A DNA stretch of 64,000 nt from Bugula neritina (Eukaryota > Animalia > Bryozoa), in contig OZ037767.1 in NCBI GenBank assembly GCA_964035545.1, forward strand, positions 12,571,801 to 12,635,800, written 5' to 3'. Below, one piece after another: positions 1-64,000 of the stretch. A model generated the notes under the pieces. The model was not told where the DNA came from. It did not search any database and worked only from the letters and a program-made list of their open reading frames with translations. The position numbers and the translations under genes are program-made. The stretch's first letter is position 1, and every line of letters begins with the position of its first letter.

Positions 1-751
1 TAGGAGTTGTCACCTTCATAAAATTATTATTGTTTCCTATGAGCACATTGCTGTGTTCCTATCATACACGTCCTCCAACAATACTTTACCTTTGAATTCT
101 CTAAACATGGTTACTTGAAACACAGAAGCTGAACTTTGGTTGCTCTCACGTATTAATAGTCTTTGATAGCCAAAAGCCACTTTGTCTGTCACGTGGTCTT
201 ATTGACACAGTCAGATGTGTTTGTTACCAATCAACAATGCAATCCCTGGGACAGAATTTCTGATAAGGGTATTTCCCCCCAACTTAGGAGTTTTTATAAT
301 GAGGTGCTGTTGCCAATGAAAACCACTCTTACAGTTGTTGGAATAGACATAGTGTGGTATATGTAAATATTGTTTCTATAGACTTTTTGCTATGAGCAGT
401 TTAGTGAGAGGTGCAGAAAAATAAAAAGAGTTGATTGAGTAGAAAGAGTGAAATAGAAATTGATTTAATATGCCTTTAATTCAGGCAACTATGCGAGATG
501 CTCCTGTGTCAATTGATTTGAGAAAAATATCATAATTATATTTTATTTACATGATTAAAGTACAACATATTCCATATGTGCTACTTCTTCTATCTCCTTA
601 CACTTCTCTCCCTTTTCACGTCAGCAGCAAAGTTCTGTTACCTTTGGCAGTCTCACCAAAATAATATTATAGCTACAGACAAAAACATTGCAGCCTTTCA
701 GACTAAGTTAATGATCATTTGATAAGATAAACTCTGAGCATATCCTTCAAC

Positions 752-3499
752 ATGGTAAGTACTGATCTTATGTTCTGTATTCTTTAAAATAACTTTAGGA
801 AGACATTTTTGGAAAAAAATACTTTCAAATGTTTATGTTTTGCATTTTATAGTCTGAAATGTTTATGCATTAAATAATAAAAGACCATATTGCAATTCTG
901 TAAGGTAATAATATTATATACAAAAACTCACAAGATGCCGTATTTTTCATACAAAATGGTGATTCTGATATATTTATTAGGAAGAGAAGCAGATAAAGAA
1001 AGAGCCAACAACTCCAACATGGAAGGAAGTATTGAGAGGAAGTACTCACTGGATTGTTGTGGTACTCTGTATAATTAATCTCATCCTTTGGTTTGCATTG
1101 CTGACGTACACAGTGACTCAGTTCTCCTCTTTGGACAGAGAGATTGAAAGCATCTCAGTTGCTACTGAAAAGAAACCGTCTGCTGCGAAATTGACACAAA
1201 CTAAACAGGAAGTAGAAGAAAAACTCATAGTGAGGCTCACAGATGAGATAAGAAACATACGGACAGAAAGCGAAAGAGAAAGAAAGAGTATAGAAAGAGA
1301 AACCAAAGAGTTGAAGGAAACGTTGCTTTCACTTGAAACACAATATGATAACTTCAAAAGATTCTGGAAGAAGATGGTAGAGAAAGTAGGTAGTCATTAG
1401 TTCTGTAATTCACATGAAACAAACATAGCCAGCCATTTCTTGATGGTTGCTAGAATAATATTGTACTGTAGGTTCTCTTCCATGAAAATAATAGAAGTGA
1501 AGTGAGAGCAGAGAGACCAGAAGTATCTGCAAGCTTTGTGTTTATTATGACAAACACAACAACTGAGAGTGAAAGTGCTGACTCAGGTAGTGGCGAATCT
1601 CCAATTCTGATTGGTGGAGAGGTGCTAAAAGATACCAATACCGGTGTGTTTAACTACTCACCTTTGCAATCGACAAATGAAAGTGTTGTTTACAACACTG
1701 AGGCAGTGACCAACATCACTCAGGGAAACCAATATAGCTATGAACCTAGGATAAAGAAGACAAGTCTCAGGGACTTTCATCAGACCTCTTTACCAAATGA
1801 AGAAAGTGACTCCAGCTATGATGACACCAACCTACCTCTACCTGAAGAAATTATTGGACTTCTTGGTGAGTATTTTTTAGTCTCAAGTCGGATCCGGTAT
1901 TAAAGTTGGGTCACTCGCGTGATGATAATCACACTACGTGATTCTATATATAGCTTGTAGACATGGACCAAAGGGGGACAGAGGAGATGGTGGAACACAC
2001 GGGCTTCCAGGTAAAAATGGTGCACCAGGCTTAAAAGGAGAGCCTGGTGTTTCCGGATCGGTCGGAGCTCAGGGTGCAAAAGGTGATAAAGGAATGAGGG
2101 GAGATAATGGTGAAGTCGGAAAACCCGGCAATCCTGGAAGGGCAGGAACTTCTGGAGAGAAAGGAGACAGAGGGATACCTGGAGAAAAGGGATCCATCGG
2201 AGTCAAAGGAGAACCCGGTGTGAGAGGAGTTCGTGGGTTAAAGGGATATCCTGGTAAACTGGGATTGCAAGGAGGTCGAGGTGTGAAAGGTTACTGCTAT
2301 ATGACTATCAGTTTATATTTTAATTTGAAGTATGACATCATCAAATTATGCAACTATTTGCTATCATTATATTTATGCCTTGCCAAGTTTTTTATATTTA
2401 AATCTGATTATTTGTTTTTTGACTGGTTTTTGTTCATTTTAGGTAATCAAGGACTCACTGGGGACAAGGGAGATTCTGGCTCACCTGGATCACCTGGAAT
2501 ACCTGGATTAGGTGAGATCTCAATAGCTTTGTTACATACAGCATTGTATCTACCTGTATGATTTGTATCTACCTATATGTTTCTTGGTAGATGGTAGAAA
2601 GGGGGATAAAGGAGCGAATGGAATTCCTGGACTTCCAGGAAAAGATGGTAGAGAAGTTGTGATACCTGATTTGTTTCCTACAGACGTTATATCTACTATA
2701 ATGAATACAACTCTAGAGCTCATGGAGATAGGTAAATATCTACTAATATAATGAATATACAATTCTAGGGCTCATAGAGATAGGTGAATATATAATATAA
2801 TATAATGAATACAACTCTAGAGCTCATGCGGTAGGTAATATATATATTATAATAAATACAACTGTAGCATTATGTAATTTACATGTACACTACAAAAACT
2901 GGCTGAAAGCCAACACTCAAGTTATCCATTCTATGGGTAAAAATATGTACCAACATTATTATAAATACAGCCTCAATTCAATATTAATCAGTTTTCTTTT
3001 CTGTGTAGAAGTGAAACAACTTGTCGGCAGATTTTGATAGTATGTCTGCTTAACATTCAGGTGGGTTACGAGGACCTCCTGGATTAGATGGAACACCAGG
3101 CACTAATGGTATAGATGGAACACCAGGTGTAAATGGAATACCCGGTACAGATGGAACACCAGGTGTAGATGGAACACCAGGTACAAACAGCTCCTCAACT
3201 CTGTAAATTTTAAAACATGCAATAAGCAGAGAAATTAATCCTCATTAAATGTCAATTATTCTATTTAACTTTAATTGTGCATAACATGTACTTCAGTTAG
3301 TCTTATATTCTCAGTCATTAGACACTTTATAATGTGACTTATGATGAGTCTAACATGCTGTAGGAGAAGATGCATTGAGCAGTGAAGTTGTTGATATTTT
3401 ACTTCAGGCCTTGACTAGTGGTAAGTGGTATACTGATGATACGTTATAACTCACACGCACACACAAACACACACACACAAACACACACACACGCACACA

Positions 3500-3590
<91 letters not shown>

Positions 3591-5873
3591 CATTTTGAAT
3601 AACTTGAACTGTAAACTTGACTTTATTGGCAATTGTACACAAAGTATAAAGTTATTGGATTTGTTTAATTTCACATCAATATTCACAAATTTTATACTGG
3701 TTTTAAGGGGAAGTCTTTCTGATTGGTACAACTTATTATAGTTACCATAACACTTCTATGAAAAATTGGCAAGATGCCAAAAACTTCTGCACGCAGAAAG
3801 CAAGTGGGAAACTCGCTCAGATACCAACTTCAAGTACAAAACGCCAAAGTTTGTTTAGCAAACTGGGAACTTTTAAAGGTTAGTGCAAATCACAGAATTA
3901 TATATTTTACTAATTTTAGCTCTCTGAATTTGGGTCTCACTACATTGATACATTGATTACCTAATAAACATTTCTATCACCTAGTATATTACTTTTCAGC
4001 ACAAAGTGAATAGTACTGTTGATGTAGCATTATTTCAGCAACATTCAGAGTTTTGCACTTGGTGAAATAAAATATTACTTATGTTACGTATGCAACGGAT
4101 GCTGCTACAGCCCTGACTATGACAATAAATAACAGCCATATAGCCATGAAGCTTCTATTATAATTTTGTATTATGACCGGCTATCACTAAAAAGCTATGT
4201 AATATTTTGTATATAAACAGTGAATTTTCTCTGAGCTAATTGTATTTTTCTGGAATTCATGTATACGACATTGTATGATATCTACATAAATTATCCTTTC
4301 TACTCAAGAATACAACAACTTAAATATTTTATGATAGCAAAAGTGTAAAAGTAACATGCGTATATCAAAACACAAATGAAGCAGAATATGTTGAGAGTAT
4401 CAATTGAGTGTTAACAATAATGGATATAGTCGACTTATAGATAGCCCATTTAAAAACATGAAACATTTTTGGCTTTGTTTTATATGTCAGAAATTGCTTC
4501 AATTGAGTACATTTCATAATTCTACAACATTGCGTTACGATACTGAAAGTTCATTGTTAATTGCAGGCCTGTATAATGTTGTTTGGGTTGGAGCAAGTAA
4601 AGTTTCTGGCACTTTTAGTTGGGATGATGGCAGTTCTATTCCAGACTCCCTCTGGCATTCTGGACAACCAGATAATTATGGTAATGTTTGCTCTGTAAAT
4701 TCCTGTATAAATAACAGCAAACATAGATTAGACAGTCTGAGAGTGAATGAAGTTATCTTCTCATGTTACTGTATCAGATTAACTGGTCATATTTATATAT
4801 CAGACACCATTATAATAACATACAGCATAGTTTGCTTTTGGTCTGCAACAAAAATCAATCAACTTGTTGTGACGGAATGCTCTATATGATAATAGTGAAG
4901 GTGCCAACATATAAATATGAGCAGGTGGAGCTCATCAACACTAACCTTTGTTGCTATATATCACTGTGAAGCCAACACTCCACTGATTTCAAATCTGCAA
5001 GTATTGTTTTGTATCTAGAAGGGTTCTTGCCTGAAAGATGTGGATATACAGAGGTTAGCCAAAGTTCAAAGGGGGCATCATGAAATCTTAAATATACAAT
5101 TATTTGAGTAGTCTAAGTTTAATATTCAAAATACTTTATTGACATATTTTAAACCTATTTTAAACTTGTGAAACTAAATCTTAAAAACTTGTGACTAAAA
5201 ATTGATGATGTATTGCTTGTTCAGATGTATCTGATATTTTCTAAACTGCCAATTTTTGCAGTATTATCTAGAAAAAGATTTTTTGCATGTAGACACTCTA
5301 TGGTGTCCTTATAAGTCATTCCATTTTCTAGTCTATTCTGACCAACAGAACTTTTTTCACAGCCCTAAAAATCAAGAAAGTTAAAATCGGAGTTATCTCC
5401 TGCATTTTAAAATTTCTTTTTCGGTTTTTAGTCACAATTTTCCTGGAAAATAGTTTCATAGGTTTAAAACATTTTCAGAAATTATTTTAAATATTAAACT
5501 CAAATTACTTAAATAATTGCATATAATTTAAGATTTTATGATGCCCTCTTTGAAAATTGGCCAACCCCTGTATACCCACCCCTTTCAATACAAAAAAAAA
5601 TTGAAATCAGTAGAATGTTGGCTTCGCAGTGATATATAGCAACAAAGATTAGTGTTGATGTGCTCCACCCGCCTATTTTTGCGTAATGGCACCTCCCTCC
5701 CTATAATTCATTATGGCTGATGCTCTTAGTAAAGTATTGACTAATAATAACTGATGTTCTTTGTTATTGCAGGGGGCCAAGAAGACTGTGTTGAGTTAAG
5801 GTTAAACTCTGGAACGCTGAATGATCTTTCTTGTAGCCGAGAGCGACCTTTTCTCTGTCAGATTTCTATTTAG
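752..5873 (+). CDS. Type II membrane collagenous C-type lectin (collectin-12/scavenger receptor with C-type lectin-like), ~636 aa, 11 coding exons
   Basis: Exons 752-754, 981-1385, 1472-1865, 1954-2289, 2443-2511, 2591-2731, 3061-3180, 3364-3420, 3708-3878, 4567-4680, 5773-5873 all have GT-AG boundaries and join in frame (1911 nt). Domain order: short N-tail, TM helix (WIVVVLCIINLILWFALLTY), E/K/L coiled coil, acidic S/T spacer, Gly-X-Y collagen blocks, then CTLD (NWQDAKNFC...WVG..FSWDDGS..W..GQPDN..EDCV..LND.SC..PFLCQ). AATAAA near 6148. Confidence 0.88.
3452..3588. repeat. (CA)n microsatellite
   Basis: Direct CA run in the intron after exon 3364-3420. Confidence 0.98.
4892..5705. mobile_element. 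Foldback/MITE-like element with long diverged inverted arms (~300 bp each)
   Basis: Left GGTGGAGCTCATCAACACTAACCTTTGTTGCTATATATCACTGTGAAGCCAACA matches the reverse complement of TGTTGGCTTCGCAGTGATATATAGCAACAAAGATTAGTGTTGATGTGCTCCACC; similarity continues between ~5030-5200 and ~5425-5590. Confidence 0.8.
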
Positions 5874-8800
5874 GAACTGAGTCTACACATTAAACAATCA
5901 GAGTTTAGCTATAATATGATATTGTTATACCATATCATACTGTGATATGATATTACTATAATATATCATATTGAAATATAATATTAATATGATATTATAC
6001 TATGTTATACTGTAATATACTATGACACTATATCATACTATAAGATGATAATATTATACGATATCATATTATATATTACACTGTACTAAATAATTATACT
6101 ATACTATACTGTAATATATAGTATTAGGCTACTATATCATACTGAACCAATAAATAAAACTTCACTAATTATTAAAAGAAAAATTACAATGTTTTATTTC
6201 GTCAACTGTAAATCACTTTAAAGCAATTGTTAGAAATATAAAAAGTGGAAAAAAGTTTTATCAGCATATAAATTGTATTATTATCATGATTAATTGGTTA
6301 TAATTATTGAAATCAATCAAATTTTTAGTGAATACAATTTAACAAATAAATAAATGATGTAGTTGCAAAATCGTTTAAAAATATATATTTAGTTCACTTA
6401 AAAGTTGAAGTGGTATAATATTGTAAATTATAATGAGAAAACTTGAAAATTGTTCAATATTGTATTACCATTATTAATGATAAAGTGATGCTATAAGTTT
6501 TTTATCAAATATTATTATGCTTGCTTTTTGGCTTACTGTTATATAATCACATCTCGGCTTATCTGACAGGTGCATTTGGTGGGAATAAGAAAGAAAGCAC
6601 CTGCACTTTCCTTGTCATGCTGATATACTCACATTTACTACAATGATTCATTATCATATAAGCCAGTCATATAAGTTTGTCATAGATTGTTATGAAATTC
6701 CCAAAGTATTTGTATCAGTTTGAAATTTCCAAATATATAATATAGTGTAATTAATAGCTTATAACATCGAAATGTATGGGTTGTAATAACCTAATTGAAT
6801 ATTTTTTTATCTGCCTTTGCATTATTAAAACTCTATCATAAACTATAAATTATGTTTTTACATAATATATTGTCGAAGTCTAAATTAGAACACTTTTTCA
6901 AACTTTAAATGACCAAAATAAAAAACTTTGTATGCAAATGATAATCAGAGATGCAGAATAAGGACTGATTTACTGGTCAATTCAGTTGCTTGTGCAGAAA
7001 TGTAAAAGTTATTTTGCACAAAAAGCTGAAAAAAATATTAAAATGAAGCAGTTAATGCTTTCTTTTCTTTGTATAAATGTTTTGTTTCCTCACCAATACT
7101 GTTTTATGATGCAACTTTCGGCTATATTTATATGAATTATAAAATTAGGGGTTAGCAGGGAAAGTAGCGGGGCGTGGAAGGGGGTAGTAAAAGGGTGATA
7201 GAGAGTGATAGGGGTAGCAAGGTGTAGTAGAGGTAGGTTATAACTGGTGATGAGTTAAAACAATTATAGTGGTGGGGTGTAGTAGAAAGGAGTGGTGGGA
7301 AGGGAAGTAAAGGGCTACTAATAGCTAGAAATATGCAAAAATTTAAAAAATATTTACAAAAACTAAATTTTATCCATGATCCTTATCCATGATCTAAATA
7401 AATAGAGTATTAACTTGTTTTTACATTGCTGCAGGTTATGAAGTTAGTAGATCAGAATGTAACGGCCAGCATGGCTTTTTTGTAACTCATCCTGTTGGTA
7501 AAAATAGCTAGAAACCAAAGTATTGAGAATGCACTCACAAATTAGTTATACTTTATTTTTCAAACCTATTGTCATTAAACTTAAGCTATAAACTTGTTTT
7601 CCATAGAATTAGCAGCTGTTTTGAGCTGTTATGTTAGCCAACACATCTTGTAAACTAGCTAGCTATATAAGGCTTTGTAGGCTGCACACGTGTTTGTTTT
7701 AGACTTGGCCTAGTCATGGTAGGCCAAGTGCTAGGGCCATGACCAGTGCAGCAGTTTTATAGAACTAGTAGAACCAATCAATTTTCAAATTGCCTCATGG
7801 CATCAGTCAAGACTTACGGCTCCAATAAAGTACCAATAACACCATGATATACAAACGGCGCTACATAGAGCATGCAATTTTTTATATTATTATGTAAATT
7901 AGTAGATAATTACTAAAAAAACATTAATTACAATCCAAGTAGTATATACGATCAAAATAATGCTCAACTACAAATGATTATAGTATTGTTGTAGTATAAA
8001 TGTCTATATAGCCACATATGCAACTGCACGTTCAAAATAATTATAATAGTGCTATGTAGCCTGTTTGTTCAATATATGAATTTTTATTTAATTTATCTAG
8101 TTAAATTTTGGTGGTTTAAAAGAGAAGCTTATAGCTCTTTGTTTCAAAGAATCCTTCTCACCATTTATTATTATACCTATATTTAGTTCATTTAGTTTAA
8201 ACAGTAAACTCATATTTAATTTATTATATTTTATTTACTTTGAATTAAAATTAAACTATTCATTTAGTTTGTTATCACTGTTTTGTGTCAACAACAAACT
8301 GACTGTAAAGTTATTTAAAGAAGCAGCTTGTGATTAGGTGATGGCTGTACTAGAAATTCAGAGAATGTGTAACTCTATAAGGTCTAGAATGTGGGAAAAG
8401 AAGTAGCATAGCAACTCCCACTAGAGTTTATTCTGCCAACTCTTCATTGTATGATGGTTGTATTGATGAAACTGATAGCTTTGGTATATATTATATAGTC
8501 ATTAGTGCATATAAATAAGGCAGGTGGCTGCTAAAAGTAGTTATAATACCAATTACTATTTACTAATACTATATACTCTAATGTTAAACACTTGTGTTCT
8601 AAAACTTTTATAGCTGCAGACATCTATTGTAGCAGTGGGCTGCAAGTATAATTATTGTCAATTTTCATGCCATGATGCTGGTATAGTGCCTACTTTCTAA
8701 TATTTCATATTAGACTTATAAATTGAGGGTATTTCAATTATGAATATTTCAAATTGTATAAACTTTTACACCAATTAAAATACTTCTTTTAAAATAAAAT

Positions 8801-9380
8801 CTGTTTGCTTTATAAGATCTAGTTTCTGAAATAATACTCTATCATACTACTTAACAGTGTTCAAAAACAAGCTTACATTTGTTAATAGTATTAGTAAGTA
8901 TGGTACACAAACCCTTGGCTTGAACACAGGTAGTTGTAAACACAACAGACCACTGACCAAAAATTGACTATGTAGGGAATGTACTCTACTACTGTTTATT
9001 TAATTTATCTTTAAAAAAATTAATGGGAAAATTGTACACATTTTATTGTTTGATATATCATTAAATAATGTGTCTTGCTTTGTCTTTGTATTTATGTTGT
9101 GCATATTATATCAATAAAACACAGTGAACTTTATTTTGATTTAAAATGTGTCTCATCAAAATTTTTGTTATTGATTATCAAAATGATCAAACAAATATTC
9201 TAAGGAAAATACACCACTGATTGATTATAAAAAAGGGGATAATTGCCAGCTGAAAATGTCAATTAAAATAGAAATGAACCAATGAATCATAACTTCAGTT
9301 TGAAAATGGAGCGAAAACTACTGAACCAAACATAACAGTTCTTGTTTTCTACAAATAATAATTGTGAGAAATCTAACATT

Positions 9381-9510
9381 CACTGCACTTCTAAGTTTTG
9401 CATTATGCAATTGAGTTTTTACTCAATGCTTGAAACTAAATGAAAGCGCAACCACAAGTTTATCTGTAGGAACATCCATTCGCATAATGCAAAGCCAAGG
9501 AAACGTAGTG
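9381..9510. mobile_element. Small MITE-like inverted repeat (CAC...GTG ends)
   Basis: CACTGCACTTCTAAGTTTTGCATTATGC versus the reverse complement of GCATAATGCAAAGCCAAGGAAACGTAGTG. Confidence 0.5.
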
Positions 9511-9795
9511 CGTAGATATATTTCATGTGAGTGTCATCTTAATTAAAAGGATAAGAATTAACATTTCAAAAAATAAAGTCAAAAGGTAAAAACTATAAAA
9601 AGATGCAGTCATTGATTTAATTATCTTTGTATTACTAAATACTCTATCATAACTTTGTAAAGAATTTTAAATACTGATGACGAAGTATATAAAGCAGCCA
9701 AGTGAATTGTAGTAAGTGTTTGTAAAAAATAACGTGTTTCATACTTATACAAAATGATCAGTAAAATATCATAAATTGAACACTGACAAAACGCT

Positions 9796-9902
<107 letters not shown>

Positions 9903-10104
9903 TAGAAATAGCAGCTGCACTTTTGAAATTTTGTGGAGTCTGCATATTTAAAACCAGGGCTTTTTAGCGCAATAGCAACCAATATACATGCAGATTCTAG
10001 CAGTATTTTTAAACAAATTATCAAGTTATTCCATAAATATTTCCTAAAAATACTTCAAATACTTTTGAAGAATTTGTTTACATGAAATAAAATGCATTTT
10101 GAGT

Positions 10105-13100
10105 TCATTTATTAGCTGTAGACCTGTTTCTCAGAACGCAAAATAAAGTCCTTTTTAATGGATAAAGAATTCTGTTGTAGCCTTGAAATATATGTTGCCT
10201 CCGCCAGCTCTACAATCACAAAGTTTGCATGTATTTATAAATTATGTATTGAACTTTGAAAGAATGTCTAAGATCAATTTAGTAAAATTTATTCTCTAAA
10301 AAACTTAATAGATAGAAAAATAATTGCAGTATAAGAAAAATTATTTTATCTGGTTAACAGCTGAAGAGAGAGTATTTGGAAGCAGATGCGTATACAAGAT
10401 CAACAGCTTTTCTATACAGCTATATATAGTAACTGTAAAATAATTTTTCCGTTAGGGTTTGAACCACATGTAGCATTTTGGCTTGCAATCTGGCGTACTA
10501 ACTGTTACAGTACAGGGGCTACTAGATTATCTCAACTCTACCTCTCACCCAGTCCCCTAGAGCTCTTTTACACCCTCTCCCGGCCCCCTTATTTATACTG
10601 CTTTCTGTAAGGAAGGGGTGTACAGGCCCCTATAAACTCTCTTGAGAACCTCTACTACAAAAAGAGGCCGCTGGGTTATATTAAGGCCACAGTAACCACT
10701 AAATAAAATGTATACAAGTAAAAACAAATTTAGCAGAGATAGTAATTAATTCAGAAGGTAAAGCTAACACGTACCTGAGCAATGTGTGCTGTCGTACAGG
10801 TAAGGTGGCAAGGGGGATGACTCAACTGACATATAGCTTCAAGAATAGATACAAGGAGCTTCTCCTTTGTGCTGCTGATAACCTCCGAATATATCCGTGA
10901 TGAGACAGACATATGATGACTCATGTTTATGTTGCAATAGTAAGATGCTAATTGATCTCTTAATAGCGTCTCATTGTACTACAAGTATTCATTAAACTAG
11001 AGGCTTTGCAGGTAGAATTTTTCCCAATGAGTTACACAAGTTTTTGATTCCAACAATTTTATTTAATAATTTAAATTATAAAATCTATTACAAAATTATT
11101 TTTATGAAATAATAGAATTTAGTTTATATAGTTCAAAGATATGCTTTTACTTTTGTGATTTATATATATTATGTCATGTCTGCTAACGTATATTAAACGT
11201 TTTATAGGAGTTGCACACTTTCTGAATTACTTTAATCTAGGTTTGTACGTGAACAATTGATTAATAATAGGTCAACTGTCACTAAAACCTGTTAATACTA
11301 TAATATGAATTGAAAGGTGTCGAATATAGTGAGTCTACCAATTTTATAAAAACTAAATTCTATGATATAGTGAAGAATAAATTATAAAATTGCAGTTTTT
11401 GAGATAAATAATTACCATCTTTTCCTGGTTTTAAAACAACGGAAAAATATTTAAAAAAAACACTATGCAGGTGAAAATCAGTCATTCTCAATTTCCTTAA
11501 AAATGCGAACACAGCTAATTATTACAAGAAGCCTGCACTGAAAGTTGAAGCTTATTAAGTGCAGATAACTCCAAGTTACCTAAAATATATGCCATCATGT
11601 GCTGGTGCAACTGCCATTTCATGTATCTATAGTGCAATATATAATTATTTTAATAATTAATTCAATTACAATCACACTTACATTTACAATTACAATTTCA
11701 TGTCTTAAATTATTAAAACATATTATAATACTAAATTTTCATAAGTTCAGCAATAAAACCCTCAAATAATTCTAAAAGCATACATGTATGCTGAGACAAT
11801 AGCAAATTTTGTAGTAAGCAATTCATTTAACAGTGCACTCCTTATTTATATATTCTTTCCATTTCATGCAAATACTTTTAAAATATTCAGTTCAAATAGA
11901 CTTTAAATAAGAATTTAAATGACTTACAGTAATTGCAACATAGTTGCTACATGGAACTACTGATTGAGACTCAACTTGTGTGTGAAGTCTATCCAGGTAG
12001 TACTTCTACAATTATATATGTTATATGTTATATGTTATATACATTATATTATGTATATAATTACACACACGTGATCATTGTGAGCTTTTACATGTTTATT
12101 AAATAATATCTAAACTAATTCAACTTTGAGAAAAGAAAAGATCTGTGTTACCAAGTACTAGTGGTTAGTAATAGTCATTAAATCAATGTTTCATTTATAA
12201 TTTATAATACTGTTTTGATCTTACTGAAGTATTAGGTTGAAGTGAATAGTAATATTTTTATATAATCTGATTATGATAAAAAATATGATTATACACAGAG
12301 GTCATGGATTACTGCAAGCAGCCTTTGTGTGCCAAAAGGGAAGAAATATTCAAAGGAAATATGTGATCCGTTGTAATTACAGTCATTGTTTCTAAAGAAT
12401 GTAGCATTCCACCCAAAAGTATAATTATACCCAAAAAAGTAGTGGGTGTGGCTTGTTTATCACAGCAAAACAATGCAGTCTGAGTTACAAATATTCAGCA
12501 GCCTTCTCAAGTTACAACTTCGGGCCCAGCATAGCATTTCAATAAAATCTTATTCCTAACAAACCAAGTAGTGGATATAACAGCAGGCAGAAGGTGGACT
12601 ACTTACATAAGCTTCAATACTGTCATCTATTCTACTGTTAATCTGTGCAAAGTGGCTAGCTAATTGTAGCCACTGTTCATAGCTAGAGTCTGAGGAGTGT
12701 CTTCTCACCCTCCCTAATATTGATGAGGACACACGGCTATATCTACAGGTAAAGTGTACAATTTTATATACAACATGGGTTAATGAGTGATTTGTTTAAT
12801 AGCATTATATTATGTTTAATATCTTAAATAATTATAGTGTTAAATTGTTGCAGTTCATTATTAAAGAAAGATGAAAATGAACTTTGAATAATAAATCCCT
12901 TGCCTATACACATAAGGTGATTGCAAATGTGCAGTTAAAATAAAATAGCTAGAAAAGAGCGTAATGGATCAGTTACATAATGAAGATTTTATACAAAGTT
13001 ATTACAGTGTTTGAAAAAACAAAAAATAATATAAAAGTGGTTACTATAGCACTATAGTGCTTTATTATATAGATATTATGTTATATAGCATTTATCAACT

Positions 13101-14130
13101 ATAAGTGATATGAATTGTTTCTTATATTATATAATAATTATACTGGTTTGTGTCCAAATTTAGTTTTGACAAATTGCAGTTTTGATAAAAATTTAATGAG
13201 AGATTTATTTCTGAACAGATAATGCATGTTGAGGTTTTTCAGTAGAAGCTAATATAATTGCCTTTTTCCAATTAGCTATTTAATCTACAAACAATTTCAT
13301 TATAGGACTGTAGAAAACCTTAAAGCTTTTTTAGAGCGCTAATTTCTTAAAATTACTTTTACAAGTTTTATTATTTAGTAAACAAACATTTTTCTATAAA
13401 ATTTCAAAGCTAATGTTATTGCATGTGCAAATAGGCTAGATTAGAGTTTCACATAAATATTCATGTTGCACTTCAATTGACCCTTCAAAGTTTTTACCAC
13501 CACATAAACAACTCTATCTAATGGAAATAGTGTGTTATTGAAGTAAATTTCTATCTTAACAAATGCAATAGGCTTATAGAAAGATAGGAAATGTAATATG
13601 TTTACCAACCTGTTGGGAGGTGAGTTTTCTTTTGCCAAAGGTAATTTTACGAGGCCATAACTCCCAACGTAACTAAATAGCAGAGATATAATTGTTGATG
13701 AAAGCACAACTCTCTCCACTGTAAAATACATTCAGAAACTAATAAATAAAGATTTTACACTATAGCTGAATTTTTATTACTATAGAACAAAAATACATAT
13801 ATCACTTAGAAGAAGTTAATACTTTTTTTTAAATTGTACTATTTTTACAAAATTTAAAAGAGGATTGTTTATAGAAAGTAATTTTTAAACAATTTATATT
13901 TTATATATAGTTTTTGCTATATATATATATATATATGATGTTATGTGATTTAAAAAAAACTCTAATATAATACTGTCAAGCATATAGTAATATGCTTGTT
14001 ACGTTGTACAAAACATCCAACCCTATGATTACTACAATGTAACTGCAAATTATATAAATTTTGGTCGTATTTCAATATTCAACAAACTATAATAACTTTG
14101 CTTACTGCTTATAAAAGCTGTCTTCTCCAT
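10105..14130 (-). CDS. Putative secreted precursor, 218 aa; candidate long-chain four-helix (IL-6/G-CSF/Upd-like) cytokine
   Basis: Exons 14130-14106, 13718-13610, 12742-12607, 12005-11928, 10978-10775, 10209-10105 all have YAG/GT boundaries, intron phases 1,2,0,0,0, and join into one open 657-nt frame: MEKTAFISMERVVLSSTIISLLFSYVGSYGLVKLPLAKENSPPNRYSRVSSSILGRVRR-HSSDSSYEQWLQLASHFAQINSRIDDSIEAYKYYLDRLHTQVESQSVVPCSNYVAITYNETLLRDQLASYYCNINMSHHMSVSSRIYSEVISSTKEKLLVSILEAICQLSHPPCHLTCTTAHIAQSWRRQHIFQGYNRILYPLKRTLFCVLRNRSTANK. The gene itself is well supported; the cytokine identity is inference. Confidence 0.8.
10448..10525 (-). mobile_element. tRNA-derived SINE-like head / tRNA-like pseudogene (same family as 41527-41600)
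   Basis: Minus strand TAGTAGCCCCTGTACTGTAACAGTTAGTACGCCAGATTGCAAG...GGTTCAAACCC: A-box-like and B-box-like motifs; aligns by eye with the 41.5-kb copy. Confidence 0.55.
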
Positions 14131-14151
14131 GACTATAAGATATCTTCCGTC

Positions 14152-14188
14152 AACTAATCATCTTACCGCTATGTTGCTCATATTTATA
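14152..14188 (-). promoter_or_regulatory. TATA box and initiator-like core promoter of the cytokine-like gene
   Basis: Minus strand TATAAA (14188-14183), TTAGTT Inr-like motif ~33 nt downstream, ATG at 14130 about 25 nt further. Confidence 0.55.
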
Positions 14189-15695
14189 GCTGAACATGTT
14201 ACGGTGTGAATTCAGTTCAAGTGTGAAATTTTAATGAATATTGACACTATTTTTTATTGGAGTAATTTGAAATAATATTATATTACACTCTTTCCACCTA
14301 CTTTTGACACTTGGCTTTATTTTTAGAATCAACTTTCAATATGAGATGCCACGCTGAAAGTCCTTAGAACCAGGCATCATGTACCAATGTACCTGACAGG
14401 TATGTCTTGCATAACAAACCATTTTGTGGAGCAACTCAATCACTTTTAAGCGTTTCCCAATAATAATTCATAATAATTGTTTCTCCATTAATTCCTGTAG
14501 CTGTTGTGTAGAAAACATATAAAATCCTAAGCATATGCAATCTTAAACTTTTCCTAAAAATAATCAATAAAAATTATTTCTCTATCAATGTTTTGTAGCT
14601 GTTTGGTAAAAATATATACAATGTTTTCAAATTTTGCTAATTATAACAAGTATTTGAAAACAAATTTTTAGTGCAAAAAACTGCATTTAATTAAACAATT
14701 AAAGCTTCCTTCACTTTGTAATAGTAGTCTACAATATCTTGCAACAAATAATCATTTTACATAACTATGCTGTTTATGATAATCATTTATTCAAATATTA
14801 ATATATTTACAAAAAAAGCATTGGCTGGGAAATTATAAGCCCTGAAAATTTGCTGCCAACTAAATAGAACATTCCATATTTGAATGCAACAAATGGTCTT
14901 GGGGTTATTATTATAGCTAGCTCGGGCAAAACTTAGCAATAACTCTTTTTCTAGATTACTGCTATGAGGCCTACTGCTATGTGAATCCCTTAACATTTTA
15001 AAGGCTCAAGGCACCTAAAATAGTATAACATTCTTCAACCAAATCTAGTGCACATTCAGGAAATGACACAATATGTTACAGAAGCATATATGGCATATGT
15101 AGCCTTTTTTCGACATAGTATAATATATAGGACTATATTATATTTGTACAATACTTAAACATAAATAAATCTAGCATATCACTCAATACCATGGCATAGC
15201 TTAAAATAATTCAGCATTCAAGATGAAATGATGTACATTTGATATATTTATATTTTATTTGTACATTTATAATACAATGTACCATAATATAATACAATGT
15301 AATATTATACAATAGAATATAAAATAATGCACTATATAATTTTTTTTCTCTGCGTTATATGTAACATATGTGCTGCACTACTAAACATTAATTTTTCTCT
15401 AATTTATGTAACCAATTCTGTAATTTTGCAGAAATCTCATTTTATATCCTTCTACTACAATAAAACTTTTTTTTAGTAATTTCTACTCAAATAAGTAATG
15501 TAAAATGTGTTTAAATTTTGAGCTTTTCCTTGTAATATTTTGTCATAGATTTATTATTTGTACATTAAATGAACGAAACTTATAATTCTTTGTATTTTCT
15601 TTCAGGTATTAGATTTTTAAAGTAAATAATTAGTGTAAAGTTTATATAGCAATATTGCTCAATTGTATTCCAGATTTTATTGTACAGCTTATATA

Positions 15696-16718
15696 GTGAG
15701 GGTGGGGCTATAAGTTGACTAAAATAACGCATTTTTTAGTGTATAAGTTTTGAAGAAAGTTTTTGCCAACCTAAAGACTAACACTATCAAAGTCAGTCAT
15801 ACATGTTGCTGTCTTTGACCATAAAAACTAAGTGAATAAACATTTTACACTTGGTAGAGAAATTTTTTGCCAGTAAGTTAATTTGGGCACAACTCGGGCG
15901 ACAATTTAGCCGCCTTGGAAAAGTTGAACCAGTACCATTTATTTTATAATGTAAGTTATTTTAACTGTTTTGTGAGCTGAAAAACAATTTATTGAAGATT
16001 ACCAATAAAAAACATTAAAAATAAAAATAAATTGGCATAAACCAATACCAGAAACACTTTTCATTTGATATGTAAACCATTTAATATCTCAAAGATAATG
16101 AATGGTTACATTAATGACACACTGCAAACTGATAGGAGAGCTTTCAAAAGTTGTTTTTTTTTTGTAATTCATTCTTAAACGTATGCCATATGACATCACG
16201 TAATACATGGTATGGTTGAGCATAACCAGCTTTTTTAGATGACTGCATTTTGAGAGCTTTCAACAATGACACATGGTTTACGCCACTGCCTTGCTTTACC
16301 ATATTCATTGCTGTAGATTTAAGCCTTCCTTATAATCTGTTCCCCTAATAGCTTTTCTTTCCTAATTTTGCACCATTCTGAGAAAATTGGCAGAGTAATT
16401 TAATTACACTGTTAATCTACATTTTCATTTGTTCTAAGACTAAATGTTTATGTTTGGATTTACATATTAATGGCAGAAAAATTTTAATTAGGAAAAATAT
16501 TAATTTAATTTTGCAAGACTCCGTGTGCCCAATTTTAATAAACATATTATAGTGAAAGTAATAAGTAGAGCATGTTTATCTAGTTCAACACTCCCCACAT
16601 TCTATGTGCATGGTTTAACTAGCCCAACCTAAGCAAATTAGGAGGTAAAATAGTGCAATGATTTAAAAGAGGAAATTTAGAGCATGTGCATGGTTCAACT
16701 TATGGCCCCACTTTTCCC
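15696..16718 (-). mobile_element. Decayed pogo/Tc1-mariner-like DNA transposon derivative
   Basis: TA-flanked imperfect TIRs (GTGAGGGTGGGGCTATAAGTTGA / TCAACTTATGGCCCCACTTTTCCC) and internal AAGTTGAACCA repeats. From 16376 the minus strand reads MVQN*ERKAIRGTDYKE, then after a frameshift LKSTAMNMVKQGSGV, reminiscent of a pogo-type transposase N-terminus. Confidence 0.6.
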
Positions 16719-19700
16719 TATATTCTTTATCACACATTGATTTGAATTAAAGTAGGTTTCACATAATAAAACAGTAGTTTGTAGTAAAATGTGTAAATTT
16801 TATATTTATTTAAGATACTAATAAATTTACGAAATTTTAAAAGCAATACTCCATATACAAAATATGTTATTTATATACAAATTATAATGGAATCATTACT
16901 TTCATGTATTAATTTTATTTTTTTAGCATGTAACAATTATAACCTCTCATCTATTTATAGAATATAAAGCAATAGCTACAATTGTTACTCACAAGAGTGA
17001 AACTTAGAACACGTCACAAGAGTTACACAACTCTAGTATGAGCTGCAGAAATGCTGCTGCTGCCGAATTTTTCAAGCAATGCAATACCAGCAGCTATAAA
17101 TTTAGAGAGTTCTTGGAAAACAATTCAATTAATGAGTTTGAGGTGAGGAACAGGTGGTCACCTATTATTAATTTTTTCTGGCAGTGATTCAAACTCCAGT
17201 TCAAGGAATTATATATATTTTTATGGCCTTAGCGCAGTTTACCGAGCTGCTTAAATAAGACAGACTAATTCAAAAGCATTTTAGTTATATAATTATGTTG
17301 AGATTTTCACTCTGATTACGCATTACATGTATAGATTATTTATACGTTGTTGTCAAAATACTTTATTAAATCAAAAAAATAGTGACATTAACACTATTAT
17401 AAAGAAAATTAAAGGCTTAGGCTGTTTTGCAAAGCTAATTTGCAATCAGCTCCATATAAATATTGCATGACAGCACACCTTTTTGGTTGCTACAAGTTGC
17501 TAGAAATAAGACAGATTCTATTTGAGGTCCAAATAGAAGAAGTATGTTTTAAAACTAAATTATGGATATACTTGAATTACTAATAATTGTATTAACTGAC
17601 TGAAAAGTTTTCTTTAAACAATGCTACTTCTTTATGTTACTAATTCTTATATAGTATAATTCCTAATTTATACATATTAGCATATTTTGCAGATGGCCAG
17701 ATTACTAAGATACAAACCTAGCACACTTTTGCTTTGTACTTTTTACATCCCTCCATCTTATGGCATCATTGAAATATTTATATATATTGGTAATCACTTC
17801 GTTCGCAATATCGTATATATGTTTTATAGCTTGAAGCTCTTCTAATTTGTCCAAAAAAAAATTATTTTGACACTTAAATAATAAATGCCCTCAAAATATA
17901 ATGTAAAAGTTAAGCTAAGGAGGCATGCTTATGCAAGGAATATGAATTATCAGTATATAATAGCAACCTTATTATTGCAAGAGTATGTTCTAAATCATTA
18001 TCCATAATATCTATTTTTTCTCTCTTTTAATTTTATTAGAAGTTGCATAAATAGTAACAAGCAATTTTTATCAGTTTCAATTGGTATTTTTGCTACACCC
18101 ATCATAATCGTTTTAGTTGGGTCTGTAATTGCATCTACTTTGTAGTTTATCCTTTGTAAGTTGAAATATTCTTATAATGATGATTATGGGGTAATTAATT
18201 ACCTATCAGGCTAGACAAGCTGTTGTTGCGGAGTTATGCTCTTGTTGTAGTCTATTTTTGGTGTGATTTCACAGATGTATGAAAAATGCCCTCACTGTAT
18301 GATCTCAGATCACTACACCGATTAATGTTACATCATTTTTACACTTCCGCTCGCCCTGTTGCCAAGTTTAAAAAGGAGTTGACGGTCTGTGGATTGTGCT
18401 TCTTTTGCAATAAAATCTTTGTCACTACGCTTTTGTGCACTGATTTTTATTTACACTGTTAACTTGCTCTACTTTTTTTTTGGTTAGATTGGATTCACAT
18501 TAAGTTTGACATTGTGAATATCATACACAACATGTACTTGTAGCCTATGTGAAAGAAATCACTAATCAATTTATCAAAATGAAAATGAAAAAGTTAAAGT
18601 GAAAATTGATCATTTATTTTTGAATTATTAATATTAATAATACTAAAATTATAAAATTAAGTATCAGCATAATTTATAACTAATACTGTAGAGTGTAGTG
18701 TAACTCAATATAGATATGCGTATGACTATGACTATTAGTATCAAGATTCAATATAATTATTATATTTATAATACAATCATACACACACTCACAGTCACAC
18801 AGTGTTAGTGACACTGTGACTTGGACTGTTACACTAACAGTAAGACTAAGTGTAACTGTAAGTGAGTAACAGTAACTGCGACTCAAACTGAGTGAGTGAT
18901 CGATTCTGATAGTGATTGTGATGCAGTTACACTTACCGCTTAGTCTTACGTCTTACAGTTTGTGTTACAGTAAGTGTAACTGTAGGTCAATCCAATAGTA
19001 ACAGTAAATAGATTTTTTAGTTTTGCAATTTATCAATTTATGATTTTTTGTTTTTGATTAATTTTAAAAATTAATTCACATTCAGTGACTGACATTTAAT
19101 TACAAGTTCTTTTTCAAATTCCTAAATATTTGTTGAATTTGTAGCCTAAACATATTGATCATACTAGACTTCTAATATTTGATCAATTACTATTTGCTTA
19201 ACTATATAATAAAACTGTAAAAAGCTGATATTATTATTATTACATGCAATGAACAATAAAGCAACATTATATAGGTGTAATATCATAAGCCTAAGTTGGT
19301 CATTTACTTGTAATAATTTTGCTGAATCTATCACTAAAAGTCTGAGTCAAGTCTATTTGAGTTCTTTAAATTCCTTAGCATGAGTTGGCTTGTTTAAATC
19401 ACTGACTTGACTTGATTTACTCAAATAATCAACTTGACTTGAAAATATGTTAATAACTTGCTTCAAGTTCATAGAATTTTCATAATTTTAAGTATCAAGT
19501 TGTCTAGCTTAGTAGTGTTTAATATTTGAAGTGATTGTTCAGATTAAGTTGGTAAATTGTAATGATTGAATAGTGTTTTCATAATGATAGCACCAATCAT
19601 CTCTAATTTCAGGGCAGTTAGATAGTTTTAATGCAATTGTAATATATTTACAGTAGTTATTGTTTATTTCATTGTTCATAAAATATAGATAGATAATAAT

Positions 19701-20056
19701 TCGTGATCAAATATGTACTAATGGAACCCTGGTCTTTATGTGTAATGGATACTAGAATACACTAACTTTTTCTCTAATTTTTTGAGAATATTTTCAATTG
19801 AGCCATATGGTTAAAAATTTACTTTTTATCATTTGCTTTGAGACATCACAAGCTATTTTTCCAACTATGGCATACTTATGATAATGCTTATGCTTATGAT
19901 AATATTTTAGTTAATTTTGGTTATTATTGAAATTGCAGTCAACAATTTTATATACAAATCTTTTAACAAACTTTAAAAACTAGCTACTTATTTAAAAAGA
20001 AGTTGTGTTTTGTTGAATTTTATAGATCAAAGTTCACATTTTCATAGTTGACCACG

Positions 20057-23000
20057 ATGTCATCAGATGGGCCGAGTGAGGCAAAGCGGCCAGCCTTGCA
20101 AGCGGCGTCTGTGCGCACTAAAGGCACAAAGAGAAAACAGCCTGCGGTATACAGCGGCAGCAAAGACAGCTGTTTGGGCAGAGATTCCGGCATCACATGC
20201 CCCATCTGCTTCAACATCATCGAGTCAGCGTACATGACTGAATGTGGTCACAGCTTTTGTCAAAAATGCATTGAGGCCAGTTTGGATAAACGCAACCAGT
20301 GCCCAAAGTGCAACTTCACCTTACAGCCAGACCGTCTCTACCCTAACTTCACACTCAACGAGGTTATTCTAAAACATAAACAGAAAGTTTCAAACAGTAA
20401 CCTCCTTGTCTCCAGCTCCAGTCTGAGTGTTAGCAGCGTTGTGGACAGCTTGCTGAATGATGAGCTAGATAATAAGATCAGTTACCAGAACGTTAGTTCT
20501 ATTATTAGTATTCTCGAACAGAAGAGAAAGCGTCTTCTACTTGAAACGGAAATCGGCCATGTTAATTTGACTCTCGACTTTCTAAACCAAATGAAGTCTC
20601 TAAAGGAAACAAAGTTGCAAATGCTACAGCAGGAAATTTCATTGATCTCAAATGACGTGGACACAGTGAGTGTATATTTTATTGCAAGACATCAAATGAC
20701 TTTGTAAACATGAAAACTCTGTTGCTCATCTCCACTTGTCTACTTATAAATTTATTTTAATTGATTTCATGATACCCTCAGTGATACTGGATTTTGTGTT
20801 CAATATGAACAATGACAAGATTTAATCTTTTCATATTAAAATTTAGTAATGGCTGAAATCATATCAGTATGTTTCACAGACTAGTAAACCATGCATGCTC
20901 GGTGGTGTCTAGTTTTAGCAGTTGACTTTGAATACTGAGATAACGAATTCATTTTCTGATTCGTTACGTATTCCCAATGATGTCTTCATCTCCTGTTTAT
21001 CCTCTACAGGTGAAAGACAAGGCAGCCTGTCTCAGTCAGCAATTCACCATTGCCCCGTCTTCCTCTCTAACCAACGGGGAGGTGTCCAAAGAGCCAGTAA
21101 CAGATGCTGCCATCCGACAGCGTATTGACCTCCACTCTAATGATCTCCAAGACTACTACTTCTCTATACGCAGCAAAGCTATGATCGGTGATGCCTCGGA
21201 TGACGGCAGCTTAGATGACTTCACCTCTGGTCAGTGTTTACTGTAGCTGTCGGCTGCCAAACTTGTGTGGCAGCATCATGAGTCATCGCATTGGTTTTTT
21301 GTTATTTTCATGTTTGACATTTCTGCCATATAAAAGATGTTGTGACATTTTTTTGCTTTGCAGCGATCTTTCTTGTTGGGTAGTTTACTGAATGAAAACA
21401 TAAATTATATCAGAAAGATGACATTATATTACTAATTCTACTGTATATTACAGAGTATACACTCTATTACTAATTCTACTGTATATTACAGAGTATACAC
21501 TCTATTACTAATTCTACTGTATATTACAGAGTATACACTCTATTACTAATTCTACTGTATATTACAGAGTATACACTCTATTACTAATTCTACTGTATAT
21601 TACAGAGTATACACTCTATTACTAATTCTACTGTATATTACAGAGTATACACTCCATTACTAATTCTACTGTACATTACAGAGTATACACTCTATTACTA
21701 ATTCTACTGTATATCACAGAGTATACACTCTATTACTAATTCTACTGTACATTACAGAGTATACACTCTATTACTAATTCTACTGTATATTACATATTGC
21801 AGCCCTCTCTAAGTTTGTGAAGTATAAAGAATTCCGTCAACTCGCCACTCTCAACTACACTAGTGACATGTACAACATGTACAGCATTGTGTCCAGTATT
21901 GAGTTTGATAAAGACTCGGACTACTTCGCTATTGCCGGAGTTACTAAGAAAATAAAGGTGAGGGCATATACACTACCCTGTGTCATGTTTATCATGTCTT
22001 TCGGGGATTTTATATTGTATTCTGATAATATATGCTATGATCTTATACTACAATCTTTATATATAAATAATTGTATAATATTATATCTATTGGGATTCAA
22101 ACCTCTTGTTTACCAAGCTAGTGCTCTAACCTTTATAGCCTGGCCACACGATCATGAGAATCACAGGAAATCGTCTATTTGACACCAAAAAATTATTCGT
22201 ACGAAAAAGGTTGAGGGAATTCAAACAAAGTCGTCATCGTTGGGTGTACACAACGATGACGATGGACGAAAAATCACAATCGACGATGAATACCATTTGA
22301 TTGGTCAATAGATTTTTAGCAACAGTAATCATTTCATTTCTACCACGTTTCTCTATTTGACAATTTTTTGCTGTTTGTACCTCACAGACTATTTATTATG
22401 TGTTTCCTCCGACGAGTGTGTGGCTGGTCAAAACAAGAGGATAACTCACGAAAATCGTCACACGATTTCAAAAGATTCTCACGATCGTGAGGCCAGGCCT
22501 TTAAACTACGGCTACTACATCTAATAAATTGCCTGCAGTATAAATATTATATAACACTGTACTATATTACAGTACAACAATATTATGTACATATGTTTAT
22601 TATCTTAAAGAAATATATGATGATATACAATGTGTGTAGTAACAGAGGGCTGCTAACCTAGTCAAGTTTTAAAGGAGATTAAGGAAGCTCTAGTAACATT
22701 ATATATTCAACTGTTGTTCCTGGTAGCGCCATGCACTTGCAGTAGGATGTTCAGATAAACAATCTGATGTCTATTGTTGTAATTAGAAGTTGTTTCCTCC
22801 CAACACATGTGCTGATGCAATGGCAGAGTTATGAGGTTGTGGTGTGTTAAGTACACCTTGTGTTGAAGATGTTTCTATAGGCTGTGATATGAGTCACTTC
22901 CAATACTGCTTTAAATGTATATATATAGGATATCATGTTACTAGTTAATATGTTAAGTGGTTAGAGTATAGTAGTTCTACCATGATTAATATACTTCACC

Positions 23001-26000
23001 TTCTCTAAGGGGTTAAACCCCTACACCCTTAGTCTTTCCTATAGGAACTGAACCTTACAGTCATCAGTCTCTCAGTCCCAGTGAAAGTTAGATTACTGTA
23101 ATCTATGATGTGTTATTGTGCTATAATATGATAATTGTGTATCAAACTGTTATACAGTATGATAGTGTTGCATAGTATGTAGTATTGTAATATGCTATTC
23201 TGTGTATTGTCACTGGTATACAGTATTATAGTAAAATATACTATATATGAATATTAATGTAATATAATATATACTATATACAACTACTAACATAACACAA
23301 TATATACTATGTGTGAATACTACCATAATATAATATATGTTATATTATATTACAGGTTTATGACTACAAGCAGGTAGTTACTGACGTCGTGGATATGCAT
23401 TACCCTGTGACAGAAATGAGTTGTGCCTCCAAAATATCCTGTGTAGCCTGGAATCCTTACCACAAGAACGAGTTGGCCAGCAGTGACTATGAGGGGACCG
23501 TCACCATGTGGGACCCTTTCAGTGCCAGTAAAACCCACGTCTATCAGGTACTCTCCCCCTCTCTCTCCCCCCTCTCCCCCTCTCCCCCACTCGCTCCCCC
23601 TCTCCCCCCTCACTCCCCCTCTCTTCCCCTCTCTCCCCCACTCGCTCTCTCTCTCCTTCTCTCTCTCTCTCCCTCTCTCTCCTACTCTGAATTGTAATTT
23701 ATTTGAAGTACTCTGTTCTCATCAACTAAAAAGCAGGTGATGAGTTGTGTTGTTTGCGTTGCTATAGTAACAAGTACCTCTTAATGCTGGTATTCTATTT
23801 TTAATTGTAGGAACATGAAAAGAGATGCTGGTGTGTAGACTTCAACAGAATGAATCCCCATTTGATGGCTTCGGGTTCTGACGATTCCAAAGTAAAAATC
23901 TGGTCTACTAACACTGCCCGCTCCGTGCTGAATATTGAAGCCATGGTACTCGGTCTATGTGTAGATTACTTATTGGCTATCATTCCGAGAACAAAATGTT
24001 TATTTTATGCCTTCAAAAACCACTATCTATCTACCATATGTGTCTCACAAGCTGATATGCTTTCAAGATTTTCGCCTTATTAAAAAATTTATAGTGAGGA
24101 TTTTTCCTGAATTAGTGCGAAATAGTGATGCATTTATTTTTTCTTTATATGTCATTTGCCATGCTCGATGACCTTTTAAGGTCATACCACAATTAAGTTG
24201 CTGCCGTAAGTAGAAGTGTTGACACGTGCATATGTTGAGTGACTTGTAGGCAAACGTCTGCTGCGTGAAGTTCAACCCTACGTCCAGCTACCACTTAGCC
24301 TTTGGAGCTGCAGATCACTGTGTCCATTACTATGATATTAGGAAACATTCTGAACCCCTCCTCACTTTTAAAGGTTTGTGCAAATAAAACACATGTTTTA
24401 ATTTGCGCATTTACAAATGAATATAACTTTGTGTTGACGATACGATAGTCAGCTAGAATCAATATTAATATCTGAAAATGTTTTATTTTTGTAGCTTTTT
24501 TTTACTTTTTAATGACTCGTTTGTATTTCCACACCTTGTTTGTCATTATGTAAGCTGCTGAATGCATCTAAACTATTGAAAATTTCCGTTCATAAATTTA
24601 AAAAAATGTTTTATTCATTGAGAGTGAATATTATTCTCAATAGCAGTGAGTATAAGGATTTATCTTCCCTCTGTCAGGTCACCTCAAGGCCGTATCTTAT
24701 GCCAAGTTTCTAAATGGAGAGGAGATGGTGTCAGCCTCCACTGATAGTCAGCTGAAACTCTGGAATGTCAAGAAAGGTTTGTAGACCAGCTAGATAGAAT
24801 ATTCTAGAATACTTCCTACTTATATATAGACTGTCTACTGCTTATATATAGACTGTCAACTGTTTATATATAGACTGTCAATTACTTATATATAGACTGT
24901 CAACTACTTATATATAGACTGTCAACTGCTTATATATAGATATCAGTTATAGTTTACATATATTATCTAACTATATTTAGAAACATTGATCTGATTTAGA
25001 GTAGTTTTGCACTCAACAGGTATTGTTTTGGGAGTTGCCTCTCACAAATACTGTTTACCCTAATTTCAATTCATAAATTAGAAGTTATGTACCCTGCTTA
25101 TTTCTAGCACCTGTTTTGTTGAAGACACTTTTAATTAAGTTTATCTTACGTATCAAATTGAATGTAAAGGTTTAGGTAAAATGATGGTACAAAGAAATCG
25201 CTTGATGCAGAACATAGTTTGGGGCCACAAAGTGAAGTGTGGTTTAGAGTTCTAGTTTGAACAGTTATGTGTATACTAATACTGCGCTCAGTGACCCCAA
25301 ACCTTGTGCTGCCTTTAACGATTCCCATCATACAATGAGTTTCCTAAAGAACTAGATGAATGAACATATGGTTAATGGTTAATACTTTTTTATGTTGCTG
25401 CATGTACATACCCAGTGATGGAGTTGGTGTTACTTACGTCTATGTACAGTTCTGTATGGCACTAGGATAATATTTATTGCTTAATTTCTTGACTCTCTTT
25501 GCAAGAGCTGAATATTCACATGTGTTTCTGCCCACTAAATATACTCCACTGTATGCAGGTAAATATACTCTACTGTATGCAGATAAATATACCCCACTGT
25601 ATGCAGGTAAATATACTCCACTGTATGCAGGTAAATATACTCCACTGTATGCAGGTAAATATGCTCCACTGTATGCAGGTAAATATACCCCACTGTATGC
25701 AGGTAAATATACTCTACTGTATGCAGGTAAATATACCCCACTGTATGCAGGTAAATATACTTCACTGTATGCAGGTACGAGTGCTGTGAGGACTTTCAAA
25801 GGTCACATCAATGAAAAGAACTTTGTTGGCCTCGCCTCTGACTCTGATTTCGTAGCATGTGGTAGTGAGGACAACTCCCTCTGTGTCTACTACAAGGGAC
25901 TCACCAAAATACTTCACAAGTAGGTTGTATCTTGTTGATTTATTCAGCAAAACCTTTCTCAGCAAATCTCAAGACAAATTTAGATGTAAAAGGAGGTGTT

Positions 26001-26874
26001 AATTCTTATTTGCCCAATGGTAGTTTGCAAAACTTTTTCTGCAAGTCTACATAACGGACAATGCTACTTTTTCAATTTTTATTTTAAGACTTTATTGAAG
26101 CTGTCCACTCATACCTGTTTTATTTTCCATTGAATCATTAAAGTGCACACAACTCTCTTTTCATTAAAAGCAATTTCTCAATCTAAGTTCCTTTTTTTGT
26201 TTAGCCTTGCCAGCCAGAGTTCTAGTGGAGAACTCTTGTTCTATTTTACCTTGCTTTTGCTGTGTGTACAACTTGACTCCTACTTTACTATATTGCTTCT
26301 ATCAGAGGGTGTCTCTAATTACATTGTTATATATTCACCCTGCCATAGCCCTATCACTGAATACCATAGTATCCTAGGCTGTAAAATCATGATTACATCA
26401 CGTTTTAATTACTTTCACATTCAGTGGCATGTGATTAGAATGTGAAAATGATATTTAGGCAGATCTAGGTATTTTATTGACCATTTTCTATCTTCAAAGC
26501 CTCCTAAAGAAAAGTGCTAATGAGAAATTCAAATTAGACTGAAAAGCACACAAATTATGAAAAAAGTATGAAAAAAATGAGTGCATGCATTTATGCAGAA
26601 ATAGCAGTCACAATTTTTACAAAAAATTGAACTGTGTTGTGCTCAGTTTACAAAGTGTTGCTGTAATGATATTTTTTTGCATTCATGTAGTCTGTATGTT
26701 ACTTTTCTGCATTCTAGGTACAAGTTTGACATTGTAAGGTCAGTCTGGCAGCGTGACGCACCAAGAGAGGAAGACTCCACGGAATTTGTGTCAGCCGTAG
26801 CTTGGAAACCCGACAGCGGTGTGATTGTTGTGGCGAATAGTCAGGGTATCGTTAAAGTTCTGGAGTTGGTATAA
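20057..26874 (+). CDS. COP1: E3 ubiquitin-protein ligase COP1 (RING - coiled coil - WD40), 9 coding exons
   Basis: Exons 20057-20665, 21010-21229, 21803-21957, 23356-23547, 23811-23945, 24250-24373, 24678-24776, 25775-25919, 26718-26874 join in frame. [27 protein letters not shown]1-typical motifs [77 protein letters not shown]. Confidence 0.96.
21427..21794 (+). repeat. 38-bp minisatellite, ~9.7 copies, ending at a COP1 3' splice site
   Basis: Unit TATTACTAATTCTACTGTATATTACAGAGTATACACTC. Confidence 0.95.
22091..22515 (-). mobile_element. tRNA-derived SINE head interrupted by the MITE
   Basis: Removing the MITE and one TTA restores AGTAGCCGTAGTTTAAAGGTTAGAGCACTAGCTTGG...GGTTTGAATCCC, collinear with the copy at 48750. 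Confidence 0.6.
22136..22500. mobile_element. PIF/Harbinger-like MITE with TTA target duplication
   Basis: TIRs TAGCCTGGCCACACGATCATGAGAATC / GATTCTCACGATCGTGAGGCCAGGCCT; TTA at 22133-22135 and 22501-22503; internal palindrome 22230-22263. Confidence 0.8.
23550..23688 (+). repeat. CT-rich low-complexity tract directly after a COP1 donor
   Basis: CTCTCCCCCTCTCTC... begins 2 nt after the GT at 23548. Confidence 0.95.
24816..24941. repeat. ~21-22-bp minisatellite, ~5 copies
   Basis: Unit CTTATATATAGACTGTCAACTG, ~40 nt downstream of the donor at 24777. Confidence 0.9.
25537..25776 (+). repeat. 24-bp minisatellite, 10 copies, spanning the COP1 exon 8 acceptor
   Basis: Unit AAATATACTCCACTGTATGCAGGT; the last copy supplies the CAG|GT at 25774/25775. 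Confidence 0.97.
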
Positions 26875-27003
26875 CTCTTAGTCTATGAAGCTTTCTCTTT
26901 CTACCCAAGAAATGTCACTCTTGACTTATGATCGGGTTTCTACTACTCACGCGGACTTGTTTCTATCTTATCAACAAGCTGGAATTATGTACTTCCTTTA
27001 TTT

Positions 27004-27160
27004 GAATACAGTTGTGAGACTGAGCATGTGCGGAATACAGTTGTGAAACTGAGCATGTGCGGAATACAGTTGTTAGACTGAGCATGTACGGAATACAGTT
27101 GTTAGACTGAGCATGTGCGGAATACAGTTGTTAGACTGAGCATGTGCGGAATACAGTTGT
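27004..27160 (+). repeat. 29-bp minisatellite, 5.4 copies, in the probable COP1 3' UTR
   Basis: Unit GAATACAGTTGTTAGACTGAGCATGTGCG, 130 nt after the stop codon. Confidence 0.95.
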
Positions 27161-28333
27161 ATAGTCACACTGGAGGTCAGCTTCATTGCGAATATTGAGC
27201 TTTCAATGTACTCATTAGTTAAGCTTTTTCTGCTCTTAGTCTTACGAACATTGACACATCCTCTCAGCTTTCAGCCAAGTAGCCCCAGCTCCATACCTAC
27301 ACACAGTAGCCTCAGAGTTTATAAACTAAATTGAACTTCTTTTATTTCACAGCGAATTATTACTCAGTACTAAATGGCCATGTGTGTATATTTTAGGTAG
27401 AAAGAAATTTCGCTTCATATCTTGTGTGTAAACACATCTTAAGAGCAGTTTGTTCAGGCGTGTGAACTGGAGAAAAATAGTTTTATTTTTTCATTCTTGT
27501 CTCTATTTATGTTTTGTGTTTAATTAAGTCGTTGCTACTAATATAATAGACTCTTCCATTGTTCTATGTCTAATGGCAAAGGTGCTAGTCCTCTATCTCT
27601 CAACAATAGCCAACCTCTATCTGAAATTCTAATATTTGGAAAATTACAAGCTGCACATGACAAATTTTAAACTGATTTACTCCCTAGCCTTCATATGCCA
27701 TTGCGTGCGTGTCCTGACAATACCAATGCTGGTCTGCGCATTGCTGTGGTGCAACAATATCAGGTCTTGCAGTACTGCGCAGGTTTATGGTGGGAAACCA
27801 AACTTACCATTCATAATACGGTCCATTTCTTTGTTTTCCATTAACTACACAGTTGTCTTTTATTGCTATTCTCGGAAACAAGCGATTTCTGATTTACTAT
27901 TTACGTTTCATTTCAGAGATAAGGAAGTTCTGAAATATTTTGGTTTTGTTTAGATTGGTAACAATTACTTATGCAAGAATGATTCCATGTTATAATGATG
28001 TACATGCAAGTTCATTATCTGTTATTTTTTGAGTCTTATTGGATAAAAGTAATAAATAATTTAATTTTTTTCACATCAAGCTCCTTTTGTTTCATAAATA
28101 AAAATATTTATTTACTTTAAGCTTTCAATACTACATTGGATACACCTAAGTGCCGCAATGTACTTTATTCAGTACATGTATAAACTTTAAAAACAGTCAT
28201 AAATAGTATAAAACTTCAACACAGGTAAAGCAGGTTCCTTTCATCCTGTGTGAATTTTTGTTGATTAAATTGCCAAGTTATGATAAAACTGAATCTGTTT
28301 TCTCTGCAATTTGCTACAGCCATCCATGTAGAG

Positions 28334-28541
28334 CAGGGGAGGGAAGCTGGAGGCCCCAGGACCACCTGTGGCCCTTTTCATGCTTAAGATGAGTCAAAAC
28401 TGTTATATGCATTCTGATAAGCACAGCATATAGGTTTGGTGAGAAATTACTTTATTATAGTAAAGTTCAATGAGTGTACAGTCATTTGATTTGGCTGACT
28501 TCTGAACTTGGCCTTATTCCAAAAGAAGTTGCCCACCCCTG
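28334..28541. mobile_element. hAT (Charlie-like) MITE
   Basis: Ends CAGGGGAGGGAAGC / GTTGCCCACCCCTG; degenerate 8-bp flanks ATGTAGAG / CTGTAAAG; subterminal GGCCC motifs. Confidence 0.7.
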
Positions 28542-29181
28542 CTGTAAAGACTCCATATTCAAGTAGTTCATCAATTTTCTTACAAATTTATTTTAGTATA
28601 AATATGATGGCAATCATGTTATGGTATACTAGTGTTGTACTTCCACAGCTATACTAGTTATGTGATCATAATAGAGCTTCTATTACTTTGTAAAGTTATA
28701 CTTATTTATATGGCATATAATTATTAATCCATCATAATACTATGGAAATAATCTAAATGAAGTGGTGAATGAAAACTAATAAACAGTACATGGCATGTAC
28801 ATGTAGAGCCTGTAATTACAATGATTAAGCTAAGGTTCAAAATAATAATAAAGTAAAATGTACAAAGTACAGTCATGGGGCAAAACATTGCATAAAGTGA
28901 ATATCAAAAGCTGCTAAAGTAAGCTGAGGTGCCTATCAAATAAACACTTGAAAATAATATGACAATTTACAAAGTTGTGAGTTTGTGTAAGCAGTGAAGT
29001 AGAAGATAATAGGATACAAAAATACACACATCTGAGCATAGAGCATCCAATCAGGATGAACTACTGTCCAGTGATGGCGGTTATATGATAAGAAGACATT
29101 TATAAATAGAACTGCAGATGAATATAGCCTGTCTCCTATTCTGATTGTACGTCTGAGTCTAATGGTAAACAACCAGTTGGC

Positions 29182-32100
29182 CTAGAACATTCTATCACTG
29201 TCATCTAACTCAGCATGCTTATACTTTTCTTTCCTTAGAGCAGCAAGTTTCTCACGAGCTTTCATCAACTCCTTCTCTTTCTCCAAAACCTCAGCTTGTA
29301 CATCAATCAACTACAGAAACAGACAGAGGATGTGTGATATAGATAGTTCAGCATTAAAAGGTCATTGGTAAATGACCATAAAGTATTAAAACTATTCATG
29401 GATTGTAGCTGTGATAGCATGAAAGAATCATAGCCTCAAAGAACACAGTTGAAATATTAAAACCTTAAAACAGTTCCTGATACATTGAAGTTGAACTCCA
29501 GTTTACCATTAATATAGCAAGTAGTATATTTTGTAGCCTGTGAACATACAAAAAGGCTATCAAAACACCGGGCAGCAAAGTACCCCCACAAACAATACTA
29601 TAAATTCAATAGTTCAAAGATATTAAAGTCAAACCTAAGCATAAGCAACTCCAAAATAATGAACCAGTAGAAGCATAGAAATATCTGAAAAGTTGGATGA
29701 GCAAACCCAGCTTAGCTGAGAGCTGGGCACTGAAATGTTTCCATTTTCTGGAATATGTATGGAACAAAAAACATGAAATAGAAAGATCAGTTTCACAGTA
29801 TTATGTTTGCAAATAAATGCCAATAGCTCAATACATCATTATATATTGCTGTAATATCAGCATAGATTGTCACAGTATCAGCATGAGTAATATCCGTGAT
29901 TTCGTAGCAGAAAAATCAAACATTTTTGTAAACCTAAAAGCTAAGAGCAACGGAAGTCCATCACACTGAGGAGCAGCACTTGACATGCCAACTACGCCGT
30001 GCCTAGTTGCAGCAACTCAACAGGGTTCAAACTTAGGTCAGATGATTCCCTAAGAGAGAGAGCGACCCAGATGACACGCCTAGAGCATGCGTGGGATAGA
30101 CTCTACTGAGTAGATTCGACTCAGTGGATAGTGAACTAGATCTCTAACACACGAGAGCACAAGAGACATAGCCGTGTAGAGTAGAGGTCTTACGTGAATC
30201 TTCTTAAAGTGTTGTATGACATTAGGATGCCAGCTCTAACAAAGTTGTAAGAGTATAACAGAACGTTCTAGAACAGGTGAGATGGCATGCCACTAAAATA
30301 CCACTTAAACTCCAATGTAAATCTCACATAGCCTACTTGGGTGTGTTCAGTACAAATGACATTTGCTACTGTTATAGTTTAAAGGGAAAGTCCAGGAATT
30401 AAGTTGGCTGTCCCAGCGTTGTCTGTATTTCCAAACAACTAATATATGGGTTCTTAAAAACGTAAAAAGCATTAACATGTTAAATAAAACATCTATATTA
30501 TAGATGTTGATTGATAAACGAGAAATTTACAAACACTAAAAGCAACATTAACCGTAAAAATACCCCCAGAAATCCAAAACCACAAAATGCATTTCAGTAG
30601 CACATACATGGGGATGTCAAATTTATTCCGAAGGAAAGCAACAGTTCAATTAAACAGATAATATGACTACTCTCACGGCTTCAAATATGGAGGATGTGGC
30701 GAAACACAACACTACGTGTAGTCATAGCCCTAGCTCTAAATCCCAAGCAATATGCTTTAACGGGGGATTGCGTGAGGCTACTTACACTAAAATATTTGAG
30801 ATCGAAGCTTCAAATAATATATACACACAATAAATTATACGAACAATACAATTCAACATCAGACATGTATGTGCACATGGAATGCTGTTTGAGTGTTTGG
30901 ATTTAACTTCAATGGACCAAGTTTCCTGAACATAGTAACATGTGACTGTGATCTATTCAGCTGTTGCAGCATTATTAGACTTGAAATAAAAGTAGATAAT
31001 GTAACTGCTGTGTGGCAAGTAAACGTACCATATCCACTTACAAACTTATGATGATTATGAGCTGATGAATTAATAATTGCTGGCAGGGAATTCTTAAAGA
31101 GTTTGAGTTTAAATATTGTAACCTTTAGGAAAAGAGAATTTTACAACAGGAAGCTGACTAGAAAAAAGGGGTTGAACCCCTCTACTGGTAGTCTTTGCGT
31201 TGCACCTACAATAGAATGATAGGAGAACTGAAAGAGAGGCTAGTTTCCTGTGAACTTACCTGAGCTACACCTCCCACCATTCTCTTGTTCACCTGCACGT
31301 TAGCTTCGTCTTCCCTCTCTCTCACCTGCTGTGCTGACTTTACCAGAGCTTCGGTGGCTCTCTTGACAGCGTTACCTGCACACAAAAGAGAAGATGTGTA
31401 CTACAGATGGATTATTCTGGTCTGATTGAAAATGTTAGTAACTGCCTCTCACAGCTACATACACCAAACCCTTACACACAGTACACTGTCAATATTCTCC
31501 TGCTTCAGCTATAATAGTGTATTCCATTAGTTGCGTTAACCAAACTTAGACATAGAAACTGTTGAAATGCATTGAAATGCTTTAAACCAACACAAAACTG
31601 TTTTCAAGCACATCTCTATAAACTTTGTTTTAAACAAGACACACCTATGCACAGTGCCCCCCTCCATGCACACAATGCCCCCTCCATGTACACAATGCCC
31701 CCTCCATACACACAGTGCCCCCCCCCCCATACACACCTTACTTATAAAAGAATACAACACTTTACCCGCTGCTTGAAGTCTCTTCATGGCCACAGAGTCG
31801 GGGTCAGCCTTGACCTTGCAGGCCACGAGCAGATGTGCTGTTGAACCAGCCACCTGCTTAGCAGAAGATATGAGCTGCTCTTCGCTTGCGTGTCCTTGAA
31901 CCATAGCGTTGGCCGCTTCACACAGGGAATGGGTTGCAGCGGCGACCATCCGAGCCTACATTCAGACAACTAAGTCAACATGCTGTATAACCTGGCTTCT
32001 TTGTAGCACAGATGGGTATAAGGCAGATGTTATCCTTTCACAGTATAGTAACCCATAGCTTCTTGTGGTGCCTTAGCACTATTTACAACTTTTAACAGAA

Positions 32101-35100
32101 ACACAGTGCAACAGCCACCCAGTTATGAGTTACAACTTTACTCAGTATTATTGTATTATAGGAAGTATCACAGCCTTTACTATTAGTTGCAACTGGTTAC
32201 ACTACACAGATATTGAATACAAGTGAATATATACTATATAGACACTCACAGCAGATATTAAGCCCTGAGACCACTGGCCATCCTCATCTGGCATGTACCG
32301 GTTGAAGGACATACTCATACGACCTTGAGACACGAGCTCTCTCTGAGCAGCGGTCGCTGACTTTACCAGCGCTGACGTAGCAGTGGCTATCGACTTACAC
32401 GCCTCCAATATCTGCTCGTCAAAGTTGAGGTCTTCGTTGGCTTCCTACAAGGCAGCGCAGAGTCATCAGACGGAGTCGTGACATACCGCTCACGTACTGG
32501 TTACATTAGCAGGAGGATCGTTCAATACTATTGTATTATATAATAGGAGCAGCAAGGGACTGTCTTAGTAGCTTGTCACACAGATCCAGAGTCTGATTTA
32601 TTATTGAACTTCATAAGTGTACACAAAAACACAGTAAACCATTGCTGACCAGGCATGACTCTTGCAACAGAGGTACAATAACAATACAGGGAAGAAAAAA
32701 CAGGTTCCTTGTCCTGGTTTACTTAATTACTAAAACATTAGGAATAGCAGTTGTGGCATTGAGGTAAATTGGAGTTGTTTGTTAACTATCAATAGACATC
32801 AGTTATTGAAAGAATTGACATTTTCTTCACAAGCTAAATTATCAGAACAGAAAATATACAACATAGAGCTCCAATTACCAGCTCCAAGTACATGTACACT
32901 GGTGCAGTTTGTGTGGTTCATGCAATAGACAGTCATAGAAGGTTCTGGAAAACCTACTTCACTATCTTAACTATTTGGTATATTCTAAGTTAGAATACCA
33001 ATGAGTAACCAAAAGCGCACAGTCACCACTGATGGTTACTTCCCTCTTTAGACACAGTGAACAATCATTAATATTTGTTGAGCAGAAGATTTGAGAGACA
33101 CCAATAAAAACTGCAGTATATATCTAAGTATCTCTTTTTTAATTGTGACCCTCATCTAACTAACCTTAGCAGAGGCCCTGGGTTTCAGTTGCATGAGCTT
33201 CTTAGCAGCAGCTTCAATGGATTTGGCAGCACCGAGCAGCTCTATCTCTGCGACTACCGTGGGGTCATCAGGGTCAACAAAGTCACTTCCTACATGAAGC
33301 AATTAAACAGGAAATGGTTTAGAGTGAAACAAGAGTAACTAAATATCTGCATACACAGTAAGGCTATACCAATAGTAAACTAATAGCAGACACCATAGTT
33401 AGTATAAATGACTAATGTTTAGAACTCAGAGCACTAGTCGCTATGAGAACACTTAGTGAATATTTTAGTGAATGTGTTATTTGGAATGAATAACAAAATT
33501 GTTATTTGGAGAGCAATTATATCTTTACACGTTTGTTAATTTCATACTGTTATGATATTTAGACTCTGTTAAAATCATAGCCACTGCTGATAAAATTAGA
33601 TCAACCATCAGTAACTGCTTTATAATTTTATAAAAACTATTTCAAAATAGAGAGTCCTACTAACAAGAAATGCAACATTAAATTTTAAATAATGGACTAG
33701 CAGAAGTTCTGGCATTTGAATGAATTACTACATTACTTCCTACAAAGAAACAGAAACAGTCCAACGTAAAGTAAGTAGACACGTCGTAGCGAAGCAGTGT
33801 TACACATACAGGGATACAGCTTATTACAGCCTAAACTTGCTTCCAAAATGCTCGTGGCTGGGGAAATGAGCCTGAAGCAGAGCAGTAACTAAATGGGAGT
33901 ATGCCAGTCTAAATACTACAAATTCTATTGGAGTTGCGAGCTCAATGTATGAGATTGAGTAAAGAGTGACACACTAGATGAGTCACTAAGAGAGTGAGAC
34001 GCTAGATGAGTCACTAAGAGAGTAACAGACTAGATGAGTTACCAAGAGAGTGACACACTAGATGAGTCAGAAAAATTGATTTAATAGCCGTGAGTCATCA
34101 GAATGACACTGTTCTACATAGATTGGCAAAACAATGTGTTTCATTAGAAGTTGAGAAACTGTTGAGACTAATTTATTTGTTTCTCGAAAGAATAAATTAT
34201 CCAGGCAAAACAGTTGAAGGTGAGCTTACCAACAAGGAAAACTTGAAAAAAAACTTTTCTTCCATTACTAAAGTTAAATGTTTTTTTTATGAATTTGAAA
34301 TTTACACCAAAGATTAAGAAAGGAGACAGCGTTGATGTAATTAGTCTTAACTTTAATATTCATTGGCTAATTACAATCCTGGCAACTGCAAGAACCTGCT
34401 ACAAAGTTTTCTACAAATCTCTAGCAACAGGAGAAAACACTCTCAACTACCAGATAGAAGTATAGTAAGGGCATATCAGTGTGTCTTTCTAATTGAAAAC
34501 AAAGAGAGCTAATATATTTTAAACTAAATATTATAATAAAAATTTCATTTATAGAAAACTCAGATGAAAAAAGTGAGTGTAGAACAGTTTTACTAGTCAA
34601 CTTTGCGAATATGAGAGTTGTAACAGTGGCACTGAGTAAGTAAGTTCAATAACATTCTAAACAGTAGCCTATCTTTAGAAAACACAATTTTACGCACATT
34701 CCTTGATTTTAAACCAGGGTAAGCAAGTATTACTCAAAGAAGATGTTTTTTTTGGAATATTCCAACTCCATACTAGACTTTCGAAATAAACTTAGCGATG
34801 GTCAAATTCTATAAAGTATGATTTTCCGGAAATATTCCGAGTACTATTGAACTTACAATAGTGACAGTTTGAGTAAAATAAGATAGGCATTTGGCAATCA
34901 AGATGGCGTGTTAGGTAATATGATGATTATATGATACAGAGGGCATTGTATACCTGAGAGATGACCCCTTGCTGAAACAATCACACATTATACAAAAGTA
35001 AATCCACAGATTCTGTGAACGCAACAGTCCATGCAACTATTGTTACCATCACAGAATACAAGCAAAGTTTTATAGGTAGAGTACACATGGGAACATTTAA

Positions 35101-38100
35101 CAAAATTTTTTTAAAATTTTGTTACAATTTAGCATAAATGCAAAACTGCTTCAACAACATTTGAAAACATTTTTAATTTTTAGCGCTTTCAATAACTTTA
35201 TTAAAATCTACAAATTTGAAAAGGTTTATTTTAACAAGAATTGTCTTTATTCGGGGGGGGGGGGGTTTCAGTTCGTTAACTCAACACATAATATAAGCCA
35301 TGATACTATAAGACAAAATTACTCCACAAATGAAATGGTAAGTATCCAAAAACATTAGAATAGCGGTGCATATTAAAAAGGGAATGAGTACCTTTCAAGG
35401 CCTCACAACTCTTCACCAGCTCACCCACTGACTGGGCAACAACCTTGGACAAATCTCTCATCCGCAACTTCAGGTCTCCACGGGCAGGTTCATGAAGTAT
35501 CTACAGGAGAAACCAACATAACAACTTAAGGCAACTTCCTAGTCAAAGTCAGCAAAACTTCACTGAGAGATCAATGTGCTGTCAAATCAGATAAAAAGGT
35601 TGAAATTTGGGTCTAAAAACCAACGTAGCTCTAGCAATGCCGTCCCTCACTCAAATAAACAACATTCTCTTAGGCTTAGGGTTCAGTTAATGTCTTTATT
35701 TGGTAAAAATGAAACTGCTATTAATTTCGACCAATTTAATCGTGAACATGCTATTCCCTTGAACTGCTAAATTTAGTTGACGGATTATGAAATGTGACCA
35801 ACACTGAAAGACGGTAGAAAAGGGAAGAATACTCACATCACCAATGTTTGAGAGAAGAGCAAGATAAGATTCTGCTGTGTGTTTAGCAGAAGATAATGTC
35901 TGCTTCTTGATTTGCTCGTTCTCTGCTTCCTGTACAGCTGCCTTGCAGACGACCAACAAGTCACACACGGCCTGTGTGAACAAACAGCAGAACAGAGTAG
36001 ACCCAGTCCTACTCTTTTAGTTCCAACTCATATTTCAACTTAGTATTTCTAGAAGTAACTGTTCAACATGATCAGGTGAATTGAACTCGTAGAATGATTT
36101 GTACAGAGTTTTTGTTCATGCTTTCCTTATTCACAAATAAAAGCAATTTTAACGGAGTTTTTTAATCATGTTTGTCTGGTTTTGACAATTCTAGTAGGGA
36201 TCGATCGGTGTAACTTATCTGTTGTAAAGTGTAAAATATTGCTGATCTATGTGGTTTAATAATAAAAGAGCTACATTCCAATAACTAATAGAAAACACAC
36301 AATCTGATGAGTGATTGTATGAAAAGTAAGAACCAATGTTTTACAGCTTGTATTCTACAGCACACATGCGCCTCTAGTAGGGAGTTCTAGACTCACCTTT
36401 CGACCAGTGTTACTAGCAGATATCACGTCCTCCTGTCTACAAGAGTTGCCAGCAGCCACTGCCTTAGCTGTTGCCGTGGTGATAGGCTTGGTACATCTGA
36501 TAACGTCCTCTGCAGTGGCCACTTTGTCAACTCTGTCCGGGCTGTCAAAACTCTGCAAAAGCAATATAATAGTTTTCTCACCTTGCTTTGTACTCCATAC
36601 ACACCAGCTTAGACGTAATACACCAAATTATTAGACCACAAAAACCCTGTCTAGATTCACCACTAGCACTGCGCCTTTATAAGAAAAGACCTTGACATTT
36701 AACCTGATGCACACTAAAGCCACATATACCAGTCTAGCAAAACTTTCCCACAGCAATAAGTCAAAATATAAATAGTTAATTTCCAGACTAATCTGTCCAC
36801 AATCAGTATAAGTTTCAACACTGCAGTGCAGCTGAAAGGATGTGTATTACTTTGCTGAAGTACGAAAAGCGGCAAAAGTTCCACGTAAAAAACAATTATT
36901 AATAAGCGTGTGCAAAATACAGATCTAAAAGTGTTGAAGTCAAGCAACTCTATTCACTGAGAACAGGCCGAGAACTAGAGGTGAAGGTTCATTAGTTTCA
37001 GGTTTAATATGGATTACTAAATTGGCTTTCGGCGTGAATATTGAGCTGCGAAAACTAGATGAGAAAGTGAATTCACATATTTGTAGAATGGTACTAAAAG
37101 TAGAAAATATCACAACATCTTGAAATATTTGCAAAAACATTTTCACCACGTACACAGCTATTAGGTATTGCGCAACATAAGCGTTAAAATATCAACTAGC
37201 TGCAAAAAGTTACACAAAGAGTACACCAAACTATTAGTGACAAGTACTCTAGTCATTGACTTCACAAAATACCAACAAAATCTTACCGAATCCAAGTCCT
37301 GCGGGAAATGAAATTGTAAACATTATGAAGAGCATAGATTACACAAACTATCAGCTGGGGAAACCTTTAGGAGTTATGTCCCTTGTTCACAGGTTTTACA
37401 ATTGTTTGAAGTTAGAGGCTACCACCGAGCGTGCTTATATTGTGATATGAATAAACTTAGGAAATACTGCTATACTCTCACATAACCATGAGCAGACAAT
37501 CACTATACTTGATCATATGACTCGAAGATTAATCAAGATGAATCGTTCACTTGTTCATATTTTGAGAATAGTTGGAAAAACAAGTAAAAATAGGCACAAA
37601 CAATATTCATGATATAAACATTACATAACAAATAACTAGTGAACACACTAGAAGTTGCATCAAGTATACATCTGAATCTAAACTTATGCCATGCACCTGC
37701 ATGTATCATATATATATATATATAGATATATAGATAACATACTGAGCCCATCACATTTATAATGTAACTTAATTAGTAGCACTTCATAATTTAGCGGCTT
37801 GTAAGACAGAATTTTCTAGAAAAAACTTCACCTTGATTTCCTGTCTGAGAGCTTCAATTGTGGATTCTAGAGCTCGAGTACCGCGCGCCGCCTCATCCTC
37901 TACAGTCTTGACGGTTTTGAGCAGAGAGGTCACATTGTGAACCATGACCTTGGCTGACTCCTTCAGGGCATCCATGCTGGGGTCACCCGGCGGTTTGCCA
38001 GTCGCGTTCTTCGTGCAGGCAATCAACTCTGCCAGTGCCGACGCAACGTCCTTCACAGAGTTGATCAACAGCACCTGGCAACAGGAAAAGACAACTCCTA

Positions 38101-41100
38101 ATGAGACTCTAACTCTAAGAAATTAAGTTAGAAAATTAAAGTCAGCCACTACTACTGCAACGATGCTGGGCATATGTTTGAGATTGCGAATGCACTGAAC
38201 TTATTGTCATGATGAGATTCTGAAGTTACTAAAATTATTGATGAAAAAACTTAAATGCATTCAGCAGACCTTCACCCGCCATTCACAACACTTTCGATAC
38301 TTTCCTTCCTCCAATTAAACAGCTAAACTCTATTATCTCCAGTAAGTAACTTATTTGGCCATTCACGTCTCTGATTACGATAAGAGAAGTCGTAAGCAAA
38401 CCTGGGCTTCCGGCTGATCCGATCCTATGGAAGCTGCCCCTAGTTTCACCACCTCCGCTAAGCCTGAGATTGTCTTGGCAGCTTTCTGAGCAGCTTCTGC
38501 CAGAGCCTCCTGGTTGCTGCTGTTTGCTCCATTAACCAGCGTCTTGGTGTCCTCTACCAGGGTCTTGGCTGTCTTTAGAATTCCCTCCCTTTGTGAGATG
38601 TTACATGTTTATTATGTGCATTACAATAGAATATAAGGTTATTACGTGTATTACAATACATTATATGTTTATTACGTGTATTACAATATATTATATGTTT
38701 ATTATGTGTACTACCACCATATATTTGTTATAGCGTATTATTAAAATATACTACAATATATACAGGTAACAGGTAACACACCCTCAACACTTACCTGTGG
38801 TCAGTGAAGGCGTCTCTATCCGACTCAGATGAGAGAGTTCCTGCAGTGGCAAACATGATTGTAGTGTCAAGATCACCTATGATGCCACTGACCACACTGG
38901 CAGCGTTGATACAGGCCTGAGTACCTCTAGAACTGTCTTGCAGTGCGGCCATGACATAAGACACCTGCAGGAAAAAGAGAAACATGTACAGGTTGACAAG
39001 AGCTCAGTCTATGTTCATCTGAAGGTTGGCAAACCAGTAACTGAAAGCGTACTATGTGCAGACCACTTCATTTCTAGATAAGAGACAATATAGTTAGATA
39101 AAATCAGAATATATTTAACAACTGAAATAACCTGCCATGAACAGGTATTTGTAAATAGATACAGACAGTAGCTTCAATTTCCTTCATAGTAAAACACAAC
39201 AGAGGTAATCCAACTAAATGAAAAGTAAACATAGCAAACTTCACGTTACTGGGTGGGTCTTTATCGCTCACCTATACTGTTTGTGATAGAGAGAGAGGGG
39301 GGGGGAGGAGAGAGAGGGAGAGAGAGAGGGAGAGAGAGAGAGGGGGGAGGGGAGGAGAGAGAGAGGGAGAGAGAGGGAGAGAGAGAGGGAGGGAGAGAGA
39401 GAGAGGGGGGAGGGGGAGAGAGAGCGAGGGAGGGAGGGAGGGAGGGAGAGAGGGAGAGAGGGAGAGAGAGAGAGGGAGAGAGGGAGAGAAAGGGGGAGGG
39501 AGAGGGAGAGGGAGGGAGAGAGAGGGAGAGAGCAGTTCTTACCTTCTCAGACACCTGTCTGGCATTGTCAGCTAATTCTCTCTTAGAGTATGAATCGGTG
39601 GGGTTGTTCTGTACCGTCCCTGCCATCTGCACCAGCTGCATACACGAGTTACCCAAGTCTTGTACTCTACTCTTCAACCTGGCAGCCACCTACGTAATAC
39701 CATCACACTGCATGTTAACAAGACATTTGTTGAAACTTTACTTAACCATAACATCTTGCATATTCCAATTACTATAAATTAGGTGTTGTTATTTGACCAG
39801 TCATACTAAGTACGTAGCAATATGATTGGCAAGTTTTAATGTTGAGCTCTATTACACTCTTCAACATTTTGCAGTTCTACTAAACTAAATTAAACTGATG
39901 AAATGCATAATATGCTGTGGGTCACAGCTCAGCCATGCAGTGAGCTTGATTTAGGGAGTTATCACCTCTTAGAACTGGCAAGATCAAATAGATGGATATA
40001 TTACAACTGAATCAGTGTACTGAGATGACAAACAAGCAGCTGGTAAAAGGCAGCAGCTGACAAGACCAGTGAATCAGGTGTCACGCTGACTCTGGACATT
40101 CTGGGGAAACAGGCTAATTATTTACAGCTTCATGCCGTCATATTATGTGGGTGTAGTATACCATGATATCTTCATAAAAGGTGAAGGTCAACATACACAA
40201 GGTTTTAACTAAACCATCAAAAAATTATTGGATATCAAGTATCAAAAGTCATTACTTTTAAATTAAAAGATAATCTATTGTATATTATGTAAGTGTTGAG
40301 TATAACTGCAGAGGATAAATCATTTTAATACTGAAACCCACCAGGTGCACAGGGGAGGCGACTTGATAATTGTACTTTCTAGTATGAAATGGCTTTGAGG
40401 CATGCAAAAACCTAAGCACTGCATTGTGTTACGTGTGACACACACTTATATCTAAAAGATCGCAAAGAGTTAGAAATAGTTACGTGCGCCGTAGGCAATC
40501 ACACGATCCAAATCTCTCCATAACATTTCATTCTCCAACTTATTCAGTACAGAGAGAATGCAAGGCAGACAACATTGAAGAGCACATTTAAAAATAAGGT
40601 TGGGAAAAACTTGCAATGCAAAAGTATTTTCAAAAGATCAAAGAGTTATGGGACATAAATCACCATGACAATAGGTGCAAAGAGAACACAACCCCTAAAG
40701 GAGTGGATCTATAAAATTGCTTCCAGGGGCAAACTCTAACCTCCAGCTCTCTCCAAGTTACTAAATATTCTAAGTGAGATAACAGCCAATCACAGAGCTG
40801 CTGGGCAGCCAATGAGCAGGCTTGCCGAGTGACAAAGTATAATTGACATGAAGACGGGCAATAGTGATGATTGGCTAATACCTGGGCGAATGACACGCCA
40901 GCATTGGCCACTTCCGTGCTTCTAGCCATCTAGCAAATTGTGCAAGAATGAAGATATCAAGGTAGTCTTAGGTGAAATGCGTATAAACCTGAGAACTGGA
41001 CTAAAGTAAGTTTATTAATCAGGAGTTATCCCATCAAAAGCAATTTAAACATAGCTCATAACTAAAAATATTAATACAATATAAATTGAATGTTAGCTTG

Positions 41101-44100
41101 AGGCCCTACCTCAGAGCTAGGGCTGACACCGCACGCCCCCTGTAACTTCTCAACAAGGTCAGAATACTGTTTAGTCAGCGTGTTAGCCACATGACCTAGC
41201 TCCGCTGCCGTTTCAGGGGTAGATGACTTGCCCACCATTTCCTGTGAGAGCTGAGCGATTCGCTTACATAGCTGCACCATGGAGGTTTGGTAGTCGACGA
41301 ATGAGATGCCAGGAGTCACTACGGCAGTTTGGAACTCAGTCTAATAAACACATAGAACTCAGTCTAATAAACACATAGAATTCAAGTAAATAGAAATAAT
41401 ACAATTAGTTAATATAAATAGAAACCAAGTCTTCTGATGGACTAAATATACATGACTAAGTGCAATGAGTAAGTAGACAGAAACAAAATAAACCAAATAA
41501 TTAAAGATGTAGAGATGAGTATTCCAGTAGCTCTTGCAGTGTAATGGTAAGCACACCGGCTTGCAAGTCTGAGGTCTGCAGTTCAAATCCCAGTGAGGGA
41601 AAATATTTTACAAAATACACGTAACTTGAAGGCAACTTTTCAAATATGAGATGATAGCAACTCAGCTAGTCATACTAAAAGTACACGTGTACCCAACTCA
41701 GCTAGTTATACTAAGAGTACATGTGTACCCAACTCAGCTAGTTATACTAAAAGTACATGTGTACCCAACTCAGCTAGTTATACTAAGAGTACATGTGTAC
41801 CCAACTCAGCTAGCCATATAAGAGTACATTGTGTACCCAACTCAGCTAGCCATACTAAGAGTACATTGTGTACCCAACTCAGCTAGTTATACTAAGAGTA
41901 CATGTGTACCCAACTCAGCTAGTTATACTAAGAGTACATCGTGTACTCAACTCAGCTAGTTATACTAAGAGTACATGTGTACCCAACTCAGCTAGTCATA
42001 CTAAGAGTACACGTGTACCCAACTCAGCTAGCCATACTAAGAGTACATTGTGTACCCAACTCAGTTAGTCATACTAAGAGTACATGTGTACCCAACTCAG
42101 CTAGTTATACTAAGAGTACATGTGTACCCAACTCAGCTAGCCATACTAAGAGTACATTGTGTACCCAACTCAGTTAGTCATACTAAGAGTACATCGTGTA
42201 CCCAACTCAGCTAGCCATACTAAGAGTGCATCGAGTACCCACAAGAAGGTAAACCACAAACCTTGGCGACAGCTTTACTGATGTTATCTATCATAGCGGT
42301 GACAGCGCCTCCCGCACTCGCTGCCTCTTCCATGCTCTTCAGCAGATCCTGAGTGACCTCTTTGAGGTGGGAGGCAGCTTCGTCCATGGCAGGGTGAACT
42401 TGCACAGCTTTAGAGTTACCCCCACTCTCCTGTACATTATACAACATGGTGCTATTCTGAATAGTTCCAACAGGAACTTATCACAGAGTGGAAGGATATT
42501 CACTTAAAACACAACAGAAAGAAAAAATCTTTAAATCGCATAATGTTTAGAATACAAGAAAGTAGCATTAGGGTAAACAAAATAAGCAATCATTTAATAT
42601 AATAAGATAAACTTTGGCTAGATAAACCCACCTTGGCTAGATGTACCCACCTTGGCTAGATAACCCCACCTTAGCTAGAAGAAACCTTGGCTAGATGAAC
42701 CCACCTTGGCTAGATGTACCCACCTTGGCTAGATAAACTCACCTTGGCTGGATGTACCCACCTTGGCTGGATGTACCCACCTTGGCTAGAAGAAACCTTG
42801 GCTAGATGAACCCACCTTGGCTAGATGAACCCACCTTGGCTAGATGAACCCACCTTGGCTAGATAAACTCACCTTGGCTAGATAAACGACTTGGAGGCCG
42901 GATTCCGCTACGGACTTGGTCTGTTCCAATATGGCCGATTGCTGCCGGGAGTTGTACATCTTAGAGGCACACCCGATGCCTCCTTCAGTCAGCGGGTCAA
43001 AGTAGTTGGATATGAGAGTCACTCGGTGGCCTAAACAGAGAGAGTGAAGAGCTTAGCCAGTGTTTTAACTACTTAGTCTATAGTAGAGGGTGGGGGAGGT
43101 ACACTTTATGACTCTCCACCACCAACTAACACTAGGGAGCTGGGATGATATTACAATACTCTTACATTACACAGACTTGGCAATTTCCAACAATATAGAG
43201 ATGAAGTGAAGGTGAGATAAAGACAGGAAGAAATTGAGATGAAGGCGGGATAAGGTAAGATAAAAGTTAGCTAAGCATCACCAGACTCACCTAGTGTCTC
43301 CGCCTCGTTCTTGGCAGCGTGCACCAGGGGGTCAACATTAGCTAATATCTGCTTGCAGCTGCTGATGACCTGCTCCTGGAACCCCTGGACAGTGTTCACT
43401 TCTCTGGGGGTCAGCGACTGACTCATGACAGCGAAGGCGGCAGCATCTAGATCTACAGTGACAGCTAGTATTTAGTACCTGGGAGGTAACATGTGATTTA
43501 GGCAAAGGCATCAGGTAATTGGGCTCTTCATAGACGAATCCCCGACACTCCATTTATGCAGTAATAAACTAGCCTACTTATATATCTTATAGCTATCACT
43601 TCCAGACTGTTTGAGGGTTGTATGCTCAAGTAATTTTGTTTTATAATGGATTTTGTGTCAACAATTCTTAAATCGATTTGGGATTTCTGATCAGGCTATC
43701 TGAAAAAATTAAAGTTTAAACTTTGAAACCAGCCCAGTATTGCAGCAGCTATGAATAGCATGTAATGAAAGTCAGCAATAGTTACTATTAGTTTTATAGC
43801 ACCACCAACTCCAGAGCCGACTGGAGACATCAGCAAGTGATCAGAAATCTGAAATTAATTAAAACATATTTGCACAGAATTTATTATATATAAAACAACC
43901 TTCAAACAGTCTGTAGATGATAGCTATAAGATATATAATATGAATATTTCATTACTGCATTAATGAAGTGTGTCAGGAATTCTTTTCATACAAGCTGAAT
44001 AGATGAAAAAACTGTTGAAGCACTAAGAACTAGTTAATAGCCACAGATAATATAAGTTTGAATATGGATTATAGCTTCAACTACATTTCACATCAACATT

Positions 44101-47100
44101 ATAATATAATCTTGTTTAAATAACGTTGATGTGTCAAAGCTTACAGAACTGAAACATGGCCTATGTAATGGTTCATGCCTCGCCAATCACGGGCTTTCCA
44201 TGTACCGATCTCAGATCGATCTCGCTGAGATCGATCTGAAAAATGTGCTCAGATCGATCGTTTTTCCATGAGAGTGTCAGATCGATCTCACGAAGTTGCC
44301 TCCTCTTAAGTGAAGGATACTTTGAAAGTCTAATTTGTTCACCTATTTGAGTGATTAAAGCTACTACTGTTAAAAACAAGGTAGTCGTAGTCTAAAATTT
44401 AATCCCAGCTATAAACTATACGCAACAAAGCTTTCAGTGTATGGTAATTTGGCCAATTTAACATGATTAATTTTAATTTTTTAGCTTGACAGCTTATATA
44501 AAATTAATGGCTGTCTTGCAGATTATTAATAAACTTACAGGACTGTTAGGCTTAAAATTACAAAGAAAATAGCTAATGAAACTAAGTTTTAATAGTCATT
44601 TAAATTCAATTTAAATTCTCCCATTTTTTTACTTTCTACTGCATATAATTGAGTTTTCTTAATCATTGTACTGAAAGTTAAAGTTTTGGCATCTGAACAG
44701 GTGGCTATCATAATTATTTAATACTTTGCTTAGTAATTATCAATAAGTTATCATTTTTATTAGCAGACAACATTGTAGCGAGCAGTCTTTTTCTACTTCT
44801 CAGATCGATCTTTGGCGTCTTTCCATGGATCGATCTCGCTAAGATCGATCTGAGATCGGTCCATGGAAAGCCGGTGTTTGTCATCTTACAACTGGCTCAC
44901 CTTTGACCCAAGATGACAGGCTCACCTTTGACCCAGTATGACAGGCTCACCTTTGACCCAAGATGACAGCCTCACCTTTGACCCAAGATGACAGGCTCAC
45001 CTTTGACCCAAGATGACAGGCTCACCTTTGACCCAGTATGACAGGCTCACCTTTGACCCAAGCCCAAGATGACAGGCTCATCTTTGACCCAGTATGACAG
45101 GCTCACCTTTGACCCAGTATGACAGGCTCACCTTTGACCCAAGCCCAAAATGACAGGCTCACCTTTGACCCAAAATGACAGGCTCACCTTTGACCCAAGA
45201 TGACAGGCTCACCTTTGACCCAGTATGACAGGCTCACCTTTGACCCAAGATGACAGCCTCACCTTTGACCCAAGATGACAGGCTCACCTTTGACCCAGGA
45301 TGACAGGCTCACCTTTGACCCAGGATGACAGGCTCTCGACAGCCTGATCTGACTCGCGTTGACCCGGCGCTGACTCTCGAATAGCAGTGATCAGCTTCTT
45401 CATGGCATCTGACAGCGTCTTGGAATGAGAGCTGAACGTCTGGTAAGTTGACGGATCTCGAGGAGTGGCGGCCAACTTCTTAGCAGACACCACCATCTTA
45501 GATGAGCTCTCAATCATCTCTCTCCCGGCCTCTATGATTGGCTCCTGGGCTCTACGTGCCTGTAACAACACAAACGATTGGACGGTTTTACACAAGAAAA
45601 TACTACAACTAACCGTAGAAATCAGCCATCTTAAAATAATCTGCTGGCTTTAACAATTTGGTTGAATCAATATTAATGAAAGATGTTGATTTATAATTGA
45701 AAATTAGAAAATCATACAAAGAGCTTTAAATATAAACATATTTTTATTGGTTAATGTCTTTTAATAAACATCAATATTGAACATTTAATAAGTGGACAAG
45801 GAGAGAGAAATCAGTTACGTTGTGCATAGAAGACACCAAGTTTTGTGTCTCCAACACCAATGAGGGGAAAGTGAGCAACAGCTAGTTGTTGAGTAGAGCT
45901 CTGTGTTATAACAGTCAAGGTTAGCACAAGAACCGGGAGACACGAAACCAGCAGTACCAGCTCCTGCTTTGGCACGCACCATTTCATATCAATTTTTCGA
46001 CTGTTGAATGCAGATACACTGAAGATTGGTGGCAAATAGAAAGCTTATAGAATGTAGATAGTATAGCATGCAGGAGCTGATACAATTTCACTTGAGGTAC
46101 CATTGATTCGAAAGTTAGTTTGTGATTCTGAGATTTAAAAAGTTTAACCTTGACCCAAGAAGTGAGGCGCTGATGACGTATGACAGAGTAGACAGATACT
46201 TACCTCTGCTTCAGCCTGGAGTAAGTACAGAGTAAGTTATGTATACGAACAAGTACACAGTATAATATAAACAGACTAAAATGTCCTAAGCAAGATTATT
46301 GGCATTATTTCACTATTTGTGGAGTGATTAAGTGATAAAAAAATATGGGAGCATCTGCTATAAATAGAGCTTTTCTTCACTTTTATTCACCTATTGCTAC
46401 AAGTATATGACTTCACAAAGCTTACAACTAGGCGCTTTCCCTTGACAACCAGAAGCTTTCCCTTGGCAACCAGAAGGTTGAGAGAAGACAACTCTGAGAT
46501 GTTCAATTCCATTTCACATGATGTTTCAGCTACCAATTGGTTTACAATTGACATAAGGTTTCAACTACATATGCAGCTGGATTTTTTAACAAATTCCTTT
46601 TGGACAGTCCGGGTGCAAAGATGAGTATTCTCACCCAGTCACTAGCCCTACACTTCAGTATTTGTTTTCTTTATCCAGGACAAATTATTTTGCTGAAACT
46701 TTAAATAGGACTTTTTTGTCTTCTTTCTACTTGCCAGTAAACAACTTTCCCAGATAGACTAAGTTACTTAGCTTATGTTCAATTGACATGGGAACATGTC
46801 TGAGATATCCATGTAAACCAGGAAAAGTGAGGCTTCAGTTAAAAACATCACAGTGAATTCCTATTAATCAGTATATCGATGTTTTCATAACCTTCAGTTA
46901 ACCATATCTCTATTTCCTTAATTTATCTGATATGAGCATATATGACTACGTAACCACTTCCTGTGAGACAAACAGACAGACATACCTCCTTGCTGATACG
47001 AGCAGGTATACTGGCGAACTCCGGGGATGAGCCGTATGTAGTCAGTTTCTCCACGGCATCTATCAGCGGCCGGGATGTTTCTGCGCACAGCTGTTTATTC

Positions 47101-50100
47101 TCTGGAGTGAAGTCACTATCCAACACCTGCAGACAAGTGCCAACATACATGACAGGTGTCAGTATATGACAGATGTCAGCATACATTACAGGTGTCGACA
47201 TGCATGACAGGTGCTGACATTAATGACATACGTCAACATATATGACAGGTGTCGGCATACATGACCAGGAAATAGTAATGGAACAGCACACATCATAACT
47301 AGAGCATTGCTAATAAGCAATGCTAATACAGTTTTTGGGTTTTGCCCAATTAAATTCAAAATGGCAGGCAATAGGCTTTGATAACTGCATTATTCTATTA
47401 CAATATATTTATATATTTTTTTTATATTGTCATAAAAAGACAGTAAACGTTATTGTCAGAATTGATTGAGTCCAGTCAATATAAAAAACTAAATAGCTGT
47501 AAATACTGACACAAATAGTTTGAATGAGTCAAGGTCATACATATAATTTAGAACATTATACATGAAGCCCTTTGAATCGCATGATTAAATATTTTAAAGA
47601 ACCTTGATAAGAAGAATAATTACTAGTTTTCTGCAAGTAAGGTAACACATATCCATAACATGATACAAACAACCCTCGTAGTCAGAAACAAACCTTAATC
47701 GACTTGACAAGATGAGCAGTGTTGTTGGCCACGTCTTTAGCACTTTGTACAAACTGTCTCTTAGCAACCGGATTGTTTGTCTTGCCAGAAGCGATTCTGC
47801 AGGCGTTACACAACGCAGAGGTGTGTTTGGCTACAACAGTGGCTGCTGATAACACCTACAAAGAAGTTTAAAACTGGTAATCAGTAAAATAAACTTTAGT
47901 GTTCAGAATGTAGTTCTCAACTAACGATATACTTAAAAAATATATCAATTTCATTCTGTCAAGTATGAATATGAGAATTATCTACCTTGGTAAAACACAC
48001 TTAGTATAGCATTAACATTGAATTAAAACACCAAACAGCAATGTATAAAAAGTTACTTTATCAAATCACTTACGGGTTAGACAGAGAAAGTAATTAAAAG
48101 CATGCATCTTTCTTTATACAAAAGGTATAATTTTACAAATCCTATATCTAGTTTATCCCAAAATTTAGAGATCAATTTATTCTATATTGGAGCACAGAGA
48201 TCAATTTATTCTATATTGGAGCACAGAGATCAATGGAATGCTTCATGCATCAAACTTCATAAGCATTTAAGCTTCAGGGCTAAAAACAGATTACCACCAA
48301 TCAAAGTGCCGCACCACTCTCGTGAACAGATAGCCTGTGGCCCTACCTGGGACTGTGAACTAGTAGGGCTAGAAAGTGTCTGGCAGGCTTGCTGTATAGC
48401 CTGGTTAGCCCGAGAGAACTGAGACTGGTCTACAAGGCCAGGTTTGCCAGGTTCTGAGGCTTTGTCTGCAATGCCGACGAGGTAGGCGGACTGAGCAGCT
48501 GACTCCGTCAGAGTGCAGACAGACGAGGAAAACTGCCGCACAGAAACGCAGAAGGACTCCATGTTGGCCTCCCGCGAGTAAGTAGCTATACCTGTCAATA
48601 CAACAATTCACCTGAGGATCCACTGTCCAGTCAGCAGCTGAGATTAGAAAAAAATATTTATATTTTTCTACAAACAATTTCTGTTACCACTTTTCAAAAA
48701 ATGGCATGATTCGCTTTAAACTCAACATGGAATTATAGCATGTTGAGGGAGCAGCCGTGGTCTAGGGGTTAGAGCGTTTGCCTAGGAAGCACAAAGTCAT
48801 GGATGTGAGCCCCAACAAAAACCATTAGTGTTAGGAAGAGTATCCAGTCACAATTGCTATTGTGCCACATCTGGCTAAGTCCTTAGCCCAATTAACAAAA
48901 AACCCTTTCCATCAGGGGTTCTCATAGAGATGGCGATTATAAACTTGCGTGAGTTTATCATAGCATATTGAGCATTTAAATCCATGCTATGGTGCACTTC
49001 CTTTCAATTATACCATCAGGACAAGCAAGATCTACTTTTACAGTCGCTGCAGCAAGACACACTGTGAGTCACATATAAATGACTCACAGTGTCAAATGAA
49101 TAGAGTGCACCAGAGCACTTGACTCACCTGTCATAGCCTGTCCCAGTATACCAGACTTGTCAACAACAGTATCCAGACACTGGAAGTAGGAGTTGTCGTT
49201 AACCGGTTCATTAGGAGTGTCAAGCAAAGTGGCTGCTGACTGTATCTCCCTTAGAGCGCTGTCACACTCCTTCTGACCTGGTGCGGCCGTCGTACAAGTA
49301 TCTGAAACCGAGGGGAAAGTCAGAGTAAAGCCATTCCGAGAAAAAACTAAAGAACTCATGCAACTATTTTTAGTTTAATGAAAGCAGCGAAAATTGTTCG
49401 ACAGTTGAAAATACATCAAAATTATGGCAACACAGCAAACCAATAGTTTTGCTTTATCTCATTTTATGATATAAATTTGTTTCTGGTAGCTCAACTTTCA
49501 AGACATAAGTAATATCTAAAACTATGTAACATTAAACACCATAAATGTAAACCTATTAGGTACCCAAGTATCACTCTGCAAAAAGTTAAAATCAACAAAT
49601 AGTTTATCTTAAGTTTCTGCCCCTTAAACTCACCAATGAGGGAATTAATGCTCTCAGTAACATTCCTAGCAGCTTGAGCCAGCAGGTTCTTAGCATTTGG
49701 AGCGGTGGGGTCAGAGTGAAGTGACTTTGCTGCCAGCAGCAGCTTACTAGAAACTACGGACACGCCCTTAAGACCTCCGACAATCAGCTGCTGTGCCTGT
49801 GAATCCCTGTTGGCACCAGCCACAGTCATACCATCCTGCAATGTAACTGACCTATGGAACAATGTTTACTAGTCTACCCATCAGAGAGCATCATGTCTTT
49901 CAATTAAAGAAAAGGTTGCCTTTCAATTTAAAATAGTGGAATGGTGGAATTATATAAATAAGTGATATACAGAATATATTGTGCACAGTTACTTAAATAC
50001 ACAAAGGATACAAAATACAGGGTAGAGAGAATGGAATAGTGGAATTATATAATTTTCTATGTTACCCACAACTACTGAATGATATAAAGAAATCATATAT

Positions 50101-53100
50101 AATAAATTTTGGTCATAGTTACTTAGATTCACAACTGATTGTCCAACAAAATACAGCGTAGACAACTTCAATTTAATATTGGGGAACCGAAGAAACACTG
50201 ATGAAGGTAAATAAATATATACATTTGTATATTAGCAGTTTCACTGCAGTATAGGTATTATCTGGTGTCTTAGACTCTGGTTGTAGCTGAAATTTGCTCA
50301 CTGATTCGATCAAACAAACTATACAAAAAAAAAGTACAGATAAATTTTTGTTTCATCTGAGAACTGTATTCCAAAGTTATTCATCAATCAACTGAATGAG
50401 AGTTAGCCTAATTCTTGTATTTCATAATCAAATATCTCAATCTGCTGCAGAAGACAGCAACTTCTAGATAAAAACAATGCATTATGGGTTCATATCCACC
50501 CAGTTCTACTGACCATAATAAAAGCATTGTAACTAGTGCTGTAGGTATTGCTGCTGCTAGCTAGCTGTTGGGGGGTGCCTCTCGCTGCCGTCACAATCTC
50601 AGCAGCGGCAGCATTCAGCTGACTCGCCGACCCAACTAGAGAATCCTAAAACATAATAAACTATCACAGGATCAGTAACTCTTTCAGAATATAATAAATA
50701 CAATAACACCTGAGGAAATAGTATAGGCAATCACCTTGAATTATAAAGCCGGGTGGATGCATTTAAAATTTTATTCATCTATCATAGAAAGATGACTCAT
50801 GAATTTACACAATCATTTAATGCAGAAACTCAACAAAGTGCAGTTGTTAACTGAAATACTGGTAGTACTGTTTACTGATACTGGTAATACTGTTCACTGA
50901 TACTGGTAATACAGTTCACTGATACTGGTAATACTGTTCACTGATACTGAAAATGGGAAAGGAGCCACTCGTAAGTAAATGAATTATACATTACAGCATG
51001 CACGGTGTACAGTATAAAATAGTTAAATATATAACCATAGGAACTATAATACAAACACCACATTATGAAACAGGTGCTGCCCGTACCTGCAGAGTAGAGT
51101 ACGACCTGCCGTCAGCAGGAGGGAATCGTCCGGCAGCAAGTAGACCCTGAGAGTCGTTGATAGCTCTGAGGACATTGTCAATATCTCTCTGCCCGGGCAG
51201 ACAGTTGACACAAGAGTTGAGAGAGACAGACACTGCCTTGGCCACCTGCACGCAGAGAGAGTAATCATGTGATCAGCTCATGTGACCAGGTCATGTGACC
51301 AGCTCATGTGACCGGGTCATGTGACCAGCTCATGTGACCAGGTCATGTGATCAGATCATGTATATATAGAGGAAGATCATGCCACATTGAAACTTCCAAA
51401 TGAAAACATTTATTTCTGTAGAAAAAGGTGATCATCTGATAACCTCAAGAGACAGAGTGAAATGCAGTAAAAAGGTCTTTATTTATAGGATTACACAATG
51501 AAATTTGGGTCATGTGATCATGCCATATGATTGCTTAGTAATACGATCTTGTGCAGGTTAGGAGTGAGAGTTTATGTAATACAACCATCACAGCCATAGC
51601 TGTATAATAAACTACATAATTTAGCAAATTCAAGATGCTATCTAAACAAAGGTCATACTTTTTGTATGCACAACAAAATAACTAAATAGCAGTAGCAGTT
51701 ATTTCTTCACAGTTACAGTATAAATGTGCTACACCAAACACGGCAGGTTACCTGCGCCAATCTGGTTTGATTGTCTCTGTTGTTAGGGTCAGAAAGAGCT
51801 CTGTTGGCTTCCTCCAGCAGCCGAGAACTTTTATCCAACACATCACCAGTCGAGTCTACGAGTGCTCTCACAGTTTCCGGATTGTCTGAGGTGGCGCACA
51901 CGCCCCGCACAGCTGACACGAGCTGCTTGAGAGCAGAGGCTATGTCTTGAGCAGCATTACACGTGTACTCCTCGTTACCTGCAACAGGTCCACAGGCTAA
52001 AGCTTCTTTCTTTCAAAGTTTACCATAAACAAAAGCTATGCGCGAGTCAACATGAAAGCATCGAGATATGCGGCTGCCGGCTGTGAATTACATTCAGAAA
52101 TCTACAATGTTGTTTCAATAATTCTCGATTTGAAACAAAACCTACTCCATTGACTCGCTTGCTATATTCCAGCTTCAAATAACACTAAGCTAAATAATCC
52201 ATGGCTTCTATGCAATGAACAGGTGCGAGCTTCAACTGTACGCAGGCAAATTAGAAAAGGGAAGTGACACGCAGGTAAATTACTGAACACATACTAACCT
52301 TGAGCAGCAGCTGTGAGTAAAGCTGCCATTGCAGCTCCAACAGATTTAGAGGCGTGGCTCAACTGGATAGCACAAGACTCCGCCTACAAGAGCCAACCAA
52401 TTACAATACACAGTATGCCACCCAAGGAATGACATGCTATAAGTATTATTTACACCATTTTAATAGGTATAGGTAAAGCTTTCCACAGGTGAATGGAGAA
52501 TCAACATGCCACTCTCATCACTTACTGTCAACACCTTCTGAACTGGGAACAAGTTATCCACACACTAGTAATCCACAACAATTAGCTACAGTTAGCTATA
52601 GGCTGCACAGTTTAGTACAAAATGGTATATTTTGGTTCATGCCACCAATGTAATATCACATTTTATATCTTATTATATTATATTACATTATCCAATATAA
52701 TATAAAATAATACTATTACATTATAATGTATTATATTTTAATATATCACAGTACTGATACAATACAAATTATAATGTATAATATAACATATCATATTATA
52801 CATTATATAACATATAAATATTATTAGAGCATATATTATGCTAAACTATATTATAATGTATTGTAGTGTACCGTACCCTTATATGTATATTATAATATAT
52901 AATGCAATAAGCTGCAGTAGAGATTAATAGACATTTAACAAAATAATGGCCCAATACCAGTGAGCTGTTGATATTTAGTATCCATGGTTACAGGGTCAAC
53001 ACAGTTAATTCATTTAGAGGATATAAAAAACCACCAGCACTTACTGTGTTTTTATATTTCTAAAATTATACGTAGGTATGACAAAATCATAGTAAATAAA

Positions 53101-56100
53101 GTGCAATACCATTCATAAAACACATCTACATGTATATCTAAAATAAATCCAAAGAGTAGTATGCAAGAGTAAGTACTATAAAAGAGAAAGCATTATAAAA
53201 CATTAAGTACTATAGAAAAGTAGATACATAAAAGGAACAAGTATACAAAAAAGTAAGCACTAAAAGAGTAAGTATGGAGAATATTAAGCACAAGCTCTAT
53301 TTGATGTTGGTATTAAAAACAGTTGCAGAATGCATCAGATCAAATGCCACGTACACTAAGTTAAAGAATAACACTCAAAAATATAGCTACTGGGCTAAAA
53401 CAGATTACTAACAAAGACGCACCTCTACCCGCCCCATGACTTTAGACTTGCTAACTCTCAGTATATAGCTTTACAGTTAATAAACGCAAAAGTCTAGACT
53501 AATCAAAGACCTTGTGTGACACACAACAGTCCAACCTAGTAATATTGTGTGCAAATGACCTTTTACATGTCCCTGATAGTCTATTTTCAATCAAGAGTTG
53601 TTCTCACCATTGCTCAAGAAAAAAATTCTTTTTCGCCTACTTTTTAAAAAAACTCCCACAAATTCTTCCAACTTATTGAAATAATAATGTGTGTTACTGC
53701 CTGAATATTAATATTCTGTAAAAACACTTCTCCAGCTTAGTTTGAATTTTATGTAACAGTCTAACTTCAACATTTTTATGAGGCAGTTTTAGTTAGTAAA
53801 CTTAAAAATTGTACCACCATGGAGGAAACAGCTCTTGAAGAAATTGAGTGCAAGAGACATGAGAAAATGCTGCATTAGTACAACATATTAGATTGTAACT
53901 CGCCAACACTAGCAAGTTACTGTTGGTTATCATAGCTGAGAACAATTAGTATGAGATACTCACAGATTCTCCAGGGAGGGGTGCCAATGCCCCCTCTAAA
54001 GCAGCCCTTCTCATGTCTTGGAGCTCAGTCTCGAGTCCCCTAACCTGCTCAACTGCTCCTTCTATCTGCCTGCCGCCACAAACCTTGGAGAAGAAATGTT
54101 ATACTCAGGTAGAACCATGGCAATGGTTATATCATGTTTATTATTGAGTTTATATTCATCACACAATTATATTGCATAATGTGCTGACTTAGTGGCAGCT
54201 ATTACATAGTAACCATTTGTTACACCTAACTAGCAGCCCTAGCAATGGTACTACCATAACTGTTACTGTCAGTACTACAAACAGTGAGACTATCAGTGTC
54301 ACTGTGTCAGTAACTAACAGCAACTATACTGTGGTCTAGTGTGACTAAAACTGCTGAAAGTAAACAATTGCAAGACATTCTATATAACTAGAAGGTAAAA
54401 TCATCAGCTTGTATAGTACATTATTATGTTATTGAAAAAGCCGCAATATATTATCAGAAAGGATATCGATACACTAATTTCCAAACTATATTATTGCTAC
54501 AGTCATATTATATAACTAATAGTCAGTTATATAATATGATAGTCCTGTAATTAGAACACATGTTACAAGACTATCACTGAACTAGCAGCCAGAATAAAAC
54601 CCGTCAGCGTACCTCCTCAGCGCTATTGGCAGCAGCCTTAAGCTCAGCCAGGGCGACAGCAAACTGTCTGGTAGCGTTACTCACAGACACCTGCGCTGCC
54701 TGGTCACCGATAGTGGGCACAGCAGCTTTGGCAGCAGCACACATCTTACCTCCGGGCTGAAAGATAAAGTTGAGTCTCAGCAACCGTTAAACCAATTACT
54801 TTTCTTAGAAAAATCAGTCATAGTGAAGTATATCAGTACTAGTAAATAGTAGTAATAGTGAAGTATATTACCAGTATAGTACTCACTGGGTTAATCAACT
54901 CAATGTAGCAACAAAACTTATCAGGTAAAAAATACGGCTCAATTACCTGAGTTTACAAACTAATTTAGCTTGCTATACATTTGAAATTAGCGCAGAAGTG
55001 TCTGTCTGTCTGTCTGTCTAGAAAGTTATGCCGTCCAAGAGAAGTAGAAGAGACACAACATCTTTTTTTCTCACCTGTATGAGTGCCTTACTACTCTCTA
55101 TAAGTGTTCTAACTGCTTGAACACTCTCAGGGTTACGAGATACGTCCCTCATAGCAGCTACCAGCACCGGGATGTGATCCACAACCACCTTGCTTTGGGA
55201 GGACAACTCCAGTTGTGAAGGCTGATTCCTGTTGAAGTAGGCTGCTGCCTCGCTGGCGCTACTCAGCTGTGTGGCTCCGGAGCAAGCCTGGCCGGCAGCG
55301 GATTGGAGTCTTTGAAGCTGCTTCTTCTTCAGAGCGTTGTAAGCGGCAGCATTGGTGGCAGAGCGGAGGTCTTCAGCTGCCGTACATAACGTCTGCTGCT
55401 GCCGGGAATCATTGGGGTTACCAGCGCAGCCCTACAATATATCATCATACATACACAATAGTTAACATAATCATATATGTGTGCTGAGCTGAAGTGTGAG
55501 TATGAAAACCCCACATGAAAATGAGAATAGTACTATACACTCCTTTCTAGACGGGTCTAGTACTACACACTCCTTTCTAGAGAGGTCTAGTACTACACAC
55601 TCCTTTCTAGAGAGGTCTAGTACTATACACTCCTTTCTAAGGGGTCTAGTACTATACACTCCTTTCTAGAGGGGTCTAGTACTATACAGTCCTTTCTAGA
55701 GGGGTCTAGTACTATACACTCCTTTCTAGAGAGGTCTAGTACTATACACTCTTTTCTAGAGGGGTCTAGTACTATACACTTTTTTCTTAATATATCAAAC
55801 AAGCCTACTGTAGCTTCACTCATTGTAAATATGTTGAATGCTTCAACTTGGGCAGTTTTATATCTCCAGCTTTAATCAGGTAGTGGTGTGACAACTCAAA
55901 CCTTGTGATGCGCACATTAAAAAAAACTCATTTGGGACATTACTTGAATTACTCAGATTTTCAAGTAAAGCAACCATCAATAAAATCGCAAATGAATATT
56001 GTAACTGGATGAAAATCAAAGTTTCATCAGCCAAAAGAAAACCTAACAAATTTAGGTCGAAAGCATAAAAGGAAAGTTCCCGTCACTAGCCACCAGACCT

Positions 56101-59100
56101 TACCTTAGCTGCGTCCACCATTTTGTAAGTGGCGTCAGCGAGAGCTTGAGCCGCTGCCAGAAGCCTCTTCTGCAAGTCTGAGTCCGTCTGCTCCATGGCC
56201 TCTCCTTTGATAGCGGAAACCAACGTGGAGGAGGCCTGCGCCACCGACCTAGCTTGTCTTACCTGCGTGCGACAATATTACCTGCGTGTAACAATATTAC
56301 CTGTGTGCAACAATATTACCTGCCTGTAACAATATTACCTAGGTGTAATAATATTACCTGCAATAAAGCATAATACACCTATGAGCTGTATAGCTTTTAT
56401 TTAAGAAAGTTATGTTTTGTTAAAACTGTCACCATAAATAAGAGACTTGTCGAGGTAACATATAAGTGAAACCAAGAGTATAAATAAGATCTATTATAAC
56501 CACTAGCTAATCATAAAAAGAAAAGGTTTTAATTTTTTCTGAAAGCAAATACATGCCAATCCAATGAAAATGAGACCCCATGGTATGTTAGACATTGTAA
56601 CAAAATGTTAAAAAACTAATTCTTGGCTCAGCCAATAGGATCACTGGGACTACATCTAGTACACCCAGAGCACGGGGAAGAGATATTCTCACCATTTCCG
56701 GGGCATCGCCCATGGAGTTGAAGAGTTTATCTGTAGCGCTAAAAATGGAGTCAACGGCATCATCGTCCAGTTGTCCTCTGTGCTTTATGTGATTGAGTAG
56801 AGCGTTGAGAGCTTGGCTGACCTGTTGGGCAGCACCTGCCAGATCATCCATTAGTCCGTCGTCCTGACACGCCTCCTACAGAATATAAGCCACATGCTTA
56901 TTGGACGGTTTGTTCTAAACTGCATAGCTGTTGGCTAAGGCAACGCAATCTCATTCTATTAAAACAGCCTTTGTTAGTAATCTATGTGAACAATATTGGT
57001 ATCTAACAATAACTTCAACTAGCTATTCTGCTATTAGCGTAAATAATTAACAATAAATAAAAACTAAATATAGTTGTAAACAATGCAAGTATGAATTTAA
57101 ACACGTTGCAATACAAGAAACGCAGCACAGACGCAATCATTTAGATTTTAAACTCTTCAGTTTCAGATAAAAATTGCAGCTGAATTTCTGATTAAGTCAA
57201 CTTTTTTCAACCTTCTAGAAGCCTAAGTATTACTATACTGATCACAGAGAAACTAACAAAATGTTTAACACTCTGAAAATGTGTAACAAGTGAATGCAGC
57301 TGACCACACTATAACTACCTCAGAGTTATACTATGAAATACAAAGGCATACCTGTCCATTCTGTATGACTACCTCTACACTCCTGGCTACCAGTTTAGCT
57401 GCATCCACCACTTGTTCTTGACAAGCCGGATTTCCTATTGTTGGTGCTGCCACCTGGTTGTAATATATTACATCAACTATTATAATGCAAAGCTCTCAAT
57501 AGTCTAAAACTTCAGCAGAATAATTGTTAAGTTAGGGGCGCAGAGCGCTAAGCTCTCGTAGTGGCACTCTCAGCTAATAAAAAAGATAAGAGCCACTCAT
57601 GCTATGAATTTAGAGCTGAACCATTCATACTTACCTTCACCACAAAAGTCCGGGGAGAGAAAGAAAAAGAATAAATTCGTACAACAAAAAACATGTAACT
57701 TAAAGACACAACAACTACAGTAAGTAGTATTTAAATAATGGTTTCTCATTGTAGCCAATTTTAATGTCAATCATGAAGGTCTACAATCTGAGCAAAATAC
57801 ATTCTGATTGGTTTAACCAGAGATCCGGGTTCTTTAATCAGGTCAAAGGTTTTCTGCCACCCGGTGGTTGTTTCTGTATTTGTAGAAAACCTGAGATTTA
57901 CTGATTCCAACCAACAAATATTTTGCACAGAGTAGAAATATATTCTGCAGAGATACAAATATTTAAAAAAAGATCTTCAAATATTCAAAAAGATATCCTT
58001 GAGCCTTACATTGTGCATTTACATCACAATTTTTTCTCTTACATCATTATGGAAATTACCATCTAAACAAAAATATATTTAGATTCAGTAAATTTCAAGC
58101 TTTCTAGAGGTATAAAAGGGAGTAGAAAACCTTCAAAATTTTTGAATGACAACAGCAAAATTAAAATGAAATCACAAACTACAATTACCTTTCCAGTGTT
58201 GCGTAACAGCTAATAAAACCCAAAGAATTATTTGTTAATGCATTAGTATGTAAATAATAAGTCTGAATTCCCAGACAGGAAATTGTAACAAATAGACACC
58301 AGCCCCAGGAATAAACTTAAACCTCAAACTAATAACCAGAATCTCAAGTTATTGATGCTAAGTTTGAGTTTGAAATGCATGGGTTGCTTCTTCAAACCAA
58401 TCAGAAAACATGATTCATACTTGAGGCTAACCAATAGCATTCGTTTTATAGTTACAAGTAGTATTACCTTGGTACAGCCAACTAGCTGTGACGTTGCCAG
58501 GGCACACTGAGTAGCACTAGATATCACGCTATTTTGTAACTCCTGCTCAGCTGTGTTATTAGCTACGGCCTTAGCCTTCAGTACAAGGTTGGCGGTGGCG
58601 TTAGCAACTGCCTTAGCTAGGGCTAACAGGGCGTCCTCGTAGCTTGTGTCCTCACCATCGCTGTATCCCACATCCCTGATGATGTCTCCACTAGCCTCCC
58701 CTACCTGCGCACCATACACATAATGTAGTTACAGAGCTAAACTACGACCCAAATACAGCAGAGAAAATTTTGCACGGAGAAGCTTTCCTAGACAAGAAAG
58801 ATAGTCATGGCATAAAATAAAGCTGAAAGAGAACTGCTAAAATGCATCAGCAAAAATTATTAAATTCATTCTCGTTATTTTATACTTTCAATAAAATTAA
58901 AAATGAATTTCGAACAATGCAACTGAAGCAGGTTTAATGTTAAAAGCTTAAAGTTTTATTTCCAATCAAAATTTTGAATTGAAATAGCTACAGTGCCGGT
59001 TTATTAGTTAGTTGTGAAAAGTAGCAGGACGGGAAATAAATCAAATCCAGAAGAAGAGATTGGGGGCGTCAGACAGAGTGCCATAGACTATGACTTGTGA

Positions 59101-62100
59101 CTATGGCTATGAGAGGATTTGCATGTCAAAGAGAATGAAAGCCCATCACTTTATAGAAAGCTATCTAGTTATGAGTCAGGAAACACCAGTACTAAAAGTT
59201 TCAATCTAACCCCTCCCCCCCCCCTCGTGAGTCACTAGCAGAATATCACCTCGACATACCTTGGTAGCAGCACCCAATAGCGCTGTCCTAGGCTCCTTGC
59301 TGTCAGGTTGGGCAGCGTTAAGTAGATCACTGAGAGCCCCAGTCATCTTACGGGCAGCATCTAGTAGAGTCTGGCCATTTCCTCCCTCCTCATTCCTGAG
59401 AGCAGCTATCAGCTTCACATCTCTCGATAGTCCATGCATGTTGGAAGATCTGTGGAGTGATAAATAAACAATAAATGGAATCATGTATTTACTTTATAAG
59501 TCACTCATCAGCAGTCATAGATCACGCTACGTTCATCACACTGATGCAACCAAAAGACAAAACCACAAGTGTACATACAATTCCTACACTGTATATACAG
59601 TACTTACACTGTATGCACAACACTTACATTATACATAAAATACTTACATAGTATGTACGGCAGAGCCAACGCCGGAGTAGTCCGGCTCGTCGTAGCTGTT
59701 GGACGTCATGTTGATTATCTGAGCTGTGGCAGCGTTTACGGCTGACAGATGGGAGCTGACGTTCTGCTTTGATACGTCAAACGTGTTGTTCCTCCATTTC
59801 CGAGAAGCCTGGATATATATTTTATTGAATGTAGCGAAAATCAGTCACTTATATTACTATTTTGGAGTTATGTTCTCTACATACTTATAAATTCCATATT
59901 ACATCATTTTGTAACCTGCTTCCTGGTTACCCATAATCCCTCTCTTTTGTTTCTGTTTCCATTAAAATACATTGCTGAACTATATTCCTAAACTGAATAA
60001 TTCATTTACATCTAAGTAAATCAACATATTTTAAAGGATTGCTCAATCTTAGTTTAATACAATCACATTATAATTATGAACTATAATCTAATGTGTATGC
60101 AAACAATTGTGGCTTTGCAAAGGGATATGTGCCTAGAAAACAGCTTTTCAAAATTCCAATTTTGAGGGAGGTAAAATTTTCAGCCATGAAAAAGAATAGC
60201 CTAATACGTGACGTGTGAACGCCAGTAACTATGCTGCACGTGCTAACTATAACGCTAGTATTCAAGGTTGCTGGGCACAACATCAACCAATAACGCTCAA
60301 GCAGTTACAGTGCGCTATATAGGTCAGCTTTGGTGTGCCCGTAATATTGTACAATCTAACCTAGTTTAGATCGATCGCAGGCATTCATCCTAAAGAATGC
60401 ATGTTTTTGCAAGGCTTTTTTCTAATGTTTACAAGCAAAATATAGCCTAATGTTATCACATACATGTTATTTAAAATGTCAAAAAACTATAGATTGAGAT
60501 AATTCACATTTGCACTTCTATAAATATACAAATTACAAGCTAAAAGATTACATCTCACAGTCATATTTCTATAGTTATTCATTTGTATAGTCACGTGACC
60601 AGCAGGAATGCTGGCGCTGTTACGTCACATTTCCCAGCTCATTTCAAAATCGGCGTTTTGGCTGTTACCAATCTACACCCTCAACTTCAACTAACTTTTT
60701 CTACCTTTGGTCAAATGCTTTTTGTCAATGCATGCTTAGAAAAACACAATATTATGTGTGTTTGACCTAAATGGCCATTTATTAGACAAGATAGAGCAAT
60801 CCTTTAATGCAGCTTATTATTAGAATCCCAAGTGCTGTGAAAACATAAGAAGACAATTCTAAATAGTTTGAGTGCCACATAAATGTGATTTCAAAAAGAC
60901 AATTAGTTATAGTTTATTTCATACATGCCATGTCAACTAATAACTGTTGAACAAAACAGGACCTGTTTAGCCTCACAACAGAACAAACTGAAGTCACACA
61001 TACTCATGCATACACTTTAAATGTTGAGATATTACAGTGCACAGTTCACATACAAGTAGCACCATATAGTACAGTACTAAAGAAGGTACTAGCAATGACC
61101 TCTAGCGGTGAACTTACAGCGTCGTCGCCGAGGTGGGGCAGGTCAGGTCTGCTCTCAATGTCGTTCTCTGCATTCTGAATACCGGTTATGGCGGAACTGA
61201 TAGTACCTAGTAGAGCTCTCTGACTCTGGTTGAGTCCAGCATGCAGGGCGGAGTTCTGACCCTACCGCACCAAAAAATCATAGCAAGCATTAGAACTCAG
61301 TCAAAGCCAAGGTAGGAAAGCAGTGAAACCATATATACAACAAATATATACAAGTTAGTCAAGTGAGCAAATGAAAGGTTGGCAAGATTCATTTCACATA
61401 AAATACCTATAATAAGAGTGAGTCAGTTTTAGTGACTTGTTTGGAGCTAAGGCTGAGCTATTGTGACTCGGCAAATACAGGAGTTATCTACCTTCGTCAG
61501 TAAAGTTAAAGACTACAGCACCAACTCACCCTACTGGAGTTGGGGGCAAAGTGTTGAATGCCAGAGCGGCTGTTGACTGTAGGGAATTGAGCTTGGCCCA
61601 TGCTCCTAACATCATAGTAAGGTGGGGGCCCGTTTGTACTGTTCCGTATAACACCAGGAACCGCGACACTCTCCATTGTGGCGTGGCCCTTCTTAGATGT
61701 GTTGTGTTGGATTATAGTGGCTCTACAGAATACAGCGTTGCGATTGGCTAATCTGGAATAGCGCTTATACAAAGTAGATAAGAGTCAGAAGTTATATTCT
61801 CTTTAGTGTACATGCTACTAGCTACCATTACATGAAATGGAAGAAAAATTTTGTTGGGAGTAAAACTGTAATTATAAAATTTAGAACTAGCAGCTTTTTG
61901 TCAACAACAAAAACCATAAAACATTTTAGGTATTTTTTACTAAAAATTATGTTTTTAATTCTAAATTTTATAAATTTGAATCCAATAGTCTTAGAGCTTT
62001 CCTAAATCCTACAGAGCCATGTACATGACTAAAGACACCTAAGAGTTGTTGAATCTATAAGATATGTTCGATATAAAAACATTTTCTATAGCATATGTCA

Positions 62101-63884
62101 GACCATCTAATGGATATAATATACTAGTCTATACTAATATTACCTGTAATATATTAATACTATACTGCAATAAATAATCATAACCAAAATGGACATTTCA
62201 ATTTCAGCAAGTAAATTCAAGCCAGACTCACTTTGCAGGAGTTACGCTCTCCTCTAACATGGTAGACTCTTCGTCCGCCTCAAGTCCATAGTGATCTTTG
62301 TCTTTTTGCTGTAATATAAGTCATACTGTCTAAGTTAGACTACACAGACTGGCACATTGTTTCCAGTAGCACCACATTAGAAAGTATACAAACACAGAAA
62401 TGACAGAAAAGAGAACTCCAGCACTTTCTGATCTTATTACAGTAAATAAGTAACTTCTAAACAAATCCTAGTTTATATGAATAATAAAACATTCTTCAAA
62501 GCAATTTTATATACATTTGTTTGGTTTTTAAAAAAAGCAATTTATTTCATACTCAAATATTTCCATTTCTTGACATCTTTATTTAATCAAGGTAATCACA
62601 GCACAGAATTTGTAAAAATAGCATTCAATCACAGATTTAATATGGAAGATATATTCATCATATTAACACACACAACATCTCACTCCATATACTACAAGTA
62701 ATGCATTACACTAACCAATACAAGTAATTTACATTACATTAACCAATACAAGTAGTACATTATACTAACCAACACTAGTAATGCATCACACTAACCAATA
62801 CACATAATAACTCACTCTCTTCAATATGATGTCAATGTAACCAGCTATCAAAGCACTAATCTGTTCTCCTTCCGAGGTCTCCACGCTGTACAGGATGTCG
62901 TGATCACCAAAGTCAAGGTTGAAACTTTTCGGAGATGCAGCCCAGCGCAGTACATGAGTCAAGGGCCAAGTCTGTGTATCATACACAATAAGAATAAACC
63001 TTGTGCAGGGAGTTTAGATAGTAATACAGTGCTCTCTCCATATCTCACGGATTCAATTCTCATGAAACTCCACAGGTGACAAGACGGGCTTGAACCCTAG
63101 TTACGTGGCTTATGAATGTGTTTATAGGGGCAAAATGGCCTAATTTAACGAGATCCGTGCGTTAAATATGATATTCTACTATGTCACGAATTGAGGTTTT
63201 GGCAGTCACAGCTTAGTGAGATACGGGGAGCAGTGTATAATTGAGCTTAAAAACTGTTTAATGAAAGGCAAATAATAAGTTGAAGGCCTTTATTGGTGCT
63301 TACAAAAGAAGTACTGTTTAACCTTGCATAATACAGTCATGAGACACTTTAGTATTTCTAAGAGTATATCAGCATGTGACTCCCTAATATATCTTTATGT
63401 TATACAGATTCTGCAAATTTCAGCTTTTCCAATGACATTTAAAAACCAATATGACAGAAGACCTTGAAACAAATCAATGAAAAAAGAAACTACTGAGCTC
63501 CAGAGTTGCGATGCATGACACAAAAATATATAGTTATTAGTGGGTAAAATATATAGTTATTAGTGGGTAAAATATATAGTTATTAGTGGGTAAAATATAT
63601 AGTTATTAGTGGGTAAAATCAACCACAGCAGTTTTAGGTGCCTGAGAAAAAAAATATAGCGAAACAAGTCCATGACTTTAATGAACTAGGCATGTGGAAA
63701 GATGATACAATTAGATAAGAGAAGAAATATCACAATACAATAACATATATAGACAGCTGATACATTTTCAATGAGCACAGTTTACCTGTAAGACTTCTTT
63801 AGTTTTTTCATCTACTCTCACTATAGATTCCTTGTTGACTCCAAACAGCCGAGGAACCAACTTACGTGACGTCTTCATTCTCTC
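29182..63884 (-). CDS. TLN: Talin (5'-partial: FERM F3, rod R1-R13, I/LWEQ and dimerisation helix), 40 coding exons, ~2238 aa in window
   Basis: Exons (high to low): 63884-63786, 62971-62816, 62308-62232, 61722-61530, 61261-61118, 59808-59648, 59449-59260, 58704-58468, 57453-57352, 56875-56693, 56262-56104, 55431-55075, 54756-54613, 54083-53964, 52383-52299, 51978-51752, 51245-51087, 50645-50514, 49835-49634, 49301-49128, 48591-48347, 47855-47694, 47126-46986, 45559-45313, 43452-43291, 43030-42873, 42429-42262, 41340-41110, 39689-39543, 38964-38795, 38588-38402, 38074-37832, 36552-36397, 35971-35837, 35500-35392, 33289-33165, 32444-32250, 31955-31766, 31375-31260, 29310-29182; all phases are consistent. 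Hallmark motifs KLVPRLFGV, RWAASPKSF.LDFG, EGEQISALIAGYIDIILK, APGQKECD, DGQWSQGLISAARMVAAAT, LLVACKVKADPDS. Confidence 0.97.
31655..31735. repeat. 20-bp minisatellite, ~4 copies, near a talin donor
   Basis: Unit TGCCCCCTCCATGCACACAA. Confidence 0.85.
33962..34069. repeat. 28-bp minisatellite, 4 copies, containing TGAGTCA
   Basis: Unit GAGAGTGACACACTAGATGAGTCACTAA. Confidence 0.9.
38607..38715. repeat. 30-bp minisatellite, ~3.5 copies, next to a talin acceptor
   Basis: Unit GTTTATTACGTGTATTACAATACATTATAT. Confidence 0.85.
39288..39532. repeat. GA-rich tract (CT-rich on the talin sense strand) just after a donor
   Basis: GAGAGAGGG low-complexity run. Confidence 0.95.
41527..41600 (+). mobile_element. 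tRNA-like sequence (SINE head or tRNA pseudogene; GCA in anticodon-like loop)
   Basis: GTAGCTCTTGCAGTGTAATGGTAAG (A box), CTTGCAA loop, GTTCAAATCCC (B box); acceptor stem does not pair well. Confidence 0.55.
41658..42241. repeat. 36-37-bp minisatellite, ~16 copies, starting ~20 nt from a talin donor
   Basis: Unit GTACCCAACTCAGCTAGTTATACTAAGAGTACATGT. Confidence 0.97.
42611..42887 (-). repeat. 19-bp minisatellite, 15 copies, made of a talin exon end plus donor
   Basis: Minus-strand unit GT(G)(A/G)GTTTATCTAGCCAAG. Confidence 0.95.
43520..43995. mobile_element. MITE/foldback-like element with ~110-bp diverged inverted arms
   Basis: TATATATCTTATAGCTATCACTTCCAGACTGTTTGAGGGTTG matches the reverse complement of CAACCTTCAAACAGTCTGTAGATGATAGCTATAAGATATATA. 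Confidence 0.7.
44188..44876. mobile_element. Non-autonomous TIR element with subterminal AGATCGATCT palindromes
   Basis: TIRs CACGGGCTTTCCATGTACCGATCTCAGATCGATCT / AGATCGATCTGAGATCGGTCCATGGAAAGCCGGTG; no clear TSD. Confidence 0.8.
44894..45335 (-). repeat. 25-bp minisatellite, 17 copies, made of a talin exon end plus donor
   Basis: Minus-strand unit GTGAGCCTGTCATCTTGGGTCAAAG. Confidence 0.97.
46204..46215 (-). CDS. Candidate 12-nt talin microexon (AEAE)
   Basis: cttactctgtacttactccag|GCTGAAGCAGAG|gtaagta; phase 0/0 inside a phase-0 intron. Confidence 0.6.
47130..47268. repeat. ~18-bp degenerate minisatellite abutting a talin acceptor
   Basis: Unit ACATACATGACAGGTGTC. Confidence 0.8.
48750..48890 (+). 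mobile_element. tRNA-derived SINE-like element
   Basis: AGCAGCCGTGGTCTAGGGGTTAGAGCG head, degenerate B box, body GTTAGGAAGAGTATCCAGTCACAATTGC; head shared with 22091-22515. Confidence 0.55.
50858..50949. repeat. 22-bp minisatellite, ~4 copies
   Basis: Unit ATACTGGTAATACTGTTCACTG. Confidence 0.9.
51265..51361. repeat. 13-bp minisatellite of TCATGTGA units
   Basis: TCATGTGACCAG(C/G) repeated ~7 times, 20 nt from the acceptor at 51246. Confidence 0.9.
55528..55782. repeat. 30-bp minisatellite, ~8.5 copies
   Basis: Unit TAGTACTATACACTCCTTTCTAGAGGGGTC. Confidence 0.95.
56259..56361 (-). repeat. 19-bp minisatellite built on a talin AG|GTAA acceptor (6 sites)
   Basis: Minus-strand unit GTAATATTGTTACACGCAG. 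Confidence 0.93.
60035..60803. mobile_element. Kolobok-like non-autonomous DNA transposon
   Basis: TTAA on both sides (60031-60034, 60804-60807); TIRs AGGATTGCTCAATCTT / AAGATAGAGCAATCCT; RR...YY termini. Confidence 0.8.
62696..62803. repeat. ~26-bp minisatellite, 4 copies, just downstream of a talin donor
   Basis: Unit CATTACACTAACCAATACAAGTAATG. Confidence 0.85.
63027..63235. mobile_element. Tigger/Tc1-mariner-like MITE
   Basis: TA|CAGTGCTCTCTCCATATCTCAC ... GTGAGATACGGGGAGCAGTG|TA. Confidence 0.7.
63523..63619. repeat. 23-bp minisatellite, 4 copies
   Basis: Unit AAAATATATAGTTATTAGTGGGT. Confidence 0.95.
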
Positions 63885-64000
63885 CTAAAACAGAGCCTTA
63901 TTTCATGTGTACTCAAAGCAGACCTACAGTTTTAAGTACTTCAACTTGGAAAGTAAACAAGTAAAACGCATCCTGATAAAAAACTAACTGTATTAAGGGG

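Follow-up and report, generated by a model that had tools for sequence, protein, structure and literature searches.

The 64-kb window, i.e., the whole stretch of DNA that was analysed, contains a candidate six-exon gene on the minus strand and several neighbouring genes. A multi-exon gene at positions ~700–5900 (+) is tail to tail with the candidate gene. It encodes a transmembrane segment, a coiled coil and repeats of collagen type (Pfam Collagen). Its end resembles a C-type lectin on inspection by eye, and the gene appears to be collectin or scavenger-receptor-like. A shrimp coiled-coil lectin that activates Domeless is described in the available part of PMC5645147; a link to the collagen-repeat neighbour is not shown. 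Positions 20057–26870 (+) represent the gene for the COP1/RFWD2 E3 ligase (RING, coiled coil, WD40), which is usable as a synteny anchor. In a word-index search, COP1 exon 1 gives a single match among 1098 candidates, COP1 of the cheilostome bryozoan Watersipora subatra (XP_067941565.1), with 54% identity over 99% of its length, unstructured N-terminus included; the WD40 exons show 77–89% identity. As far as this one gene goes, the host is likely a bryozoan. An intron of COP1 has a tandem repeat of ~24 nt (positions 25440–25800) with open frames on both strands, and similar tandem arrays are present near 41930–42180 and 55620–55875. A talin gene with many small exons (Pfam I_LWEQ, Talin_R4) is found at ~31500–61800 (-).

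The exons of the candidate gene and their predicted features are listed in Table 1. The five introns are 387, 867, 601, 949 and 565 nt in length, all five have GT..AG ends, and their phases are 1,2,0,0,0. The spliced frame is 657 nt, or 218 aa, with no internal stops. A sequence-only reading had proposed a six-exon minus-strand gene with a stop-free frame of 218 aa; this is reproduced exactly in the sequence, with the junctions and the splicing standing as predictions. The GC content of the exons is 36–41%, compared with 20–35% in the introns. When scored with a generic matrix, the five model donors rank 1, 5, 9, 10 and 14 among 235 GT sites, and the acceptors are weaker or middling (ranks 14–92 among 247).

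Table 1. Predicted features of the candidate gene (positions in the window)
Feature	Positions	Strand	Basis or remark
Candidate TATA box (TATAAA)	14183–14188	-	58 nt upstream of ATG; presumed function
Exon 1, coding part, aa 1–8, followed by phase-1 intron	14106–14130	-	least certain exon
Exon 2, aa 9–44: hydrophobic signal segment (12–26) and start of pro-segment	13610–13718	-	hydropathy
Exon 3, aa 45–90: furin-type RVRR (56–59) and predicted helix A, last residue Tyr90	12607–12742	-	sequence and exon-only AlphaFold2 model
Exon 4, aa 91–116: end of helix A, predicted A-B loop, Cys109	11928–12005	-	
Exon 5, aa 117–184: helix B (putative and doubtful), then helix C and the C-D loop; Cys131, Cys166, Cys173, Cys177; two sequons	10775–10978	-	sequence and exon-only model
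Exon 6, coding part, aa 185–218 and stop: amphipathic helix D, Trp186, Pro201, Cys208	10105–10209	-	

The exon chain was evaluated by a search for the longest ATG-to-stop chain with GT-AG introns. This search is blind to the protein and was run on the real locus, on local shuffles and on seven control stretches. It returns exons 2–6 exactly, with a different first exon (14197–14167, 220 aa). The shuffles reach 218 aa in 0 of 300 cases at a donor cut-off of 1.5, in 5 of 300 at 0.5 and in 15 of 300 at -0.5, the cut-off having been chosen after the fact: a stricter value of 1.9 lost donor 3 and gave a chain of only 133 aa at the real locus. The longest chain in the control stretches is at most 154 aa. 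The alternative first exon at 14197–14167 (-) carries a separate ATG, is followed by a good donor, is in frame with exon 2 and overlaps the candidate TATA box; it may represent an upstream promoter or chance.

A comparison of positions 9800–14400 with one DNA-like run (X1) shows 164 substitution places and 25 indels in 4.6 kb. This suggests high heterozygosity, part of which may stem from repeat copies. None of the 12 indels listed, out of 25, is inside an exon. Two of the three listed exonic differences are missense, and the allele data are too partial to serve as a test of selection. Intron 5 has a GC-rich island (positions 10540–10680) where the same run shows raised depth and contigs with loose ends. 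It is likely a dispersed repeat; a second copy is absent elsewhere in the 64-kb window. One X1 contig joins position 10943 to 11059 with 17 other letters between them and a short side of only 21 letters. The join overlaps the exon-5 acceptor and is probably a chance repeat match.

The features of a secreted precursor that had been proposed from the sequence, namely a hydrophobic signal, a pro-region that ends in RVRR, a mature part of 159 aa, six cysteines and three N-glycosylation sequons, are all present in the translation. The hydrophobic segment has a mean Kyte-Doolittle value of 2.04 over 15 residues, and the 159 aa downstream of RVRR constitute the predicted mature part. The spacings between the six cysteines are 21, 34, 6, 3 and 30 residues, and the sequons are at positions 118, 134 and 212. 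Class I long-chain cytokines are secreted precursors with a mature part of ~150–200 aa, and the hydrophobic segment together with the 159-aa part agrees with this, as judged by hydropathy. Secretion, furin cleavage and the formation of three disulfides would be expected of such a protein.

Models of single exons reveal one well-defined helix. The exon-3-only AlphaFold2 model displays a helix of 27 residues (aa 63–89) that begins just after the furin site, with pLDDT values of 88–96 over its last 25 residues. The exon-5-only single-sequence model is weak (mean pLDDT 59). It has a helix only at aa 153–169 and strands at 127–135, 140–145 and 173–181, with aa 127–145 forming a beta hairpin, and no structural match to this model was found. 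Shuffles of the hydrophobic moment bear out two of the four amphipathic segments that had been claimed. Segment A is amphipathic (p 0.006–0.03), and so is segment D when residues 191–211 are taken (p 0.002–0.013; 0.11–0.21 for 186–211). Segment C is borderline (p 0.11–0.15), and in segment B the amphipathic signal is absent (p 0.5–0.65). Helix B is considered doubtful because the segment has no amphipathic signal and because the weak exon-5 model places a hairpin there. Pro201 falls within helix D.

A four-helix layout with a long A-B loop, a short B-C loop and a long C-D loop outscores, on each of two scales, 199 of 200 shuffles, and 149 of 150 in a further comparison. Four control windows from COP1 do not outscore their shuffles (z of -2.2 to 0.8). 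The best-scoring layout places helix B at 131–152, compared with 120–141 in the sequence-only reading. The layout score shows that the protein is helix-rich and says nothing about topology; an up-up-down-down arrangement would be that of the cytokine fold proposed below.

The protein was compared by eye, without gaps, with the available parts of the alignments in PMC9601804 supplement 3 and the PMC3271213 supplement. In each match the register was free, there were several families to pick from, and no statistical score was assigned. Positions 71–90 are identical to helix A of human LIF at 6 of 20 residues, the last of which is the conserved Tyr of the family (PMC9601804, in part), and a Cys follows 19 residues past this Tyr, compared with 16 in LIF. 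Further identities in the same partial alignments are 4 of 7 between aa 123–129 and helix B of human IL-11, 4 of 16 between aa 153–168 and helix C of LIF, Cys included, and 4 of 16 between aa 191–206 and helix D of human oncostatin M (GYxR and an Arg). The span between the helix-A Tyr and the helix-D Tyr is 105 residues, and 125 in the LIF sequence of these alignments. Any single match of this kind is within reach of the free choice of family and register; the weight is in their order, their spacing and the intron positions.

Two phase-0 introns are placed at helix borders: intron 3 directly follows the Tyr of helix A, and intron 4 is just before putative helix B. The last intron is placed after the C-D loop. 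In the LIF, OSM and CNTF genes there is likewise an intron after the helix-A Tyr, in the IL-6 and IL-11 genes there is one before helix B, and the last intron of the IL-6 gene follows helix C. In IL-11 the first intron is 7 bp after the start. The first and the last three phases of the candidate fit a cytokine pattern of a short phase-1 exon and phase-0 introns, but the phase-2 intron 2 does not and is extra relative to that pattern. One mis-predicted gerbil OSM in the available part of PMC9601804 turns homologous exactly after the helix-A Tyr, which fits the intron place given above.

Several defining motifs of the vertebrate families are not found. The IL-6/G-CSF/MGF signature C-x9-C-x6-GL-x2-Y/F has no match in the 218-aa protein. 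The LIFR-binding motif FxxK, more than 90% conserved at the start of helix D in the LIF/OSM/M17/CT-1 subfamily, is missing as well, there being no F-x-x-K/R anywhere in the protein. The conserved Gln after helix A (Gln-Gly in LIF-type sequences) is absent. The A-B loop and helix-C cysteines of the LIF/OSM family disulfide pairs are present, and their N-terminal and helix-D partners are absent. Trp186 is 9 residues before the helix-D Tyr, and the site-III aromatic is 13 before it in the partial oncostatin M and LIF alignments. Trp186 is thus 4 residues, or one turn, off the register set by the GYxR match, and its equivalence to Trp157 of IL-6 depends on the register that is chosen. The specific likeness to IL-6 and G-CSF that had been claimed is poorly supported: their signature is missing, and LIF, oncostatin M and IL-11 are closer to the candidate in their landmarks; judged by its sequence, the candidate is not to be filed as IL-6 or G-CSF.

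Searches with single-exon queries (26–68 aa) found no homologue, and none of five single exons matched a Pfam entry, the Unpaired profile included; short queries lose weak matches. These blank results indicate neither novelty nor absence, because short queries are expected to fail at the divergence seen among cytokines. A paralogue of the candidate gene was not found within the 64-kb window.

The translation supports a secreted, helix-rich precursor with a furin site and a cytokine-like exon layout, and to this extent the proposed cytokine reading stands; helix B is doubtful and the IL-6/G-CSF signature is absent. A long-chain helical cytokine fold is considered somewhat more likely than not. 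The precursor would enter the secretory path, where it would be glycosylated and disulfide-bonded. A furin-like convertase would cut after RVRR, with the loss of a pro-segment of ~30 residues and the release of a 159-residue glycoprotein. This protein would fold as a long-chain four-helix cytokine of the LIF/oncostatin M/IL-11 type and use its helices A, C and D to dimerise a receptor of the Domeless/gp130 type, which would activate JAK/STAT; for the geometry of the receptor, IL-6 as given in the available part of PMC7378365 serves as the template. We give the assignment as a Domeless/gp130-type ligand an even chance, and the same balance of belief for and against applies to the whole chain from secretion and furin cleavage to JAK/STAT activation, in which the steps past the reading frame are inferred. 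The protein may have an immune role. Nothing points to immune induction, since the 1.87 kb upstream has no STAT or NF-kB site (~3.9 STAT-like sites would be expected) and ATTTA at the 3' end is at background level.

The gene is very probably real. That the exon chain is a product of chance or a silent relic, from which no protein is made, we regard as very improbable: weak acceptors, the shuffles that reach full length at the loosest cut-off, the missense differences and the failure of every search to find a homologue are offset by an unguided search that gives the same five exons. The chain was selected for no protein feature, yet it also yields a signal segment, long amphipathic helices and a furin site, and the GC contrast, the TATA box and the lack of listed indels in exons argue in the same direction. 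A rather unlikely, more substantial alternative is that the gene is real and its product a secreted orphan, processed by furin, that folds differently, as a mixed alpha/beta protein or as a helical bundle of unrelated type, and which could be a hormone, a defence protein or a structural protein. Exon 5 alone models as beta-beta-alpha-beta, segment B is not amphipathic, there is no cytokine motif or Pfam match, and cysteines 166, 173 and 177 are clustered as in a small disulfide knot. However, the exon-5 model has low pLDDT and matches nothing, and the long helix A, the amphipathic helix D, the ordered LIF/OSM-like landmarks and the intron positions would all have to be coincidence.

It is also conceivable, and in our estimate improbable, that the protein has a helical-cytokine fold and acts on another receptor, either class II (interferon/IL-10-like) or a receptor tyrosine kinase, as do short-chain ligands of the CSF-1/SCF type. 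The bundle would be ~20 residues shorter than that of LIF, both long loops have predicted strands, a feature of IL-4 and GM-CSF (PMC7378365, available part), and an oyster interferon-like protein is given in the available part of PMC9756803. The 27 residues of helix A are nevertheless of long-chain length and the intron phases differ from the 0-0-0-0 of interferons. A Foldseek screen, in the part of bioRxiv 10.64898/2026.05.30.728932 that is available, gives no interferon fold outside chordates. Taken as a long-chain cytokine, the candidate could be a bryozoan descendant of an ancestral bilaterian gp130/Domeless ligand, in which the LIF/OSM helix landmarks and the places of the introns outlasted the separation of protostomes and deuterostomes and to which the furin pro-segment was added as an activation switch. 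This proposal is tentative, and we put it at somewhat below an even chance.

The lineage had been described as one with poorly characterised JAK/STAT ligands, and this agrees with the available parts of the surveys: Bryozoa and Lophotrochozoa are expected to have JAK, STAT and a receptor, and the ligands are undescribed. In its available part, a 2026 survey (PMC13203501) reports that molluscs have JAK, STAT and a receptor that is IL-6R/Domeless-like; by BLAST at an identity of at least 30%, it reports no IL-6-type ligand in invertebrates except Upd of insects and a lectin of a crustacean. According to the accessible text of PMC12284397, jawed vertebrates are the only animals with known leptin and cytokines of the IL-6 family, and Upd2 homologues are annotated only in drosophilids according to that of PMC5385356. 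For annelids and bivalves, the table parts of PMC9756803 are without a class I helical cytokine, and a putative fly helical cytokine is mentioned in the available part of PMC2248247. Within the literature covered, which takes in few of the subscription journals, no class I helical cytokine from a bryozoan or other lophotrochozoan was found. If the assignment is true, the candidate supplies the ligand that surveys report as lacking in the JAK/STAT pathway of lophotrochozoans. With a candidate ligand that is named and can be cloned, Lophotrochozoa would become a group in which the origin of class I cytokines can be tested. The candidate also shows how genes of this kind escape sequence searches, hidden in small exons without annotation.

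The candidate plausibly acts in the manner of a LIF/IL-6-type cytokine, which is not proven, and it fails the defining motifs of both IL-6/G-CSF and LIF/OSM. It is best described as a candidate class I helical cytokine that is divergent and has a furin pro-segment. Interferon genes have five exons and phases 0-0-0-0 (bioRxiv 10.64898/2026.05.30.728932, available part), and the candidate, with phases 1,2,0,0,0, departs from them. Drosophila Unpaired and the putative fly helical cytokine are, like the candidate, secreted proteins of protostomes that are modelled as helical cytokines (PMC5385356, PMC7378365 and PMC2248247, each in part); Upd acts via Domeless-JAK-STAT, whereas the candidate exons are without a Pfam match. 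IL-6, G-CSF and IL-11 share with the candidate the precursor size, a short phase-1 first exon, phase-0 introns and, one turn out of register, a Trp close to where helix D begins, and IL-11 has a similar helix-B stretch, but the candidate differs from this group by the furin pro-segment, the extra phase-2 intron and the absent signature. Compared with the LIF group it is ~20 residues shorter and has a 30-residue pro-segment, six coding exons and a similarity undetected by search. LIF, oncostatin M, fish M17 and cardiotrophin-1 nevertheless display, as compared by eye and in the same order as the candidate, a helix-A Tyr, an A-B loop Cys, a Cys at the end of helix C and GYxR in helix D. LIF also has six cysteines and several N-glycans, and CT-1-type sequences from two salamanders in the available part of PMC9601804 have a dibasic site before helix A, as does the candidate.
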